Virus record (IMG/VR): IMGVR_UViG_3300029288_000010
Location: 4,847 to 68,846 of that record
Strand: one strand, 5' to 3'
Origin: a virus
Lineage: Duplodnaviria > Caudoviricetes
Length of the DNA stretch: 64,000 nt
In this document: positions 1-64,000 of the stretch, piece after piece
How the letters are laid out: every line of letters begins with the position of its first letter
Numbering within the stretch: the stretch's first letter is position 1
Made by a program: the position numbers and the translations under genes
Notes under the pieces: model-generated
What the model saw: only the letters and a program-made list of their open reading frames with translations
The model's database searches: none
Told to the model about the DNA's origin: nothing

Positions 1-17
1 AAATAAGGGGAATCAAT

Positions 18-1763
18 ATGACAGATGAACCATGTGCCCCACGAATAGGAAGTGAGTCATGCTCTACTGTTACAGCAGAGACAATCGACCCAAGCAATAA
101 AGCCAATCTAATAATTGGTTGCTATGGATGTTCTTTTAATTGCCGGATATGCAATGGAGAGGTGGGAAGGAGAGATAGTAGCGTTGTCCTTACTCCTAGC
201 TTATTAGATTTAAACAATGATTTAAGTATTAGTCGTAGTGATTTCGAAAGAAGCATTGTCGGCCCTAGAATATGCATTAAGTGTGCAAAGCAAATAGTGG
301 ATGGTGAACATTTTCATAGATGCCACGGTTGTGGATTATGGAGTTTTGAACCTCATGGAAAATATTTAGAAGGCTCCAATACCAGGAATAGTGTATGGGT
401 TTGCAATAGCTGTTTAGAATGTTCTAAGTTTACATGTTCTCACTGTAATAGAACATTGTATTCAATAACAACAATGTCATGGAGATTATTTAACAATAAT
501 ACAGTTTGTGACAGATGCAAGAAACTTCATTATTTCATATGTAGTGACTGCCATAATGGGTTTCCAAATAATGAAGCATTAATAGATCCAGTTACTGGCG
601 AGCATCTTTGCGGTAGTTGCTATCCAAGTAGATTTGTTGTATGCACATTATGTGGCAGATCTGCTCACATTAGAACCACTATGAGCCTTGGAGATAGACT
701 GCTATGTAGAGATTGTGTAAATAGTTCAAGGGGATATGAAGTTGAGCCAGTTAAACCATACAACTACAAGCCAAGCATATTCAATTTTTATACATATACA
801 AGCAAAGATGTTAAAAATAATGATGTGACTGGCTATGATCTATTTAACATCTCTAATGAAGAAGATAGCAAGAAGCTATATCTTGGGATAGAAGTAGAGA
901 TAGATGGGTTCAATTCAACTAGTGCAAAGGAAAGATGTGCCCTTGATATTCTGAAACAATTTTCCAACAAGGAAAAAATATTTTACATTAAACATGACGG
1001 ATCTTTAAGATGTGGATTTGAAATAGTTACACATCCAATGGAGCTACAAGCACTATTCCTTATTCCTTGGAATGAAATATTTAATATAGCAAAGTCTTAC
1101 GGAGCCTATGCATTTAAAGAAAAAACCTGTGGGCTCCATGTTCACTTTAATAAGTCCTATTATGGATGTAATTTAAGTAAGCCAAGAACATCATCATACA
1201 ATAAACCTTTTATGGAAAAAGCCTTGAGATTATTAGATTTTATCAATAAAAATTTTATGGAATTATCAAAAATTTCAAGGAGATGCAACAATAATTATAG
1301 GTGTATGCTTAAAGAAAGTGATTTGCCAATAGAAATAGATCAAGGCTACACTCATTGCATTAAAAATTGTGGCAAACCATGCTCCTTTAGATATTGCAGA
1401 AAGCAACATACTGTTAAAAATTTAATGAAAAGGATTAAAAAATATGGAGGTAGAAGACTTTACAATGTAGCAGATCTTTACAATGGTTCTATTATAGATA
1501 AATATTCAGCTTGCAATTTAACCAACTTCTCCACAATAGAGATCAGATTGTGGAGGGGAACATTGAATGTAGAAAGCTTCAAAAGTTTAATATTATTAAC
1601 CTATCTAATAATACAACACGTCCATGACACAAATAAATCAAAATCAATAAAAATTATTGATATTGTAGCACAGTCTAAACAACTACAGGATGATCAAAAA
1701 ACCAAGTTGATTGGATTCATAGCTAAAAGAATATCAAGCAATTCTATAGCAGGAGAGGTGTAA
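18..1763 (+). CDS. Phage-type COOH-NH2 amidoligase (glutamine-synthetase-like fold) with N-terminal multi-CxxC zinc-finger region
   Basis: Motifs LYLGIEVEID, KHDGSL, GFEIVTHP, TCGLHVHF, KYSACNL, TIEIRLWRGTL match the putative amidoligase family. The first ~240 aa contain more than 10 CxxC pairs. The gene lies directly upstream of a GAT-II. Confidence 0.85.
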   Translation: MTDEPCAPRIGSESCSTVTAETIDPSNKANLIIGCYGCSFNCRICNGEVGRRDSSVVLTPSLLDLNNDLSISRSDFERSIVGPRICIKCAKQIVDGEHFHRCHGCGLWSFEPHGKYLEGSNTRNSVWVCNSCLECSKFTCSHCNRTLYSITTMSWRLFNNNTVCDRCKKLHYFICSDCHNGFPNNEALIDPVTGEHLCGSCYPSRFVVCTLCGRSAHIRTTMSLGDRLLCRDCVNSSRGYEVEPVKPYNYKPSIFNFYTYTSKDVKNNDVTGYDLFNISNEEDSKKLYLGIEVEIDGFNSTSAKERCALDILKQFSNKEKIFYIKHDGSLRCGFEIVTHPMELQALFLIPWNEIFNIAKSYGAYAFKEKTCGLHVHFNKSYYGCNLSKPRTSSYNKPFMEKALRLLDFINKNFMELSKISRRCNNNYRCMLKESDLPIEIDQGYTHCIKNCGKPCSFRYCRKQHTVKNLMKRIKKYGGRRLYNVADLYNGSIIDKYSACNLTNFSTIEIRLWRGTLNVESFKSLILLTYLIIQHVHDTNKSKSIKIIDIVAQSKQLQDDQKTKLIGFIAKRISSNSIAGEV

Positions 1764-1764
1764 T

Positions 1765-2865
1765 ATGTGTGTGATAATATACAAGCATAGCAAAGCAAAA
1801 CTACCAGATAGAGATAAATTGAGACTAGCGGCATCCGAAAATCCAGATGGAGTAGGATTGGCATATACACATAACAATAAGGTAATTATTAAAAAGGGAA
1901 TTAACCTTAAGCAGTTATTTGACATGGAAAGTTTATTATCAGATAAGACTGTAATTTATCACTTTAGAATAGCGACTAGTGGAATTAAAACTAGCAAGAA
2001 CCAATGCCATCCATTTCCACTATCTGGCAATTTTGAAGATCTTGAAAAATTAGAGACATCATGCAATACAGCAATAGCACACAATGGGCATTTAATTGGA
2101 TATTACAGTGATAGGTACTCAGATACCCAAGTGTTTATTAAGACAGTATTGAATGGTTTTGTATTTAACGACATATACTATAATCAAAAAATAAAATTAC
2201 TATTTGAATCTACAATAGATGGAGATAGATTTATATTTATGAACAAGGATGGTAGGATAGTTAAATTCGGAACATGGTTTAAACATGAAGGAATTTGGTA
2301 TTCCAACAATTCCATGTTTAAATATAACTACAAGACTACTGTTATTAAGAGTTCCCACAACGAAAATGTTAATAATTACATACATCATAGATCATGCGCT
2401 ACATGTGGAACTGAACTTCATGCAGCAGATGGAGTTGCATTTAGTTCAATTATCAATGACCATGTTTGCTTACACTGCAATAGCATACTCATTAAAATGC
2501 AGAGAGCCAAGACAAATGATATTAAAGTATATCAATGTGAATCTTGTAAGAAGTATAAAAAAGATGTATATAGAGAGCCTAAATCTGGAAGTATGATGTG
2601 CATGGACTGCTGGTCATCTTATAATGTTGCTCATGGCTCAAAGGTTGAATCAACTGGAAGTTGTGGGATATGTAATCATGAATTTCAAGTTCTTTACTAC
2701 AATTCGCTGGTTAAAAAAATGATATGCTTAACTTGCTGGATAAATAAGGATATAATAAAAGGTCAAATGCTTAAAAATGAAATAGCAACAAAATCAAATG
2801 AAAAAGGCAAGGAGGATTGTGAATGTCTAAAAGAAGATCAGCTCACTATAGTATCAGCAGATTAA
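1765..2865 (+). CDS. Class II (Ntn) glutamine amidotransferase with C-terminal CxxC zinc ribbons
   Basis: Cys at position 2 (MCVII), NPDG, HFRIAT, HPF, AHNG, SDT motifs; C-terminal CxxC repeats. Confidence 0.88.
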   Translation: MCVIIYKHSKAKLPDRDKLRLAASENPDGVGLAYTHNNKVIIKKGINLKQLFDMESLLSDKTVIYHFRIATSGIKTSKNQCHPFPLSGNFEDLEKLETSCNTAIAHNGHLIGYYSDRYSDTQVFIKTVLNGFVFNDIYYNQKIKLLFESTIDGDRFIFMNKDGRIVKFGTWFKHEGIWYSNNSMFKYNYKTTVIKSSHNENVNNYIHHRSCATCGTELHAADGVAFSSIINDHVCLHCNSILIKMQRAKTNDIKVYQCESCKKYKKDVYREPKSGSMMCMDCWSSYNVAHGSKVESTGSCGICNHEFQVLYYNSLVKKMICLTCWINKDIIKGQMLKNEIATKSNEKGKEDCECLKEDQLTIVSAD

Positions 2866-2894
2866 GTTATAAAATAATTAAAGGAGGTAGATTG

Positions 2895-3002
2895 ATGTAT
2901 AAGATGAGTGTCTGGATGTCAGGCAATCCTATGAAGATATTTAAATACTACCTTCGCAAATTAGCAATAAGAAGAGGCGTAAATATATTAAACAAAATGT
3001 AA
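2895..3002 (+). CDS. Small basic hypothetical protein (35 aa, not in ORF track)
   Basis: AAGGAGG SD at 2881-2887, ATG 2895, TAA 3000-3002; fills the intergenic gap. Confidence 0.5.
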   Translation: MYKMSVWMSGNPMKIFKYYLRKLAIRRGVNILNKM

Positions 3003-3013
3003 TGAGGTGCATC

Positions 3014-3583
3014 ATGGAAGAAAAACAAAAAAGATTCTTTACCAATAACCAGAGAAAAGAACTTGCTAATAGGATTAGCAATAAAATGGTTATGCATCCA
3101 ATATTCCTGGAAAACATAATGGATGTAATTGAGGACTACTTAATAAATAACACTAAAAGAAACAAGGTTGCTATCAATACATCCCATGGTGGATTTAGAT
3201 TATCGACAGAAGCTGTTATAGAATTGATTAAACTAGAATCAGATGCTTTAGTGAAGACTCTCATTAAACATGTTCATAGTAGCCGTGGGGATATTTCCAA
3301 CTATCCAGACATAATTGAAGAGAAGTATTTATGTAATAAATCAAGTGGGTATTATGATGGGGTTGTTTGTGGTGAGTATATTTATAGTCCCCATATCTAT
3401 AATAGTATTAGAGAAAGAAACCACCCAGATTTAATTGCAGTAATAGAGAAATTAGGGACCAATGCTGCATCTGCACGTGGGTCCGATATTAATATTATAA
3501 CACTTGATGATTGTGAGATTGGAGGAAGGATATACATAAATGAATACGATGGCAGAGAGTCATTGGACTATTCAAAAAGATGA
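3014..3583 (+). CDS. Conserved phage hypothetical protein
   Basis: ORF 3002..3583 with likely start 3014 (GAGGTG SD); KVAIN..GGF.LS and R.HPDLI.V.E.LG...EYDG.ES pattern seen in phage hypotheticals. Confidence 0.7.
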   Translation: MEEKQKRFFTNNQRKELANRISNKMVMHPIFLENIMDVIEDYLINNTKRNKVAINTSHGGFRLSTEAVIELIKLESDALVKTLIKHVHSSRGDISNYPDIIEEKYLCNKSSGYYDGVVCGEYIYSPHIYNSIRERNHPDLIAVIEKLGTNAASARGSDINIITLDDCEIGGRIYINEYDGRESLDYSKR

Positions 3584-3593
3584 CAACCATAAC

Positions 3594-3622
3594 TTGAAAT
3601 TCTAACTTGGAAAGTATATATT
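3594..3622 (+). promoter_or_regulatory. sigma70-type promoter, leaderless start of next gene
   Basis: TTGAAA(3594-99)-17 nt-TATATT(3617-22); ATG at 3629, 6 nt downstream. Confidence 0.6.
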
Positions 3623-3628
3623 ATTAAT

Positions 3629-3847
3629 ATGACAGAAGCAAAATCAAGAAAAGAAAAATCACTTGGGGCATTAGGATCTATCGAGATTAGAATACCACTC
3701 CCAGATTCTCTTAAGTTTTTAATTGGCAAAACTGAATGTATCTGTGGATCAATTTGGGACAATAGAGAAATGAGAATATTAAAATCTAACAAATGCCCCA
3801 AGTGCTTAAATTATTTTAAGGAGGATAAGGAAAATGACAGCAAATGA
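3629..3847 (+). CDS. Small zinc-ribbon hypothetical protein
   Basis: 72 aa, CxC and CxxC. Confidence 0.6.
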   Translation: MTEAKSRKEKSLGALGSIEIRIPLPDSLKFLIGKTECICGSIWDNREMRILKSNKCPKCLNYFKEDKENDSK

Positions 3848-4208
3848 TAAAAAGAATGTATTTTGTGATGATGGATTTGATCCAAACAATGAGATGTGTA
3901 TAAATTGCATACATTCAAGTGAATGTAAAGACTGGACATTGACCTGGAGAACAATAGAGGATGTTAAGGATAGAAAATCCACAAATCCAGAATCTGACTC
4001 TGACGATGACATCCAGGTAGGGGTAGAATTACTCCAGAGAATGAACTTGCTAGATCAAAATGAAATTGCACTAAGAAAGGAGATTAATAAAATTAACATT
4101 AAACTAAATAGGATGATAGAGTTAGAATTTGGAAAAGATGAACTTGAGTTCATAAATACCCTGGTCAATGATGATCTATTGGCCAACTCAGGAAATCTAG
4201 GAAAGTAG
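3834..4208 (+). CDS. Hypothetical protein (Cys cluster, acidic, coiled coil)
   Basis: 124-aa ORF, SD and overlap coupling. Confidence 0.65.
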   Translation: MTANDKKNVFCDDGFDPNNEMCINCIHSSECKDWTLTWRTIEDVKDRKSTNPESDSDDDIQVGVELLQRMNLLDQNEIALRKEINKINIKLNRMIELEFGKDELEFINTLVNDDLLANSGNLGK

Positions 4209-4529
4209 GTGAGCATTATGGCACCAAAATTCAATACAGGAATAGTAGATCTATTAGGCTATGATTTAATTAAAAGTTTTTTTGAATTTAACTTAAGGAG
4301 CAAAAATTCTCTTGGAGATACGTTTTATGGCATGGAGTGTAAAATATGTGGAGAAGGATTCGAAAGTGACAGTTATGCAAATCAAAGAGACCATATTAAA
4401 CAGCATCTTCATCAAGAAGAAATTGAAGAAGCTAAAAAATATTTAACTGGATTAATTAAAGTAAGCAAGAAAATACACACTTTGGGTAAAATACCACTAC
4501 ACAATTTATCTATAAGGAGAACAGTATGA
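4209..4529 (+). CDS. Hypothetical protein with C2H2-like zinc finger
   Basis: CKICG...HIKQH; GTG start. Confidence 0.6.
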   Translation: MSIMAPKFNTGIVDLLGYDLIKSFFEFNLRSKNSLGDTFYGMECKICGEGFESDSYANQRDHIKQHLHQEEIEEAKKYLTGLIKVSKKIHTLGKIPLHNLSIRRTV

Positions 4530-5077
4530 ATAGTGTAAGCCAAGAAAACAATGAAATTAAAACAACTCTTGATGGAATTGAAGATCTAGAGAAGATGTTC
4601 CCATTAGTAATACCTTTCAATAGGGATGGCTCCATGGTTCACATTGACTGCAATATAGCACCACCAGTTTCCAGAGATCGTGAAGGACTATCAGAATTCT
4701 TTATTAACAAATTAGCTTTACTAAATGATGTTAAAGCATTACTGGATCATGATATTGGGATTGCCAAGCTAGAGTTTGACCACCTTAAATCTGAACTTGA
4801 AACCTGGATAGACATAGAGGTGTCTCAAATAGGAATTGATTGCAGAGAAAAGGAACGATCTGGAGAAATAAAGAAGATTACAGATGAAGAGGTTAAGGAT
4901 AGAAAGAAAGCCATGACTCCTCAAATGTTTGCATACATTACTTCTCGAAAATCTACATTAAAGACATTGGAATCAAACATATACCTACAGGAAAAAGATC
5001 TTTCCAGGGTCAAAGGTAAAATCAAGGTTTGTGAATGGGCATTAAAGCTAATAACTAACAATGATAAGGATGAATAA
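4526..5077 (+). CDS. Coiled-coil protein, possible UvsY-like recombination mediator
   Basis: Helical, heptad-rich 183 aa just upstream of RecA/UvsX; function inferred from context only. Confidence 0.4.
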   Translation: MNSVSQENNEIKTTLDGIEDLEKMFPLVIPFNRDGSMVHIDCNIAPPVSRDREGLSEFFINKLALLNDVKALLDHDIGIAKLEFDHLKSELETWIDIEVSQIGIDCREKERSGEIKKITDEEVKDRKKAMTPQMFAYITSRKSTLKTLESNIYLQEKDLSRVKGKIKVCEWALKLITNNDKDE

Positions 5078-5079
5078 TT

Positions 5080-5187
5080 ATGTTATTTAAAAAGAAGTTC
5101 ATAGGCGACGAAGAAGAAATAGGAGAGGATGAAGCTGATGAGATGGAATATCAAGGTGATGATGATGATTGGGATTGGGATGATTAG
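5080..5187 (+). CDS. Highly acidic 35-aa micro-protein (not in ORF track)
   Basis: MLFKKKFIGDEEEIGEDEADEMEYQGDDDDWDWDD; AGGA SD upstream; 17 of 35 residues are D/E. Confidence 0.6.
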   Translation: MLFKKKFIGDEEEIGEDEADEMEYQGDDDDWDWDD

Positions 5188-5201
5188 AAAGGACAATAAT
5201 A

Positions 5202-6350
5202 ATGGTTAAAAAGGTTATTACACCAGAAAATCCTCAAGAGGATAACACTGGTATCGTTCAGCAGCCCCCCGCTTCTCTCGAAAGTTCTTTGGCTATAAAC
5301 CCTTACGTTAACCATAAATCTATTATGGAATATAGGGAAAACAAGCCTTTCTTTGACACTGGAATACCATCATTAAACTATGCCTTAAGAAAGGAATCAG
5401 GAGATGGATTGCCAATAGGCTTGTTTATAGAGCTACTTGGAGAGGATAAATCTGGTAAAACAGCGCTTCTCATCTATTTAGCTAAAACTATATTAGATGG
5501 TGGTGGCATAGTAGTGTGGTTGCAAAATGAATGCGACCTGGATAGAGAAAGATGTGTTAAGTATGGATTAGATTGGGACAAATATGTAGCATCTGGGCAG
5601 CTTTTAATTCTGGAATTTGTAAGCATAGAAGAGACATTTACTTACATGGAAGTTCAATTAGACAGAATTATAGGATTTAGAAAGAAAGGAGAAACTAGAA
5701 CTATAGGGATGTTCCTTGACAGTTTAGTATTTAATACTAACTCTATAACTGAAAATAACAAAGTAGGAGTTAGAGATCAAGGCTGGAGCAATGAACTATT
5801 AAAGCAATTCATTAACAAATGCCACATTAAGCTAATCCAAGCAAGGGTTTTAATGATTGCTACCAATCAACTTGATAAGAGTGAAAACAAATGGGAAAAA
5901 TCCCACCTTAGAAATAGAGGTAAAGGAGGAGGTAAAGTTATAAGGTATGCTATTGCAGGTCAAATTCTCATAGAGAAGTTTAGAGAATGGGATAGTGGCT
6001 CTGGGTATAGCACCATAGTTACAATAAGAAACACAAAGTTTGGAGAGCCAAACAAGAAAACCATGTTAGATTTTATCTATGACACTGGATTAGTTCCACA
6101 CTCTGGGATATTCCACATATTAGATGATTCTAAATTTTGGAAGAAGCAAGATGGGCATGGTGAAAGACTTGGATCTTCAGGAAATAAGAAATTCTACCAT
6201 GAAAAATTAGCTACCCCATTTATGATGGATAAGCTATGGGAAGATGATAATATTAGAGAATTCATGATTCAAGATTTAAAGTATTATTATCAAAACAAGA
6301 TATTTAAAACGACAAAAGCAGATTCAGATGAATCAGGAGGTATGGAGTAA
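5202..6350 (+). CDS. recA: RecA/UvsX-like recombinase
   Basis: FDTGIPSLN, Walker A GEDKSGKT, Walker B MFLDSL, ATNQ, GGG..IRY, K.KFG.P. Confidence 0.9.
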   Translation: MVKKVITPENPQEDNTGIVQQPPASLESSLAINPYVNHKSIMEYRENKPFFDTGIPSLNYALRKESGDGLPIGLFIELLGEDKSGKTALLIYLAKTILDGGGIVVWLQNECDLDRERCVKYGLDWDKYVASGQLLILEFVSIEETFTYMEVQLDRIIGFRKKGETRTIGMFLDSLVFNTNSITENNKVGVRDQGWSNELLKQFINKCHIKLIQARVLMIATNQLDKSENKWEKSHLRNRGKGGGKVIRYAIAGQILIEKFREWDSGSGYSTIVTIRNTKFGEPNKKTMLDFIYDTGLVPHSGIFHILDDSKFWKKQDGHGERLGSSGNKKFYHEKLATPFMMDKLWEDDNIREFMIQDLKYYYQNKIFKTTKADSDESGGME

Positions 6351-7142
6351 ATGGTAAAAAATAAAAGCATAACAGATGTTGAGAATAAAACCATAGATGG
6401 AGTCCCTGAAATTAATTCAGTAATAGACACAGAGCCTCCAATGGTTCCAAATAATCCCATTGAGATAGCCACGATAGAACAACCAAAGCTAGACCCAAGA
6501 TTTATAGTCAACATAAAAGGCAAAGATTTTGTTGTATATGCAGGGCTACTAGATCTTGCCCATCAAAAGGGATTTCATGATTTAGTTGTCCAAGCTATAC
6601 AATACCCAAATGATGAAAATAATCACATGGCAATTTGTGTAGCAGTATTGACAGATAATGGAGGTCGTAAGTTTCAAGACTTTGGAGACGCAGACCACAG
6701 TAATGTCAATTCCAAAATCAGAGGTCATGAATTGAGAATGGCTTCTACTAGGGCTAAAGCTAGAGTACTTAGAGACTTTACCAACGTTGGCATGACAGCT
6801 CTGGAGGAAATAGGAGACATTGACAATACAGCAGATAATGAAGATGAGCATTATGACAATAGACCATCTAATGTGGTAAGGTTCCCAAAAAAAGAAAACA
6901 GGGCTGCTGAAAATGATGAACTTACCTTCATAAAAGCCAATATAGCTGATTTAATTAAGACTAAACTGTCTTTCTACTCAACGGATGCTAATGACACTAG
7001 CATGAAAGCTGTTAAGAATCTATACAGAGACCTTACCCTCCCAATGGCAAAGGCTCTATGTGATGCCATGTATCTCAAAGAAAATGGTTCAATGTCATTT
7101 GATGAGTTTAGTAAATTACAATTAACAATACGGCAGATGTAA
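6351..7142 (+). CDS. Putative Rad52/Sak-like single-strand annealing protein
   Basis: YAGLLDLAHQKG...GDA...NV...RMASTRAKARVLRD.TN.G pattern resembles Rad52-fold annealases; acidic C-terminal linker. Confidence 0.55.
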   Translation: MVKNKSITDVENKTIDGVPEINSVIDTEPPMVPNNPIEIATIEQPKLDPRFIVNIKGKDFVVYAGLLDLAHQKGFHDLVVQAIQYPNDENNHMAICVAVLTDNGGRKFQDFGDADHSNVNSKIRGHELRMASTRAKARVLRDFTNVGMTALEEIGDIDNTADNEDEHYDNRPSNVVRFPKKENRAAENDELTFIKANIADLIKTKLSFYSTDANDTSMKAVKNLYRDLTLPMAKALCDAMYLKENGSMSFDEFSKLQLTIRQM

Positions 7143-7153
7143 GATTGTAAACA

Positions 7154-7173
7154 GGGGGGCTTTATTGCCCCCC
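7154..7173 (+). terminator. GC-rich hairpin, possible intrinsic terminator or processing site
   Basis: GGGGGGC-tttatt-GCCCCCC 7-bp stem; only a short T run follows. Confidence 0.45.
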
Positions 7174-7191
7174 ATTTAAAGGAGAAATAAT

Positions 7192-7497
7192 ATGACTAAA
7201 ATATTAAATATAGAAATAAAATCATGCTCTGAATGCCCAATGTATGAACACAGAAGAAGCACCTATTGGGGCGATAGGGTTCCAACCGTAACTGACGAAC
7301 ACCATTGTGAAATGATTCTCAAATTGAGCAGATCTATGGAAAGTGAAGGGACATCATATATTAAAGTATTAGAGAAATATGGTAGTGTTGTGATCCAAAA
7401 TGACGTAAAATACCAAGATCCTGATGAGCCACCTAATTTTAAACAAGACTTTACTAAAGAAATATATATAAGGTGCCCATTGCCAAACAAGGAGTAG
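7192..7497 (+). CDS. Hypothetical protein (CxxC, C-terminal CPL)
   Basis: AAGGAG SD, 101 aa. Confidence 0.65.
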   Translation: MTKILNIEIKSCSECPMYEHRRSTYWGDRVPTVTDEHHCEMILKLSRSMESEGTSYIKVLEKYGSVVIQNDVKYQDPDEPPNFKQDFTKEIYIRCPLPNKE

Positions 7498-7501
7498 CAG
7501 T

Positions 7502-8635
7502 ATGACTAATAAAACCAATAAAGCACTCATAGTAGCAGATTTACATTTATCCCATAAACATAGGTTTCCAAATCCCCAAATGAGGCTACGGAGGGACATC
7601 CAGGCTGTCAATAACTTATGTAGAGAGGTAGTAAGGTTAAATTGTAATTCCCTTATTATTGCAGGAGACTTTTTTGATACTTATAATCCAAGCATAGAAT
7701 TACTAAATAGTATAATAGGAGAAATGCAAACATTAGCAACTGACAATGATGTTAGAATTTACTTTATAAGAGGAAATGGAATACATGAAGGAGCTAAAGA
7801 TAGGTGGAGCAACCCATTACTAACCCTTGCATCTGCAATAGACAATGCCTTATTTATAGATTGTGGATATCATATAGAGCCATCTATTGATGACATTATA
7901 ATGATACCACACTGTGAATCATCAGATGAGTTTCTGTCTAATTTAGATTCTGCAATAATAAATAGAAATGCTAGTGATAAGTATAGTAACCACAAAGATC
8001 AGTGCTACATAATATGCCACCAATGGTTTGATACACTATTTAGATTTGATTCACCTGATACTATTAGGTGTGATGACATATTAAAAATAACAAACAAAAG
8101 AGAAGATGTTAAATTTAGGTTTATATCTGGGCATCAACACAAAAGCGTATCGGTATATTACAATGACAATATATCTATTGCTAGCATAGGAATCCCAATT
8201 CAACAGAACTTTGGAGACCCATTGGATACAAATGCAATATTGTTAGAAAGTTTCACAGGAAAACTAGATTATCATTGGAACAAAATAGAGCTTTCAGACA
8301 TTAAGTTTAAAAAGATAAAAGCATCTAATATGGAAGAATTTGAAAGATTTACAGACCCAGATGCTAAAAAGCACCTGTATAGCATAGACATCCAATGTGA
8401 AGAGGATGAAAAGTTATTCAAAGCAATGTCTGAAGAGGGTTATTTTATTGAACCAAACTTCATGAAGCCAGAAAATGTACCTGGTAAAATAGAAAGAGAG
8501 GAGATTAAATTGGATAGTGACATTGAATCCATATTAAGTGAAACTGTTGATGAGTTAAGCGGAGAGCCAGAAGAGGTTAGGAAAGAAATTATAGCCATAG
8601 GCATGGAATTAACAAAAGAACCTTGCCCATTTTAA
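7502..8635 (+). CDS. sbcD: Mre11/SbcD-like metallophosphoesterase nuclease
   Basis: ADLH, AGDFFD, RGNGIHE (atypical motif III), CHQ, SGHQH; paired with Rad50. Confidence 0.85.
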   Translation: MTNKTNKALIVADLHLSHKHRFPNPQMRLRRDIQAVNNLCREVVRLNCNSLIIAGDFFDTYNPSIELLNSIIGEMQTLATDNDVRIYFIRGNGIHEGAKDRWSNPLLTLASAIDNALFIDCGYHIEPSIDDIIMIPHCESSDEFLSNLDSAIINRNASDKYSNHKDQCYIICHQWFDTLFRFDSPDTIRCDDILKITNKREDVKFRFISGHQHKSVSVYYNDNISIASIGIPIQQNFGDPLDTNAILLESFTGKLDYHWNKIELSDIKFKKIKASNMEEFERFTDPDAKKHLYSIDIQCEEDEKLFKAMSEEGYFIEPNFMKPENVPGKIEREEIKLDSDIESILSETVDELSGEPEEVRKEIIAIGMELTKEPCPF

Positions 8636-8648
8636 GGAGAAATATATT

Positions 8649-9677
8649 ATGAGAAAATTAGCAAGTATTCAAAGGATAGAGCAAGTAATTCCAATAGAAG
8701 GAGCAGATAATATAGAATCAGTAAGGGTTCTTGGCTGGGTCTGTGTTGTGAAGAAGGGCGAATTTGAGCCTGGCAATCTATGTATTTACATTGAAATAGA
8801 TTCAGTGCTGCCCAACATCCCACAATTTGAGTTCTTTAAAAAATATGCAAAGGACAGGCGAGTAAAAACCATTAAATTGCGTAAGATAATTTCTCAAGGA
8901 CTATGTTTACCAGTAGGAGAATATTTGCCTTCAGAATATAATGGCATTCAAGTAGGAGATGATGTTACTAGTATTTTTGGCATTGAAAAATATGAGCCAC
9001 CTGCTGAAATCAGGGGAGCTGGATATGATAAAATGATGGCATTCCCAATAGTAATACCAAAGCCAGATGAAACAAGGATACAAACAATACCCCACATATT
9101 AGAACAATTCAAAGGAACCCCATGTTATATAACAGAGAAAATAGATGGGACTTCAGTTACATTTTTTAAATATGAAGGTGAAATAGGAGTGTGCTCAAAG
9201 AATGTAAGGTATCAACTTGATGCTTCCAATGTATATACTGCCATGTTTAAAAAACATGATTTAGAAGAAAAACTAAAATCAAGCTATGACAATATTGCAA
9301 TACAGGGAGAAATAGTTGGTCAAAAAATACAGAGCAATAAATACAAATTCCCAGATCAAAAGCTATTTATATACTCAATATATGACATTAAAAGCCAAAG
9401 ATACTATTCTTGGGATTTAATGAATAGGGTATGCACTGAGCTTGGATTAAAATGTGTTCCCTATTTATTGGGCATAGATTTATCTGGAGGAGTTGATGAT
9501 TTTGTGGGATACTCAAAAGGCAAATCTGTATTAAATCCAGAAGTGCACAGAGAAGGCATTGTAATAAGAGCAAGAGGTGCAATAGATTTAGATCTCAAGA
9601 CTATGAGCGAGCTTGGGTATAATAGGTTCTCGTTTAAAGTTATAAATCCTGATTTTCTTATAAAATACGGAGAATGA
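8649..9677 (+). CDS. ATP-dependent RNA ligase, DRB0094/Rnl5-like, with N-terminal OB domain
   Basis: MRKLASIQRI...GADNIE...GW.CVVKKGEF N-terminus; motif I TEKIDGTS; QGEIVG; REGIV; FKVINP.FL. Confidence 0.88.
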   Translation: MRKLASIQRIEQVIPIEGADNIESVRVLGWVCVVKKGEFEPGNLCIYIEIDSVLPNIPQFEFFKKYAKDRRVKTIKLRKIISQGLCLPVGEYLPSEYNGIQVGDDVTSIFGIEKYEPPAEIRGAGYDKMMAFPIVIPKPDETRIQTIPHILEQFKGTPCYITEKIDGTSVTFFKYEGEIGVCSKNVRYQLDASNVYTAMFKKHDLEEKLKSSYDNIAIQGEIVGQKIQSNKYKFPDQKLFIYSIYDIKSQRYYSWDLMNRVCTELGLKCVPYLLGIDLSGGVDDFVGYSKGKSVLNPEVHREGIVIRARGAIDLDLKTMSELGYNRFSFKVINPDFLIKYGE

Positions 9678-9678
9678 A

Positions 9679-11511
9679 ATGAAACTAAAAACAGTTAGAA
9701 TTAAAGATTTTATGACAATACATAAAGCAACGGTTGAGCTTGACAATCAGGGCATTGTGTTGCTTCTTGGGGAGAATAGAGATGATAAGTTTGCTACATC
9801 TAACCTATCTGGTAAGTCAACAATATTTGAAGCTATCTGCTGGGGGCTATATGGCAAGACCTATAGGGGTATTAAGGGCAAAGAAGTAATAAGAGATGGA
9901 TGCAGTGGATGTAAGGTTGAAGTAGAACTTGAAGACTCTACATTTATAAATAGAGAAAGGACTGAAAATAAGGAATATCTAAGTACGATGTATCCAATAG
10001 AATTTGGCTCTGTTCCAAATGATACTGCATTGACCCAGGAGTCCCTAAATGAAAAACTTGGTATGGACTTTAACACATTTACAAGTTTTGTATATTTTGG
10101 AGATGATACTGCAAATAAAAACATAACCCTATTTGGAGAAGCTACTAATAGTGAAAAATTTAAAACCTTAAAGGCATTTCTAAATTTTGACCTTTGGGAT
10201 ACTGGATATGCTAATGCTAAAAGTGAACTAGATAAGCTGGAAAACTCTATTAGGAAGATAGCAACTGAAAAAATAGAACTTAATAACAAGAATAAAGTAA
10301 TAGAAGCTAAAATGGAATCTCTTTCAGAACACCTCAAAAGCCTATGGGAATCTTTACATAGCTTGTCAAATCCTGAAAACCAAGACGACTTAAACTTAGA
10401 AATGGGAATGAAAGACTTGTCAGATAAAGAATTGGATTTGTTAGCTAAGAAAAAAGCTCTTATAGAGTCCAAGGTCAACATTGCTAACCAAAGATCTTCT
10501 CTTATGCTTAAAAAGAGCAAGGTTGAAGCTGAAAATGGATCAATAAATGCTAATATATTAAGGATATCTGATAAAATTAGAGATCTTGAATCTGCCCAAT
10601 CTACAAAAATATGCCCATTTTGCAAACAGGAAATTAAAGAAGATACGGAGTGGACAAACTGCTACACAAAGATTGAAGAATTGGAAAAAGAAATCCAATA
10701 TTTAAGTGCTAATATGCTTGCCAATAAAGATGCTATTGAAGCATTGAAGATTGAAGTTGCCCAGTTGGGAGATAAAGAGAGCGAAGTTTGGAGGCTAATA
10801 TGTGAAGTTGATGATGAGATGAAAGAAATATCATCAAAGATGGGAATGATAAAACAAAAAGAAAAATCTAAAGCAGAAAGAGAAACATCTATAAAAAGGT
10901 ATGGCAATGAAATTGGAAAAACAGAAGAATCGTTAGAGAACATGGAAAAGGCAATAAAGTCTAATAGTGAAATGATAAAGCTGTTAGATGAATCTGTTAT
11001 TGAAATTGAGCATAAATGCAGAATATTAAGATTCTGGGTAAAGCAGGGATTTAAAGAAGGAGGAGCAAAAAATGTCGAGTTACGTAGAATTATCCCATTC
11101 ATCAACAACCACATTAAGTCTTACGTTTCGTCAATATTGTCATCAGATTATCCCATTACTCTTTCTCCTTGCAGGGAGCTTAAAAGTGGCAATATTAAAA
11201 ATGAAATATCAGTCGAAATGTCAGGAAATTATCAGCGTAAGTCTAGAAGTGAAAGAAGAAGAATTGATATTATTATCAATATGGCATTGTCTATGCTCCA
11301 TCCAAAATTTTGCAATGTTATCTTATGTGATGAATTGTTTAGTGCAATGGATGAAAAGGGGATGGAGATAATAATTAGATTCTTTAAATCTCTTATTGAG
11401 ATGGGCAAAGTTTCAAGTGTATTCTTGGCAAGCCCATATGACATGGATATAGATGTTGATAATAGAATAACTGTAATAAAAGAAAATGGCATGAGCCATG
11501 TAAAGGAGTAA
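9679..11511 (+). CDS. sbcC: Rad50/SbcC-like SMC ATPase with zinc hook
   Basis: MKLKTVRIKDF, SGKST, long coiled coil, CPFC hook, ILCDE.F..MD; several ABC motifs are degenerate. Confidence 0.85.
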   Translation: MKLKTVRIKDFMTIHKATVELDNQGIVLLLGENRDDKFATSNLSGKSTIFEAICWGLYGKTYRGIKGKEVIRDGCSGCKVEVELEDSTFINRERTENKEYLSTMYPIEFGSVPNDTALTQESLNEKLGMDFNTFTSFVYFGDDTANKNITLFGEATNSEKFKTLKAFLNFDLWDTGYANAKSELDKLENSIRKIATEKIELNNKNKVIEAKMESLSEHLKSLWESLHSLSNPENQDDLNLEMGMKDLSDKELDLLAKKKALIESKVNIANQRSSLMLKKSKVEAENGSINANILRISDKIRDLESAQSTKICPFCKQEIKEDTEWTNCYTKIEELEKEIQYLSANMLANKDAIEALKIEVAQLGDKESEVWRLICEVDDEMKEISSKMGMIKQKEKSKAERETSIKRYGNEIGKTEESLENMEKAIKSNSEMIKLLDESVIEIEHKCRILRFWVKQGFKEGGAKNVELRRIIPFINNHIKSYVSSILSSDYPITLSPCRELKSGNIKNEISVEMSGNYQRKSRSERRRIDIIINMALSMLHPKFCNVILCDELFSAMDEKGMEIIIRFFKSLIEMGKVSSVFLASPYDMDIDVDNRITVIKENGMSHVKE

Positions 11512-11513
11512 AA

Positions 11514-11639
11514 ATGGCTGGAATAGCGATTTGGATCGGCAGTATTTATTTAATAGTTTGCATTACTTGTTTTACCATATCTTCATACCATACTGCTGAA
11601 ATGGTTGATAAAATTGCAAAGAAAATGAAACTGAGGTGA
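11514..11639 (+). CDS. Small membrane protein (41 aa, not in track)
   Basis: AAGGAG SD; hydrophobic N-terminus MAGIAIWIGSIYLIVCITCF. Confidence 0.55.
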   Translation: MAGIAIWIGSIYLIVCITCFTISSYHTAEMVDKIAKKMKLR

Positions 11640-11642
11640 GTC

Positions 11643-11954
11643 ATGAAGCTATTTTTATCTAACAAGTCAAACGATGATGCTATAAGGATTAGAATTGAAA
11701 GAACAGAAGATGGGATGACTCTAACGGATGATAAGTCATTGCTATATTATATTATAGACAAATTTAGCATAGGCAAAGAATCTGCAAAGAGGATGATAGA
11801 AAAAGCAATAAAGCACAAGATGGAGTTGAATTTTTACAAAAATAAACTATATTATAATATAGCTACTTTATTTGACTTAGTTGATGAATATGAAGACTTT
11901 AAACAACACGTAACAAACATAATAGACACAACACGAGGAGACCTACATGCTTAA
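11643..11954 (+). CDS. Hypothetical protein
   Basis: GAGGTG SD, 103 aa. Confidence 0.6.
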   Translation: MKLFLSNKSNDDAIRIRIERTEDGMTLTDDKSLLYYIIDKFSIGKESAKRMIEKAIKHKMELNFYKNKLYYNIATLFDLVDEYEDFKQHVTNIIDTTRGDLHA

Positions 11955-12348
11955 TATGATAAAGAAATTTATAAAAAGTAACACTTTTGATATTATAATG
12001 GGTGGCATAATTGTACTAGTGGCAATATGCTCTATTTTAGCAATGGCATATGGCGTAGCTAAGATAACAGAACCATTCCGTGACAATAAAATAGAAACTC
12101 ATTTAATATCTGGAGTAATAACTGGGGCAGAGTATGATGGAAATAGTGTAATAGTTGAAATGCAAGATAGTGATGCTGAAATAAAATACATTAGATTGAA
12201 CAATATTATTGGTCATGTATTGTGGGTATTTGGAGACACAACTATTATCTATGATAGTAATGGTAATATTATAAAAACATACAAAACTCCTCAATCCAAC
12301 AATACAAAACCAGAACCACCTGAAAATGTAAGGAGCATAAACAAATGA
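11947..12348 (+). CDS. Membrane-anchored hypothetical protein
   Basis: One N-terminal TM segment. Confidence 0.65.
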   Translation: MLNMIKKFIKSNTFDIIMGGIIVLVAICSILAMAYGVAKITEPFRDNKIETHLISGVITGAEYDGNSVIVEMQDSDAEIKYIRLNNIIGHVLWVFGDTTIIYDSNGNIIKTYKTPQSNNTKPEPPENVRSINK

Positions 12349-12869
12349 AAATATTAGCAATAGATCCAGGCAGTGAAAAATCTGCCTTTATAGCATGGGA
12401 TACCGAAAAGCATGAAATAATAAAAGGGGAGTATGTTTGGTTTGAAGACACAAAAATACTAGGAATTGAAAATAATGAATACATCATAGATTGCATGTTG
12501 TGTGAGGAAACTAATATAGTCTGGGGGATGGACTTGATTGCTATTGAAATGATTTCATCTTATGGCTTTTCGGTTGGAAAATCTGTATTCCAAACCATAA
12601 AGTGGATAGGAAGATTCGAAGAATACATAAAGCATGTTGTAAACATAGCTATAAAGAAAAATGTTCCAGTCCAATTTTATACTAGACCAACCATAAAAGG
12701 AGCGCTTGGGTGTAGGAATGATGCAGAAGTAAGACAGGCTATAAGGATGGAATATGGAGAAGCAAGGAAAGGAGAAAAACTTGAAAGAGTAAGGAAAGAT
12801 ATTTGGCAAGCTGTAGCATTGGCTATTGCATTAGAGAAAAACCCAAACTTAAAGCAATGGGAGGAATAA
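12345..12869 (+). CDS. RuvC-like Holliday junction resolvase
   Basis: ILAIDPG, IAIEMI, YG.SV..T..WIGRF, acidic/Ala C-terminal helix. Confidence 0.7.
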   Translation: MKILAIDPGSEKSAFIAWDTEKHEIIKGEYVWFEDTKILGIENNEYIIDCMLCEETNIVWGMDLIAIEMISSYGFSVGKSVFQTIKWIGRFEEYIKHVVNIAIKKNVPVQFYTRPTIKGALGCRNDAEVRQAIRMEYGEARKGEKLERVRKDIWQAVALAIALEKNPNLKQWEE

Positions 12870-12871
12870 AT

Positions 12872-13195
12872 ATGACTAAAAAGATATGCTGTAACTTTAA
12901 TGAACTACTAGATCTTGCATTGGCCCATGCTCCAAGGCGCATCACTTCTATTAGTAATTTTTCAGCAATATCATTTATCCAAAAACTAATTATGTGGTTC
13001 AATATTGGAGGCTATTCTTACATTAGAAAGGGCCCATGCTCACTATATTCTATAATGGTCAGTAAGGAGATGTTTCATATTTTAAAAGAAGAGCTATTGT
13101 CATTATTTATTAATAATGACATAAAACAATCTGCGCATAACTCAGAGGAGGTCTTAATACTCGGAGTAAGAATCACCCCAAGTCAATATCTATAG
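12872..13195 (+). CDS. Hypothetical protein
   Basis: Likely start 12872 after GGAGG SD within ORF 12803..13195. Confidence 0.5.
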   Translation: MTKKICCNFNELLDLALAHAPRRITSISNFSAISFIQKLIMWFNIGGYSYIRKGPCSLYSIMVSKEMFHILKEELLSLFINNDIKQSAHNSEEVLILGVRITPSQYL

Positions 13196-13210
13196 GAGGT
13201 AAGTATTGCA

Positions 13211-13411
13211 ATGAAATTTAGGTTAGATGATACAGAAGATAATAGATCAGCTTTCAATGAAGTAAATAGATGTATCCAAGTTGGCAGAGCATTTATTGTA
13301 TATTACAATAAAGAAGATAAGAATACTTATATTCTACTAACTGGTCAAGAAGCTATAGATTTCAATTTAGATAGAGAAAAACATATTTACATTTCATCAG
13401 GAGGATTGTAA
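13211..13411 (+). CDS. Hypothetical protein
   Basis: AGGAGG SD, 66 aa. Confidence 0.55.
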   Translation: MKFRLDDTEDNRSAFNEVNRCIQVGRAFIVYYNKEDKNTYILLTGQEAIDFNLDREKHIYISSGGL

Positions 13412-14005
13412 GTGACACAGGTTATTAAATCAATACAGAATAGAGATCAAGATGTTTTGATGGCAATAAGGGAATTATACTTATATGGAGAGAAATTTGA
13501 ATTGGACCCCTGTTATTCTTCTGGAAAGTTCTATGAAGGAATTGAGCCACCAAATATAACAATGGACAAAGAGCCTGCTAATTACAAAATTATTAAAAAT
13601 GACATTATGGATGGGATACCATGTAAAGATAGCTCAATTACAAGTATAGTTTTTGACCCACCATTCATGTTTGGAACACATGGTCAAACTAAAAACAATA
13701 TAATGACCAAAAGATTTACCATGTTTGATAGTTGGGAACAATTAGAGCAAATGTATAAAAAGGCACTATCTGAATTTTATAGGATTCTGGTTAAAGGTGG
13801 AATAGTTGCTTTTAAGTGCCAGGACTACACAGACAGTAGAACTACACTAACTCATTGCTTTGTTCATAACTGGGCCATTGAGAATGGCTTTAAGATTGAA
13901 GACTTGTTTATAATGGTATTTAGCGGAGTCAGGATTTGGAATAGCAACTTAACACAGAGACATGCAAGGAAATATCATTCCTACTGGATAGTATTAAGGA
14001 AATAA
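13412..14005 (+). CDS. Small phage amino-methyltransferase (N6-adenine/N4-cytosine type)
   Basis: ELDPCYSSGKFY SAM-binding-like region, catalytic FDPPF, E.YRIL..GG..FKCQD. Confidence 0.75.
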   Translation: MTQVIKSIQNRDQDVLMAIRELYLYGEKFELDPCYSSGKFYEGIEPPNITMDKEPANYKIIKNDIMDGIPCKDSSITSIVFDPPFMFGTHGQTKNNIMTKRFTMFDSWEQLEQMYKKALSEFYRILVKGGIVAFKCQDYTDSRTTLTHCFVHNWAIENGFKIEDLFIMVFSGVRIWNSNLTQRHARKYHSYWIVLRK

Positions 14006-14682
14006 TGGAAAATAAAACTATAGATAAATACCTATTAAAGTATAAAGAAACTTTAGATGAAAGCTACAAGAATGCCCTCATAACAGAAATATACTTCATG
14101 GCAAAGAGGTTTGTTAGAGTATTAAAGACTAGGAAAAACTATAGCAACATGGACAGTAATGAGTTAATCAATGTTGCAATAATTAGAGCAATGGAAATTA
14201 TAAACAACACAGGCAGTGACCTATATAAAGTAGAAAGCAAGTCTGGGTATATAATGGGCATAATAAAGAACTCTATGAAAGAATATGTTAGATCTCTAAA
14301 AGATAATAGGGAGTACAATATAGATGATTTAGAAAGCCCAGATTACTTTATAGCTATCAATAGGAAGAATATTGCAATAGAAATAAAGGATAAGCACGAA
14401 ATAAAGCAAAGAGCATCTTTAATTTTAAAAGCAATTAAGTCCTTTAGGGTTCCTCATTATATCAATATAGGCATGGATTTGGATAAAACTGTTAAAATAA
14501 TTGATGAGGCAGTTGACAAAATCAAAAAAAATTACTATATTATTATAAGAGATGAAAGAAGATTTAAGATGAAAGTAAATTTAGAATATAAAATAAGAAA
14601 GGAGCAGAAGCAATTTATTGTTAGTTATTACAACTACCTATTAAAAAAACATGTAGAACAATACCAGTTGCTTGATAATTAA
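14005..14682 (+). CDS. Putative sigma70-like transcription factor
   Basis: ELINVAIIRAMEII...SGYI.GIIKN.M.EY.R resembles sigma region 2; lies just before packaging genes. Confidence 0.45.
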   Translation: MENKTIDKYLLKYKETLDESYKNALITEIYFMAKRFVRVLKTRKNYSNMDSNELINVAIIRAMEIINNTGSDLYKVESKSGYIMGIIKNSMKEYVRSLKDNREYNIDDLESPDYFIAINRKNIAIEIKDKHEIKQRASLILKAIKSFRVPHYINIGMDLDKTVKIIDEAVDKIKKNYYIIIRDERRFKMKVNLEYKIRKEQKQFIVSYYNYLLKKHVEQYQLLDN

Positions 14683-15307
14683 GATGGCAGACCTGATACA
14701 CCAAGATATGACAGAAGACCAGAAGAATAATGCTATTGCTACATGGCTAATGTATGGATCTAAATTAACAAGAAGGGCAGCAAATGAGTGCTCTTCTGGA
14801 GACGATCCAAATGAATTAGTAAATGTATCTGGAATTAAACTTGCTAAGTTAATGGGATATAGTATAAATGAATATAGGTTGAAGTTTCTTCCTGCCGTTA
14901 AGGCAATGGAAAACTTCATAGGAATCCACGTTGATAGTAAGATGGTTCAGGAAACATTTTTTGACATAGCCATAGACACCTACACTAGGATAACCAATAA
15001 CCAAATAAAGTTAGAGGAGGACAAGGATTTATTCAGAAAGGTTTTACATGAGGTTATGGAAAAACCAATGAATGAAGTCTCTGATAGAGACCTAGATATA
15101 TTAAAGCATTACTCCAAGGTTCTTGCTACAATGTCATCTATATCAGGGAGACAAATAGAAGCTCCTGCTGCTGCATTTTCTGCAATAACTGAAGGGCTAT
15201 CTAAGTTAAACAAGCAACCAGATTTGCATGTTAATCAGGATTTTTCAAATAATCCAAGACAATATATACTAAACCAAAATGGAAATAAGGAAAATAACGA
15301 TGGCTGA
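14672..15307 (+). CDS. Hypothetical protein, terminase small subunit candidate
   Basis: Helical 211 aa two genes upstream of TerL; position only. Confidence 0.4.
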   Translation: MIIKMADLIHQDMTEDQKNNAIATWLMYGSKLTRRAANECSSGDDPNELVNVSGIKLAKLMGYSINEYRLKFLPAVKAMENFIGIHVDSKMVQETFFDIAIDTYTRITNNQIKLEEDKDLFRKVLHEVMEKPMNEVSDRDLDILKHYSKVLATMSSISGRQIEAPAAAFSAITEGLSKLNKQPDLHVNQDFSNNPRQYILNQNGNKENNDG

Positions 15308-15899
15308 GAAAAAAGAGAAAAAAGAAGTTTGTATGAACAGTAAGGAATTAAATAACTTACTATATGGCAAAAATCCCTGCAAGTTCTTAATGAAATTAAG
15401 ACATGGATTTGATCCATTGCATTTAATGATCCTAAAAATAGACTATGCAGAGGAATATCTAAACCTCTCCATTAAAGAGCTTATGGTTAGCATGAAGTTA
15501 TTTAAAAAACTATACTGCTCCATCATGTCAGTAACTTCTAAATTCTTTGAAGACAAGAAACCCACCTACTTCTATTTGCATGGGACAAAAATTGTTCCAA
15601 GTAACTATATCGGGGAAAAAGTAAAGGATGCTATTGGCAAGGAAAATCCAACAACTCCAACTCCTGGAGTTGAATCATTGCATTCCATTTCAGATGAGCA
15701 TTTTACAAATCTAAAAGAATACAAAGAGATAAAAGATCTATTGAGCATAATTGACACACTACTACATATCAAAGGATTATATCAGTTAAGCCAGTTAAAC
15801 AAGAAAACTCAAAGGGGAATATTGAATTTTACCACCCAGACATGCTTTCTTTTGTCCCAATGTTTTCAAGAGCTACCCTTACTCCACAGAGTTAATTAA
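15300..15899 (+). CDS. Hypothetical protein
   Basis: ORF 15279..15899, likely start 15300 (AAGGA SD). Confidence 0.6.
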   Translation: MAEKKEKKEVCMNSKELNNLLYGKNPCKFLMKLRHGFDPLHLMILKIDYAEEYLNLSIKELMVSMKLFKKLYCSIMSVTSKFFEDKKPTYFYLHGTKIVPSNYIGEKVKDAIGKENPTTPTPGVESLHSISDEHFTNLKEYKEIKDLLSIIDTLLHIKGLYQLSQLNKKTQRGILNFTTQTCFLLSQCFQELPLLHRVN

Positions 15900-15903
15900 C
15901 AAA

Positions 15904-17580
15904 ATGGCAATAGAACTTAATAAACTTGAATTTGATAGGGCAATATCTGATACTGAAGATGGATTTAGGTTCTATTGTAAATATGTTCGAATAGTAGATA
16001 AAAAGGCTAAACTAGTAAGATTTGAACTTAATCATGTTCAGAACTTACTTATAGAAGAGTTTTTTAAACCAAAAGTTAGATTGATGATCCTAAAGTGTAG
16101 GCAAAGGGGAGTTACGACCCTTGCCACACAATTAGGATTAAAGAGAGCCATAACAATCCCAAACAAAAGAGGAGCTGTTTATTTACACAGATTCCCACCG
16201 ACCAGAGAGCTTGGGAGAAAATGCCAGGTAACATATAATCACTTGCCAATGATATTTAAAAATCCCAAGCTCGATACAGTTGGTATATCAGAAGTAAATA
16301 TTAGTGAATTAAATTCAACTTTAAAGTTTGTAACTGCTGGACAAAGAGGAGCTGCATCTAGATCTGAAACATTGGATTTTCTGCATTTATCAGAGCCTGC
16401 ATTTTATGAAAGCTTAACAGAGACTCTTACTGCTGCAAGGGATTCAGTCCCAGATGAAGATGGAACATATTTAGTACTAGAAAGTACTCCAAATACAATA
16501 TCGGACCCATTTGCAAAATTATGGTTTGCAAGTAAAGCAGGATTGTCTGAATTTAAAACATTCTTCTATCCATGGCATGCTGACCCAGAAGCAATAATAA
16601 TAGACAATGACCTATATGAACCATGGGAAGGTTCAGATGAAGAGAATTTAGCCCAAAGAAAATATGAGTTAACAATACCACAACTTAAGTGGAGAAGAAA
16701 AGCAATCCAGAAATATGTCATGGATGGAGAAGGTGGTAGTGCTCTAAAGATATTTAAAAGAGAGCACCCAGAAAGTGATACTGATTGCTTCATGGCAGAC
16801 CAGTGTGCATTTTTTCCAACAGAAGTCATACAAGATCATATAGGAAGAGTAGAGATAGATACTAGGGAAGGGCAAATAACTCCACAAAAGGGAATAAACT
16901 TTTTTACAAACCCTGAAATGAGAGTATTATTAAAAGATGCAATTATATTTAAAGATGTAGAACATGGGAGAAGGTATGCTCTATCTGGGGATACTAGTGA
17001 AGGAATAGACAAGGGGGACTTTCAGGCTGGAATAGTTTTAGACTTAGACAGCGGTGAGCAATGCGCACAGATAAATACAAAGGTAGATGTATATACATTT
17101 ACTAAAATGCTTAATGTATTAGGAAGGTATTATAATGACGCAATACTTGCTGTTGAATTTAACAATCATGGTATTGCAGTAGTAGAATGGCTAGTTAGAG
17201 AATTTAATTACCCAAATTTATATAGAAGTACCACAAGAAGGAATCTTGGGACAGGTCAAAGGCATGTATCAAGATATGGATTTTATACAACAAGTGGGCT
17301 GGAAGTTAATACAAAAAGATACATTATGGACAATTTATCTCAAAGCTTAACTGCTGGGGAAATATTGCCTATGGACAAAACTTGCCTTGAGCAATTATTG
17401 CATTACCAAGAAAAAGACAGAAGGCTATCAGCTCCAGAAGGAATGTTTGATGACTTAGTTATGGCATTAGCTATAGCATGGAATTGTAGAAGTCAAAACA
17501 CTTCTCATATTGATATATTCACATCAAGGATTTCACAAAGATCTCAAGATAGTGGAATTACACTTCATTTGAATTATTAA
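15904..17580 (+). CDS. terL: Terminase large subunit
   Basis: Walker A LKCRQRGVTT, Walker B FLHLSE, ESTPN, nuclease SGDTSEG..GD and DDLVMALAIA. Confidence 0.93.
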   Translation: MAIELNKLEFDRAISDTEDGFRFYCKYVRIVDKKAKLVRFELNHVQNLLIEEFFKPKVRLMILKCRQRGVTTLATQLGLKRAITIPNKRGAVYLHRFPPTRELGRKCQVTYNHLPMIFKNPKLDTVGISEVNISELNSTLKFVTAGQRGAASRSETLDFLHLSEPAFYESLTETLTAARDSVPDEDGTYLVLESTPNTISDPFAKLWFASKAGLSEFKTFFYPWHADPEAIIIDNDLYEPWEGSDEENLAQRKYELTIPQLKWRRKAIQKYVMDGEGGSALKIFKREHPESDTDCFMADQCAFFPTEVIQDHIGRVEIDTREGQITPQKGINFFTNPEMRVLLKDAIIFKDVEHGRRYALSGDTSEGIDKGDFQAGIVLDLDSGEQCAQINTKVDVYTFTKMLNVLGRYYNDAILAVEFNNHGIAVVEWLVREFNYPNLYRSTTRRNLGTGQRHVSRYGFYTTSGLEVNTKRYIMDNLSQSLTAGEILPMDKTCLEQLLHYQEKDRRLSAPEGMFDDLVMALAIAWNCRSQNTSHIDIFTSRISQRSQDSGITLHLNY

Positions 17581-17596
17581 ACGAAAGGAATAAAGT

Positions 17597-17998
17597 ATGT
17601 CAAATTCAGATTTTACCATTAGGCGCAGTTTAGATGGCAATGATTTAATTATAAGCTATTTTGAAATTTTAAAAAATAGAGAAAGAATTAAAAAGAGCAA
17701 AGCAATACCATTGAAAGATATTTTAAAAATTGAGCCTATATTGATAAAAGAACATATAATATTTTATAAAAGTTGCCCAGTCCCAGATATATATGGGAAT
17801 TACCCATGTGCATTAGTTTGTGGCTCTATGAAAATAATAGGGAAAGATGGATCAACTCTATTTGATATTATCTTAACAAGACCAGAAGACTTTGATGATT
17901 TTCTCAAAAGAGACAATTCATTGCTATATTCAGAGCAAGAATATTTTATTAGAAGTATAAAAGCTCTAAACTATGATTTGGGTCTAACCAATTCTTGA
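17597..17998 (+). CDS. Hypothetical protein between terL and portal
   Basis: AAAGGA SD, 133 aa. Confidence 0.6.
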   Translation: MSNSDFTIRRSLDGNDLIISYFEILKNRERIKKSKAIPLKDILKIEPILIKEHIIFYKSCPVPDIYGNYPCALVCGSMKIIGKDGSTLFDIILTRPEDFDDFLKRDNSLLYSEQEYFIRSIKALNYDLGLTNS

Positions 17999-18023
17999 CA
18001 TACCTATTTAAAATGTTTATAAT
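17995..18023 (+). promoter_or_regulatory. Perfect consensus sigma70 promoter for the head operon
   Basis: TTGACA(17995-18000)-17 nt-TATAAT(18018-23). Confidence 0.8.
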
Positions 18024-18053
18024 TACAATATGAACATTATAAGATAGGATTGT

Positions 18054-19718
18054 ATGCCAAGAAAAAAAATAGTAAATACTGTTCCAAGCCCAGAACCACA
18101 GAGCAATGGTATTAAAATAGGTTATGCATCTAACGTAGATCTAAAAACATTACAGTTACTTAAAAGACTAAATGAAGATGATGACAACCTATTTAAAGAC
18201 AAAGTTAAAGAATGCTCCATGGCATTGCACAAAACATACCTACTCCAAAAGGGATACTCACCAAGAAAAATATCTAAGATGTATTCCAATACTCAGGAAT
18301 TTGTGGAGCCTCCTTGGGACGTAGATTTACTTCTTGATTTAGTTAGGTTCAATACGTGGCACAAAACTTGCATAGATGTAAAATCTGAAGATGCAGTTAG
18401 ACATGGGATAAAGTATTACAAAGATGGAATAGTAAGCAATGCTGCTGATGCAAATAAAACTAAAATAAAAGACTTCTTTGAAAAGCCAAACTCTGAAGGA
18501 ATGAATATGTATGGAGTTTGTGTAGCACTTCTACAGGACTTACAGAGAAGCAATGCAAATATGGCAGTGGAAGTTGTAAGGACACTCAAAAGTCTCTATG
18601 ATGTAAATTCACCTATAGTAGAAATCAAGCACGTAGATGTGACAAGGATAAAGCCTCACAAATATGCTTTCGTTTCTCCACTAGACCCAAAATACACTCC
18701 AATATTTAAATATGTATCAGCCTATGATGATGACAAGGATAAATATTTTAAGGCATTTGGAGCAGTGGATGCCAATGGCAATCCTTTAATATATGACAAA
18801 TATACCGGGGAAAGAATAGGCAAAGAAAATCCCCTTGAGCCAAATGAAGATGGGACTTTAAATTTAGATAGAGTAGCAACTGAGCTTATATATAAAGTAA
18901 TATATGAGCCAAATGGTGGAGATGACAGTTACCCATACTTCCCATATTATGGATTAAACCCAATAATACCAATGATACTGGCTACAGTTGGATTTAGAAA
19001 TGCAGCTATGTTTAATATTAAATTCTTCAAACAAACAATAAAGAATTTGATAATGCTAAAGGGAAGATTGAGCCCTGCAAGCGAGAAGAAGTTTAATGAT
19101 TATATGGAAGTCTGCATGACAGACCCAGAAATGCTCCCAGATCTTTACGCTCACACAGATGACCCAGATGGCGGAATAGAAGTTAAACAACTCATAGATA
19201 GAGCATTAGAAGCAAGTTTCTTGCAATACTCATCCATGAATAGAGATGAAATTATAGCTGGGCATAAAGTTCCTGCAAATAGAGTATATACTCCTGAAGC
19301 TGGAAAATTGTCTGGAAATATAGCTGAAACATCCAATGAAGTATATAAAGACACCACATTGGCTCCATTACAAAGAATGCTTGACGAAGAACTAATAAAC
19401 CCATTTATTATTAAAATGGGTCTAGGAATATCAGACTGGACTATTAAATTCAATAGACTTGGAACTATTGATCACAGGTTCCTGTTGGATGAAGTTAGAT
19501 CTTTGGTTGATAGGGGGATAATAACACTAGGAGAATCAGCAAACATACTTGGCATAGAAAGTGAAATGGATGACGAAACAAGGAATATGCGTATTATATT
19601 ATCATCCTATATGCCATTGAAGTTGATGCAACATCAAACATTGCAAGATAGGATTCCTAGTGATAGTGGAGCAATAATGAACCCAGCACAATTAAATCCA
19701 CCAGTTAAGGGTAAATAA
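18054..19718 (+). CDS. Portal protein (PBSX/HK97-like)
   Basis: Follows TerL; WHKTCIDVK.ED, FLQYS..NRDEIIAGHKVP, LAPLQ..L.E.IN, GIIT..E motifs. Confidence 0.88.
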   Translation: MPRKKIVNTVPSPEPQSNGIKIGYASNVDLKTLQLLKRLNEDDDNLFKDKVKECSMALHKTYLLQKGYSPRKISKMYSNTQEFVEPPWDVDLLLDLVRFNTWHKTCIDVKSEDAVRHGIKYYKDGIVSNAADANKTKIKDFFEKPNSEGMNMYGVCVALLQDLQRSNANMAVEVVRTLKSLYDVNSPIVEIKHVDVTRIKPHKYAFVSPLDPKYTPIFKYVSAYDDDKDKYFKAFGAVDANGNPLIYDKYTGERIGKENPLEPNEDGTLNLDRVATELIYKVIYEPNGGDDSYPYFPYYGLNPIIPMILATVGFRNAAMFNIKFFKQTIKNLIMLKGRLSPASEKKFNDYMEVCMTDPEMLPDLYAHTDDPDGGIEVKQLIDRALEASFLQYSSMNRDEIIAGHKVPANRVYTPEAGKLSGNIAETSNEVYKDTTLAPLQRMLDEELINPFIIKMGLGISDWTIKFNRLGTIDHRFLLDEVRSLVDRGIITLGESANILGIESEMDDETRNMRIILSSYMPLKLMQHQTLQDRIPSDSGAIMNPAQLNPPVKGK

Positions 19719-20321
19719 ATGAATATACAGAAAAATGAAAAGAAAAGATTGGCAAGGTTTGGGGTTCTAACGCCTGGATTGTTGGATAAAGACAAACACT
19801 TTATACCAAATACAGAAGAGGGGATAGATGCAATAATAGATGCAGAAATAGATTTTGCAAAAGGTGGCTCTAATTTAGACCTATTCCACAGAGATGATAT
19901 GATATTAAGTAAACAGGATGCTATTGTAGTTGAGATGTGGATAACTGAAAATGATATGATAGTTGATTTGGAAAAAGGTGAAGTGATGCCTGATGCAGTT
20001 GTTATGGCAAAGGATGTCGAAGGCATTCTGCAAAAATCAGAAGGTGAAATTGGATTAGACGTAGAAATGGATTTAGCAACAGAAGTTTTCAGGAATAAAT
20101 ACAAGGAATATAAGTCAATAAAGAATAGAATAAAAGAAGATTTAGAATTACATAAAAAAGATCCTAATCATAAGTTTAAATATAAGAAAATAAGAAAAGG
20201 AACGTTGAGGATGGGAGTACATTATCCCAATGAGAATATTTGGAATAAAGTGCTAGATGGGACACTTGGTCAAGTTTCTATAAAGGGAGTAGCTACTGAA
20301 TTTGAAGAAGTTGACTTATAA
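19719..20321 (+). CDS. XkdF-like putative prohead protease
   Basis: IDAEIDF...LDLFH...VVEMWI...GT..MGVH...IW.KV..G.L...SIKG.A. Confidence 0.75.
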   Translation: MNIQKNEKKRLARFGVLTPGLLDKDKHFIPNTEEGIDAIIDAEIDFAKGGSNLDLFHRDDMILSKQDAIVVEMWITENDMIVDLEKGEVMPDAVVMAKDVEGILQKSEGEIGLDVEMDLATEVFRNKYKEYKSIKNRIKEDLELHKKDPNHKFKYKKIRKGTLRMGVHYPNENIWNKVLDGTLGQVSIKGVATEFEEVDL

Positions 20322-20339
20322 TAATTTTAATTGTATTAT
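20311..20339 (+). promoter_or_regulatory. sigma70-type promoter upstream of scaffold/capsid genes
   Basis: TTGACT(20311-16)-17 nt-TATTAT(20334-39). Confidence 0.6.
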
Positions 20340-20354
20340 TAAATATGGAGAAAT

Positions 20355-21320
20355 ATGATGGCTAAAGCTATTAAGTTGAAGAAATTTACAATATCAAGAA
20401 TAGCAAACTTAACAAAAGGCTCTCAAAGAGATGATGATGATGAGCAACTTGGATGTTTGTTGTATATGACCAAAGGTGAAAATTTACAGATAAATGAAGA
20501 TTTAATATTCAAAGATTTAGAAAAAGAAATAAATCTTAAAGATGGAGAATCTTTTGATATAAATGTTATTCCAGAAGTTATTAAAGGAGAAGTTGGATTA
20601 AGTGAAGACTTGAAATCCTTAAAGTATATAATTTCTGACAATAGCATCTACCAAGAAATATATGAATGCAAGCCCCATGGAGAAAATGGGGTATCATTTA
20701 TAAAGGGCTTAAGGGATGGTTCAACTGAATTACATTCTATTATATTTAATAAGCCTACATTTGATAAGACAAAAGCCACACAATGGCTTAATGCTAACTT
20801 AAGGATTAATAGTAATCTACAGAAAGGAGATAATCCAAATAGCATGGAACTTCAAGACATTCTTCCAGAAATAACTAAATCTCAGGAGAAGATTCTGGAA
20901 AAAGGGCTAGAACCGATTAACGAACTCAAGAAGGAATTTCAGTCCTTCAAGGAGGAAGTAAACTTGAGGCTTACTAAAATGGAAAAGCCTATAGAGACAA
21001 CTCCTCCAATAGATCAAGGTAAAATTGATCTCGAAAAAAAGGAAAAAGAACTCAATGACAAAATTGCAGAGTTCACAAGCTTAGCTTCTACAATCCAGAA
21101 TTTAGAGAAAGGTCAAAAGGATATCTCTGATAAAATTTCTGCGATTGAGAGCACTGGTCTAATTTCAGCTGGTGCTTTTGGAGTGCCTGGATTTGCTGGT
21201 TCACTCAACAAACCTGGAGTTGGAATCAAAGCAGAGAATGGCATGGTAATAACAAAGGCTGATGAAGGCAATGAACTTGGACCTCTTAACTTGAAGTTAT
21301 CAAAAGGGGAGGTGAATTAA
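20355..21320 (+). CDS. Capsid scaffolding/assembly protein
   Basis: Coiled-coil C-terminal half; immediately precedes the capsid gene. Confidence 0.6.
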   Translation: MMAKAIKLKKFTISRIANLTKGSQRDDDDEQLGCLLYMTKGENLQINEDLIFKDLEKEINLKDGESFDINVIPEVIKGEVGLSEDLKSLKYIISDNSIYQEIYECKPHGENGVSFIKGLRDGSTELHSIIFNKPTFDKTKATQWLNANLRINSNLQKGDNPNSMELQDILPEITKSQEKILEKGLEPINELKKEFQSFKEEVNLRLTKMEKPIETTPPIDQGKIDLEKKEKELNDKIAEFTSLASTIQNLEKGQKDISDKISAIESTGLISAGAFGVPGFAGSLNKPGVGIKAENGMVITKADEGNELGPLNLKLSKGEVN

Positions 21321-22634
21321 ATGCCATCAGAACCTAATTTAAACATACTAGACATTAAAGTTGGAACTAGGGAAATTAGAAATGCCATCAGGAATCTAAT
21401 CCTTAGTAAATCTGAAATTACTTCAGATATGTTCACTTCTGCCAATGGTGGTATGAAATTGCCTCACAGGTATGCACTCGGTTGGCTTCGGAAACTCGGA
21501 GACAATACTATGCTAAAGAAATCTGGCATGGTAGAGTTTTATGAGTTTAGGGGCAATGAATCACAAATCAATGCCATTGACTGGACAGATATGGCAATGT
21601 ATCCACAAGTAGAGCTTACTGACCACAGATATTACACTGGTCCAACATTTGATCAGATTACATTAAGCCCACAATGGTTTAGTGCTAAATTCATGATCAC
21701 AGACCAGGATGTCAATGTGGCTACTGAGACCGACTTAGGTGGTCTATTCCTTGAGCTCATGGCTATGAAGCTTGCCAATGAATATGAAAAATTAATGATT
21801 CATGGTAACAAGATTGGCCAGAACACTTCTCGTGCTAAAGCATATGATGACTACGATCCTGACAAAGTAAGCATAGATCCTACCTTCATTAAAACTGACG
21901 GTATCATATCACTTGCTGTTGCGGATGGTATTCAAGTTGACTGTAGCACATGGGAAACTAAGTATTTCAATCCTGAAATATGTAAAGAAATGCTTATGGC
22001 CATTGCTGAGGAACAACAGTTCTTGCTCCAAAGCATGCAGTTCATGGTTAGCCCAAGAGCTTATGAAGACTTCTATGAACATTGTGAAAACAAAGGTGTA
22101 GATACTGCATCTTTGCAATGGGTACTTGGCACAATGCCAATCCAATATCACAAAAAGCTGATTCATGGAGTTCCTCTTTGGGACAACAACCCAAGACAGG
22201 TCAAGAAAGCCAAAATTACATCTTCTGGTGGAACAGTGGATTTGCCTTATGTCCCAATAGTAGAGGACAGTGACAAATTTATACCTCACACAGAAGGAAC
22301 ATTCTACACCCCATATGTAAATGGCACAGCAGATGACTATACATTGGATCTTACAACTGGCAAAGTTACCCATACTGGAACTGACACATCTTCAATTCCA
22401 TTGGATACTTTCATAAACTTTACCTACAAAGGGCCTGGTGTTGCAGTAATGACATTCCCTGGAAACTTTAAATTTGCAGTTAACACTGATACTGTAAAAA
22501 TAGAGCATGACAGAGTAGTCAATGATGCCACTGACCTATATGTAAGTCATACATCTGGTGACATTGCAATGTGGAGAGCTGATGCTTGTGTATGGACAAA
22601 TGTTCAAAACAAAACACCTACGCTGGCTAGCTAA
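21321..22634 (+). CDS. Major capsid protein (HK97 fold) with inserted beta-rich domain
   Basis: GGMKLP...W.RK, ITL.P......I..Q, LA.EYEKL.IHG, TDGII, F.VSP; high-expression codon style; ~80-aa insertion near residues 290-370. Confidence 0.82.
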   Translation: MPSEPNLNILDIKVGTREIRNAIRNLILSKSEITSDMFTSANGGMKLPHRYALGWLRKLGDNTMLKKSGMVEFYEFRGNESQINAIDWTDMAMYPQVELTDHRYYTGPTFDQITLSPQWFSAKFMITDQDVNVATETDLGGLFLELMAMKLANEYEKLMIHGNKIGQNTSRAKAYDDYDPDKVSIDPTFIKTDGIISLAVADGIQVDCSTWETKYFNPEICKEMLMAIAEEQQFLLQSMQFMVSPRAYEDFYEHCENKGVDTASLQWVLGTMPIQYHKKLIHGVPLWDNNPRQVKKAKITSSGGTVDLPYVPIVEDSDKFIPHTEGTFYTPYVNGTADDYTLDLTTGKVTHTGTDTSSIPLDTFINFTYKGPGVAVMTFPGNFKFAVNTDTVKIEHDRVVNDATDLYVSHTSGDIAMWRADACVWTNVQNKTPTLAS

Positions 22635-22728
22635 TGACGAATAATAGATGGCTTCTGTTCATCTTTAAAATAAACCTTTAAGCGTCAATCATCTGATTGA
22701 GGTAGGGCGGGAGGGCTGAAAGGTTAAA

Positions 22729-23295
22729 ATGCCAAGAGCAAAAGAAGTAAAAACAATAACATCAGTAACTGTTAATGATGAAGTACTTGATAATCTTACT
22801 CCAGATATGGATATTGAAAGCAAGGATAACCTTAATGAAGATATCCCACAATCTGAGTTAGTAAAAGAAAATTCTAACAGACAATTTAGAATAACACTTG
22901 TCCATCTTCCTGCACATTATAATGGGCTAGGAGATTATGACCAGGAACGCATTGAAGGAAAGAGAAAGCAACTATTTTCGGAGCTAGGGGACTGGAAAGA
23001 AGTTGATAAAGCTATCAATGCAATCATGAACAGTAAAAACATAAGAAATACAGCTTCCCTGAGAAAGAGAATACATTTTTCTCATAGGGGACAAAAACAT
23101 TACATCAAAGATGCTAGAGTAGCCATGGAATACTACAGAGTAATCACAGCAAGACACAAGTATCAAGATGTATCAAAGGGGAAGAATAGGGCTAGATGGG
23201 TCCACAGCACCCCAGAATATGACACTTATGCTTTTGAAGTAAAATTGGTTGATACCAAAAGAAAAGTAGAAAGAGTCGTTGACAATAGGAGATAA
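22729..23295 (+). CDS. Hypothetical head-associated protein
   Basis: 188 aa directly after the capsid gene. Confidence 0.55.
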   Translation: MPRAKEVKTITSVTVNDEVLDNLTPDMDIESKDNLNEDIPQSELVKENSNRQFRITLVHLPAHYNGLGDYDQERIEGKRKQLFSELGDWKEVDKAINAIMNSKNIRNTASLRKRIHFSHRGQKHYIKDARVAMEYYRVITARHKYQDVSKGKNRARWVHSTPEYDTYAFEVKLVDTKRKVERVVDNRR

Positions 23296-23301
23296 GAGAT
23301 A

Positions 23302-24012
23302 ATGGGATTATATATAGTCTCTTCTGACATAGTAAATAAGCAAGGGCTTCCTGACAGTGAAGTTGAGAAGATCATTGATACAATAGAAGAGCAGGTTCAT
23401 TCCTATTGTATGGATATATTCTGTACTTGGGATGACATATATGATGAAAGCTATACATTTAAGTTCAGAGGAGAAGGCAATCCTGTTATTTTCATTGACA
23501 GATTAATACCCTATAACTTGATTTCCATAGCAAATATAGAATACATAGACCCAGAACTAGGGCTAGACACAATAGACGATGAATATGAGTTCAATGAATA
23601 TAGTATTACTAATCTAGACAATGCTTGGAAATCAAGTCGTAGGATGAATTATCAAGTAACATGCAATATAGGAAATGCAGAAACATCAATACTTGGAAAC
23701 ACTAACCCAAAGTATAAGCCAGAAAGCTTGCTATACTGTCTGAAAGCACTAGTAACTAGGGAAATAGACATAATGTATAGCGATGGTGCAGTATATGCTG
23801 GGACTACAAGTTTAGATGTTGATAAAATAAAAGAGTATGAGTTTAACTCAGAAACGGCATTTGATTATTCATATAAACGCAATAAATCCATAATAATAGA
23901 TCCAAGCAATCCAAACCCAACTGGAATACCAACTATAGATTCAATATTGAGAAGTTTACAGAGACAAGATATCAAAATATGGACAGCCAGACAAAACTGG
24001 AGTAAATACTAA
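23302..24012 (+). CDS. Head-tail adaptor
   Basis: IE.Q.HSYC.D.F, Y..T.N.G, E...DYSY, TG...ID.IL pattern; position. Confidence 0.65.
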   Translation: MGLYIVSSDIVNKQGLPDSEVEKIIDTIEEQVHSYCMDIFCTWDDIYDESYTFKFRGEGNPVIFIDRLIPYNLISIANIEYIDPELGLDTIDDEYEFNEYSITNLDNAWKSSRRMNYQVTCNIGNAETSILGNTNPKYKPESLLYCLKALVTREIDIMYSDGAVYAGTTSLDVDKIKEYEFNSETAFDYSYKRNKSIIIDPSNPNPTGIPTIDSILRSLQRQDIKIWTARQNWSKY

Positions 24013-24362
24013 TGCCTTCTTCCATAATGACTCCACATCAAGTAGATGTTGAGAGGCAAACTCCTGCTCAAGATGATACTGGTGGATATGATGATTCTAC
24101 CTATAGCACAATATATGAAAATCTTAAATGTAGAATAGCATCAGTAGAGTCTCTATATGGAAATAAAAACATTGGATATGCCAAAGAAATGTTTAGTGGA
24201 ATGCCAGAAGTAACTGCTGTAATGATGGCATCAACTAAATTGGATAACATGGATAGAATCACATTTGGTGATACTATATATGAAATACGTAAAATATACC
24301 CAGTATATGCATTTAGAAAACTACATCACTATACTTATGGGTTAAAGCAAATCACTATATAA
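24012..24362 (+). CDS. Head closure (stopper) protein
   Basis: V.VERQT...D.TGGY...Y.T...LKCR; DRI.FGD.IYEI; HHY. Confidence 0.75.
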   Translation: MPSSIMTPHQVDVERQTPAQDDTGGYDDSTYSTIYENLKCRIASVESLYGNKNIGYAKEMFSGMPEVTAVMMASTKLDNMDRITFGDTIYEIRKIYPVYAFRKLHHYTYGLKQITI

Positions 24363-24384
24363 TATAATTCGAGGAGAATAAACG

Positions 24385-26067
24385 ATGGGAAATTGCTCTA
24401 TTAAGATCAATCAATCAGATAACCCACTATCCTATATTAAATTCAATCTCAAAGAAATGAAAAGGAAGTTAAGGATCTGTCTATTGCAACCAGGTGGCTG
24501 TGGGGATTCTATAATGGTAGAGCCCATTGCAAGGTGGATTAAAGACAATAATGATAATACTGAAATAGCATTTGCTGCCAGGCCTGAATACATGAAGGTA
24601 ATGATGAATAATCCATATTTTAAGGTTATTGATGGATTTGAAATATTAAAGGCAATTAAAAATCATGATAGTGGGATATTGAACCAATTTGACATTCCTC
24701 CCATTAACTTTGCTACTGCAATAAATACTAATCCAGATGCAGAGAAAATGCACTACATAGATGCTCATTATAAATATATAGACCAAGATATTGACACTAA
24801 CTCCATACCAATAGAATACAAAATTCCAAGATTGTTTATAAAAGAAGATAGGGCTAAGTTAGCAAAAAGCTGGTTTAATGTTATGGAATTAAGAGATAGA
24901 ATAACTGTTGGAATACAAATAAGATCTAGTAGTTATGTAAGGAATTGGAATAAAAATAAAGAGCTTGCATTACTATTAGGTAGCAATGGATACAATGTAA
25001 TATTATTCTCAAACAACCCTTATGACTTTTTTAGTGGTCCAAACATATATACTCCGCCATTCAAATATACTCACCAGCAAATGGAGAATGTTGTAGCATT
25101 TGCAAATGAATGTGACATATTGGTTAGCCCAGACAGTAGCTTTGTTCAAATAGCACAGGCATTAAATAAGAAATTAGTATGCATGTATGGACCATTCCCA
25201 AGCGAATATAGAGTTAAATACTATGATAATGTAATAGCCATAGAGAACCATGATCATGAAAAATTTAAATGTATGCCATGTTATCTTCATCATCATACGT
25301 GCCCATTTGGATCAACTTCTCCATGTATGGACTCTATAAGTGTTGATGATGTATTTGATGCAATAGTTAAAAAGTCGCATGAATATGGCATGGATACAGG
25401 TAAACTAGTAAACACTGAATTCTATAGTGAAAAAATATACAGTTCAATTAAATGTATAGATGGCAACAATTTTGCAATAATGTCTCCAAATTATGGAGTA
25501 TGGACTTGTGAGAATGCTCAAGAAATAGCAAATAGAATTAAAACCCATACACAGGGTGCTTATCCAAATATGTCACAGTTCTGCATAGCAGACATGGGAT
25601 GCGGAGATGGAGCGCTTATGGATGCAATATCTAAATGCTCAAGAGATAAATTTTATCCGCTTCTGTATGGGATAGATATTATGGATTCTGCAAAACATCA
25701 AGCTAGGGTCAACCATCATGATATATGGAGCAATATTAAGAAGGCAGACATTAGAGAAAGATTTATTTGGTCCAATGGCAAATTAAACTGTATTATCTAC
25801 AATGAAATACTTGAGCACATGGATATATATGGTGCAATAGAAGCAATTAAAACTGGCAAATCATACTTGCATAACAAGGGAATAATGTATATATTATATA
25901 GTATGGAACATGCAAAGTTTGACATGCATAAAGTTTTTGGAATGATAGGAATGGAGATTGTATCCAATAGCATGATAGACAATAAAACAGAACTAATAGC
26001 AAGGAAAATACAGAATGAGACAAATACGAGCAATATCCAACAAAGTAATAGCAAAGAGAACCAATAG
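24385..26067 (+). CDS. GT9 (heptosyltransferase-like) glycosyltransferase fused to a class I SAM methyltransferase
   Basis: GG.GDSIM.EP..R...NPY; LVSPDSSF.QIA.AL.K....YGPF; Cys-rich CMPC....CP....CM; C-terminal ADMGCGDG. Confidence 0.82.
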   Translation: MGNCSIKINQSDNPLSYIKFNLKEMKRKLRICLLQPGGCGDSIMVEPIARWIKDNNDNTEIAFAARPEYMKVMMNNPYFKVIDGFEILKAIKNHDSGILNQFDIPPINFATAINTNPDAEKMHYIDAHYKYIDQDIDTNSIPIEYKIPRLFIKEDRAKLAKSWFNVMELRDRITVGIQIRSSSYVRNWNKNKELALLLGSNGYNVILFSNNPYDFFSGPNIYTPPFKYTHQQMENVVAFANECDILVSPDSSFVQIAQALNKKLVCMYGPFPSEYRVKYYDNVIAIENHDHEKFKCMPCYLHHHTCPFGSTSPCMDSISVDDVFDAIVKKSHEYGMDTGKLVNTEFYSEKIYSSIKCIDGNNFAIMSPNYGVWTCENAQEIANRIKTHTQGAYPNMSQFCIADMGCGDGALMDAISKCSRDKFYPLLYGIDIMDSAKHQARVNHHDIWSNIKKADIRERFIWSNGKLNCIIYNEILEHMDIYGAIEAIKTGKSYLHNKGIMYILYSMEHAKFDMHKVFGMIGMEIVSNSMIDNKTELIARKIQNETNTSNIQQSNSKENQ

Positions 26068-26290
26068 ACTCATTGAAGAGCATCATGGCATAGCAATACC
26101 ACAGACTGCAAAAGTTATTTCTGTAGTGTGTGAGGTATTGTCTGTTGGGCCAAGGGTTAGAAGTGGCATAAAAGTTGGAGACATGATATTTAAAGATCAG
26201 TATTTAAGACCAGATACTGAATTTGAAGTTGATGGTCAAAAGCTACTTTTATTAAATGAAGATGAAATTCATTGTAAGGTAGAAGAATAA
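26015..26290 (+). CDS. groES: GroES-like co-chaperonin
   Basis: VIAKR...HGIAIP..AK...VLSVGP.V..IKVGD.I....EFEVDGQKLLLLNEDEI.CKVE. Confidence 0.8.
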   Translation: MRQIRAISNKVIAKRTNRLIEEHHGIAIPQTAKVISVVCEVLSVGPRVRSGIKVGDMIFKDQYLRPDTEFEVDGQKLLLLNEDEIHCKVEE

Positions 26291-26863
26291 TTGACTGTAT
26301 TATCTAGACAGGGTCTTCCTCAAACCACTTCTTTAAATGTAAAGAAATGGAAAGTTAAAAGCAGTGGAATGACTAAAGCTACTGCTAAATTTAAGGGTGC
26401 CATAAACGTAGATTTAGAGTGGAAATTAAAATTGGATGCTGACAAGTTTTGTAGGGAATATATGGCAAAGTGTATAGAAGAGGGCATGGGTAAAATAGGG
26501 AAAGACATAAAAGATAGAGCTTACATGCAGGCCGGTGGAGAAAGAATATACATTGGTGGAATGACAAAATGGCAAAGAATAAAAGCATATTATGCAGCAA
26601 CTAAACTTTCTCCTCCTGAAAGAGTTAGAATTGAAACTGGGCTATACAAAAATAACTTCACCCATAAAATTCAATCTACTCATGAAAACTTAAAAACATC
26701 ACTAACTATTGGCAATCAATACAAACATGCAGCCTATGTAGAATCAAAAACAGGCAATTTAACTGCTGCAATGCTTTCATTGTGGGTATCCATTTTATAC
26801 CAAATAGGACTATCTCTAGGCAAAGCAATGACAACATGGGAATCAAGTAGTAATACTCAATAA
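26291..26863 (+). CDS. Tail completion/neck protein (HK97 gp10-like)
   Basis: IETGLYKNN...IGNQYKHAAYVE motif; TTG start. Confidence 0.6.
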   Translation: MTVLSRQGLPQTTSLNVKKWKVKSSGMTKATAKFKGAINVDLEWKLKLDADKFCREYMAKCIEEGMGKIGKDIKDRAYMQAGGERIYIGGMTKWQRIKAYYAATKLSPPERVRIETGLYKNNFTHKIQSTHENLKTSLTIGNQYKHAAYVESKTGNLTAAMLSLWVSILYQIGLSLGKAMTTWESSSNTQ

Positions 26864-26878
26864 ATATAAGGAACCAAT

Positions 26879-27256
26879 ATGATGGTAAAACCAATAAAAT
26901 ACAATCCAAATGAATTAGCAATATTTATAGACATCAATGATAAAAGTGACTACAGGGGAGCTGCCAACTTTGCTAGGGCAAAATATTGTATAAACATGCA
27001 CCCAATGTCTTTTAGAATATTCTATATAATGGATGAACTGTCTAATGGTAAAATAAAAGAAATTAACTCCTATTTGTTAAATATGAATGGCAAATTTAGA
27101 GGGTCGCTAATAAGATCTTGTGAAGTTGAAGAAATAGCCAATAAGTATAGGAATAAAGTTGCCATAAGTGGATCTGCAATTATAGGCAAGACATCCAATG
27201 ACAATGATTTACCAAAGATCATAGGACCATCTGATGAAAAAAAGATCACAGGATAA
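26879..27256 (+). CDS. Hypothetical protein
   Basis: AAGGA SD, 125 aa. Confidence 0.6.
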   Translation: MMVKPIKYNPNELAIFIDINDKSDYRGAANFARAKYCINMHPMSFRIFYIMDELSNGKIKEINSYLLNMNGKFRGSLIRSCEVEEIANKYRNKVAISGSAIIGKTSNDNDLPKIIGPSDEKKITG

Positions 27257-27282
27257 ATCTAGAAGATATCACTACAGAAACA

Positions 27283-29376
27283 ATGAATTTTGGCAAGAAA
27301 AATAAAGCAGAAGTTACTATTTCTATTTTGTGTTTTAATAGGCTAAATGCAACCAAAGATTGTGTTAATAGCATATTGCAATCTAAAACCAAATATGACT
27401 ACAACATTATCCTTACTGACAATGGAAGCTATGACAAGGCAAATAAAGACTTTCTAATTGAAACTTACAAGAATAATGAGAATATTGCACTACTATTGCA
27501 CAATGGCAACATGGGATTTATAGATGGCCACAGAAAGGCATTGGAAATAGCAACTGGAAAATACTTTCTATTACTAAACAATGATATCATTGTATATGAT
27601 GGATGGTTAGATGATTTAGTAGATAAAATTAAAAAAGATAAAAATGCAAAAGCAGTAGGAGTACACCCATGCAAGCTTGATAATAATGGCGTTGGAGGCA
27701 TAGTATCTAAAACAGACTTTGACTATGTGGAAGGTGACTGCCTAATGGTAGAGACTGAATTTATAAAAGAATTTGGTCTATTTTCTCCAAAACTATACTT
27801 TATATATTATGAAGATTCAGATTTATGTTTAAGGCTAAAAGAACATAACTATGGAGTAGCTTATTGTGATACCAACAAAATAGTCCACATTCCAATGGTC
27901 AAAGCAATAAATACAAGTAAGGATAAAACAAGGCATGTTCATGACAACCAAGAATATTTCAAAAAGAGATGGGGATACTATCTAAAACATAAAACATTTA
28001 AAAATGCTAAATATATTATCAAGAGAAAACATGCGATAGGAGACACCTTATATACTCTACCTATTGCAAAGACATTAAAGGAATTAAATCCTTCTTGTAA
28101 TATACTACTAGAGACAGATTGCCCTCAAATAGCAAAAATAATTCCCTATATAGATTCAACAATAGACACTGGGAGCATTAGCTATGATGGATATAATGTA
28201 TTAGACTGTGATTTTGCACATGAAAATAACCCAATGACTCCTATATATGAAGCCTTTTGGAAAAGCATTGGCATAAAAGTAAATAGCATAACTCCAGATA
28301 TCCCAATAAACAATGATGTTAATGCTAAATTAAAAGATAAATACAACTTCCCATACATAATAGCTCACTGGGGTCCATCATTTGGATGGGATGGAAGGAA
28401 TGTTGACAAGGAAACTATTGACTGTATAAGTAAGCTAATTAAAAATGAAGGTCTAAAGATAATAGAAGTTGGAACTTCAAAGAATTCTAAATACTCTGAC
28501 TATGTATTGTTGAATCAAGAGTGGGATGTTGATATAGAACTTGTAAGGAATAGTGCTGGGTTTATAGGAATAGATAGTAGTATTATGCATATTGCTCAAG
28601 CACTAGGAACAAAGGGATCTGCCATATTTGGATGTGTAGATCCAAAAACAAGGCTAACTGAAAATAGTTCTATTATTGAATATACGGCAGATGCAGTATG
28701 TAAATTCTGTTGGAATAAATCTGAACCACCAAAGACATTTATACAATGCAGAAGGGGAGACAATATTTGCATTAAAAATATAAATCCAATCCAATTTGCA
28801 GGAATAGCAGTAAAACATATAACCGGCAAAAAGATGAGCAAATTGTTTATAAACAAAAATAATATTAAACTTGAGAACTTAAAAGTAGATTGGGGATGTG
28901 GGTTTAGAAAGGAAAAAGGGTATGTTGGAATCGACATACAAGATTATGACAATGTTGATATTGTTTGTGATGTTATGGACGTTGATAAACAGAAGCTTCC
29001 CAAAGGGTCATGCATAGAAATAAGGTCATTGCACTTTATAGAGCATCATACATATAAAAATGTAATAAAAATACTAAAGGAATGGAAAGAATTGTTGGCT
29101 AATGAAGGAGTTGTTAGAATATTCTTCCCAGACATGTCTATGCTATCAAGAAAAACCAATGATGCAAGAATGCTAGACTTTTCATTAGGCCAATGGCAAA
29201 ATCAATATGATGTCCATAAGAGTTGGTGGACACAGGATTTAATGGTTAAATTTCTTGAAGAAGTAGGATTTAAAAATGTAAAAGCAATACCATATACTGG
29301 GCCTTTGCATACAGTTACTAATATGGTAAATAGAAAAGAAATATGCTGCACTTCGGGAGTGGAAGGAGAAAAATAA
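27283..29376 (+). CDS. Tri-domain GT2 + GT9 + SAM methyltransferase
   Basis: GT2: ISILCFNR, LTDNGS.D, FLLLNND, YYEDSDLC. GT9: HAIGDTL.TLP..K.LK, FIGIDSS.MHIA.ALG...AIFG. MTase: VDWGCG..K..GYVGID. Confidence 0.85.
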   Translation: MNFGKKNKAEVTISILCFNRLNATKDCVNSILQSKTKYDYNIILTDNGSYDKANKDFLIETYKNNENIALLLHNGNMGFIDGHRKALEIATGKYFLLLNNDIIVYDGWLDDLVDKIKKDKNAKAVGVHPCKLDNNGVGGIVSKTDFDYVEGDCLMVETEFIKEFGLFSPKLYFIYYEDSDLCLRLKEHNYGVAYCDTNKIVHIPMVKAINTSKDKTRHVHDNQEYFKKRWGYYLKHKTFKNAKYIIKRKHAIGDTLYTLPIAKTLKELNPSCNILLETDCPQIAKIIPYIDSTIDTGSISYDGYNVLDCDFAHENNPMTPIYEAFWKSIGIKVNSITPDIPINNDVNAKLKDKYNFPYIIAHWGPSFGWDGRNVDKETIDCISKLIKNEGLKIIEVGTSKNSKYSDYVLLNQEWDVDIELVRNSAGFIGIDSSIMHIAQALGTKGSAIFGCVDPKTRLTENSSIIEYTADAVCKFCWNKSEPPKTFIQCRRGDNICIKNINPIQFAGIAVKHITGKKMSKLFINKNNIKLENLKVDWGCGFRKEKGYVGIDIQDYDNVDIVCDVMDVDKQKLPKGSCIEIRSLHFIEHHTYKNVIKILKEWKELLANEGVVRIFFPDMSMLSRKTNDARMLDFSLGQWQNQYDVHKSWWTQDLMVKFLEEVGFKNVKAIPYTGPLHTVTNMVNRKEICCTSGVEGEK

Positions 29377-30071
29377 TGACAAGTATTGATTTTTATCAAC
29401 CAGCCTATTCCCCAAATGGGGAGTTCTTAAAGAAAGTTTGCCCATTCTTCTACCATTTTTGGTGTGATTCTTTGTGGCACAATGCAGTTCCAAAAGATAC
29501 TGCTGGGCTATCTTATTTAGACATAGGATGTGCTGATGGACTATATCTACTTAGGTTTATGCAAAGAGGTGGCAAATCAGCCTGCGGAGTTGATCCAAAA
29601 ATTAAGGCTAGTGGATTTGAATATTTAAAAGAACTATATAATCCCATTCAATATATTGGAATAGAAGGATGTGTTAATAAGGAAGGAAATATAATACCAG
29701 ATGTTGAACCAGCAAATATAGTAAATTGCATGAACATGATTGAATACACTGACGATCCATATAAATGCTTAGAAACCCTGTTAAACAAAACAATAGATAG
29801 GCTAATAGTAACTGTAGATATGGGGCCAAAGACAGGATATTCAAATAAACTTAATCAATGGTTATTTAATAAAAATGAATTTGTAAGCAAAATACCTTAT
29901 CCATTTATAGTGTGGGAAGAGAATGATTTAACATATCCTCAAATAGCATGTGTAGTTGTTAATAAAACAAATGCAATACAGCCTATGCCCCCTGGGGCAA
30001 TACATTGTTCAACGGATATTACTGAAACTCAAAAGTATTACCTTGAATCAATCGAAGTAGGAAATAAATAA
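29376..30071 (+). CDS. Class I SAM-dependent methyltransferase
   Basis: SYLDIGCADG, GVDP, CMNMIEY; likely start 29376 (TAATG overlap). Confidence 0.75.
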   Translation: MTSIDFYQPAYSPNGEFLKKVCPFFYHFWCDSLWHNAVPKDTAGLSYLDIGCADGLYLLRFMQRGGKSACGVDPKIKASGFEYLKELYNPIQYIGIEGCVNKEGNIIPDVEPANIVNCMNMIEYTDDPYKCLETLLNKTIDRLIVTVDMGPKTGYSNKLNQWLFNKNEFVSKIPYPFIVWEENDLTYPQIACVVVNKTNAIQPMPPGAIHCSTDITETQKYYLESIEVGNK

Positions 30072-30838
30072 TGCTACCAGAACAATGCCAATTTATAGTT
30101 CTTGCTGGAGTAAATAAATGTGGAACTTCATCTTTGGCTTATGCACTAAAAAAACATCCAAATATATATCTAGCAAATGGTAAAGAGCCAGCATTCTTTG
30201 TAGAGGATAGGTTTTTTGATTCACAGGGCAAGGTCAATGAAGTTGACTTAAGTAATTACCATTTCTATGTATATAAGTTCTTTGAGAGTGTAACACATTA
30301 CCTTGATGCTTCTACGATATATTCTGGATTCCCAAAATGTATGAAGAGGATAATGGAATATAGATCAGATGCTAAAATAGTTATTGTATTTAGAAATCCA
30401 ATAAATAGAGCATATTCTGCATGGTGGCATTTTGCAAGTGACGGGAAATCAGAAAAACATTCATTCCATGATGCAATAATTAACGAAGCAAAGTACTGTA
30501 TGGAAGCAAAAGACTTAGGATATTCCCTCAGATCTTATGTATCAAGAGGATTTTATTCCAATACCATAAGGATGATTTGGAGATACTTTGATAAATCACA
30601 AGTATTGCCAATAAAATTTGAGAGCATGGTTGCAAACAAACAAGAAACTTTAAATAGTATATTTAACTTTATAGGAGTAGAGCAGGTAGAATTAGAATTT
30701 GGGCATAAGTTGAAAAGTGCCTATCCTTGCCCGATGAGCGATGAAGACAAGGAATATTTAAAATATGTTTATGAATACTCAATAAAAGATTTAGAAAGAA
30801 TGTTGAGTTGGGACTGTAGTGATTGGCTATCAACTTAA
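30071..30838 (+). CDS. PAPS-dependent sulfotransferase (Sulfotransfer_1/3-like)
   Basis: 5'-PSB loop AGVNKCGTSSL, HP.I...KEP.FF, DAST.Y, 3'-PB RNPINRAYSAW, RG.YS, FE. Confidence 0.9.
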   Translation: MLPEQCQFIVLAGVNKCGTSSLAYALKKHPNIYLANGKEPAFFVEDRFFDSQGKVNEVDLSNYHFYVYKFFESVTHYLDASTIYSGFPKCMKRIMEYRSDAKIVIVFRNPINRAYSAWWHFASDGKSEKHSFHDAIINEAKYCMEAKDLGYSLRSYVSRGFYSNTIRMIWRYFDKSQVLPIKFESMVANKQETLNSIFNFIGVEQVELEFGHKLKSAYPCPMSDEDKEYLKYVYEYSIKDLERMLSWDCSDWLST

Positions 30839-30853
30839 TATCAAGAGAGGTCA

Positions 30854-31492
30854 TTGAAGATGATAACGGAAAAGCTATTAAGATGTTCTATTAAATCAGC
30901 AGAATTAGAGCAATCAAGAATCAACGAAAAAGTAATGGGAATAGGAGGATTTACTTCTAACAAAGTAAGGCATTTTTTGAACAATATCTGTGGTGTACTA
31001 CCATTCCACTATCTAGAAGTTGGAACCCATCATGGCTCAACAATAATAGCAGCTTCATTTAGGAATCATGGTAAATATACAGGAATAGATGATTTTTCAC
31101 AGTTTCAGGGAAGGGAGAAGGTCCTCTTTGATAACATAAATCAATTTAATGGACTATGCAATATTAAATTTATCAATGGGAACTCTTTTAGTAAAGAAGT
31201 TATTGACCAAATAGACAATAATAGCATAGAAGTATATTTCTATGATGGAGACCATTCCTATGAATCGCAATATAAAGCACTTGTTGATTATATTGGTAAG
31301 ATGAATAAAAAGTTCTGCTTTATAGTTGATGACTGGAATTGGGAAGGCCCAAGAAATGGAACCAATGATGCTATTAGCTTCCTTGAATTAAAAACAGTAT
31401 ATAAAGAAGAGTTATTTACCCCAAATTATGAAAATGGAAGGGCAGATAGCTGGTGGAACGGACTGGGAATATTTATATTGGAGAGACAATAG
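30854..31492 (+). CDS. Class I SAM methyltransferase (Methyltransf_24-like)
   Basis: YLEVGTHHGST, GIDDFS, FYDGDHSY, IVDDWNW, WWNG. Confidence 0.82.
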   Translation: MKMITEKLLRCSIKSAELEQSRINEKVMGIGGFTSNKVRHFLNNICGVLPFHYLEVGTHHGSTIIAASFRNHGKYTGIDDFSQFQGREKVLFDNINQFNGLCNIKFINGNSFSKEVIDQIDNNSIEVYFYDGDHSYESQYKALVDYIGKMNKKFCFIVDDWNWEGPRNGTNDAISFLELKTVYKEELFTPNYENGRADSWWNGLGIFILERQ

Positions 31493-31494
31493 AC

Positions 31495-32292
31495 ATGGCC
31501 AAACTAGGAGGATCAATATTTACACATAACTGCATTAAGTATGATTATTGCTTTAAAGAATCTATTAGAAGCCTATGTGGAGTTTGCGATGAAGTTGTAT
31601 GCTTAGACGCTGAAAGTGATGATGGAACACTTGAAGAGCTTAAAGTATTACGAGGTGAACTGCCAAATCTAAAAATAATACAAGATAAATGGGAACAGCA
31701 CATAGAAGGAAGCCCTGGATATGACAGGCTTTGCATATTAGCAAACAAGGCAAGGGAGGAATTAAGCACTGAATGGCATTTCATGCTTCAGGCAGATGAA
31801 GTTATACATGAAAGTTCTCATGATCATATAAGAGAATTTATTGATAGCCCAAATATTAGTTCAGTTGTTTGCTTGAGATATAATATATATGGAGACTTTG
31901 ATCATTATGTTAAATTAACTAGTGCAAAGAAGCCATGTGGAGACTTTATAGTCAGATTAGCAAGAAAGTCATGCCGAGTAGTTGGAGACGCAGAGTCTAT
32001 AATGATGCATCCTGTAGTATATAGAGATGAACCGCAGTCAGCTATAAAAATATTTCACTATGGAATGGTAAGACATCCATATATTTTTGTTGACAAAGTA
32101 ATAGATATGCAAAAATGGTTTTTTGGAGTTCCAGATTATAGATTTGTTCAATACAAATCAGATGGAAATAGGTGGAATCCATTAGACATCATACCAAAAG
32201 AAGAACTTAATGCCCTTAAAATTAACCATCCAAGCATAGTTTCTAATTGGATAGAAAAGAGAAGATCTTTTTATAACATAAATATGGTATAA
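31495..32292 (+). CDS. GT2-like (GT-A fold) glycosyltransferase
   Basis: HNCIKYDY.F.E.I.SL..VCDEVV.LD..S.DGT; W.F.LQADE; IFHYG. Confidence 0.8.
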   Translation: MAKLGGSIFTHNCIKYDYCFKESIRSLCGVCDEVVCLDAESDDGTLEELKVLRGELPNLKIIQDKWEQHIEGSPGYDRLCILANKAREELSTEWHFMLQADEVIHESSHDHIREFIDSPNISSVVCLRYNIYGDFDHYVKLTSAKKPCGDFIVRLARKSCRVVGDAESIMMHPVVYRDEPQSAIKIFHYGMVRHPYIFVDKVIDMQKWFFGVPDYRFVQYKSDGNRWNPLDIIPKEELNALKINHPSIVSNWIEKRRSFYNINMV

Positions 32293-32344
32293 TTAAAATA
32301 TGACTATAACTTAACATTATATAAACCTACTAAAAGGAAACATT

Positions 32345-32494
32345 ATGCCGTGGAAAAGCAAAAAACAAATGGCCTGGGGAAATTCAAAATCCGGGAGAGA
32401 ATCTATGGGAGAAAAGAAAGTAAGTGAATTTAATAAGGCTACTAAGGGCAAGAAATTGCCTAAAAAAATTAAAAAAACAAAGAAAGGCAAATAA
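32345..32494 (+). CDS. Small very basic protein (49 aa, not in track)
   Basis: MPWKSKKQMAWGNSKSGRESMGEKKVSEFNKATKGKKLPKKIKKTKKGK; AAAGGA SD; resembles the MP(F/W)KSK.Q-type basic phage peptides. Confidence 0.75.
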   Translation: MPWKSKKQMAWGNSKSGRESMGEKKVSEFNKATKGKKLPKKIKKTKKGK

Positions 32495-32495
32495 T

Positions 32496-32846
32496 ATGAA
32501 AAAGGTATTTTTAGCATCAATGCTTATAATGTCAATTTGTGGAATAGCATATTCATCAGTTTTCCTTGAATGCAATCCAATACCTCAAAGCCAAAATGAT
32601 CCAAGCAATCTAGTGGATCATTACATTATAACCATAGATGGGTTAAGCAACATTGTATTGCCAATAAAGGATGAAACTGCTTGCACTGCAAAGTTTAAAT
32701 ATGAGTTAACCGGGATATCACTTGGAGATCATTCTATTTTCATTAAGACTGTTAATTATTTTGGGGTTGAAAGCGACCCTTTCGAGTTCTCTTGTCCTGT
32801 AGAGAAACCGGACTCTCCTTCTGGCGTAAAGATAGTGGCAGAATAA
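32496..32846 (+). CDS. Secreted Ig/FN3-like small protein
   Basis: Likely start 32496 (MKKVFLASMLIMSICGIAYS signal peptide); beta-strand pattern ending P.SPSGV.I. Confidence 0.65.
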   Translation: MKKVFLASMLIMSICGIAYSSVFLECNPIPQSQNDPSNLVDHYIITIDGLSNIVLPIKDETACTAKFKYELTGISLGDHSIFIKTVNYFGVESDPFEFSCPVEKPDSPSGVKIVAE

Positions 32847-33002
32847 AAGAGATAAGGGAATTTGAATATTATGTTGTTAATGAATAAAACTTTAAAATAT
32901 ACCAAAGATTGTGGATTCGTTTTAATTGGAGTTCTCTGGTATTTTTTAAGAAATATTTCAGGTAATAATTACTTTGGTTGGAATGGAGATTGAGAGGATA
33001 GC

Positions 33003-36000
33003 ATGAACAGGCTTTCACAGACCAATATCGTGATACTTTTCTCCGTTATTGCTATCCTCTCAATTTGCTCTATTGGATATCCAGAAGATTACTGGGTATA
33101 TGTCACTACTACAGATGATTATTCCTCTTCTGAAGGGTCTAACTCTCAAAAAGGTGACATGGTTGATGCTATACCTGCAAGCATCTATACTCCGACAACC
33201 GAAGAAAAGAAATTGTGGGCTATTTTTAAAGTGTCTGGAACGACAAAAGAAGAACTTGAATTTTACAAACAGCCTGGCTATAAGTCAGTTGACACTTCAA
33301 AAGGATATAGCTGGTACAGAAAACACAAACTCGACATAAAATCTCTTGGATTAGAAACAAAGGGAGTTAGAGAAGGAACTTTTAATTGGTCGTACGTAAA
33401 ATCCAAAATATCTGAAAAAACCAATACTGATTTAGCACAATGGAGAGACAATCATAATTATCAAGTAAAAATAGATTACTGGATGTCATATCTTAAGGTA
33501 TTTGAAACAGTTAAAGCATGGGCTACTTCTACAGTAGTTAAGACTGTTAATAAAACAAGTGGTGATTACAATACTCTGACCCTTTGGGAGGATGCAACTG
33601 ACAATGATTCCCTAATTACAGCAGACGAAATTAGAGTAGCCGAATGCTATGATGATTTGAATAATGGTATTTTAGACGACAGAACAGCCTTTAGTATAAC
33701 TGGAACATACATAGATTCTACTCATTACCGTGATGTCTATGCTCCTTCTGGACAGAGGCATAATGGCATAGAAGATAACTCTGCAAATCCTTCTGGTTTC
33801 TGTATTGACCCATCAACTAATGGAAGTGTAATTATAATTTATGAAAGTTATATTAGATTTCATGACATCCGTATTAAAGGCTGGGGGAATGACGGGTATG
33901 GATATACAAGTGCCATTTCGGTTCAAGAAGGAAATTATGTAAGAATTTATAACAATCTAATTTACAAGCCAAATGGTGGGAACGATAGAGGATATAGGGG
34001 AATTTATTTTGCAGATGTACCAAATTATCTTTACATTTACAACAATGCTATTATCAATGTATCAGGTAAAAGTGGATATCATGCTTATGGAATTGGATCT
34101 TATAATGATAACAATGTTTACATAATTGGTAATTCAATTTATAACATTACAGGGTCAAGCGGATCCAGTGCCTATGGCATCCTTTCTGGAAGCACGAAGC
34201 ATGTAGTATCGAACAATATAGTAATTACTTGCACCACAGCTTGTTTTTCTGGAACTTGTGCAGCTTCCTCAAATAACAATATGTCATCTGATACAAGTTC
34301 ACCTGGAGCTGCTGGAATCGACAATGAAACAACTGGTGAATTTACTTCTGTAACTGCTGACTCAGTTGATGTTCACCTTGCTGCCGATGCAAATGCTATT
34401 GAAGCTGGATTAGATGCTTCTTCAACTTTAGGATGCACCGCAAGCTCAACTTGTATTGACTATGTATATAATATAAGACCACAAAGAACTAACTGGGACA
34501 TGGGATGCCATGAAAAACCACCCGTTCCTACTCCAACACTAACTATAACAGCAACTGCTACAGCTACAATTACAAGAACTCCAACTTTAACAATTACAAG
34601 AACTCCAACCATTACAGTCACAGCAACAGATACCATGACTCCAACTTTGTCTGCAACTCCTACAATGACTCTTACATTGTCTAATACTCCTACAATGACT
34701 GTGACTGAAACCATTACAGCAACTCCTTCATATACAGCAACACCTACAGCAACTTGTGTTGAACCTGATAATAGAATCAGAATTGGATTAAATGCTAATT
34801 GTGATTATGCTGGTGGATGGGAAGATACTCATGTTGATAAGCAAAATCCAAATACAAATTATGGAAATGACGAAACAATGGAAGTTCAAACTGTTGCAAT
34901 GCAAAATGCAGCATATGTTCATTTCAGATTTAATACTGGAGACTTATATAACTATGTAGATATTACTTCTGCACGTCTTTGGGTTTACATTACAACAGCA
35001 AGTTCATTGTTGCCATATAGCCCAGAATTATATGCTTTAAACCAAGCATGGGTCGAATTACAAGACACCTTTAATATTTACTCAACTGGAAATTCATGGA
35101 CAGGTTCTGATGGTGGGAATCAGGACAAAGGTGATTCATATGGTTCAGGGACTTGGTATGCTGGTCCCAAATGGAGAGTAATGGAATTAAATGCTGCATG
35201 TATTGCTCAATTAGAATCATCTGCTGGAACTGGTAATTCAATCGACTTTTTCCTAACAGATGAAGCTGTATTTGGCTCAAATTATACAATGGCAAGTAGT
35301 GAAAATACCGATGACTCACGAAGACCTTATGTAGAGATTTGCTACCATACTTATATAACACCAACACAAACTTTAACTCCTACAATGACCTTAACATCTA
35401 CCTTAACACAAACACCAACACTTTCAGCTACTATAACACAGACAATTACCATTACTCCAGCAACCCCAACGAATACCATGACTCCTACATTATCAAATAC
35501 TCCTACTCAAACGGTTACAGCAACCCAAACACAAACTGCCACTGTCACAGCAACTGCAACTGAAACTCCAGTTCCTACCTGTGGCTCTCATTCAAGAGCA
35601 AGATTTGGGGATGGCTCATTCTGTGAATTTGTGGACTGGGCAGATACTTATGTTGATTTCTCACACCCTACTGCAAACTATGGAACTGATTCTAATTTAT
35701 GGATAGACCCAGATGGAGCAAATACAAGATATACGCACATCAGGTCTAATATTAGAGCAATCTATCCAGCAACAATAAGTTCAGCAAGGTTATATTTTTA
35801 TGTATCAGACACTAACTCACAGGAAATGAATTTAATAACTAAAATATTGAGTTCTGATAATTCAAAGCAATTCAGTGAAATACAAGACACATGGAGACTA
35901 TATGAAACTGGTCATTCATGGGAGAACGAAGATGGTGGAATGAGTGATGCTGGTGATACCATATCAAGCACATGGTGGGGCAATGTAACTGGATGGCAAT

Positions 36001-36392
36001 TTATAGAATTCAATGTAACCGGAATTACTTATTTAACTACTCAAATGAATGCCAATACCCCATGCCAATTTATTATCTACTCCTCTTCTGGTAAAAGGCA
36101 ACTTGTTAGTTCTGATGGAACTGATTTAAATAGGCCATACTTAGAAATTTGCTATGACCCAATGCCAACTCCAACTGCTACAGCTACAGCTACAGCTACA
36201 CAAACTGCCACTGCTACACAAACTGCCACACAAACAAGTACATTAACTCCAACTAATACACAAACACCAACACTAACAATAACTAGGACCCCAACCGTAT
36301 CTCCAACTGAATGTGATGGGTATATAATAGAAGAAAAGCCAGGGTCTGGAATAATTCATTCATTACAAAAGAGAAGTAGTATGAAGCAATAA
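33003..36392 (+). CDS. Large secreted/adhesin-like protein: signal peptide, beta-helix-like domain, two DNRLRE/CBM96-like domains, Thr/Pro-rich linkers
   Basis: N-terminal hydrophobic leader; NN.IY/NN.I repeats; DT.V....P.TNYG...RFN....ITSARL.VY twice; three TPT-rich tracts. Confidence 0.75.
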   Translation: MNRLSQTNIVILFSVIAILSICSIGYPEDYWVYVTTTDDYSSSEGSNSQKGDMVDAIPASIYTPTTEEKKLWAIFKVSGTTKEELEFYKQPGYKSVDTSKGYSWYRKHKLDIKSLGLETKGVREGTFNWSYVKSKISEKTNTDLAQWRDNHNYQVKIDYWMSYLKVFETVKAWATSTVVKTVNKTSGDYNTLTLWEDATDNDSLITADEIRVAECYDDLNNGILDDRTAFSITGTYIDSTHYRDVYAPSGQRHNGIEDNSANPSGFCIDPSTNGSVIIIYESYIRFHDIRIKGWGNDGYGYTSAISVQEGNYVRIYNNLIYKPNGGNDRGYRGIYFADVPNYLYIYNNAIINVSGKSGYHAYGIGSYNDNNVYIIGNSIYNITGSSGSSAYGILSGSTKHVVSNNIVITCTTACFSGTCAASSNNNMSSDTSSPGAAGIDNETTGEFTSVTADSVDVHLAADANAIEAGLDASSTLGCTASSTCIDYVYNIRPQRTNWDMGCHEKPPVPTPTLTITATATATITRTPTLTITRTPTITVTATDTMTPTLSATPTMTLTLSNTPTMTVTETITATPSYTATPTATCVEPDNRIRIGLNANCDYAGGWEDTHVDKQNPNTNYGNDETMEVQTVAMQNAAYVHFRFNTGDLYNYVDITSARLWVYITTASSLLPYSPELYALNQAWVELQDTFNIYSTGNSWTGSDGGNQDKGDSYGSGTWYAGPKWRVMELNAACIAQLESSAGTGNSIDFFLTDEAVFGSNYTMASSENTDDSRRPYVEICYHTYITPTQTLTPTMTLTSTLTQTPTLSATITQTITITPATPTNTMTPTLSNTPTQTVTATQTQTATVTATATETPVPTCGSHSRARFGDGSFCEFVDWADTYVDFSHPTANYGTDSNLWIDPDGANTRYTHIRSNIRAIYPATISSARLYFYVSDTNSQEMNLITKILSSDNSKQFSEIQDTWRLYETGHSWENEDGGMSDAGDTISSTWWGNVTGWQFIEFNVTGITYLTTQMNANTPCQFIIYSSSGKRQLVSSDGTDLNRPYLEICYDPMPTPTATATATATQTATATQTATQTSTLTPTNTQTPTLTITRTPTVSPTECDGYIIEEKPGSGIIHSLQKRSSMKQ
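34519..34753 (+). repeat. Degenerate tandem repeats encoding the first Thr/Pro linker
   Basis: For example acaattacaagaactccaac twice at 24-nt spacing; similar tracts near 35355-35580 and 36160-36310. Confidence 0.7.
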
Positions 36393-36393
36393 A

Positions 36394-36422
36394 TTGATTT
36401 AAAGTATAATTTAACTTATAAT
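36394..36422 (+). promoter_or_regulatory. sigma70-type promoter
   Basis: TTGATT(36394-99)-17 nt-TATAAT(36417-22). Confidence 0.65.
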
Positions 36423-36450
36423 ATAAACATGAGATATACGGAGATGTACC

Positions 36451-37101
36451 ATGACAGATAAAATAACAATAGCAAGTATAGTTGCTTTTATTATATTTGT
36501 ATTATATATGATCTTATTTTATGGATCTTGCCATGCAGGAATACCGGTTGGAACACCATACCATATAAAGGCAGTAGTGTCAAATGGTCAAGTATTTCAA
36601 ACTGGGCAATCTGTCCAGGTTGGGATATTGAGAAATAGTGATTTATATTGGTATGATTTTGTAAATACTAAATTTATATCAAACCCAGCAAATAACTGCT
36701 ATGATGACATGACCGAATATGATTCTCACCCATTATTTGGATTCTATGATTATAGTTGGACTCCCCCTATTAGGAAGAAAATAAGCATATCATCAACGGT
36801 AGGAACCATAAGTGTTGGAGATACTGTAAAAGGATGCACTAGTTTAGCCAATGGTACTGTTTTAACAAAAACTGCAAGCTACATTATTGTAGATAATATA
36901 TTTGGTACATTTCAAAATAATGAGAAAATTTGCTTAGGATCTGATACATGTTCCACTTCAACAAACTATTTTATGTCTAGTGGTACTGGAGTTGATGTTC
37001 CTGAGATATATACATTTTTTGCAATATGCAGTGGTGACATAAAACTCTATTCAGCAGTAGATATATCAACTGACGTTATCAATTTCTATTTCGGTCAATA
37101 A
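36451..37101 (+). CDS. Signal-peptide-bearing beta-rich hypothetical protein
   Basis: Hydrophobic leader ending CHA; beta-rich body. Confidence 0.65.
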   Translation: MTDKITIASIVAFIIFVLYMILFYGSCHAGIPVGTPYHIKAVVSNGQVFQTGQSVQVGILRNSDLYWYDFVNTKFISNPANNCYDDMTEYDSHPLFGFYDYSWTPPIRKKISISSTVGTISVGDTVKGCTSLANGTVLTKTASYIIVDNIFGTFQNNEKICLGSDTCSTSTNYFMSSGTGVDVPEIYTFFAICSGDIKLYSAVDISTDVINFYFGQ

Positions 37102-37112
37102 GGAGACACTAA

Positions 37113-37601
37113 ATGAGAAGACTGTTTGCATTATTACTAATACTAATAACAATATATTGCACATTTTCACTGATTACCAATGCACAAACCACAAACTTGC
37201 CCAACATACAAACTAATCAAAATCCAAAATCTAACGACTTTAGCATTTCAATAACCCTTTCAGGTGCTGCAATCATAGGTTTTTCAATACAGATTTATAA
37301 TTCCTATAAAAAAGATAGGCTATATGAGAAAATGATAGACTCAAATAATTCAAATATAGACAAAATACTAGCATCCAATAAAGATGATAGAGACTTGCTA
37401 TTTAAAAAGCATGGAGAAGTAATTGAACAGCTTGGGTATTTAGATAAGAGAAGAGAAAGAAATGCTGTAAAAATAGAAAATCTTGAAAATATATACCCAA
37501 CAATACAGGGGAATGTTAATAAGCTTGAAAAAAGAGTTATTAAAATATGTGGCAAGCACAATGAAATACATCCAGACAAACCATTAGATTTAACACAATG
37601 A
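37113..37601 (+). CDS. Membrane protein with coiled coil (holin/spanin-like candidate)
   Basis: Two hydrophobic segments followed by a coiled coil. Confidence 0.5.
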   Translation: MRRLFALLLILITIYCTFSLITNAQTTNLPNIQTNQNPKSNDFSISITLSGAAIIGFSIQIYNSYKKDRLYEKMIDSNNSNIDKILASNKDDRDLLFKKHGEVIEQLGYLDKRRERNAVKIENLENIYPTIQGNVNKLEKRVIKICGKHNEIHPDKPLDLTQ

Positions 37602-37610
37602 GGCAATAAT

Positions 37611-37877
37611 ATGAATCAAGAAATAATAAACACCATTATAGTAACAGCACTTCCGTTGATATTTGCATGGATAAGAGAGTATATACACAGAAAACATAAA
37701 GACACTATTATTGACAAGACTACCAATGGAGTGGAGAAGTTAATAGAAAGTATGCCACCAGAACAAGTAAAGTTAATAAAGGACTCTATAGCATCTGAAT
37801 TTGTAGGAGCAAGCAAAACTGTTACAAATCTATTCCAAAAAGCACTAATAAAGAAGGGATTTTCAAAGGAAGCATAA
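37611..37877 (+). CDS. Small membrane protein (holin-like candidate)
   Basis: One N-terminal TM segment, basic C-terminus. Confidence 0.45.
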   Translation: MNQEIINTIIVTALPLIFAWIREYIHRKHKDTIIDKTTNGVEKLIESMPPEQVKLIKDSIASEFVGASKTVTNLFQKALIKKGFSKEA

Positions 37878-37915
37878 TGCAATATAAAAAATGCAAACCA
37901 AAGAAAGGCAAGTAG

Positions 37916-38701
37916 TTGAATCGTACATTTCTTCATACTCAGTATAATGCAACTGATATGACAAGATATCATCCAGATTGTGATGAAATGCCAACAGTAA
38001 AGGTATATAAGCAATTAGATGATTCTTTAATTGAGACCCCAACTGTGTCTAAAAATGCCACACTTGGATATGCAACCGGTCTATATGAATATACATTAGA
38101 CTGGCACAAATATCAACTTGGAAGCCATTATTATGACATAGTTGAATCATTGTATAATGGAAATCTTGTTATAACAGACAAGAGAATATTTAAATGGGGA
38201 CTAACTGATAGTACAGGAGGAGATGCTGATATGGGATTTGACAATAACCTATATAAGGCATTTTTTGATGCAGTAGTCGCATTTACTGATTTTGCAGAAA
38301 TAATAGAATATCCAGCAGATTATAAGATTATGAAGTCTAGATCTCTTGTTAATAAGTCTGCTAATTTTCCATGTATGACATATAGTATATCGGCTCAGCA
38401 TCCTCTTTCTGGAGAAAATTTATCCACATACAGAAGATCTTATTTAGAATGTAGATTTTGGCATGTAGATAACACTAAATCTAAATTACTTTTAAGATTG
38501 AGTGACATGCTATATGACTGGATATGTGAATCTAATGACTACAATGGATTACAGCTTAGAAATGATGTTTTTTATAGTACTAATATCAGAGGAGACCAAG
38601 CATTGGCTGGGCCAACTGGAGAAACTCCATGGCTAGACGATGACTGTGGATGTTTTTGCTGTGGATTTAGAGTAATTGTAGATGCGTGCTGCTATGCTTA
38701 A
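37916..38701 (+). CDS. Tail terminator-like protein with extra N-terminal domain
   Basis: C-terminal half FP..TY......RF.H; precedes the tail tube gene; TTG start. Confidence 0.5.
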   Translation: MNRTFLHTQYNATDMTRYHPDCDEMPTVKVYKQLDDSLIETPTVSKNATLGYATGLYEYTLDWHKYQLGSHYYDIVESLYNGNLVITDKRIFKWGLTDSTGGDADMGFDNNLYKAFFDAVVAFTDFAEIIEYPADYKIMKSRSLVNKSANFPCMTYSISAQHPLSGENLSTYRRSYLECRFWHVDNTKSKLLLRLSDMLYDWICESNDYNGLQLRNDVFYSTNIRGDQALAGPTGETPWLDDDCGCFCCGFRVIVDACCYA

Positions 38702-38748
38702 TATAGGTAATAGTAAGAAATTAAAAGTTTTAATAAAGGAGGACCAAT

Positions 38749-39693
38749 ATGGTCGCAAAAGTTAAATTAACAGTTGGGAATGAACGAGATTGCCAGGCAA
38801 TAAATATTCACAAGGCTTTTCCAATAAATTTAGAGCTTGACGATTCTGGCAGCGGGACTGCGCAGGGAGGTTCTGGCTTTAGTTTCATAGTAGGATATTC
38901 ATGTACTGGAGTGGCTTCTGATGATGCTGACATTATCATGACCACACATGGAACTGCTACAAATGGAACAGTAACTGGAATCCAAATACCAACAGACATT
39001 GGAAAATTGGACGTAGGTATAGTAGTAGATCAGAGAAGCAACTTAACTGGCTTACTTGATGACATTGTTTACACATTGACACCATCTGATGATGGAACCG
39101 CCGGAACTGCTGCAACAGTAGCAATGAGTGCATGTGACAGCTTTGACTATAGTTATAGCTACAACAAGAATGATTTGTTCTATGGTCCAGGTGTACTCTA
39201 TGTAGATGGTAGAGTTATTGGATTGCTTGAAGAGGACATAGCATTCTCACATCTGGAAGATGTCACTGACATTATGTCTGGAAGCTTAAAGGGAAAACTT
39301 GAGTCCATCATCAATAAGGAAGGATGGAGCGTAAAGTGCTCTATAAAGCAGCAGACTCTTGATAGGCTAAAATGGATATGGAACCTCAAAAATGCTCCAA
39401 CCTCTAATGGAACTATCAATATTTTAGGTAGTGCCTATGCCGGAGAGTCTATAGATTTAGAATCTTCGTCTGGACTTCTTGATGAGCACCATGTAATGCT
39501 TAAAATACCTATCAATAAAGCCGATAATGCATTAGTGGTAGAACTGTATTCTGCTACATGCAAAGGTGCCGGAGATTGGGCTATAGGTAAAGACAAAAAT
39601 GTGGCTACTACTGTTACATTTGATGCCAATGTTATAGCAGACCCAGATAATCAAATATTTGGTAAGCTATATGTTATAGACATAGGAGCCTAA
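38749..39693 (+). CDS. Major tail tube protein with N-terminal extension
   Basis: YGPG.LY.DG..IG, K.SIKQ.TL..L, V..Y.A, TVTF.A..D tube signature; strong AAAGGAGG SD. Confidence 0.75.
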   Translation: MVAKVKLTVGNERDCQAINIHKAFPINLELDDSGSGTAQGGSGFSFIVGYSCTGVASDDADIIMTTHGTATNGTVTGIQIPTDIGKLDVGIVVDQRSNLTGLLDDIVYTLTPSDDGTAGTAATVAMSACDSFDYSYSYNKNDLFYGPGVLYVDGRVIGLLEEDIAFSHLEDVTDIMSGSLKGKLESIINKEGWSVKCSIKQQTLDRLKWIWNLKNAPTSNGTINILGSAYAGESIDLESSSGLLDEHHVMLKIPINKADNALVVELYSATCKGAGDWAIGKDKNVATTVTFDANVIADPDNQIFGKLYVIDIGA

Positions 39694-39714
39694 CTTTAAG
39701 CAAGGAAACGAACT

Positions 39715-40041
39715 ATGACAATTAGAGTTGTTAAAACAGCTACAGCAACAACTAGAAGAGAATTGCTGGCGCTATTCTTTGCATCTAAAAACAATGTTGC
39801 TATAGATGCAAAGATAGTGCCAGAGATAATATCCAACAGCAATGACGGTACTAGGCTTAAAGAATGGATAGAATACACCTGTATATTTCCAAGTATAGAA
39901 GCCTTAAGGGATGCTAAAAAAGAATTCTATAACACCCCGTTGCCAGATATGGAAAAGAAACTTTCAAAGATAATATCTTTAAGGAAAGAAACATTTAAAA
40001 AATACAAGGAGAAAAAACAATGCCAGACGAAAAGGCAATAG
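39715..40041 (+). CDS. Hypothetical tail-module protein
   Basis: AAGGA SD, 108 aa. Confidence 0.55.
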   Translation: MTIRVVKTATATTRRELLALFFASKNNVAIDAKIVPEIISNSNDGTRLKEWIEYTCIFPSIEALRDAKKEFYNTPLPDMEKKLSKIISLRKETFKKYKEKKQCQTKRQ

Positions 40042-40445
40042 ATGAATTTGATGTTATTGCAAATGTTCCTACTATCATACAAATAGCAGGAGAAGATATA
40101 CACCTTGAAGCTCAGAAAACAAAAGTATTTAGAGACTTCAAAAGAGATATTACTAATCTCCAAACTGATACTAAAATGGGGCCAGGGGATAAGGAAGCAT
40201 TTGTAGTTGACTCATTGATTAAGATTATATGTAAGTCAATAAGTAAAAGCTTTGACTGGTTTGACAATCTGCCACTAGATGATGCTGAAAAGCTAATAAA
40301 TGCCTTCAAGAAAGTGAACAACATGGCAAAATATTTCCCTTTATTGAGGAACTTGGGGCCTGCGGGATTCATAATAGATGTGACAAAGATCAGTCCTCAA
40401 GTCGCACAGGCAATAGAAAAACAAATGAAGGAAATGGAGAGTTAA
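40020..40445 (+). CDS. Tail assembly chaperone (gpG-like)
   Basis: Between tube and tape measure; FD.I......I.I.GE.I; contains slippery heptamers. Confidence 0.65.
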   Translation: MPDEKAIDEFDVIANVPTIIQIAGEDIHLEAQKTKVFRDFKRDITNLQTDTKMGPGDKEAFVVDSLIKIICKSISKSFDWFDNLPLDDAEKLINAFKKVNNMAKYFPLLRNLGPAGFIIDVTKISPQVAQAIEKQMKEMES

Positions 40446-40741
40446 CATCTCTAACAGATATTGTCATAAAATTAAAGCAGTATAATTACGACTTCAATGA
40501 ATTGACTTTTAAACAAGTTGATTTATACTATAACTGGATTATAACTCATGAACTTAAGAATGAGACAAGAAGAGATGATAAATTGCTAAACTTAATGCTA
40601 CTTGCAAAAAGTGTTGAATCTAAGGATGGAGCTGACATTATCAACAAACACTACAAGAACAGTTCTTATATTATGCACTCACTAAAGATTGCTAAAAAGA
40701 AAATATTAGGAATATTTGATGGGAAAAAGGTAGATAAATAA
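40334..40741 (+). CDS. -1 frameshift extension of tail assembly chaperone (gpGT-like)
   Basis: -1 frame is open from 40289 to 40741; TTTCCCT (40334-40) and CCCTTTA (40337-43) fit X XXY YYZ in the gpG frame. Confidence 0.55.
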   Translation, partial: FPFIEELGACGIHNRCDKDQSSSRTGNRKTNEGNGELTSLTDIVIKLKQYNYDFNELTFKQVDLYYNWIITHELKNETRRDDKLLNLMLLAKSVESKDGADIINKHYKNSSYIMHSLKIAKKKILGIFDGKKVDK

Positions 40742-43482
40742 TGGCATTATTTGCTGATGCACTTATAAGAATACAGACAGATGCTACACAGGCCAAGGCT
40801 GGGATTAAGGATGTAGATAATGAATTAGATGCATTAGATGCTTCTGTTCAATCTTTTGGAACCACAATGGCTGGAGTGTCTGCTGGTCTATTAGGCATAT
40901 CAGCAACTCTATCTGGTATATATGCATATTCTGTAATGCAATTTCAAGCCTATGAAAAAGAACTAGTCAACATTCAGGCTATTGCAGGACTAACCAATGA
41001 AGAAACTAGCAAGCTATGGGAATTGGGAATTAAATCTGGGCAAGACTACATGCAGAGTGCTGATGAAGTTGCATTTGGAATGGAAAAGTTGGCAAGAGGT
41101 GGATATGATGTTGCTCAAATAATGGAGTCCATTGGTCCAATTATGAACATGGCAACTGCTGCAAATGAATCATTTGATGAATCTGCACAGTTAGTAGTTA
41201 GAACATTGGCTGCTTATGAAATGGAAACTGAAAAAGCTCAATATGTTTCTGACTTATATGCTAAAGCAATGAATATATCTCAAACTGAATTAGTAAACTA
41301 CACCACTGCAATGAAATATATTGGTCCAGTAGCACATAGTGTTGGATGGTCATTAAAAGACATGGTTGCTATATTATCATTCTTGTATGATAGAGGCATA
41401 GATGCTTCTACGGCAGCCACTGGGCTAAGAACAATCATATTGAGACTACAATCTCCAACTAGGGAAACAAGAAAGGCAATAGAAGAGCTTGGGATATCAC
41501 TTAGAGACATAAATCCAAACCTTAATACTCCAGTTCAAATAATAGAGAAGTTTCAGAAAGCTAGTGAAGAGCTATCTGGAGAAAAATATAAAGATTTAAT
41601 TGGAAGAATCTTTGGTAAATATGCCTTTGCCTCTGCTATTGCAATGATAGATGATACTGAAGGTGCATTAAAGACATATCAAGACAGACTAGAAAATGTA
41701 ACTGGATATAGTAATAAAGTAGCATCAGTAGAGTTGGGAACTATGGCTGCAAAATTTAAAAAGCTATTTGATATTATAAACACTGGAGCTATAGTTTCAA
41801 TAGTACCATTTGCAAATGCTATAAAGAGTGTATTAGACTCTCTTATTGGATTATCTAAGCTTATAGCTAACATGGACAAGGATACAGTTAGATCTATAGG
41901 CAACTGGACAACAGCAGCTATAATATTTACTGGAGTTGCTGGAGCAATAACAGCACTTGCAGCAGCAGTAACATTAGCACTCCCAGCATTGGAAACATTT
42001 GCTGCTGTATTAACTACATTTGGAGTAATGTTTGCAGCAGGTTCAGCATGGATATTGACCATAGGACTCGGGATAGAGTTATTATATAAATTAGAGCAAG
42101 CAGCATCTGGAGCATTGGATGCAATAAGAGGAGAACAGGAAGCTGCACTAGAGCTCCAAAGAGCGCAAGACTTACTTCTAAGTGGAGAATTAACTAAGGC
42201 AGAAAAAACTCACAAGTTAAATGAAGAGCTTACTAAATTAACAAGAACTCAATTAGAGCTAATAGCCAATGAACTATACATACAAATGCTTCAATATAAT
42301 CTGTTTACATCTTTTTATGAGCTTGGAATGAAGATGGGAAAAGCAGATGACATAAAAAAATACAATGAAGCATTGAGAATGTATAATATTTATGCATCTG
42401 AATATCTTAATATTTTAGGCTTAATATCAAAAATACCCCCAGTGCAAATGCCAGGGTCTGGAGTTGGAGGAGAGCCTCCTGATAATACTAAATTAGAAGA
42501 GCAATTAAGAAAAGAAAATGAAATAAGAGAAAGATCTTATGAATCATATGTTAACTTTATGATTGACAAGCAAAATACTCTTATGGATTTCATGCTAGAA
42601 ACAAATCAAATTACAACTCAAGACTATATACAAGGGCTAAATGAACAGTTGCGATATTACTCTGTTGATTCTATAGAATTTATACAAATAGCAATAAAGA
42701 TATATAATGCAAAAAAGGCAATGTATGATAAAACAGTAGAAGATGCAGATAGAGCATTTAAAAGAGAAATAGATGCCAATAAAAAAGCCATGAAGCAAAT
42801 GGAAAAAGATAGGAAGGAGTGGGAAAAGAAACTCAACACTCAAATAGGCTCCATTTCGGATGGGTTTAATGATTTTTTCAAGGGCTTAAAAAAGAACGAG
42901 ACTTATGCTAATAAAGCTTGGGGTTCACTATTCAATAGCATGGTTGATATCACGGAAAATGCCACTAGTGCTTTTGCAAATAGCTTTTCTAGTTCAGTTG
43001 CACAAATAATAGTTGAAGGTGGAAATCTCGAAAGATTCTGGATATCACTATTGGAAACAATGATAGCAGAAGTGATAAAATTGTTAATGACAATGGCATT
43101 GCTAAAATTAGGAATGGCATTATTCACAGGCGGCTCATCATCACTAGTTGGGTTTGGAACTGATTTAGGAGGAGGAACTGGCTGGGGGATGGATCCATCA
43201 ACATTTCTTGATGAAGGTGGATGGTTCACTAAGTCAGGAAATAAAATGCCATTGACTCAATTCAAAGGTCACTACAATGTTAATGTGTTGCCAGGTGAGA
43301 TAATGATACCTCCACAAAAGGTTCCAGAATTTGTATCCTCAATTAGAGGAAGTGGAGTATCTGTTGGTCAAATATCTTTTAATATACAAGCATCAAATTA
43401 TGATCATTTTATTAAACAGTTCAAAAACCATACTGGTGAAATAGTAGAAATAATACAATCAAGGATGTACTTAAATGGCTAA
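40741..43482 (+). CDS. Tape measure protein (TP901-like domain)
   Basis: A.EVA.GM..LA.GG, MN.A.A, L.DRGIDASTAATGLRTI..RL. Confidence 0.92.
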   Translation: MALFADALIRIQTDATQAKAGIKDVDNELDALDASVQSFGTTMAGVSAGLLGISATLSGIYAYSVMQFQAYEKELVNIQAIAGLTNEETSKLWELGIKSGQDYMQSADEVAFGMEKLARGGYDVAQIMESIGPIMNMATAANESFDESAQLVVRTLAAYEMETEKAQYVSDLYAKAMNISQTELVNYTTAMKYIGPVAHSVGWSLKDMVAILSFLYDRGIDASTAATGLRTIILRLQSPTRETRKAIEELGISLRDINPNLNTPVQIIEKFQKASEELSGEKYKDLIGRIFGKYAFASAIAMIDDTEGALKTYQDRLENVTGYSNKVASVELGTMAAKFKKLFDIINTGAIVSIVPFANAIKSVLDSLIGLSKLIANMDKDTVRSIGNWTTAAIIFTGVAGAITALAAAVTLALPALETFAAVLTTFGVMFAAGSAWILTIGLGIELLYKLEQAASGALDAIRGEQEAALELQRAQDLLLSGELTKAEKTHKLNEELTKLTRTQLELIANELYIQMLQYNLFTSFYELGMKMGKADDIKKYNEALRMYNIYASEYLNILGLISKIPPVQMPGSGVGGEPPDNTKLEEQLRKENEIRERSYESYVNFMIDKQNTLMDFMLETNQITTQDYIQGLNEQLRYYSVDSIEFIQIAIKIYNAKKAMYDKTVEDADRAFKREIDANKKAMKQMEKDRKEWEKKLNTQIGSISDGFNDFFKGLKKNETYANKAWGSLFNSMVDITENATSAFANSFSSSVAQIIVEGGNLERFWISLLETMIAEVIKLLMTMALLKLGMALFTGGSSSLVGFGTDLGGGTGWGMDPSTFLDEGGWFTKSGNKMPLTQFKGHYNVNVLPGEIMIPPQKVPEFVSSIRGSGVSVGQISFNIQASNYDHFIKQFKNHTGEIVEIIQSRMYLNG

Positions 43483-43876
43483 AATGGGGAGAGGATGTTA
43501 TTCTATAAATGGGTATAGATTTAAGTATGACCCAATGAACCCAAAAGATGGTGGTAAATACATTCCAACATCACAGGTTCAAATAAAAACACTTTCTAGC
43601 AATATATTCCAAACTTGGGAATCATCTTCTGGGGATGAGTTGCAAATATTTGAATGGGACAAAATGGATTCTGAAATGTATGCAGAACTTAGGGCATTTG
43701 CGGATTCCTTACTTACGGACAGCACAACTACTCATACTTTAACATATCACAAATTAAGTGATGAACAGTGGACTATATTGATACATGAATTTTCTGGATC
43801 ATATGCACAAGGGTATAATCACTATACAAATGTCACATTGAGTTTTTATTTAGTTTCTCAAATAATTGGTTCATAA
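43475..43876 (+). CDS. Distal tail (Dit)-like protein
   Basis: Directly after TMP; beta-rich 133 aa. Confidence 0.55.
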   Translation: MAKMGRGCYSINGYRFKYDPMNPKDGGKYIPTSQVQIKTLSSNIFQTWESSSGDELQIFEWDKMDSEMYAELRAFADSLLTDSTTTHTLTYHKLSDEQWTILIHEFSGSYAQGYNHYTNVTLSFYLVSQIIGS

Positions 43877-43884
43877 GGCAATAA

Positions 43885-45921
43885 ATGGCTAGAGATTTAG
43901 CATTAAATAACCCAAGCTTAAAGATACTACAAGACTCTGTTATACAGAACCCAAAATATCAAGTTCTGGTAAAGCCATCCCATGATTCAGGTGATGAAGA
44001 ATATGTTGACATCACTGAATATATAACAGTAGGCTCCATTGAAAGAAATATTGAAGGAGAGCCATGCACTGCAAGCATAACAGTCTCTTCTAAAAGAGGA
44101 GAATTTGATATATGCAATCTAAATAGCCTATTGAGAAATACATTTAAAGATAAGGCTATGGTTAAAATATCCCTAGGGATGGGAGACATTACTAATCCAG
44201 ATAATCTATTGTCAATGTTTACTGGGTATGTAGCTAGTGGCTATGACCAAGAATATATCAGAAGAGAAGAGGAAACTGTTACTATCCCACTCCAAGACAG
44301 AAGTTGCTTTCTGGATTCACCAATCACTACAGACCAATATCTGAATACTGACTTAGAAACTGTATTAGATGATGTATTAAAAACATATGGTGGGTTAAGT
44401 GCTGATGAGATAGGAGACATAAGTACACTTGCCTCATATACTGTTCCAATGTGCCAATTTACAGATGAGACAATTTGGGACATAGTAAATATGATTTGTC
44501 AAGTAGCTATAGTATTGCCATACTTTGATGAAGATGGAGTTTTGAGAGTAACCAGAATACCAATGACAATAACTGGGACGGATACTGAATATTATGTATG
44601 GGACCAATTAAAATTTCAAGATGATGAAACAGCAGGAACTCCAACTCTATCAATATCTCATTCATGGAATAATGATTCACTAAGATCTAAAATAACAACT
44701 ATAGGTGGAATTAAATCAAATGAATGGACTGGTGGGCAAGTTCCAGTAATAGATGTTGATCCAAACTTTGTCGGGTATGCATTAGGGCTTAAGCCTGATT
44801 TTGAAGCCACAACTACTTTATGGTATGGATCATTAGGCAACCCATGTTATGATTGCCTTTCAAGAGACCCAAGTGCTACTGGGGATGATAGATATTTTGG
44901 AGCAGGGTTTCAAGGCACAATAGTTCCAATTTACTTTTTAAATGAAGGTGAAACTATAGAAGATGACTATTTAATAGTTAGCCAACTAAGAAAAGACCCA
45001 GACAACTGGGCATTGGTAGTTCAAGGCCCATTCCCATGGACAAGATATACTCATGACTGCCAAGGAGATGGACCAGGAATAAGGCAATGGGGATGCAGAC
45101 CAGCAGAACCATATCAGACTGTTCAAACTGGAATAGGAGACGGAGGAGACCTTGGCACTTCTGGATATTTTAGTATATACAATACAGATGGGGGGACTAC
45201 CGTTCAAATAGACGTATCCACCTTGAGCAATGAAATGACTTGGTGCGAATATCCTGTTCAAAGATTCTTTGAAAATGGGTGGGGAGACCGGTGTGTAGAT
45301 TTAGGAATAGTTCCAAGTAAAGATGAATGGGATAGCTTTATGGGGATAATGACCGGCAATGGGCAGCCAGGGTCAGGAGTTCCATACCCATTTGATCCGG
45401 AAGATTACGATGGTCCAACATCTACTGAATTTTATGTATATGCATTAACATTCCTAGCTATACATAGTGGTCGTGATTTTAATTGGGCATACGGAGATTA
45501 TGATTATAGAAATAAAATATTTAGATGGGGAGGTCTCTATTTAGCTGGAGAATTTTACCCAGAGACAAGTTATACTGGGTCTGCTGTAGATGCAGAGCTG
45601 GATGCTTATTATGGAGAATCTAGGTATGAAGAAGTTGAAAACCCATTGCTTTGGGACGACAATGACTGCAATGATTTAGCAACTTCAATAATAGATAGTG
45701 CTAAAATATTCTATCTCCAAACAAAAGTCACTAGACCATTAAATTTTGAAATAGAACCAGGAGACAATATTTTGTATTTAAATGTAGAAACTGGGTGTGA
45801 AGAAAAGGCTTGTATTACAAGAGTGGCATATAACTTTGGAAATAGAAGTGATGCATTTACAACTGAAGCCTATGGTGGGATATTAGATATTGACGGAACT
45901 GTAATAAAGACTTGGGTGTAA
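43885..45921 (+). CDS. Baseplate hub/Tal-like tail protein
   Basis: DIT.YI...SI.R, F.GY, I.LQDR, W.IV..IC...YFDEDG.L, IENP, EPGD.I..V.Y. Confidence 0.75.
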   Translation: MARDLALNNPSLKILQDSVIQNPKYQVLVKPSHDSGDEEYVDITEYITVGSIERNIEGEPCTASITVSSKRGEFDICNLNSLLRNTFKDKAMVKISLGMGDITNPDNLLSMFTGYVASGYDQEYIRREEETVTIPLQDRSCFLDSPITTDQYLNTDLETVLDDVLKTYGGLSADEIGDISTLASYTVPMCQFTDETIWDIVNMICQVAIVLPYFDEDGVLRVTRIPMTITGTDTEYYVWDQLKFQDDETAGTPTLSISHSWNNDSLRSKITTIGGIKSNEWTGGQVPVIDVDPNFVGYALGLKPDFEATTTLWYGSLGNPCYDCLSRDPSATGDDRYFGAGFQGTIVPIYFLNEGETIEDDYLIVSQLRKDPDNWALVVQGPFPWTRYTHDCQGDGPGIRQWGCRPAEPYQTVQTGIGDGGDLGTSGYFSIYNTDGGTTVQIDVSTLSNEMTWCEYPVQRFFENGWGDRCVDLGIVPSKDEWDSFMGIMTGNGQPGSGVPYPFDPEDYDGPTSTEFYVYALTFLAIHSGRDFNWAYGDYDYRNKIFRWGGLYLAGEFYPETSYTGSAVDAELDAYYGESRYEEVENPLLWDDNDCNDLATSIIDSAKIFYLQTKVTRPLNFEIEPGDNILYLNVETGCEEKACITRVAYNFGNRSDAFTTEAYGGILDIDGTVIKTWV

Positions 45922-45925
45922 AATT

Positions 45926-46600
45926 ATGAGAAAAGATTTTAAGACATGCCTTGGCAATATTACAACAAAGCCAGAAAGAAAATTTCAAAGGACACTGTCT
46001 GCTTCATATACTAAAGATAAGCAAGATACGGTCAGGGGAACCATAGTTGCTTCAGTAGGAACTAAATTATATGATGTTAAATTATTTAAAACAGATAAGA
46101 TACTAAAAAATATACCAACCACTGAATCATCTAGTAATACTTATGTGGTAGGGACTGAAGTGGTTCTTGGATACAACAAGGGCAATAGAGGCAAAATAAA
46201 TATAATAGGTGTTTATCCACATCAAATTTCAAGTGGAAGTGATAATAATTTTAATACAAACAATACAAGGCAAAAAGCATCTGATGCTTTTGAGGCAACA
46301 CAGAAAACTAACTTTGTTGTATATTCAGAAGGTGATAGTGATTATTTAGCACCATCCTCAAAGGTTCATTCAGATTTAACTGGAACAGAGCTCCATGACC
46401 CAAAAGCTCATACTCATTCTGGAGATTCAATAACTCCATCAAATATAACATCTCTAAATTCAGAAAGGTTCAATACCATATCTAGAGACAGGTCTGCTTA
46501 TGAGAATGAAAACACCATCATACTATATGACACTGGATCATATAAAGCATTATGTGCATACGTAAATAGTTCATGGCAGGAAATAAAAAGATTTGCATAA
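45926..46600 (+). CDS. Tail tip protein (OB-fold N-terminus)
   Basis: RGTIVA...YDVKL...VGTEVVLGY..G. Confidence 0.5.
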   Translation: MRKDFKTCLGNITTKPERKFQRTLSASYTKDKQDTVRGTIVASVGTKLYDVKLFKTDKILKNIPTTESSSNTYVVGTEVVLGYNKGNRGKINIIGVYPHQISSGSDNNFNTNNTRQKASDAFEATQKTNFVVYSEGDSDYLAPSSKVHSDLTGTELHDPKAHTHSGDSITPSNITSLNSERFNTISRDRSAYENENTIILYDTGSYKALCAYVNSSWQEIKRFA

Positions 46601-46603
46601 AGC

Positions 46604-46633
46604 TTGCTTTTTAAAAAAAATGATATATATTAT
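46604..46633 (+). promoter_or_regulatory. sigma70-type promoter for the replication module
   Basis: TTGCTT(46604-09) then TATATT(46626-31) or TATTAT(46628-33). Confidence 0.5.
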
Positions 46634-46638
46634 TATAT

Positions 46639-46797
46639 ATGAGTAATATGAAAGTTATTATAAAAGATAAAACAAAGCATTTATATGACAGGGCGACAGC
46701 TACCAAGAGACCGGAGTGGATGGGAAATAATAATATTACTTACACCTCAAAACAACCTCACCATCCACTCCAAGGAATATTAAATCGTGGCAAGTAG
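46639..46797 (+). CDS. Leaderless 52-aa upstream ORF (uncertain)
   Basis: ATG 7 nt after the -10; stop TAG lies in the 5' arm of the second stem. Confidence 0.35.
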   Translation: MSNMKVIIKDKTKHLYDRATATKRPEWMGNNNITYTSKQPHHPLQGILNRGK

Positions 46798-46869
46798 GGC
46801 ATGTGTATTGCATATATGTATATGAAAGAATGAGAAGAAATTGTAAAAATAACATAATCTACTTGCCAC
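46713..46869. other. Two adjacent long stem-loops (structured RNA or DNA cruciform)
   Basis: GGAGTGGATGG(46713-23)/CCATCCACTCC(46761-71) and GTGGCAAGTAG(46787-97)/CTACTTGCCAC(46859-69), both perfect 11-bp inverted repeats. Confidence 0.8.
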
Positions 46870-46894
46870 AGCTTATATAGCACAAGGATTTAAG

Positions 46895-48343
46895 ATGAAC
46901 AGAAACGAAAAGATGATAATTGAAGTAAATAATAATTATGTATCAATATCAATGGTCCAAAATTACAATAATATTATTTCCGAAATCATGAAAACGCTCA
47001 CTGTTAAATCTCCAGGATATTTCTTTTCTCCAGCATACAAGTCTGGTAAATGGGATGGAAATAAAAGATTTTATTGGACCAACAGTGGATACTTTAATTG
47101 CTCTATTGGATTACTTCATGTGATAGAAGGATTGCTAAAAAAACTATCTGTTAAATATGAAGTTTTAAAAAGGTATGCCCCAAGAGAAGTTGACTATAAT
47201 AATCTAGAATTAAACATAGAATTAAAACCAGAGCAAATAGAGACTCTATATGCTATGAATCGGATGGGGAGAGGAATACTTCAAGCCCCAACTGGATCGG
47301 GAAAAACAGAGTGTGCAATAGCATTTGCAAAGGAATATTTAGAGAATAATACTGGGATAGTACTGTTCTTAACACATAGACAAAGCATATTTGATCAGGT
47401 TTGGTGTAAAAGAATAGAGGAAAGGCTTGGATTGCCTCAAATGCAAACCAATTATAAAAACATTAAAGCCTATCCATTTTTAGAAGGCAAGCCTGAAGAT
47501 AATAAAACATACATGGGCAACAAGGTTATATATATAGCAATGTCTCAAACATTTACAAGACACATAAAAGAATTAAAGTGGTTAAAGCATGTAAAGGTAG
47601 TATTTTGTGATGAAGTTCATGCCACTGAAACATATAAAAGAAAGACAATATCATCTAATCAAGTTAATATATTTAGATACCTACCAAATTCCTTCCACAC
47701 ATGGGGAATGTCCGCAACACCATTTAAAAAAGAAGGAAGTAAAATAGACCTTCACAACTATTATGGAACAGTACAGCACTTTGGTGATGTATTAGAAATT
47801 AAATCTAGTAATGGCATTAAAACTAAAGTAAATGTCATTACTGTTCCATATAGTCATATCCCAGAAAATTATAGTAATGCAGTTAAAAACTCTATTGCTA
47901 ACATAGATAAAATACAGGAAATAAAAAAGATACTCCAGGAAATGCCTGACAATAAAGTGTTGATATTTACTAAATATATAGATCATGGCAATCTAATGTC
48001 AAGTATATTAGGAATACCTTTTATAAGTGGAGAAACTTCTTCAAAAGAAAGAATAGAAACCTGTAGGTTATTAGAAGATGGAAAGATAAATGCAATTATA
48101 GTATCTGGAATATTCTATTTTGGAGTAGATATTCCATGTATAGATACTATAATATTTGCTCACATAGAGAAGAGTTATATAAATATAATACAGAGTATTG
48201 GTCGTGGGAATAGACAATTCCAAGACAAGAAAGTATTAATAGTATTTGATTTTTACGACAATGACCATAGCTATTTAGAACACCACAGTAGGATAAGGCT
48301 AAAGCATTATAAGTCAATGAATTATGAAGTAAACATGTGTTGA
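46895..48343 (+). CDS. UvsW-like superfamily 2 helicase
   Basis: W.G..RF, APTGSGKT, DEVH, GMSATP, G.DIP, QSIGRG.R. Confidence 0.9.
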   Translation: MNRNEKMIIEVNNNYVSISMVQNYNNIISEIMKTLTVKSPGYFFSPAYKSGKWDGNKRFYWTNSGYFNCSIGLLHVIEGLLKKLSVKYEVLKRYAPREVDYNNLELNIELKPEQIETLYAMNRMGRGILQAPTGSGKTECAIAFAKEYLENNTGIVLFLTHRQSIFDQVWCKRIEERLGLPQMQTNYKNIKAYPFLEGKPEDNKTYMGNKVIYIAMSQTFTRHIKELKWLKHVKVVFCDEVHATETYKRKTISSNQVNIFRYLPNSFHTWGMSATPFKKEGSKIDLHNYYGTVQHFGDVLEIKSSNGIKTKVNVITVPYSHIPENYSNAVKNSIANIDKIQEIKKILQEMPDNKVLIFTKYIDHGNLMSSILGIPFISGETSSKERIETCRLLEDGKINAIIVSGIFYFGVDIPCIDTIIFAHIEKSYINIIQSIGRGNRQFQDKKVLIVFDFYDNDHSYLEHHSRIRLKHYKSMNYEVNMC

Positions 48344-48355
48344 TAGGTATGTAAT

Positions 48356-50002
48356 TTGGCAACTAGAAAAGAGGATTATTCTAAATGGAGAATTACCAAT
48401 AGATTTAAGGTTCCAAATGTTCACATTAGATTCACTACTCCTATATTTAAGGACATTATAACTGGCAAGATGAATAAGTATCAAATAAAGATACTTTTAT
48501 TTGTTTTACACAATAAAGTTGATAATGTTCTTAACCTATCTAAGGCAATAGGATGTCCTACAAGATCTTATGAGGTTGGTAAGGCACTAGATAGTCTAAA
48601 GAACTATAAAATTATAAAAGATAAGCTTGTATATGAAGAAGGATTCGAAGGACTACCAGACCACTTAATAACAGTTAAGGTTGAAAAGATATACCATCTT
48701 ATTGATGATAATTTTAGACCAACACAGGAATTATTAGCCAAACCATGTGAAAATATGATAATGAATGAAGTTGCTTATAGGTTTTGTATAGAGTCAATAG
48801 CTAGTGCATTTAAAATAAGGCTACTATTGGTTTGCATAAGTCTATATAGATATATAGATTCAATGCAAGATATCCAGAATTATTTAGAGGTTAGAAGTAG
48901 AAGTGAAAGGATAAGGGAGTATTTAAAGTTATTTATTGAAGATATGAGAATAGTTTACTCAGAGAATTTAAAGAAGGTTTTATGGCCAGACTATTTCTGG
49001 AACGATGAGGTTGATGCAAGGAATGAATTAAAGACAACTGTAATATCCAATGATGATAAAAGAAAAGAAAGAAAAGTAACAAAAGAAATAAAAGAAAATA
49101 ATTCCTTATTAAAAAATAAATATATATATAATAAATATAAACTATGCGGAAAAGCAATAATAAGTCCAAAAGGGAGATTGGTAGGGAGAGTAACTTCAGA
49201 GTGGTATGCCAAGAATTTAGAGGACAATAGAAGAGACATAATTGCGCAATGTGGACTTACAGAAGAGATTTATGGAAACAAAAACAAGCCGGAGGTTATA
49301 AATATGAATAGTCTTTGCGAAGCATTGCAAAATTCAGTAGGATTCAAGAAGTCAAAAAGGCACTCAATTCCAAAAAACAATAGAGATGTTAGTGTTGAAT
49401 TTTCTACAATAAGGTCTCTTGATAAGGCAACTATTGATGCTATAAATAATCACACTAAGGCTATGCTTTTCTTGGACAACTACAATCCATTCATTGATGC
49501 TCCAATAGATTTTACATTTGACCTTAATGGAAAAAGATTTAGAATATACAATCCCCTGTATGAGATGAAAAAGATAATAGACAAGTATGATGAATTAGTG
49601 TCTGGTAGGGTTAAAAAAGCAAAAAATCAATACCAAAGTAGGGTTTCATCTGGGACTAGAAGGATGGTTAGTGAATTCTACTTTAGATGCTTTAACTCAC
49701 AAATAGACCCAATTCTATTCCTTGACTACTTAAATGAAAACCTATGGAAAGGCAGGAAGAGTATTGCTTTCAGGGAAATAATTTCAAAGCCTGCATTGAG
49801 TTTGATGATGAAATTTCACGATAAGTATTGGAAGGAATATGCAAAAAAGCTTAGGGATATTGCAGATGAAATAGTTGTGAAAAAAGAATTTGTAAAAAAA
49901 TGTATTAAGGAAGATAGCCCAGAAGAAATAGAAAGAATAAATGCAAGAAAAGAATTATTATTAAAACAAAGAAAACAAATATTAGAGGAGTTTAGTAAAT
50001 GA
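48356..50002 (+). CDS. Putative replication initiator/origin-binding protein
   Basis: TTG start; HTH-like N-terminal repeats; low-complexity K/N linker; coupled to dnaB. Confidence 0.45.
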   Translation: MATRKEDYSKWRITNRFKVPNVHIRFTTPIFKDIITGKMNKYQIKILLFVLHNKVDNVLNLSKAIGCPTRSYEVGKALDSLKNYKIIKDKLVYEEGFEGLPDHLITVKVEKIYHLIDDNFRPTQELLAKPCENMIMNEVAYRFCIESIASAFKIRLLLVCISLYRYIDSMQDIQNYLEVRSRSERIREYLKLFIEDMRIVYSENLKKVLWPDYFWNDEVDARNELKTTVISNDDKRKERKVTKEIKENNSLLKNKYIYNKYKLCGKAIISPKGRLVGRVTSEWYAKNLEDNRRDIIAQCGLTEEIYGNKNKPEVINMNSLCEALQNSVGFKKSKRHSIPKNNRDVSVEFSTIRSLDKATIDAINNHTKAMLFLDNYNPFIDAPIDFTFDLNGKRFRIYNPLYEMKKIIDKYDELVSGRVKKAKNQYQSRVSSGTRRMVSEFYFRCFNSQIDPILFLDYLNENLWKGRKSIAFREIISKPALSLMMKFHDKYWKEYAKKLRDIADEIVVKKEFVKKCIKEDSPEEIERINARKELLLKQRKQILEEFSK

Positions 50003-51318
50003 CAGAATTAGTTAGAGTGCCACCCTGTAATTTAGATGCTGAGAGTGCAATACTTGGAATAATCCTAATTGACAATAGTAAGTTTCATTTAATATCAGGG
50101 ATGATCAATGAGTCTGATTTTTATAATTCCAATTTGAGAAAAATTTATTCCATCATAAAAATTATGATCAATGACAATAGGCCATGTGACCTTCTAACAT
50201 TAAAAGATGAATTGTTAAACAATGGATTACTAGATCAAGTTGGAGGGATATCTGCTATAACTAGGCTACTTGATGACATCTCAAGCCCTGTAAATGTAGA
50301 GTATTATGCTCAAATAATAAGGGACAAGTCAATGCTTAGAAAAGTTATACAAGTTGGTAATACAATGACAACAAAAGGCTATGAAGCTAAAGAAGACCCA
50401 ATATCAATCATAGAAGATGTTGAAAATTCAATAGAAGAAATAATTGGAGCTGAATTAAGTAGAGAAGCTGAAAAGATGGGAGAAGTTGACCGTGATTTTA
50501 TGGAAAAAATGATGGACCAATATGAGAACCCAGAGTCATACGGCAACCTATATACTGGATTTAGGAACTTCGACACAATAGTTGGGGGGTTAAGAAAGCA
50601 AGATCTTATTATAATAGCAGGAAGACCTAGTACTGGTAAAACTTCATTTGCACTAACAATCACTAAACATGTAGCCTTTAAAGGAAAGAAGGTTTTATTT
50701 TTATCACTAGAGCAAAGTATAGATGCTATTAAGAATAGGTTATTGTCAATGGAAACAGAGGCGGATCTTAGGATATTTAAAACTGGTAGTAATGACAAGA
50801 TTATATTAAATAAGATTATCATAGCATCATATGAATATAGCAAAAGAGACCTTTTTATTAGTGACAACCCAATGTCAATAGATCAAATATGCTCTATAGC
50901 AAAAAGATATAAACTGGTTCATGACATAGACTTGTTGGTTATTGACTATTTGGGCTTAATTGATGTCAATGATATGGAAAATAGAAATGCAGAAGTTGCT
51001 AAAATGTCAAGGAAAATAAAAGGACTTGCTAAAAAATTAGACATCCCAATAATACTACTTAGCCAATTAAATAGGTTAGTAGAGACAAGGAGTTTAAAGA
51101 AACCACAGTTGAGTGACTTAAGAGACTCCGGAGCTTTAGAGCAGGATGCTGATGTTGTAGTATTGCTGTGGTCAGAAGCTATAGATGTTGAAAGTGGTGG
51201 ATATGCTACATGTGTAGATGGTATTCCAGTTAAAGTAATAATTGCTAAAAATAGAGATGGCACAACTGGAGTTGTTGACATGAAATTCCAAAGAAGCTGT
51301 GTCTTGTATAAGGAGTGA
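49999..51318 (+). CDS. dnaB: Replicative DNA helicase DnaB
   Basis: PP.NL.AE.AILG, GRPSTGKT, SLE, VIDYL, LSQLNR, P.LSDLRDSG..EQDAD, AKNR.G. Confidence 0.96.
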   Translation: MTELVRVPPCNLDAESAILGIILIDNSKFHLISGMINESDFYNSNLRKIYSIIKIMINDNRPCDLLTLKDELLNNGLLDQVGGISAITRLLDDISSPVNVEYYAQIIRDKSMLRKVIQVGNTMTTKGYEAKEDPISIIEDVENSIEEIIGAELSREAEKMGEVDRDFMEKMMDQYENPESYGNLYTGFRNFDTIVGGLRKQDLIIIAGRPSTGKTSFALTITKHVAFKGKKVLFLSLEQSIDAIKNRLLSMETEADLRIFKTGSNDKIILNKIIIASYEYSKRDLFISDNPMSIDQICSIAKRYKLVHDIDLLVIDYLGLIDVNDMENRNAEVAKMSRKIKGLAKKLDIPIILLSQLNRLVETRSLKKPQLSDLRDSGALEQDADVVVLLWSEAIDVESGGYATCVDGIPVKVIIAKNRDGTTGVVDMKFQRSCVLYKE

Positions 51319-51581
51319 TAATGAACTATATTTTTGAATATGAATCAGATTTTCAGAGTTATAATTGCTATGAACTTGCAATTCACTCTCCAATTTACTA
51401 TATTCTAGTACATAGGATATTTAATTATGTATTACGACAACATCAAAATGTATTTAATATTAAAAAGAAAGGAAATAAGTGTGTATTCTGGTCAATTAAC
51501 AATGTTGATAGTTGGGAAAAAGTAGAAAAAAACACTATTGAGATTAAAAGGAGGTTATTTAATGTTGCTACCAGAAACTAA
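51315..51581 (+). CDS. Hypothetical protein
   Basis: AAGGAG SD, 88 aa. Confidence 0.55.
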   Translation: MIMNYIFEYESDFQSYNCYELAIHSPIYYILVHRIFNYVLRQHQNVFNIKKKGNKCVFWSINNVDSWEKVEKNTIEIKRRLFNVATRN

Positions 51582-51744
51582 ATATGAGAAGTCAAGTGAT
51601 ATTTGTGAAAAACATAAAATATCACTGATAGTGGTAATGGACCCAATAGGCTGTTATTTATATAATTGCTATCAGTTCTGCCCAGAATGCAGTCCAAGTG
51701 AACCATTACCTCCTGGATTTACTATTGAAAGAAAGGAACAATAA
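51562..51744 (+). CDS. Small zinc-binding hypothetical protein
   Basis: Likely start 51562 (AAGGAGG SD); CxxH and CxxC. Confidence 0.55.
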   Translation: MLLPETKYEKSSDICEKHKISLIVVMDPIGCYLYNCYQFCPECSPSEPLPPGFTIERKEQ

Positions 51745-52778
51745 TGAAAAATATTGATAAACGAGTTATTGCAATACTGGAAACTTGTCCAAATGTATTA
51801 ATTTGTGACAAGATGAAAGTTGCAAAAAGAACAGTTAATTTATGGAAAATCAATCCAGAAAGGATGAGTGAAAAACACTCTATTGAATTAGTTAGGAAAT
51901 TAAATCAAAGTTTCCTTGACATTAGAAAAGGTGGATATGAGTCATTCCTTGAAAGGTTTGCAGAACCACAAATAAGGCTAAACAGGGTGGATTTACAAAT
52001 AAATGACAATGATAACTATAAAGATGTTGGGTTTATAGGTGATTTGCATGATGGATACCATACTTGCAATCAGAAGCTTATCAATGAAACAATAGAATAT
52101 TGTGTAGATTATAATATACCAATAGTGCTAATGGGAGATTTGGCTGAAATAGGGCAAAAAAGTTCAATAGGGGATTCTGTCTATACTCAAAAGAGACTAA
52201 TACAACAACAAATAGACAATCTTTTTGCAAGATTTGAGCCATTAGCAAAAAAAGACTTGATAATAGGTGTAATTAGAGGAAATCATGAAGCAAGAATACT
52301 CAAAACTACTGGAGTTGATATTATTAGAATAATGTGTAAGATGCTAAATATTGAGCATAGGTATTTAGGAGGAGCTTGTTGGAACTTATTTAAAGTTGGC
52401 AACGAGAGCTATGCTGTATATACAGTTCATGGAAGGTCATCTTCTAATTTCCAATGGACAAAGTTGGCATATTATGCAAGATTGGCTAATAATTTTGACT
52501 GTGACCTTCTTGCTGGTGCCCATGTCCATGATCTTGGGCATGTAAGAATAATAACCCAGAGATTAAATAAAGACAAAAAGGGTATAGTTAATCATACAAA
52601 GCATGTAATAACCACTGGAGGCTTCCTAGAGTATGATGGTGGCTATCCGCAGGAGAATTGTATGAATATTGCACAAATAGGATCTCCAAAGGCAAGATTT
52701 TATTCAAATGAACACAATATTTCTATACATGAACTGTTCTCTGGCAAAGAATATAGACCAAAAGAATGGAGTGAATAA
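51744..52778 (+). CDS. Calcineurin-like metallophosphoesterase with N-terminal HTH
   Basis: GDLH, MGD, GNHE, VHG, GAHVH. Confidence 0.85.
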   Translation: MKNIDKRVIAILETCPNVLICDKMKVAKRTVNLWKINPERMSEKHSIELVRKLNQSFLDIRKGGYESFLERFAEPQIRLNRVDLQINDNDNYKDVGFIGDLHDGYHTCNQKLINETIEYCVDYNIPIVLMGDLAEIGQKSSIGDSVYTQKRLIQQQIDNLFARFEPLAKKDLIIGVIRGNHEARILKTTGVDIIRIMCKMLNIEHRYLGGACWNLFKVGNESYAVYTVHGRSSSNFQWTKLAYYARLANNFDCDLLAGAHVHDLGHVRIITQRLNKDKKGIVNHTKHVITTGGFLEYDGGYPQENCMNIAQIGSPKARFYSNEHNISIHELFSGKEYRPKEWSE

Positions 52779-52779
52779 T

Positions 52780-53136
52780 ATGAAAAGAAATATGCACATT
52801 GAAAGGAAAAAGGCTGGAAGTGCACCAATATATCACAATTCCATATTGCAAAATTACAATAATGAGAATATGTGCAAATGGTGCAGCAGGAGCAATGATA
52901 ACTGTAAGGTTAGTGCAGTTATAATAAGAAGGATATCTCAAGATCATAAGATTAAAATATTGGTAACTGAGTGCCCATATTTTGTGGAAAAAACACAAGA
53001 GGAACCAAAGATTAAAACTAAAACAGATGTATATGCTTGCGGTACATGTGGGAATACCATAAAGGAAGGAATTAGCATATGCCCATTTTGTGGGTTTGAA
53101 AGAAATATTTCGCAAGAAGAGGAAAAAGATGAATAA
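52780..53136 (+). CDS. Double zinc-ribbon hypothetical protein
   Basis: CxxC...C...C and CxxC..CPxC; likely start 52780. Confidence 0.6.
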   Translation: MKRNMHIERKKAGSAPIYHNSILQNYNNENMCKWCSRSNDNCKVSAVIIRRISQDHKIKILVTECPYFVEKTQEEPKIKTKTDVYACGTCGNTIKEGISICPFCGFERNISQEEEKDE

Positions 53137-53140
53137 TGAC

Positions 53141-53170
53141 TTGCAATTTAAAAATTCAGGAATATATTAT
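53141..53170 (+). promoter_or_regulatory. sigma70-type promoter
   Basis: TTGCAA(53141-46), TATTAT(53165-70). Confidence 0.45.
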
Positions 53171-53206
53171 TTATTGTAACCTATTTAATAAGAAAGGAGA
53201 TATGGG

Positions 53207-53461
53207 ATGAAAGGTAAGATTTTAGCAATGTTTTTCATACTTGCAATATGTATAGGATATATTGGATGCGGACATAGCCTAACTGGCAGTGATTGTGAAA
53301 GAGATAGACCAGATGCTCCGTATGGATATTATCAATACTCTGAATATAAGAGTGGAGAGTACCACTCTATATCATATACAGATGGTCATGGAAGTTGGAT
53401 AACCTATACATCTAGTGATAAATGTAATGATTATGAAGAATCAACTTATAACACAAATTAG
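53207..53461 (+). CDS. Predicted lipoprotein
   Basis: Signal peptide with lipobox-like YIGC. Confidence 0.65.
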   Translation: MKGKILAMFFILAICIGYIGCGHSLTGSDCERDRPDAPYGYYQYSEYKSGEYHSISYTDGHGSWITYTSSDKCNDYEESTYNTN

Positions 53462-53472
53462 GAGGAATTGAT

Positions 53473-53688
53473 ATGGATAATATTGCAAAAATTATTGGGG
53501 CTATAGCAATAGCATTTTTTGTCATATTTTTAATATCTTGCATTGCTTGCCCATTTATTTACTTGCTATGGAATTGGATAATGCCAACATTATTTGGGCT
53601 AAACCACATAACGCTTGCCCAAGCATGGGGATTAAATATTCTATGTGGAATATTATTTAATAAACAAAGATTATCTTCAAAGAATTAG
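53473..53688 (+). CDS. Small two-TM membrane protein
   Basis: LWNWIMP.LFGL..IT..QA.GL pattern. Confidence 0.7.
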   Translation: MDNIAKIIGAIAIAFFVIFLISCIACPFIYLLWNWIMPTLFGLNHITLAQAWGLNILCGILFNKQRLSSKN

Positions 53689-53697
53689 GAGGAATTA

Positions 53698-54054
53698 ATG
53701 AATAGAGTAATTTTACTTGGTAAATTAACAAAAGACCCAGAGATGGGCACTACAAAGAAAGGCACTTCCTTAATGAAGATGTCCATAGTATGTAGTGAGT
53801 ATGTAAAACAAGGAGACCAATATAAGAACATTGAGACTTATGTTGACAATATAGCAGTATGGGGTAAGTATGCTGAATCTATAAATAGCCATCTGCATGA
53901 AGGGATGGATGTTATTATAGAGGGCAAACTTACAAGCAATGAATATGAAGGTAAGCACTATATAAATATCATGGCTGAAAAAGTTGAATTTATAAGAAGC
54001 CATGAAAGCTCTCCTAAATCTCAAACTGAAACAGATGGTGATGTGCCATTTTAA
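53698..54054 (+). CDS. ssb: Single-stranded DNA-binding protein
   Basis: MNRVILLG.LTKDPE, L.EG..V.IEG.L, acidic tail ending DVPF. Confidence 0.93.
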   Translation: MNRVILLGKLTKDPEMGTTKKGTSLMKMSIVCSEYVKQGDQYKNIETYVDNIAVWGKYAESINSHLHEGMDVIIEGKLTSNEYEGKHYINIMAEKVEFIRSHESSPKSQTETDGDVPF

Positions 54055-54063
54055 GGAGTAATT

Positions 54064-54324
54064 ATGCCAGACAATAATTTAAGATTGGAAGCAGAAGAAG
54101 GTTTTAAGGAAATAACAGACAGTTATTTTATAAATCTATGTAAAGAATATAATGAACTTGTTAGGGCAGTTGGTAAAGCTAAAAAGATCAAGAAGATACT
54201 AGAGCATAGATTTTCAGGTCAAAGGGTAGAAGTGCCAGGAGTTTGTAGAATAGATTTTTCTACTAAACTAAAGATGGAATATCAATTACTTGCTTCAGAT
54301 ATTGAAGAAGAGGATGGAGAATAA
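54064..54324 (+). CDS. Hypothetical protein (paralog of 60072..60305)
   Basis: Shared F.GQRVEV...CRID motif. Confidence 0.7.
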   Translation: MPDNNLRLEAEEGFKEITDSYFINLCKEYNELVRAVGKAKKIKKILEHRFSGQRVEVPGVCRIDFSTKLKMEYQLLASDIEEEDGE

Positions 54325-54325
54325 T

Positions 54326-54610
54326 ATGACAGATAAAAAACCTATGACAATAGAAGAAATATTTTCTAAATGCCAAGAGATATTTAATAATAGAAAGACT
54401 ATAAGAGGGACTCCAGAGAACTCTTTTCCTGTCCAAGCTAAGTTGGTAGATATTTTCCTTAACCAAAGGGACAAAAATAAACCAATAGGTCCAGATGACG
54501 TGTCTATGATATATGCTCTGCTTAAAATAGGTAGGGAGCTTAATGGAAGAGATGATGATAACATCATAGATGCCATTGTATATTTAGCAATATACCTTAC
54601 CCAAAAATAG
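54326..54610 (+). CDS. DUF6378-like all-alpha protein (dNTP pyrophosphohydrolase-related)
   Basis: R...RG.PENSF...A......DV....LLK..R.....D.I.D...Y pattern; likely start 54326. Confidence 0.6.
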   Translation: MTDKKPMTIEEIFSKCQEIFNNRKTIRGTPENSFPVQAKLVDIFLNQRDKNKPIGPDDVSMIYALLKIGRELNGRDDDNIIDAIVYLAIYLTQK

Positions 54611-54709
54611 AGTAACAATTTATGATATATAGAAAGGGTGATACCAATGAATTGTTAATTATTGTAAAAGTTGTTACAAGCCATACCGTACTATAAGACT
54701 TTAAAAAGC

Positions 54710-54734
54710 AAGCCCCATCATGGTGGTGGGGCTT
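54710..54734. terminator. Strong hairpin, probable terminator
   Basis: AAGCCCCATCA-tgg-TGGTGGGGCTT (11 bp including one G-T pair). Confidence 0.55.
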
Positions 54735-54758
54735 AATCAATACAAAGGAGGAATATAA

Positions 54759-55136
54759 TTGACAAGAAAAAAACATTTACAATCACATACATTTCATACA
54801 GAAACAGAATTTGGGCATTTATACGTAATAATAAGTGAAGATAATGATAATCCTTATGAATTATTTGCAATTATAGGAAAATCTGGAGATGAAATAGCAG
54901 CAATAACAGAAGCTATTGGAAGATTAGTTTCATTATGCTTTAAAAGTAGTATAGATATAGTAGAAGTATACAAACAACTGCATGGGATAGTAGGAAAATC
55001 AAAATGGACATCAGAAGGTAATGTTCTTTCTATTCCAGATGGGGTAGCAAGGTGTATAAGATACTATATGGAAAGTAAAAATATAGAAATAAAAGATGAA
55101 GATAGTAAAACAATAGGAAATAATGATGAAGTATAA
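54759..55136 (+). CDS. Stand-alone TSCPD/NrdJb-like domain protein
   Basis: T.FG.LYV.I.....PYELF..IGK.G....EAIGRL.SL.......V..QL.GI...SIPD.VA. Confidence 0.8.
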   Translation: MTRKKHLQSHTFHTETEFGHLYVIISEDNDNPYELFAIIGKSGDEIAAITEAIGRLVSLCFKSSIDIVEVYKQLHGIVGKSKWTSEGNVLSIPDGVARCIRYYMESKNIEIKDEDSKTIGNNDEV

Positions 55137-55692
55137 TGTAATATACTGTGATCCTCCTTATACTTATAGAAATATTAAAACTGGAGGGTCTATGAAATCT
55201 GGAGCATTAAATTTCTATCCAACAATAACCAATAAAGATCTAAAGTTATTGCCAATTAGTAATATTTGTGAAAAAGATTGTATTATGTTCCTTTGGGTAA
55301 CAGTGCCATTGATAGATGAAGGAATGGAATTATTGAAAAGTTGGGGATTTAAGTATAAAACAATGCTTACTTGGAGAAAGGTAATGTCTTTGGGACTTGG
55401 ATATCATTTTAGAGGTCAAACTGAACATATATTGGTTGGGATGAAAGGCAAAATTAAAGCTTTGAGATGCCAAGTTGAAAATATATATCAATGTAGAGCA
55501 TTAAAACACTCTGAAAAGCCAGAATATTTTAGAGGTCTAATAGAAATGGCAACTGAAAACATCCCCAGCAGGAAAATGGTAGAGTTATTTTCAAGAAAAA
55601 CTAATATACCATGCTGGAAAACAACAGGATTAGATTCAGATGGAATAGATATAAGAGACTTTTTAAAAGGAGAAGTAAGTGACAAAGGTTGA
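55123..55692 (+). CDS. MT-A70 family adenine methyltransferase
   Basis: YNVIYCDPPY, MFLWVT, WGFKY, W.K, GLGY.FR..TEH.L.G, HS.KP, ELF.R. Confidence 0.9.
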   Translation: MMKYNVIYCDPPYTYRNIKTGGSMKSGALNFYPTITNKDLKLLPISNICEKDCIMFLWVTVPLIDEGMELLKSWGFKYKTMLTWRKVMSLGLGYHFRGQTEHILVGMKGKIKALRCQVENIYQCRALKHSEKPEYFRGLIEMATENIPSRKMVELFSRKTNIPCWKTTGLDSDGIDIRDFLKGEVSDKG

Positions 55693-56437
55693 TCCTAAAT
55701 TAGAAGGTAGTAATATTGTAGATGTAATACCACATTCTGGATATTGCCCAAATGATTGTATTAGTTGTTATTACAATAGTAATTTCTACTTAGATATTAA
55801 GAAAGAATTGCCTTTATTGCCTAATCCTTCTAAATATGACTTGGACAAAACAATATTTAGAGTTAATTCTGGGCATGATTCTAATATGTTAAGAGAAATG
55901 GTAATAGAATCATGTAAGCAATATCCTTTAAAGTATTACAATACTGCAATACCAGAGAATATATCTAGATTTGATGCCCCTGTTATACTCACTGTAAATG
56001 GAGTAAATCATGATGATAGCCTTAGAATAGAATGGTGGCTACAAAAACTTACCAAAGAAGACATGAAAAACTTAATGGCAGTAAGATTTAGAGCAAATTG
56101 CTGGAATATTATACTATTAGATACTATATATAGGATATTTCATAAAAATAAAATACCAATCATAGTAACTCCAATGAGATATCAGCCCTGGTATCACAAT
56201 TATATGCCAAAGAAATACCATAAACATTATATTTTAGAGAAACACATAACTAACCAGTATTATGTTTTGAATAAAGAATCCTGGAATGCAATGAAATCAA
56301 TGCTACGATTAGAATATTTCTTTGGCAAGGTGGCAAAAAAAGTAACATACATGTGTGGAAAAACTTATGAAAACAAATATTGCAGAGATTGTGGGCAGTG
56401 TGAAAAGTTTTTCTGGGATTTCCATAACTCTAAATAG
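55679..56437 (+). CDS. Radical-SAM-like Fe-S protein
   Basis: CPNDCISC = CxxxCxxC near the N-terminus; C-terminal C-x8-CxxCxxC; GTG start. Confidence 0.65.
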   Translation: MTKVDPKLEGSNIVDVIPHSGYCPNDCISCYYNSNFYLDIKKELPLLPNPSKYDLDKTIFRVNSGHDSNMLREMVIESCKQYPLKYYNTAIPENISRFDAPVILTVNGVNHDDSLRIEWWLQKLTKEDMKNLMAVRFRANCWNIILLDTIYRIFHKNKIPIIVTPMRYQPWYHNYMPKKYHKHYILEKHITNQYYVLNKESWNAMKSMLRLEYFFGKVAKKVTYMCGKTYENKYCRDCGQCEKFFWDFHNSK

Positions 56438-56472
56438 TGGATATGCAACGTGACTACACGAAAGGAGTAAAA

Positions 56473-56775
56473 ATGCCAAGTTATAAAACATGCAATAAAT
56501 GTAACGGTAGATGCTGTGAGGAATTTACTATTCTAACAATACACTATGATGGGATAATGGAAGGAACAATACAAACACCAGATAAGAAACGAGACTTTAT
56601 TAAGGATATGATTATATTTAAGAATTATTCAGAATCTGGCAATAGAGTTATTTTAAATTGCAAGCATTTCGACAAAATATCAAGAATGTGCCTTGTATAT
56701 AATGATAGACCAGACATGTGTAAAATATTCAAATGTGATAAAATACCAGGCAGGAAGGGCAATGGAAATAAATAA
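56473..56775 (+). CDS. YkgJ/CxxCxxCC-type Zn/Fe-chelating protein
   Basis: CNKCNGRCC...C.HFD....C.VYNDRP.MC..F; AAAGGAG SD before ATG 56473. Confidence 0.8.
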   Translation: MPSYKTCNKCNGRCCEEFTILTIHYDGIMEGTIQTPDKKRDFIKDMIIFKNYSESGNRVILNCKHFDKISRMCLVYNDRPDMCKIFKCDKIPGRKGNGNK

Positions 56776-57550
56776 AATACTACAAGGAGATGTTTTAGAT
56801 AAGTTCCCAGAAATACCAGATAATTTTGTCCATCTCATAGTAACATCCCCTCCTTATAATGTTGGAATGCAATATGGAACAGATGACAGAAAGAATTATT
56901 CTCTATACTTAGATTTCATGAAAAATGTATTAACCCATTGCTATAGAGTTCTTATTCCAGGTGGGAGAATCTGCATAAACTTACCTTCTTCCATATTGCA
57001 ATCTACTAAATCAAGAATGGCATATTTAAGCATAGATATACTAATGATAATGAGGGAGATTGGATTTTTAGATAGAGAATTTGTAACTTGGATAAAAATG
57101 CCTAGAGGAGAACTTTCTGGAAACAATGTAACTTCATGGGGAAGTTGGATGTCTGCTTCTTGCCCTTACTTAAGAGATGCTTCTGAATTAGTAATAATAA
57201 TGGACAAAGAACAACGCAAGAGAACAGACAAGGCTGGCCCAAATGATATATCAAAAGAAGAGTTTCTAAGATTTACAACTAATTGCTGGTATATCCAACC
57301 TAACCCAGATAGAAGGGAGCATCCTGCTCCGTTTCCAGAAGAATTACCTTATAGATGTATTAAACTGTATTCTTGGCCAGGAGATGTTGTATTAGACCCG
57401 TTCATGGGCTCAGGGACTACAGCAGTCACTTGCGTAAAGAATAATAGGAACTACATAGGCATAGAGCTTTCAGAAAAGTTTTGCTATGTAGCATTTAAGA
57501 ATATAGAACAGGCAAGAATGCCTTTACTTAAACTAATGGAGGACAAATGA
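56762..57550 (+). CDS. N4-cytosine/N6-adenine DNA methyltransferase, beta class
   Basis: NKI.QGD, VTSPPYN, HPAPFPEELP, VLDPFMGSGTT, YIGIE; likely start 56762. Confidence 0.92.
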   Translation: MEINKILQGDVLDKFPEIPDNFVHLIVTSPPYNVGMQYGTDDRKNYSLYLDFMKNVLTHCYRVLIPGGRICINLPSSILQSTKSRMAYLSIDILMIMREIGFLDREFVTWIKMPRGELSGNNVTSWGSWMSASCPYLRDASELVIIMDKEQRKRTDKAGPNDISKEEFLRFTTNCWYIQPNPDRREHPAPFPEELPYRCIKLYSWPGDVVLDPFMGSGTTAVTCVKNNRNYIGIELSEKFCYVAFKNIEQARMPLLKLMEDK

Positions 57551-58155
57551 AAGTAGAATTATTATCAATAACACCAGAACCAGAAAAACATATAGAGTTG
57601 TGTGGAAGAACTTGTTATCAGTCTTATAGTAAAATTACAGAGGATTCTTCTTCAAGATTTATAAGAATGATATTAGAGAATGAGCATGAGTCTGTTTTAG
57701 AACATGCTTCTGCTACATTTAGGATATCAGGGATTTCCAGAGCAATGACACACCAGTTAGTAAGGCATAGATTAGCTTCATATTCCCAGAAGTCACAAAG
57801 ATATTGTAAGGAAGAGCAATTTGAATATGTTATGCCTCCATCCATTGAAAAACATAAAAATAAACTGCCTAAGGCTATTTATAAAAATATCATAGAAGAC
57901 ATGCAATATGCATATAGACATTTAATTGATTGTGGTGTACCTAAAGAAGATGCAAGGTTTATTCTCCCCAATGCTTGCACAACAGAAATAGTAATGACAG
58001 CAAACTTTAGGAATTGGAGACATATTATAAAGATGAGGTGTTCAAAACATGCACAGTGGGAAATTAGAGATGTAATGTGTGAAGTCTTAAAAGTTCTGTA
58101 TAGCAAAGCTCCAAGTGTATTTAGAGATTTATTTAACCTTTATATAGGAAACTAA
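57547..58155 (+). CDS. thyX: FAD-dependent thymidylate synthase
   Basis: HESVLEH, GISRAMTHQLVRHRLASYSQKSQRY, EDARFILP, HAQWEIR. Confidence 0.96.
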   Translation: MKVELLSITPEPEKHIELCGRTCYQSYSKITEDSSSRFIRMILENEHESVLEHASATFRISGISRAMTHQLVRHRLASYSQKSQRYCKEEQFEYVMPPSIEKHKNKLPKAIYKNIIEDMQYAYRHLIDCGVPKEDARFILPNACTTEIVMTANFRNWRHIIKMRCSKHAQWEIRDVMCEVLKVLYSKAPSVFRDLFNLYIGN

Positions 58156-58159
58156 AAAG

Positions 58160-58426
58160 ATGAAAGCAGAAGATTATGATACAAATAAATATGGGTGTGA
58201 AGAGTGCCCATTTCTAGAAACTGGGAGCATAACCAATTATGCAAGAAGTGCTAAACATATATCCATGAGATGCTCTATAATAAGAGACATTGAAAGAAAA
58301 AAGTCCGTGAAATCTAACCCCTTTGTTGGTGTAAAACCATCTAATTATACAATATACTATCTTGACAGCATAACAGATAAGGAATTACCAACCATACCAT
58401 CATTTAAAGATTGCCCAGGAGGATAG
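58160..58426 (+). CDS. Cys-containing hypothetical protein
   Basis: CEECP...C...CP. Confidence 0.6.
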   Translation: MKAEDYDTNKYGCEECPFLETGSITNYARSAKHISMRCSIIRDIERKKSVKSNPFVGVKPSNYTIYYLDSITDKELPTIPSFKDCPGG

Positions 58427-58430
58427 CATA

Positions 58431-58655
58431 ATGGAAGAATCAGAAGTAGGATATGAAATTCTAGACAAAAGTGACTTACTATACCAATATGGCTATACAT
58501 ATAATGAAATAGAGAACATCTTATTTAATAGGATGTTCCCAATTCCAGAAAAGCATAATAATGATGCATGGAATAAATCAGGTAAGGTTTCTAGTGATGC
58601 GCATAAGGTTCCACAATACAGGTCAAATGTGTTTCATGAAATAGGATTGTATTAA
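58431..58655 (+). CDS. Hypothetical protein, last gene of the + strand run
   Basis: GGAGG SD; its stop overlaps the convergent MTase stop (TTAA). Confidence 0.55.
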   Translation: MEESEVGYEILDKSDLLYQYGYTYNEIENILFNRMFPIPEKHNNDAWNKSGKVSSDAHKVPQYRSNVFHEIGLY

Positions 58656-59424
58656 CTAAAACTTATCCTTCCTTGCCTGTTATAATCCTCAATCCTTTTC
58701 ATACCTTTCTCATAGTAAGTGTGATCCTTTTCTATGACTATGTAGCGTCTATTTGTCGATAGACAAGCAATGACAGTTGTGAGGCTCCCCCGAAGGGGTC
58801 CAGAACCAGATCACCTTCGTTGGTATAAGTTTGAATCAGGTATTGGAATAATGCTATGGGCTTTTGAGTGGGGTGCAATCCGAATTCTTCGTCATTATTG
58901 TTGTTAAAATATTGAATACTACTTGGATATTTAAGTTCTGTATAAAAATTGGCTTCTCTTGTTAATGTTTTTAAATTTCCTAAATGATTAATTTCCGTAT
59001 TGCCATTTCTGATATAATTGTCTCTTTGAATTGAAGATAAAGACTTCTTTTGCATTATTGGAAAATAATTTATTGATTCCCCGAAAACCAATACATTCTC
59101 ATGTAATTTCATAGGTTGATATTTGATAGAAGCAAAATTGCTACCATGATTCTTTTCCCATATCCACTCATACTTAAACCACTTTCGATTCGAGCATATC
59201 AAATCCGTAGTGAACGGCTGTGAAGCTGTGAATACATAAGCACAATTCGGCTTGCCAATACGCTTTAGTTCTGTCCAAAGCTTATCGAGATCTGGAACTA
59301 TATCCCATGCACAAGCGGTTATTCCATAAGGCATATCTGTCAACACCAGTTCCACGCTCTTATCCTTGATCTGGGGGAAAATGTCAAGACAATCTGCATT
59401 TATTATGCTATTCGGCTCTATCAT
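58652..59424 (-). pseudogene. Beta-class N4/N6 DNA methyltransferase with a 1-nt frameshift in a G5 tract
   Basis: DCL..F, LTDMPYG, HPTQKP, VLDPFGG then loss of frame. Adding one G restores GSLTTVIACLSTNRRYIVIEKD and a stop at 58652. Confidence 0.85.
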
Positions 59425-59519
59425 TTATCCTCCTTTAACACCCATCTTACAGTTATCAATATCATAACTATAATAATTGACCATCCAGCAACTATTAAAG
59501 CCATTTGTAGAGTAATCAC
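59421..59519 (-). CDS. 32-aa single-TM peptide (not in track)
   Basis: GTGA and ATGA overlaps with both neighbours; hydrophobic core. Confidence 0.55.
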   Translation of the reverse strand: MITLQMALIVAGWSIIIVMILITVRWVLKEDK

Positions 59520-59914
59520 AATATATTCCCTTCCATACTATCTATTTCCTCTATTACAATATTCCCACTTATAGTAACAAGATTGCCAGAAATAAACAGA
59601 AGGTTTTTTTTGCATGGTAAGGGAATAAAGGAACAAGTATTAGAAAACCCATGGTAATATTTAATGCAATACCAAACTCTAATAACATCTTTCTCACTTG
59701 AACCATACAGTGTTATTTTATACTTTGCATCTTCTATCGTAAGTGCAATGCCAGCATCTATAATTTTATGTACCACAATACTACCGCCAACAAGCACCAC
59801 CAACACTAGTACTATTACTGTTGCAAGCTTTATTGTTTTCATAGATAACATCTTGTTGATGATATTACAATAATACTTGCTCCAAATGTCTCTGTAATAA
59901 ACAACCTTCTTCAC
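59516..59914 (-). CDS. Membrane-anchored hypothetical protein
   Basis: AAAGGAG SD before GTG 59914; one TM segment. Confidence 0.6.
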   Translation of the reverse strand: MKKVVYYRDIWSKYYCNIINKMLSMKTIKLATVIVLVLVVLVGGSIVVHKIIDAGIALTIEDAKYKITLYGSSEKDVIRVWYCIKYYHGFSNTCSFIPLPCKKNLLFISGNLVTISGNIVIEEIDSMEGNIL

Positions 59915-59928
59915 ACTACTACTCCTTT

Positions 59929-60054
59929 CTATACCATACCTATTAGTATTAGTATATTCAATATTAAATAAGCAGATAGCCATGCCATAATGGTCAGGGC
60001 TACAATCCCAATACCAAGCTTAACTTCATCTGGTATTTTATCAACTAAACTCAT
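59929..60054 (-). CDS. 41-aa membrane peptide (not in track)
   Basis: MSLVDKIPDEVKLGIGIVALTIMAWLSAYLILNILILIGMV; AAAGGA SD. Confidence 0.55.
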   Translation of the reverse strand: MSLVDKIPDEVKLGIGIVALTIMAWLSAYLILNILILIGMV

Positions 60055-60071
60055 AACTACATCCTTTCTTG

Positions 60072-60305
60072 TTATTGGAATTGTCCATTAACTCCTATTG
60101 GTTCGTATTTTATTTCATTATCGGAGGTGCAATCAATTCTGCACATATTACAAACCTCTACTCTTTGCCCAGCAAATTTCTTTCTAAGCTTTTCCTTCAT
60201 TGCATTGGCAACATCTTGCATAGCCAAAAGCCTATTAAGATATTGACAATATTTCATTAAATAGTTATCTTCATTTAGTATATATGCTTTTCCAATATCA
60301 TCCAT
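60072..60305 (-). CDS. Hypothetical protein (paralog of 54064..54324)
   Basis: F.GQRVEV...CRID motif. Confidence 0.7.
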   Translation of the reverse strand: MDDIGKAYILNEDNYLMKYCQYLNRLLAMQDVANAMKEKLRKKFAGQRVEVCNMCRIDCTSDNEIKYEPIGVNGQFQ

Positions 60306-60360
60306 TTTCTGTCATCACCTTAGTTGTTATTTCTTTCTTGTTAATGTTTCTCATATATAT

Positions 60361-60389
60361 AATATAGTATTCCAATAGCAATATTTCAA
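60361..60389 (-). promoter_or_regulatory. sigma70-type promoter for the minus-strand island
   Basis: TTGAAA(60389-84)-17 nt-TATATT(60366-61); ATG at 60354, 6 nt later. Confidence 0.65.
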
Positions 60390-60447
60390 GTACAACCAAA
60401 AATAAATTTTACCCTACTACCCTATTATAGCTACAGTAGGAATCCTA

Positions 60448-60467
60448 TACACTTAATAATAAGTGTA
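60448..60467. promoter_or_regulatory. Operator-like palindrome
   Basis: TACACTTA-ataa-TAAGTGTA perfect 8-bp inverted repeat. Confidence 0.45.
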
Positions 60468-60776
60468 GCACTTGTCAACCAACAGGCATTACTACTGCTA
60501 CAATATGTTTCCAGGGGTATGGGTGTAGGATGCAGTATATATCTTCTCTTATTATGGGTGCCAGAAATCCCTAGATCTGAAAAGTGCAAGCATTGGCACC
60601 TTGCTACAGGCAGAAGATGCTCCAAGAAGGCAAAATATGAGCCAAAAATGAAGGTATGGAAAAAAAATTAGTCCCAGGTATGAGGGAGATCAAGCTTATC
60701 CCTGGAAATGTTTCCAGAGCTTGCCCCACCTGTCGCCCTGATTCTATTGGCTTCCTACCAAGCACTCCTGCACACA

Positions 60777-60838
60777 CTTGATAATACTGGACTTGACAAA
60801 GCATACATTATAGATGCTTGATAATACTGGACTTGACA
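60777..60838. repeat. 22-bp exact direct repeat, two copies, 40-bp period
   Basis: CTTGATAATACTGGACTTGACA at 60777-98 and 60817-38. Confidence 0.9.
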
Positions 60839-61184
60839 GGTGCCCATGCCTTCCAGAGTCAATAGATTCAAGCATCTACAATGTATTATGATAATACTAA
60901 CATATAATCATGGGTAAATAAGTATAATTAAAGTAATAGTATATAATTGGAAATATAGAATGCTTTACTTCAAAACTCTCCGAATTTTGAAGTGATATTC
61001 TATATTATCTTAATATTCTATGGAATATAATATAGTAGGTGAATATAATAATAAGTGTATAATACTGCATGTGAATATCATATATTATAAGTGTATAAAC
61101 ATGGTATACTATAGGATAATAGCAATAAATGTATTATAATTGAATAGAATATAACTTATGGAATAGGATGACAATATTTGTCAG

Positions 61185-61273
61185 TGTCCTGAAACAGGAC
61201 AATATACCCTTGATTACCAGCACTTTACAGTATATGTCCTGAAATTGAACAGGGACTGTCCTGAAATTGAACA
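61185..61273. repeat. 17-bp direct repeats (22-bp period) plus a related palindrome
   Basis: TGTCCTGAAATTGAACA at 61235-51 and 61257-73; TGTCCTG-aaa-CAGGACA at 61185-61201. Confidence 0.88.
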
Positions 61274-61407
61274 TATATTTATAGAATGCATTAAAACATA
61301 ACCTGAATATAACATTATATTTCATCATGTTTTCTATTTGTATATTATATATTTGTTTATATTGAATTCGTTATTACTTGGCACGCTTTATGCATATATA
61401 TTTATAT

Positions 61408-61662
61408 ATGAATTTCAATATATTAAATAAATCAAATAAAACAATGGAGAAAAAAACAATGGATAAAAAAACAACTGTCGCAGTCGTCATTAAAAGGAAT
61501 ATTCCAATTTGCAAAAAGACTTTACGTTACATTTTAAACTTTAATCATAAGGGAGAGTATTATCTTTTATGTAAAGACTGTAAACTTATATTCCAAAAAG
61601 GATGCTACTTAGGAATGAAAAGGGAGAAAAAACAATGGAACGAATCGAAGATTATGGTATAA
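61408..61662 (+). CDS. Hypothetical basic protein
   Basis: ORF 61378..61662; possible leaderless ATG at 61408 after TATATT. Confidence 0.45.
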   Translation: MNFNILNKSNKTMEKKTMDKKTTVAVVIKRNIPICKKTLRYILNFNHKGEYYLLCKDCKLIFQKGCYLGMKREKKQWNESKIMV

Positions 61663-61733
61663 CAGTTATTGTAGGACTGTCTATGTCATTCTTTATCATA
61701 GGAATATTAAATTTAATAATAGAGTCAAAATAG
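61635..61733 (+). CDS. 32-aa single-TM peptide (not in track)
   Basis: GGGAG SD; MERIEDYGITVIVGLSMSFFIIGILNLIIESK. Confidence 0.5.
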   Translation: MERIEDYGITVIVGLSMSFFIIGILNLIIESK

Positions 61734-61745
61734 GAGAATAGAAAA

Positions 61746-62132
61746 ATGGCGAAATTGACAAAAAAACAATTTGAACAGATCAACCGGAAAATATGTAACG
61801 AAATATATATGCGTTCCAATATAGGAAGTTTCAACCGTGGATTTAATCTTGACAATATATCAGAAGTAATTGAAAAAGTATTATCAGTGCTAAGCCAATA
61901 TAACTTAAGGCTAGCAGATAATACATACTGCTATAAATTGACACAAATGAATCTGTCGAAAGTATTATCATCCAATGGGAATAGATTCGCATTGGATGAT
62001 GTGGACTGCGTAGACTTGTGTAATAATCAGGGCGAAGTCATTTCGAATTACGACTTTGGCTTGTGGATGCAAAATTTTAATGGCAAAATTGCTATAAACT
62101 GCGGCTTGTGGCCGTATAGGAGTGTAAAATGA
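61746..62132 (+). CDS. Hypothetical protein
   Basis: AGGAG SD, 128 aa. Confidence 0.65.
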   Translation: MAKLTKKQFEQINRKICNEIYMRSNIGSFNRGFNLDNISEVIEKVLSVLSQYNLRLADNTYCYKLTQMNLSKVLSSNGNRFALDDVDCVDLCNNQGEVISNYDFGLWMQNFNGKIAINCGLWPYRSVK

Positions 62133-63601
62133 ATTTATTGCTATCGAATAAGAAGTCATATTGTGCAGGATGTATCACGTCAAACCTATATAATCCACTA
62201 TTTCCTATTCAATATAAGAATAGGGAATATTTAATGTGCGAAGAATGCATAGACTTGTGTCAGTCGAACGCATACAATATATGTAACGACTGCGGCAGTT
62301 TATTCACGGAATACCACGATCAGGATGAATTTTGCGAAGAATGCTTTAATGACCATTATGGAGAATGCACTTATTGCTCGAATATAGTGGACTTAGATGA
62401 CTGCTGCAATTACGATAATGGGACGCTTTGTGAACATTGTTTTGAGAACTATTATTTCCGATGCTACGATTGTGAAGATATACGTCTGAATCAATACGGA
62501 AATGATGTCAATGGCGAAATAATTTGCGATGACTGCATTACGAATTATTCGTGTTGCGAACGCTGTAATAGTTATCATAGCTCATCTGATATTATGTATT
62601 GCGAACATTGCGAAAATTATCTTTGTGAGGATTGCTATACGGATCACGGATGTAACAATTATGTTCACGATTACTGTCATAAACCGAATCCGATATTTCG
62701 ACACTATGACATTAAAACAAAAAGTATAGTTACCGGTAATTATAATCCCAAAGTATTATATATGGGATTTGAGTTGGAAGTTTGTTTTGATAGTTCGAGT
62801 AAAATGAATTCTGCATCTGAATCTATATTTGAATTATCAAACAGTGAAAGTTTATTCTATTTAAAGGACGACTCATCACTGTCGCCTTATGGCTTTGAAA
62901 TAGTTTCACATCCTATGGATTTAAAATGTTTAATTACTGGATTTCCTTGGAGAAATATTATTTCAATTTTGAGAAGAAATGGCGGAACGAGTTATGATAG
63001 TAAACTTTGCGGATTTCACATTCACACTTCAAATAAATATTTCGGCAAAACTGACTATGATATCAATAACATGAAAATCAAGATTGTAAATTTTGTCGAA
63101 AAGAATTGGACCGAAATGGCGAAGATTGCGAAAAGATGCAAATTACTGGAATGTATTGAAAACGGGCAAGCGAAGACTGCGGACGGTTATTGTCATTTTC
63201 AAACCAACACGAGATGCGGCTTCCGTTATTGTCAAGCAAAAAATATAAATATAAGTAAAGTGATTAAAAACCTCAATTACAATAAAGTTTTATCGTATTA
63301 TCCAAGGGTGACTGATTTAAAAAATACCCATCGAAACGTATCTTATGAATACGGCAGAATACGGAATGCAGCAATCAATTTGCAACCGCATGATACCACT
63401 GAATTCAGATTATATCGAGGAACATTAAAACTCCAAAGTATAGTTAAATATTTAACTCTGACAAATGCTATTATTGATTATGTCAAGCAATACGACTCTA
63501 TAGTCAAAACTTCGACATTCGAGGAGTTTATTCAAAAAAGCAGCTATACCAAAAACTTTAAAAAATATTTAAAACTTTTACAAATAGGAGAAGGCGAATA
63601 A
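62129..63601 (+). CDS. Second amidoligase with N-terminal CxxC zinc-finger array
   Basis: LYMGFELEV, KDDSSL, GFEIVSHP, CGFHIH, RNAAINL, TTEFRLYRGTL. Confidence 0.87.
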   Translation: MNLLLSNKKSYCAGCITSNLYNPLFPIQYKNREYLMCEECIDLCQSNAYNICNDCGSLFTEYHDQDEFCEECFNDHYGECTYCSNIVDLDDCCNYDNGTLCEHCFENYYFRCYDCEDIRLNQYGNDVNGEIICDDCITNYSCCERCNSYHSSSDIMYCEHCENYLCEDCYTDHGCNNYVHDYCHKPNPIFRHYDIKTKSIVTGNYNPKVLYMGFELEVCFDSSSKMNSASESIFELSNSESLFYLKDDSSLSPYGFEIVSHPMDLKCLITGFPWRNIISILRRNGGTSYDSKLCGFHIHTSNKYFGKTDYDINNMKIKIVNFVEKNWTEMAKIAKRCKLLECIENGQAKTADGYCHFQTNTRCGFRYCQAKNINISKVIKNLNYNKVLSYYPRVTDLKNTHRNVSYEYGRIRNAAINLQPHDTTEFRLYRGTLKLQSIVKYLTLTNAIIDYVKQYDSIVKTSTFEEFIQKSSYTKNFKKYLKLLQIGEGE

Positions 63602-64000
63602 TGTGTATTATAATATATAAAAATTCAAAAAATAAACCGCCAAGTGATAACGAATTATCACTTGCTGAATACTATAACCCGGATGGAATTGGAATTGCCT
63701 ATATTGATAATAATACCATTAAAATAATTAAAGGTTTAAAATTGGATAACTTGATAAACCTGAATGATAATTTATTATATGACAAAACTGTAATCTATCA
63801 TTTCAGATATTCCACTAGCGGGAGTACTAAGGCGGGACTGTGTCATCCTTTTCCATTGTCAAGTGATTTGTCAAAACTTTGCGAAATAGAATTATCATGT
63901 GATACCGTCGTCGCTCATAATGGACACTTCCTTGATTATGCCGGATCAAAACAATATTCAGATACGCAGATATTTATTAGTAAAGTTTTGTCAAAATTCA
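63601..64000 (+). CDS. Second class II glutamine amidotransferase (truncated by window end, not in track)
   Basis: TAATG overlap; MCIIIYKNSK..NPDGIGIAY..HFRYSTSG..CHPFPLS..AHNGH..YSDTQIF. Confidence 0.88.
   Translation, partial: MCIIIYKNSKNKPPSDNELSLAEYYNPDGIGIAYIDNNTIKIIKGLKLDNLINLNDNLLYDKTVIYHFRYSTSGSTKAGLCHPFPLSSDLSKLCEIELSCDTVVAHNGHFLDYAGSKQYSDTQIFISKVLSKF

Follow-up and report, generated by a model that had tools for sequence, protein, structure and literature searches.

The question raised by this locus is why an uncultured tailed phage should carry, among the genes that build its particle, a set of enzymes for making and decorating a glycan, and to what that glycan is attached. The genome is 69 kb (the record is complete by a 127-bp terminal overlap), and the window is the 64,000-nt stretch of it that was analysed; the genome is low-GC and strongly depleted of CpG (observed/expected 0.27), and a co-binned 0.96-Mb genome is probably not that of its host. 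The nine genes at 24385–32292, credited with seven soluble glycan enzymes, are all on the same strand. The cassette lies after the head-tail adaptor gene and before the tail genes, interleaved with genes for GroES and an HK97-gp10-like protein:

17995–18023, plus strand: sole perfect sigma-70-type promoter match (12/12 consensus), upstream of the portal gene
24012–24362, plus strand: head-tail adaptor, upstream border of the cassette (phrog_793 connector, E 7e-6)
24385–26067, plus strand: gene 1, fusion of a GT9-like domain and a class-I SAM methyltransferase (Pfam, AF2 model, orthologue)
26015–26290, plus strand: GroES/Cpn10 co-chaperonin (PF00166, E 1e-10; phrog_3188, E 3e-12), sharing 53 nt with the 3' end of gene 1
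26291–26863, plus strand: HK97-gp10-like neck or tail-completion protein, as a lead only (ESM-Atlas feature match 0.94)
26879–27256, plus strand: 125-aa protein of no assigned function (no matches in domain and family searches)
27283–29376, plus strand: gene 5, triple fusion of a GT2 domain (residues 13–200), a GT9-like domain with four Cys (237–516) and a probable methyltransferase (523–640)
29343–30071, plus strand: gene 6, class-I SAM methyltransferase (Methyltransf_23, 34.8 bits, cut-off 27)
30071–30838, plus strand: gene 7, PAPS-type sulfotransferase of the carbohydrate-sulfotransferase kind (PF00685 Sulfotransfer_1, 53.8 bits)
30854–31492, plus strand: gene 8, Methyltransf_24 methyltransferase (30.7 bits; phrog_1458, E 9e-27)
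31495–32292, plus strand: gene 9, GT2-like glycosyltransferase of GT-A type, from a large family associated with phages (family and AF2 model)

The glycan domains named in the original prediction are confirmed: two GT9-like, two GT-A/GT2, four SAM methyltransferase (two of them fused to transferases) and one sulfotransferase. The co-orientation and start/stop coupling also stand, successive gaps along the cassette being 22, −53, 0, 15, 26, −34, −1, 15 and 2 nt (overlaps negative). The predicted surroundings held up less well. The upstream gene, taken for a head stopper, belongs to a head-tail adaptor family and is not specifically a stopper; the supposed neck gene has no Pfam or PHROG match, and its HK97-gp10-like assignment comes from the ESM-Atlas match, to HK97-gp10_like / Phage_tail_S clusters whose members are nearly all viral; and five genes (32424–37877) whose products have hydrophobic N-terminal segments separate the cassette from the tail genes. 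No terminator-like sites were found on the plus strand between 21.5 and 34.9 kb, and the promoter upstream of the portal gene probably starts a late transcript covering the cassette, with which its genes would be co-transcribed. None of the cassette proteins contains a TM-like segment, and the phage contig carries no flippase, polymerase, ligase, lipid-carrier or initiating transferase, or tyrosine integrase, which agrees more with direct cytoplasmic glycosylation than with lipid-linked synthesis of a surface glycan or with lysogenic conversion. As predicted, genes for sugar-nucleotide or PAPS synthesis (NTP_transferase, Epimerase, APS kinase, ATP sulfurylase) are absent from the contig. The cassette is a coherent set of enzymes for building and decorating a glycan, set inside a late morphogenesis operon.

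Gene 1 matches PF01075 (31.3 bits, cut-off 22) and Methyltransf_23 (27.3 bits, cut-off 27), and a full-length orthologue (P0003, 35% identity) has the identical architecture. Its AF2 model (pLDDT 87) aligns in VIA-align with the GT9 structure 3TOV (Z 25.9), WaaF (25.3) and WaaC (20.8), and its C-terminal part with class-I methyltransferases (Z ~20). The GT2 domain of gene 5 scores 62.2 bits; the GT9 match of this protein is weak in Pfam (21.9 bits), and alignment of residues 237–516 with the family profile by hhalign gives a probability of 99.1 and E 4e-19. Its C-terminal methyltransferase is probable, as judged from phrog_6636 (E 5e-5) and a GxG motif. WaaC/WaaF of LPS synthesis and 3TOV (CAZy GT9, PF01075) are the best profile and structure matches (E 6e-33 and 7e-29 for the family profile, Z 25–26) and have N-terminal GD and C-lobe DS motifs in common with the phage domains, but the latter add a four-Cys knuckle (C296, C299, C306 and C314 in gene 1) and fused methyltransferase or GT2 domains. 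The two GT9 domains belong to a distinct subfamily in which this knuckle is conserved. The subfamily gave 1383 HMMER matches and was found at 15 IMG/VR phage loci, whereas its motif occurred in none of 185,579 prokaryote species genomes in a related but stricter, single-pattern scan; it looks phage-associated. Some members contain inteins, or Lar or HNH domains. Membership of two characterized families was rejected: the WaaF equivalog model, with its cut-off at 134.6 bits, gives 34 and 18 bits, and the TibC/Aah model (BAHT, TIGR04414) 12 bits against 200. Since the domains are equivalogs neither of LPS heptosyltransferases nor of TibC/Aah, ADP-heptose, the usual donor of GT9 enzymes, is here a guess.

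Gene 6 has weak PDB matches to UbiG-type O-methyltransferases, and its stop is overlapped by 1 nt by the start of gene 7, the best PDB matches of which are 3RNL (E 9e-18) and, at E 1e-6, NDST1 and 3-OST-3. The PAPS and catalytic motifs of gene 7 are intact, NKCGTSSL, KEPAFF and FRNPINRAYS aligning with all three structures as the 5'-PSB, Glu-base and 3'-PB motifs, respectively. It shares with the heparan-sulfate-type enzymes NDST1 and 3-OST and the bacterial 3RNL the Sulfotransfer_1 fold signature, the 5'-PSB (K-x-G-T-S/T), the 3'-PB (R-N/D-P-x-x-R-x-x-S) and the Glu of E-P-x-F-F, but it is a stand-alone phage protein of 255 aa for which no PAPS source is encoded. Gene 8 has homologues (~30% identity) in T4-like cyanophages, where they are the C-terminal portion of a longer protein (527 aa). 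Gene 9, for which ATG 31495 is the more likely start, alone scores 19.2 bits where the GT2 threshold is 23.3; the family to which it belongs has 276 homologues, many with PF00535, and the AF2 model (pLDDT 92) predicts a GT-A fold, with best PDB matches to SunS/ThuS (E 7e-10) and the GT2 enzymes TarS/RmlT. The top matches, SunS/ThuS, are peptide-glycosylating GT2 enzymes.

Our tentative working hypothesis, the best reading of the cassette, is that it glycosylates the virion or other phage proteins; the acceptor, the sugar and its donor, and the biological role are what we infer. Soluble cytoplasmic enzymes, expressed late, would assemble a short glycan from host sugar nucleotides on a cytoplasmic acceptor, using the two GT9-like and two GT-A/GT2 domains, and the four SAM methyltransferase domains and the PAPS-type sulfotransferase would then tailor it. 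The acceptors would most likely be phage structural proteins modified during particle assembly, and the product a methylated, possibly sulfated glycan coat. What argues for phage proteins as acceptors is the position and packing of the genes, the solubility of the enzymes, the distribution of the GT9-like subfamily, the morphogenesis neighbours, the recurrence of the enzymes, a TPTL motif, the SunS/ThuS matches and a mycobacteriophage precedent. The dependence of gene 7 on host PAPS speaks against a virion glycan. So do the solved structures nearest to the GT9 domain, which are of LPS type, and the low score of that domain in the TibC/Aah model. Three proteins offer candidate sites, the third only if it is part of the virion:

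21321–22634, plus strand: major capsid-like protein ending KTPTLAS (phrog_1623 virion structural protein, E 2.6e-9)
43885–45921, plus strand: 678-aa distal tail or hub-like protein that contains GTPTLSIS internally (phrog_1887 tail protein, E 2e-7)
33003–36392, plus strand: 1129-aa protein comprising a signal or anchor segment at the N terminus, a beta-helix-like region, two CBM96 domains and three Thr/Pro linkers

Among 90 proteins, TPT falls within the final eight residues in the capsid-like protein alone (0.056 proteins expected from shuffles). Apart from the 1129-aa protein, TPTL occurs just twice, at the C terminus of the capsid-like protein and in the 678-aa protein, and at least two such occurrences arise in 0.9% of shuffles, a signal that is small and post hoc and in that respect counts against a virion acceptor. 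The 1129-aa protein, encoded one small gene after the cassette on the same strand, is far richer as a potential O-glycosylation substrate than any other protein of the genome, with TPT 18 times and TPTL six times in ~220 residues of TPT-type linker; its signal-like N terminus is a feature that virion proteins usually lack.

Comparable cassettes are found in many uncultured phages. In seven loci (L020, L029–31, L033, L036, L039) a gene 9 homologue is immediately preceded by a homologue of gene 5 (520–909 aa), and a gene 8 homologue adjoins or is fused to the gene 9 family in L040, L041 and P0251. The predicted combination of enzymes also reappears in an unrelated 121-kb phage (L008) as a co-oriented run of GT9-like, GT1, methyltransferase and Sulfotransfer_1 (E 3e-19) genes, and five of the 15 GT9-bearing phage records have a sulfotransferase above cut-off. 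The expected synteny with head-tail genes is seen in some phages. One locus (L003) reads portal, prohead protease, 362-aa protein, GT9-like, GT2, GT2 and GT4, its portal being a homologue of that of the window (phmmer 2e-20); gene 9 homologues follow the portal gene by ~1.5 kb in L021, L022 and L034, and in L033 one lies 7 kb after a tape-measure homologue. Elsewhere it fails: in L005 a DnaB-like helicase and a primase flank the GT9-like homologue, the portal gene is ~30 kb from the module in L030 and L036, and across eight loci replication and sugar-metabolism genes predominate in tallies of the neighbours of GT9-like genes. The modules stand next to a portal or a capsid gene in certain phages and among replication genes in another, and the linkage is not universal; the mixed neighbours and the distant portals tell against the virion reading.

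Sulfated and methylated bacterial surface glycans exist, and one alternative is that the cassette remodels an envelope glycan of the host during infection, either the inner or outer core of LPS, on the cytoplasmic side of the inner membrane, or a precursor of wall or capsular polysaccharide. We regard this as unlikely, and equally so its possible effect, for example keeping progeny or rival phages from adsorbing to infected cells and debris. It would account for the LPS-type structures nearest to the GT9 domains, for the wall-teichoic-acid and polysaccharide transferases (TarS, RmlT) among the sequences that the GT2 domains match best, and for the JGI name of the gene 9 family, 'glycosyltransferase involved in cell wall biosynthesis'; moreover, LPS-core heptosyltransferases are likewise soluble or peripheral, so the missing TM segments are compatible with it. 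It is opposed by the lack of lipid-carrier machinery, integrase and, in the cassette, TM proteins, the WaaF scores far under cut-off, the presence of the GT9 subfamily motif in phage contigs and not in the 185,579 prokaryote genomes scanned, and the location of the cassette in the late structural operon rather than in an early or lysogeny module.

Rather less probable is O-glycosylation of the Thr/Pro linkers of the adjacent 1129-aa protein as a non-virion product, modified in the cytoplasm before Sec export in the manner of TibA/AIDA-I heptosylation or the serine-rich-repeat adhesins; such a secreted or membrane-anchored glycoprotein (a depolymerase, adhesin or exclusion factor, for instance) seems to us similarly improbable. 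The gene is near the cassette and its product has the hydrophobic N terminus, CBM96 domains and linkers described above. TibC has a GT9 fold and a four-Cys finger, and its substrate, a beta-helix protein, receives its sugars in the cytoplasm prior to export (PMC4358343). Gene 1 (model residues 1–314) resembles TibC/Aah (TIGR04414; PDB 4RAP/4RB4) in its GT9-type GT-B fold (Z 21.9, 269 residues aligned) and in the four-Cys metal knuckle near the end of the C-lobe, and TibC/Aah act in the cytoplasm on protein Ser/Thr. However, the N-terminal beta-barrel of TibC (residues 1–97) is absent from the gene 1 model, the Cys spacing is C-x2-C-x6-C-x7-C against C-x2-C-x15-C-x11-C, and the score in the BAHT model is far too low. 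The modules occur without such a neighbour in L003, L008 and L020–L041, and a Thr/Pro-rich protein lies near a module in only one of the 39 other loci (L037), Ser/Thr tails likewise not being recurrent; the rarity of these neighbours weakens a virion acceptor as well.

Very unlikely is hypermodification of phage DNA with a glycan that carries the methyl and sulfate groups, in parallel with glucosyl-hmC of T4 or the 5mYOX/ThyS-linked pathways (hexose, heptose or Kdo on cytosine): glycans on phage DNA have been reported, mono- and di-heptose on 5hmC among them (bioRxiv 10.1101/2023.12.21.572611), and the L005 arrangement and the CpG depletion would suit it, but no ThyA-type hydroxymethylase was found on the contig (a Tet_JBP search found no match there, nor did its positive control), the cassette lies in the head-tail operon, with ~25 kb between it and the DNA-modification genes, the GT-B enzymes published as acting on DNA are similar to T4 beta-GT and the gene 1 model instead matches GT9, and the bioRxiv report mentions sulfotransferase nowhere.

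The proposed glycosylation of phage proteins by phage enzymes has viral parallels. The chlorovirus PBCV-1 encodes host-independent, soluble glycosyltransferases and methyltransferases that place a methylated glycan on its major capsid protein in the cytoplasm; it is a eukaryotic giant virus with N-linked glycans and glycosyltransferase families unrelated to those of the cassette, and we know of no sulfation of its glycan. Our literature search found no paper on a sulfated phage glycan. Accounts of mycobacteriophages (Che8, Corndog/cluster O, Myrna; PMC11600133, PMC11256854, PMC12619734) describe phage glycosyltransferases and an O-methyltransferase that work on capsid and tail-tube proteins in the cytoplasm with no lipid-carrier machinery, and glycans attached to C-terminal parts of structural subunits. 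The cassette differs from the systems described there in its GT9-like enzymes with a four-Cys knuckle, its multi-domain glycosyltransferase–methyltransferase fusions, its PAPS-type sulfotransferase and four methyltransferase domains, and its neck-region location. The precedent had been cited for glycosyltransferases encoded among structural genes, an arrangement not seen in the F1 mycobacteriophage case, where the glycosyltransferase genes lie near the genome end (PMC11256854). An O-methyltransferase and three glycosyltransferases are already described as modifying capsid and tail-tube proteins of cluster O mycobacteriophages (PMC11600133, citing Freeman et al. 2023). If the virion reading is true, novelty would be confined to the GT9 chemistry and to sulfation.

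The window lies at G000:C3:4847-68846. Contig C3, of 68,846 bp, shows an exact 127-bp overlap between its two ends and is therefore a complete, circularly assembling phage genome. No similar phage was found among 50,697 GenBank phages by DNA-level (blastn) or capsid-protein (tblastn) search, nor any relative of the capsid protein among 5.8 billion proteins by word search, so that synteny in related genomes was not directly usable; searches with the terminase and tape-measure proteins yielded nothing closer than distant matches, spread over phages with many different hosts. PHROG scans delineate a siphovirus-type late operon on the + strand, in which distal tail proteins were also assigned:

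15904-17580, + strand: large terminase (PHROG)
18054-19718, + strand: portal (PHROG)
21321-22634, + strand: capsid-like 'virion structural protein' (PHROG)
24012-24362, + strand: head-tail adaptor (PHROG)
40741-43482, + strand: tail-assembly chaperone and tape measure (PHROG)

The sole perfect promoter match precedes the portal gene and the + strand has no terminator-like site from 21.5 to 34.9 kb, an arrangement that would fit a single late transcript.

A gene set for building and decorating a glycan had been claimed at 24385-32292, and family models, hhalign, AF2 models and structural alignment confirm that observation with small corrections. As was also claimed, the genes are co-oriented and lie among morphogenesis genes; tightly packed, with a spacing of -53 to 26 nt, nine of them stand between the adaptor and the tail genes, and all nine proteins lack TM-like segments. 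Gene 1 (24385-26067) matches the GT9 family (PF01075) with 31.3 bits against a cut-off of 22, and its C-terminus matches Methyltransf_23 with 27.3 bits against a cut-off of 27 and aligns to sugar and small-molecule methyltransferases with Z of about 20. In the AF2 model (pLDDT 87), the GT9 part has a GT-B two-Rossmann fold that can be superposed on GT9 structures (VIA-align Z of 25.9 for 3TOV, 25.3 for WaaF (1PSW), 21.9 for TibC and 20.8 for WaaC). HMMER found 1383 relatives of gene 1 among 1.84 billion representatives, and four proteins (P0003, P0004, P0005 and P0009) are full-length orthologues with the same GT9-methyltransferase fusion. The public call of gene 1 (P0002, 536 aa) begins 24 codons after the first ATG (window 24385-24456); the longer form is more likely, because the first ATG comes with a GAGGAG Shine-Dalgarno motif and the alignment with the orthologue P0003 begins at residue 18.

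The GroES assignment within the cassette is clear from its family model, and 26291-26863 resembles HK97 gp10-type neck proteins solely by language-model feature match. Gene 5 (27283-29376) begins with a GT2 domain (PF00535, 62.2 bits against a cut-off of 23.3; match to PDB 5HEA, E 4e-5). Its centre scores 21.9 to 23.3 bits with PF01075, for which the cut-off used with gene 1 is 22, and residues 237-516, the four cysteines discussed below included, align to the GT9 subfamily profile with an hhalign probability of 99.1 (E 4e-19). The C-terminal domain of gene 5, whose sole methyltransferase match is phrog_6636 (E 5e-5), is a probable rather than proven fourth methyltransferase. Genes 6 and 8 score above the methyltransferase thresholds (34.8 bits against 27 and 30.7 bits against 26.3, respectively). 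Gene 7 matches Sulfotransfer_1 (PF00685) with 53.8 bits against a cut-off of 22, and its NKCGTSSL (5'-PSB), KEPAFF and FRNPINRAYS (3'-PB) segments line up with the PAPS-binding and catalytic motifs of 3RNL, NDST1 and 3-OST-3, so that on both the family model and the two PAPS motifs it is predicted to be a PAPS-dependent sulfotransferase; the Glu of its KEPAFF segment aligns with the EPHFF motif of 3-OST-3. Gene 9 itself scores 19.2 bits with the GT2 model PF00535, under the cut-off of 23.3; its family numbers at least 276 proteins, and many homologues (40-55% identity) carry PF00535. The AF2 model of gene 9 (pLDDT 92) has a GT-A fold, for which the best PDB matches, at E 1e-8 to 1e-10, are the peptide glycosyltransferases SunS and ThuS, followed by RmlT and TarS.

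A four-cysteine knuckle, C-x2-C-x6-C-x7-C, directly follows the GT9 domain and is kept in an alignment of 53 subfamily members, three of the cysteines being invariant and one present in at least 90%; an N-terminal GGxGD motif and a C-lobe PDS motif are also conserved among these members. The subfamily profile matches the structures 3TOV (E 6e-33) and WaaF (E 7e-29). The WaaF equivalog model TIGR02195 gave 34.1 and 18.3 bits against a cut-off of 134.6, and the BAHT model TIGR04414 (cut-off 200 bits) gave 12.2 bits for gene 5 (E 0.03) and no match for gene 1. Because the WaaF equivalog fails, as does BAHT, the phage domains are classed by sequence as a distinct GT9 subfamily, and ADP-heptose is only a candidate donor. 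The knuckle recalls the iron finger with which TibC binds its protein substrate (PMC4358343), yet the resemblance is one of motif presence, and the spacing differs from that of Cys339/342/358/370 in TibC (PMC4358343). Of TibC, only residues 91-394 are matched by the gene 1 model (its residues 1-314), whose GT9 domain begins no more than about 25 residues from the N-terminus, and the N-terminal beta-barrel of TibC has no counterpart in the phage GT9 model. With the BAHT model failing, we rejected the knuckle as a TibC-like marker of a protein substrate.

In IMG/VR, 15 loci with the GT9 subfamily were identified; a related motif scan, run with a single pattern over 185,579 prokaryote genomes, returned no member. 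IMG/VR scans with gene 5 as a single protein and with the alignment A1 gave no matches. A sulfotransferase scores above the cut-off in five of the 15 GT9-bearing records, and 24 further loci were located through the gene 9 family. The linkage to morphogenesis genes noted in the window is seen in part of these phages only. In its favour is L003, a complete 96.7-kb phage with a portal homologous to that of the window (phmmer 2e-20), in which the gene order is portal, prohead protease, a 362-aa protein, GT9-like, GT2, GT2, GT4, radical SAM and sugar dehydratase. Three loci (L021, L022 and L034) have a portal gene some 1.5 kb ahead of the gene 9 homologue and a fourth (L018) has one 8 kb away, and in L033 a tape-measure homologue precedes the gene 9 homologue by 7 kb. 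Against it, the GT9-like gene of locus L005 is flanked by a DnaB-like helicase and a primase, replication and sugar-metabolism genes dominate the pooled neighbour tallies of GT9-like genes, and about 30 kb separate the portal from the gene 9 homologue in both L030 and L036. No additional portal gene came up in the loci with a portal HMM derived from the window and L003. Given these mixed neighbourhoods, the cassette is a modular, mobile phage gene set whose place is often, though not in every case, the structural region.

Parts of the cassette recur together. The 121-kb phage L008 has a co-oriented run of GT9-like, a 594-aa protein, GT1, DUF4915-like, methyltransferase and Sulfotransfer_1 (E 3e-19) genes, for whose upstream genes no annotation was obtained. 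Immediately before the gene 9 homologue stands a gene 5 homologue in seven loci (L020, L029-31, L033, L036 and L039) or a gene 8 homologue in two (L040 and L041), and in the protein P0251 the gene 8 and gene 9 types are fused. A motif scan of the 185,579 prokaryote genomes found a single gene 9 homologue (L042), on the 70,374-bp, 32.6% GC contig RXKI01000004.1 of a 'Neisseriaceae bacterium' MAG; this glycosyltransferase gene shares 69% identity with those of the phages L040 and L041, and the contig is probably another phage contig mis-binned into a bacterial MAG. In each of three related large phages (L009-L013; IMGVR_UViG_3300001782_000005 and relatives), three Sulfotransfer_1 genes stand in tandem at a distance of about 77 kb from the GT9-like gene. 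Homologues of gene 8 (30854-31492) with about 30% identity occur in 123 cultured T4-like cyanophages (among them S-RIM12, Syn33 and P-SSM4) and make up the C-terminal third of a 527-aa protein that lacks annotation (L002, S-RIM12 NC_047715.1 32959-34542), the gene for which adjoins a small '2OG-Fe(II) oxygenase / tail fiber' gene. No Pfam domains were found in the neighbours of this protein, and its N-terminal part is unrelated to gene 9.

The original prediction that the phage encodes neither sugar-nucleotide nor PAPS synthesis held in family searches of the phage contig, from which NTP_transferase, Epimerase, APS kinase and ATP sulfurylase are all absent; NTP_transferase and Epimerase were the families covered for the heptose pathway. 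The G000 bin (0.96 Mb, 99% complete, 33% GC) is Shine-Dalgarno-poor and rich in type IV pilin-like proteins, and family searches found in it no LpxC, no PAPS synthesis (APS kinase, ATP sulfurylase) and no GT9 of its own. Shine-Dalgarno motifs precede 60% of the phage genes compared with 3-9% of the bin genes (at or below background), and the CpG observed/expected ratio is 0.27 in the phage contig compared with about 0.7 in the bin. The bin has a CRISPR array (C4:26800-29300) of 39 repeats, the repeat ending with a Cas12a-type stem (ATCTACAAAAGTAGAAAT), and none of its 38 spacers matches the phage. On the Shine-Dalgarno and CpG contrast and the spacer result, we rejected the bin genome as the phage's host. 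The bin is probably not the host, and therefore its missing LpxC, APS kinase and ATP sulfurylase say nothing reliable about the real one.

As to what the cassette modifies, a protein target appears favoured by the solubility of the enzymes, their inferred late co-expression, the absence of lipid-carrier and export machinery and analogy with mycobacteriophages, in which glycosyltransferases and an O-methyltransferase act on capsid and tail tube (PMC11600133). Alternatively, the cassette glycosyltransferases might hypermodify DNA with a glycan. This reading is weakened because no ThyA-type hydroxymethylase (PF00303) is encoded on the phage contig and the predicted fold is GT9 rather than T4 beta-GT-like, and the neighbours of the cassette are morphogenesis genes; a search of the contig for Tet_JBP gave no match, as was likewise the case in control genomes. 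A seroconverting module of the Gtr/Oac type was rejected, since the cassette proteins have no TM-like segment and the contig has no tyrosine integrase. Our working hypothesis for a protein target, which we put forward tentatively and consider rather unlikely to hold as a whole, is that the phage coats its own particle with an O-glycan; GT9 domains of the phage-specific four-Cys subfamily would start or extend this glycan on capsid C-termini, tail and/or fibre linkers, and the cassette methyltransferases and sulfotransferase would methylate and sulfate it.

Virion glycosylation with methylation is already known in phages. To our knowledge, glycosylation of bacterial virus particles has been established experimentally only in a few mycobacteriophages; there it shields virions from antibodies. 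In the literature searched, no paper described a phage cassette with GT9-type chemistry, phage enzymes that fuse a glycosyltransferase with a methyltransferase, or a phage-encoded sulfotransferase whose substrate is a virion glycan. If the coating hypothesis is true, a bacterial virus would for the first time be seen to carry a sulfated glycan, the product of a modular cassette widespread in uncultured phages, and many environmental phages would bear negatively charged, tailored glycan coats, which could affect adsorption, aggregation, binding to mucus or particles and resistance to recognition by hosts or grazers. It would also provide new soluble protein-glycosylating, sugar-methylating and sugar-sulfating enzymes for glyco-engineering, and would change phage annotation, because such genes are usually labelled 'LPS' or 'cell wall' auxiliary genes.

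Each of the next five genes after the cassette (32424-37877) starts with a hydrophobic or TM-like segment, and the stretch may have been inserted as a module for secreted or membrane proteins, or may serve in lysis. Among the five is the gene for a 1129-aa protein (33003-36392) with two CBM96 domains and three Thr/Pro linkers. Two of the five proteins have a common 'SIC(G/S)I' signal-end motif, and the stretch shows reversed GC skew and higher GC content (34-38 kb). The sequence TPTL occurs six times in the 1129-aa linker protein and elsewhere among the 90 proteins only at the capsid C-terminus (KTPTLAS) and in a 678-aa tail protein (GTPTLSIS; 43885-45921). Two or more occurrences outside the 1129-aa protein arose in 0.9% of shuffles, and the expected number of proteins with TPT among their last eight residues is 0.056; the pattern was recognized post hoc and is only suggestive as a clue to the acceptor. 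Just upstream of the putative tail-tube gene, a 261-aa protein (window 37916-38701) ends in a Cys-rich C-terminus, CGCFCCGFRVIVDACCYA, with six Cys in 18 residues, which may be compared with the fact that SunS and ThuS, the closest structural matches of gene 9, are S-glycosyltransferases.

Follow-up and report, generated by a model that had tools for sequence, protein, structure and literature searches.

Three diverged tandem amidoligase–GATase cassettes in a circular tailed-phage genome, one of them in compositionally foreign DNA

The DNA analysed here (the window) is a stretch of 64,000 nucleotides that covers positions 4,847 to 68,846 of a 68,846-bp viral contig (C3; IMG/VR record IMGVR_UViG_3300029288_000010). 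Its right-hand end carries a zinc-finger amidoligase gene directly followed by a gene for a class-II GATase-like protein, with three small genes upstream, and its left-hand end carries another pair of the same kind. The features of the window, in window coordinates, are the following.

61369..64000, strand (.): in-window part of a CpG-normal island that runs past the closure of the contig to about C3:700, ~3.2 kb in total
61444..61662, +: small Cys-pair (zinc-ribbon-like) ORF, 72 aa from ATG, the first gene of the island (ORF list, sequence read)
61635..61733, +: small ORF for a hydrophobic 32-aa product (counted from ATG), preceded by an AGGGAG Shine-Dalgarno (ORF list, sequence read)
61746..62132, +: ORF128, 128 aa, whose stop overlaps the AL1 start (ATGA)
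62129..63601, +: AL1, 490-aa zinc-finger amidoligase (PF12224; Pfam, fold model, invariant residues)
63601..64000, +: GAT1, class-II (Ntn, Cys-1) GATase-like protein, codons 1-133 of 249 aa in the window and the remainder at C3:128-477
63874..64000, strand (.): closure repeat, identical to contig bp 1-127, an exact terminal overlap inside GAT1
1..1763, +: AL3, ligase of cassette 3, 581 aa from the in-window ATG at 18 (PF12224)
1765..2865, +: GAT3, 366-aa class-II GATase-like protein (N-domain fold match; C-terminal tail with six CxxC pairs)

An earlier note, made from the sequence, had placed a ligase–GATase cassette at 62129-64000 and described it as a diverged copy of the one at the opposite end of the window. 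The ORFs were found at those positions, and the two ligases, AL1 and AL3, share 31% identity over 394 columns (E 9e-38). The GATase N-termini, which the note had judged by eye to have about half their residues in common, share 53% over 134 columns (E 4e-45). The motifs listed there as shared were all recovered, namely C.FRYC (CGFRYC in copy 1, CSFRYC in copy 3), KTVIYHFR, CHPFPLS, and YSDTQ.F, and the coupling is indeed the same in kind, with a 1-nt overlap at the AL1/GAT1 junction (TAATG) and a 1-nt spacer at the AL3/GAT3 junction (TAA-T-ATG). A Shine-Dalgarno-like motif lies upstream of each start; an alternative ATG 82 nt before the window would extend AL3 by 33 codons to 614 aa. A terminal repeat, which the note had argued against, is ruled out for cassettes 1 and 3, whose similarity at the nucleotide level is limited to 101 nt at 69%; the contig has no true terminal repeat other than a 127-bp assembly overlap of its ends.

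Because that 127-bp overlap is exact, the contig is a 68.7-kb circle once its ends are joined. Closing the circle yields a full-length, in-frame GAT1 of 249 aa that is collinear with the other GATase copies, and it uncovers, just outside the window, a third cassette (cassette 2, with a ligase, AL2, of 409 codons and its GATase, GAT2) between cassettes 1 and 3. The expectation that the two terminal cassettes would be close neighbours on a circular map is thus borne out, as 4.3 kb separate the end of cassette 1 from cassette 3 on the circle. Three ligase–GATase pairs therefore lie on one strand within 9.5 kb, with the ligase preceding the GATase in all three. The array opens the rightward arm of the circular genome, a position by which it would be assigned to the early region; a simple promoter scan upstream of the island found no enrichment. 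ORF128 gave no significant Pfam match, no PHROG match, and no usable or informative atlas relative, and it bears no similarity to the 116-aa ORF in front of cassette 2.

By its gene content, the genome is that of a tailed phage, with TerL, portal, tape measure, UvsX-like and SbcC-like proteins, and a helicase on the circle; several DNA methyltransferases and ThyX are also encoded. A terminase search of IMG/VR returned no closely related phage backbone. Treating TGA or TAG as a sense codon brought no gain that would suggest an alternative genetic code in the phage or its host, the window gave no matches in Rfam and tRNA scans, and the plus strand of a non-coding, GC-richer stretch (window 60425-60790) folded no better than shuffled sequences.

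All three ligases score above the cut-off of 22 bits for PF12224 (Amidoligase_2), at 27.4 (AL1), 25.6 (AL3), and 25.5 (AL2) bits, and they are the only matches to this family in the whole 956-kb assembly. The N-terminal ~210 aa of AL1 contain 11 CxxC pairs arranged as LIM-like zinc fingers, and Foldseek matched this part of the model (pLDDT 79) to LIM domains, which in eukaryotes bind proteins. Such arrays are found family-wide, and their length and number differ among the three ligases of this phage. The C-terminal domain is predicted to be a glutamine-synthetase (GS)-fold catalytic domain, with Foldseek matches to GS (8fbp, E 3e-4), YbdK (1r8g, E 1e-3), and GmaS (7cqn, E 2e-3), each at a probability of ~1.0 with modest TM-scores of 0.3-0.38. 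Eleven residues are invariant in 42 family members (AL1 numbering: E215, E217, K246, D248, E257, H261, H297, R336, N417, E425, R427), of which E215, E217, E257, H261, H297, R336, E425, and R427 are, by analogy, putative metal/ATP site residues.

Against Pfam GATase_4/GATase_6 (cut-off 23), the partner protein GAT2 scored 23.2 bits, the GAT1 fragment 17.1 (GATase_4), and GAT3 had no match. All three begin with Met-Cys, M1 and C2 do not vary across 37 family members, and the glutamine-binding Arg, Asn-Gly, and Asp (R68, N107, G108, D120) are invariant in the family. Residues invariant in either family are kept in all six proteins of this phage. The N-domain of the GAT3 model matched the GlmS glutaminase (1xff, E 4e-5), PurF, AsnB, 1te5, and EgtC, with the true glutaminases GlmS and PurF ranking best and EgtC lower. 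No fused synthase domain was found in the GATases, which consist of the GATase domain followed by zinc-ribbon tails only. On sequence and predicted structure, these proteins are best filed as putative GATase-like hydrolases and not as proven amidotransferases. A literature search found no published enzyme assay for any member of the pair.

Alignment and phylogeny with homologs, a check suggested in the earlier note, gave one clade per protein: in every tree, the three ligases of this phage group together, as do its three GATases. Support for the ligase clade was 97-98.8 (SH-aLRT), and 91.5 when the 91 best hits of an exhaustive search were added; for the GATase clade it was 100. All branches are long, and pairwise identities among the three copies are 29-32% for the ligases and 42-51% for the GATases. 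Because each protein forms one clade, the copies of the ligase and those of the GATase are, on this phylogenetic evidence, old paralogs within one phage lineage.

Cassette 1 differs from its two neighbours in composition. The contrast in CpG content described in the earlier note was reproduced, with 61 CpG in the 490 codons of AL1 as against 13 in the 581 of AL3 and 14 in the 409 of AL2, and it was traced to an island whose borders on the CpG map are the first CpG at C3:66215 (window 61369) and the last dense CpG at C3:680. CpG observed/expected is 1.39-1.41 in the island compared with 0.21 +/- 0.07 in the backbone (the other 310 windows of the composition map; z ~18), and the remaining dinucleotides of the island are atypical too (z 3.3). 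Within the island lie cassette 1, the three small genes that precede it, and a terminator of the island's own, a strong stem-loop/T-run at C3:580-628. This contrast in CpG and other dinucleotides points to a moron-like module that was probably acquired recently, in agreement with the note's suggestion that one copy had been newly obtained from a related phage. The donor would be a relative rather than a distant phage, since all three copies fall in one clade. A word-based search for it gave no ligase match above 30% identity, and in the exhaustive search the nearest outside ligase reached 37-38% over matched stretches. The best candidate for flanking direct repeats, a 16/17-nt match at C3:65994 and C3:702 (E 0.03), was too weak to be accepted.

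Two other origins of the island were weighed. An assembler may have joined an island from a co-occurring phage or strain to this backbone: the contig is metagenome-assembled, the compositional switch is abrupt and intergenic at both borders, and the AL1 cluster occurs on one contig only, with no second assembly that has the same junctions. A false join at k=127, however, requires exact shared 127-mers on both sides, and the cassettes have no such stretch; moreover, the genes and terminator of the island are intact, it adjoins its own closest paralogs, and the closure within GAT1 is in frame, so that a chimera is considered very improbable. It is also highly unlikely that cassette 1 is an old resident that kept its CpG through local selection or exemption from the depleting force. 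Although its place in the same clade as cassettes 2 and 3 and the failure of the donor search would suit such a history, the CpG excess of AL1 is located at synonymous positions and codon boundaries and continues upstream into the small ORFs and downstream into the terminator, further dinucleotides are also atypical, and cassettes 2 and 3, with the same kind of function, are fully CpG-depleted.

The ligase–GATase pair itself is a widespread phage module that is already known. The exhaustive search recovered 2,136 cluster representatives at E <= 1e-10, which places the pair among the commoner phage enzyme modules of putative function. Across 79 related viral loci from IMG/VR, ligase-then-GATase order is the rule among complete pairs, and in unrelated phage backbones the pair opens the early arm. 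A count of double cassettes in related genomes, also proposed in the earlier note, gave 3 of 79 loci, and none of the 79 was triple. No constant third gene was found beside the pair in these loci, where the neighbours are ordinary early or replication genes. According to PMC10580990, an Amidoligase_2 plus class-II GATase pair was predicted by Iyer, Abhiman, Burroughs, and Aravind in 2009 (PMID 20023723). This pair, known from phages and mobile elements, is annotated in the OM43 phages MEP401/402 and in mycobacteriophage Marvin (gp105/106), and it agrees with the cassettes described here in its two families, in its tightly coupled ligase-then-GATase order, and in lying in the early arm of a phage; GAT3 shares 31% identity with the MEP401/402 protein and 26.5% with the one from the Marvin cluster. 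The known pair is single, whereas here there are three diverged tandem pairs, one in compositionally foreign DNA, with large LIM-like zinc-finger arrays on the ligases and zinc-ribbon tails on the GATases.

Two further arrangements resemble the array. Phages phiEco32, LUZ24, PaP3, tf, and UFV-P2 have a cassette of COOH-NH2_lig, Amidoligase_2, GATase, ATP-grasp, and AIG2/GGCT (PMC3890496, PMC3517423), in which, as here, several amide-bond ligases stand beside a class-II GATase among the early genes of a lytic phage. That cassette combines one GATase with three unrelated ligase folds and GGCT, whereas in the present genome one ligase fold recurs three times, each time paired with a GATase of its own. 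Its extended partner set, GGCT/AIG2 together with COOH-NH2_lig, was not found here: GGCT/AIG2 (PF06094) had no match in the whole assembly, with control genomes matched, and COOH-NH2_lig (PF14395) had none in the whole assembly or in the control genomes. The second arrangement is that of three uncultured phage contigs of ~68-70 kb with an SU10-type portal (L086, L088, and L091; Logan, ENA assemblies), whose GATases are 35-40% identical to GAT3. They share with the present phage a similar genome size, a TSCPD gene, a rightward arm that opens with the pair, and more than one ligase. Their layout is a 305-aa short ligase, one GATase, an 840-aa ligase, and then an SNF2 helicase, that is, two ligases per GATase as opposed to the repeated 1:1 pairs seen here.

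The explanation that we consider likely as a whole is a three-cassette tandem array that arose by old duplications within one phage lineage, of which cassette 1 was recently re-imported and in which each GS-fold ligase would work with an Ntn hydrolase partner. The source of cassette 1 would be an unsampled relative that is not CpG-depleted, and the cassette would have arrived as a self-contained, moron-like transcription unit. The ligase would convert a carboxylate with ATP to an acyl-phosphate that is then joined to an amine, with its LIM-like zinc-finger array recruiting a macromolecular target, and the partner would be a Cys-1 Ntn hydrolase whose glutamine/gamma-glutamyl pocket is intact. 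In PuuA/PuuD, EgtA/EgtC, and GmaS/NMG synthase, a GS-fold ligase makes a gamma-glutamyl amide that a GATase-like Cys hydrolase later cleaves. YbdK, GmaS, and EgtC are among the fold matches obtained here, although those systems are cellular, act on small-molecule substrates, and have no zinc-finger arrays, and the present proteins show no sequence-level membership in them. By this analogy, we tentatively prefer a reading in which a target in the infected cell may receive from the ligase a gamma-glutamyl-type amide that the partner may then trim or reverse. The three cassettes would serve different targets or successive ligation steps. Given that the zinc-finger arrays are unequal in length and number, different targets are plausible; as for successive steps, consecutive ligations are often the work of linked ligases (PMC4431377).

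The complete and invariant glutaminase residue set (Cys-1, Arg, Asn-Gly, Asp), the best fold matches to GlmS and PurF glutaminase domains, and the strict 1:1 adjacency with translational coupling, which fits a heteromeric complex, would also suit glutamine-dependent amidation, in which a true glutaminase passes ammonia to the ligase and a target carboxylate becomes an amide, as in GatD/MurT or asparagine synthetase B. We know of no GS-fold ligase that is fed ammonia by a GATase partner, which counts against this mechanism. In LUZ24-type phages, moreover, this ligase and GATase occur in the same cassette as a GGCT/AIG2 enzyme that cleaves gamma-glutamyl amides (PMC3890496), which argues for gamma-glutamyl chemistry over ammonia supply, and amidation is regarded as rather unlikely. 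Still less probable is DNA base hypermodification, in which the pairs would extend or amidate modified-base side chains and the zinc fingers would bind DNA. Amidoligase and glutaminotransferase domains do co-occur with thymidine-hypermodification genes in viral contigs (PMC8989533), and this phage has several DNA methyltransferases and ThyX. Yet the 79 loci hold no conserved third enzyme beside the pair, no 5-hmdU kinase, aGPT-Pplase, or dUMP hydroxymethylase was seen among the scanned genes, ThyX implies ordinary dTMP synthesis, and the zinc-finger array matches LIM domains, whose eukaryotic members are protein binders. Two observations count against the gamma-glutamyl reading: this genome lacks a GGCT/AIG2 gene, and GlmS and PurF as best GATase fold matches fit an ammonia donor too.

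Three intact, diverged copies side by side amount to a natural experiment with the same chemistry and different zinc-finger arrays, and comparing their binding partners and substrates should reveal the target of the module. A bolder and unlikely extension is that the array is a modular host-takeover toolkit, in which the zinc fingers of each cassette would steer its pair to a different infected-cell protein for a reversible, amide-linked (gamma-glutamyl-type) tag, and related phages would exchange whole cassettes, complete with promoter and terminator, when targets change; on this view, cassette 1 would be one such exchange, freshly caught. The CpG contrast is a rare time stamp of what was probably the move of a whole cassette between phages as a self-contained unit, and it draws attention as well to a very strong CpG-depleting pressure acting on the phage backbone.

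At the end of the window, where the earlier note had described a second, diverged copy of an amidoligase–GATase cassette, frames for both a zinc-finger amidoligase (AL, PF12224) and a class-II GATase-like protein (GAT) are present, and both could be aligned with the pair at the window start. A further pair precedes the window on contig C3 (68,846 bp), so that the genes under comparison are as follows.

Window 62129-63601, + strand: AL1, an open frame of 490 codons with a Pfam Amidoligase_2 match above the cut-off
Window 63601 to the window end, + strand, the frame continuing beyond: GAT1, with a weak match to Pfam class-II GATase models
Contig C3 2508-3737, + strand: AL2, a 409-aa ligase in the 4.8 kb preceding the window
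Contig C3 3750-4775, + strand: GAT2, a 341-aa GATase in the same 4.8 kb
Window 18-1763 and 1765-2865, + strand: AL3 and GAT3, the comparison pair at the window start

Pairwise alignment gave 31% identity between AL1 and AL3 (E 9e-38) and 53% between the N-termini of GAT1 and GAT3 (E 4e-45), in agreement with the half of residues judged identical by eye. Every insert motif listed as common to both cassettes was found again, and the start/stop arrangement is of the same kind in the two. The public gene call for AL1 (335 aa) begins at an internal Met and omits the zinc-finger array (window 62129-62593); the longer frame is to be preferred, because paralogs and other family members alike conserve the Cys pattern of the array.

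C3 is one of 16 contigs in a source assembly of 956 kb, with the window as its bases 4847-68846. Its first 127 bp are identical to its last 127 bp, leaving a unique length of 68,719 bp. Identical contig ends of this length are what an assembler run at k=127 commonly leaves when it opens a circular path. The overlap falls within the GAT1 frame; with the ends joined, GAT1 is in frame at 249 aa and aligns with other GATases over its full length, including the C-terminal CxxC...CxxC ribbon. The contig thus circularises, and cassettes 1 and 3 are neighbours on the circular map, as had been proposed. All three pairs are encoded on one strand in a stretch of 9,456 bp, the order from GAT1 being GAT1, three ORFs without assigned function, AL2–GAT2 and AL3–GAT3, and AL1, AL2 and AL3 are the only Amidoligase_2 genes in the whole assembly.

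Among the three copies, pairwise identity is 29-32% for the ligases and 42-51% for the GATases. Ligase trees were constructed from 81 ligases of IMG/VR loci, from 78 sequences including the best word-search hits, and from the 91 top matches when 1.84 billion representatives were searched exhaustively. AL1, AL2 and AL3 form one clade in all three (SH-aLRT 97, 98.8 and 91.5, respectively), with AL2 and AL3 as sisters and AL1 outside them, and GAT1-3 form one clade with support of 100 in the GATase tree. Because branches are long, this evidence is good rather than final; the simplest reading of the sequences is that whole cassettes were duplicated long ago inside one phage lineage.

Cassettes 1 and 3 differ sharply in CpG content, as the earlier note had remarked. 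Depletion in the phage backbone is strong and uniform (CpG o/e 0.21), with all 16 NCGN contexts depleted phage-wide (0.15-0.41) and TG and CA raised, and cassettes 2 and 3 are as low as the backbone. From window 61369 across the closure to about contig C3 700, CpG o/e is instead 1.39-1.41, which corresponds to a z of about 18 against 310 non-overlapping 3.2-kb windows (0.21 +/- 0.07, maximum 0.39). Even without CG, the dinucleotide signature of this island gives a z of 3.3, and just 1 of the 310 windows is equally far from the backbone. The excess sits at synonymous positions and codon boundaries, with 22 NCG codons in AL1 versus 0 in AL3 and 31 C|G codon boundaries versus 10. The island is a self-contained unit. 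Ahead of AL1 and GAT1 it carries three ORFs, one small with a Cys pair, one small and hydrophobic, and one of 128 aa without assigned function; after them come a 19-codon hydrophobic ORF and, at the end, a GC-rich stem of 12 bp with a T-run behind it (contig C3 580-628). Its anatomy is that of a moron, an independently transcribed insert of different composition.

Taken with the single clades in the trees, this contrast supports the suggestion that one cassette was newly acquired, cassette 1 being a probable recent import from a related phage not under CpG depletion. The donor was not found in databases by word or exhaustive searches, the nearest outside ligase being 37-38% identical. A chimeric assembly join of island and backbone is improbable. 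It would require exact 127-mers common to the two sides, and the cassettes have no visible stretch of this kind in common. The second cassette is real, and recent import is supported as the origin of cassette 1.

Other features were noted around the island. Beyond the terminator downstream of GAT1 come two repeat arrays, the first built of a 17-nt unit in 2.5 copies (about contig C3 713-757) and the second of GATAATATT in six to seven copies (779-835); as the GATAATATT copies make the 'DNIDNIDN' start of a 280-aa ORF, its true start is probably further downstream. The 1-kb non-coding gap preceding the island (window 60777-61273) holds three copies of TGTCCTGAAATTGAACA, the first a palindromic variant, as well as a 22-nt unit that ends in TTGACA and occurs twice in identical form; these repeats look like operators or iterons. 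The non-coding stretch at window 60425-60790 seems by eye GC-richer than its surroundings, had no match in Rfam and, on the + strand, has a predicted fold no more stable than those of shuffled sequences (z -0.34). A smaller CpG-rich patch (window 58650-59420) coincides with a minus-strand DNA methyltransferase-like ORF (58738-59424) and may be another recent insert. Large contigs of the assembly, the putative host bin, have a CpG o/e of about 0.70 (TCGA 0.11, ACGT 0.29); depletion is much stronger phage-wide. Contig C1 (11.5 kb, GC 0.39, CpG o/e 1.27, about 69% a single giant ORF) and contigs C9 (43 kb) and C10 (CpG o/e about 1.07 in both) are all unlike the main contigs and may therefore be other mobile elements or mis-binned DNA.

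The AL1 model (pLDDT 79) has two parts, a C-terminal domain with structure matches to glutamine synthetases, YbdK and gamma-glutamylmethylamide synthetase, and some 200 N-terminal residues that match tandem LIM zinc fingers. For the N-domain of the GAT3 model, the best matches are GlmS and PurF in their glutaminase domains, with AsnB, stand-alone 1te5 and EgtC at lower rank. In 42 ligase family members, AL1-3 included, eleven positions with charged, His or Arg residues never vary, and in 37 GATase family members the same holds for Cys-1, Arg, Asn-Gly and Asp; since these residues are kept, all six proteins look catalytically intact. N-terminal CxxC arrays occur in 39/39 outside ligases (median 8 pairs) and C-terminal CxxC pairs in 22/35 outside GATases, the phage's own copies having 11, 6 and 11 pairs (ligases) and 2, 4 and 6 (GATases).

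Sequences and models together establish the pair as a predicted GS-fold ligase and Cys-1 Ntn hydrolase, with predicted sites intact, made together. By analogy, the zinc fingers would bring in a target on which the ligase would form a gamma-glutamyl-type amide, and the partner hydrolase would trim or reverse this amide; we consider this quite possible and prefer it to the other readings, if tentatively. Precedents for a ligase with a GATase-like hydrolase are PuuA/PuuD, EgtA/EgtC and GmaS/NMG synthase. The GGCT partner in LUZ24-type cassettes points to the gamma-glutamyl reading as well (PMC3890496). That the GATase provides the ammonia with which a carboxylate is amidated seems rather unlikely, and action on modified DNA bases improbable; Lee et al. 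found amidoligase and GATase domains beside thymidine-hypermodification genes in viral contigs (PMC8989533). With three cassettes, there would be as many targets or as many consecutive steps. Burroughs et al. noted that peptide ligases encoded in linkage frequently work one after another (PMC4431377).

The module itself is of an already known kind. It is annotated in LUZ24-like, tf, OM43 and other phages, where its role is stated as unknown (PMC3890496, PMC3517423, PMC10580990), and is credited in the last of these to a 2009 comparative analysis by Iyer and colleagues (PMID 20023723); our literature search found no biochemical study of the pair. IMG/VR contains 249 ligase relatives, and AL directly followed by GAT is the rule in the 79 loci fetched, among whose neighbours no constant third gene was found. 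Two full cassettes occur in 3 of the 79 (L007, L017 and L036), the copies in each being sisters in the tree, and none of these has three within 10 kb. What sets this phage apart is a closed circle with three diverged pairs, all of them intact and one still bearing the composition of a fresh insert.

The pair heads the early arm in a T7-like phage, a P22-portal phage and a temperate element, and uncultured phages of roughly 68-70 kb have a ligase-GATase-ligase layout. In this group, contigs with an SU10-type portal (L086, L088 and L091; Logan/ENA, 68-70 kb) encode a short ligase, a GATase, an 840-aa ligase with an N-terminal extension of ~450 aa of unknown nature, and then an SNF2 helicase. Among phages in culture, OM43 phages MEP401/402 and the mycobacteriophage Marvin cluster have the closest GATases, whereas the closest ligase is encoded by a gene without annotation in Clostridioides phage AR1086-1.

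Genes for a large terminase, a portal, a tape-measure protein and tail proteins mark the replicon as a tailed phage, and the standard genetic code fits it and the assembly's other contigs. The circle also encodes a UvsX-like recombinase, an SbcC-like nuclease subunit, a helicase, a metallophosphatase, MT-A70 and N4/N6 DNA methyltransferases, ThyX and an RNA ligase. The last (window 8649-9677; PHA02142 OB-fold and RNA_ligase domains) lies in the replication/repair arm beside the SbcCD-like genes and may counter tRNA-cleaving defences.
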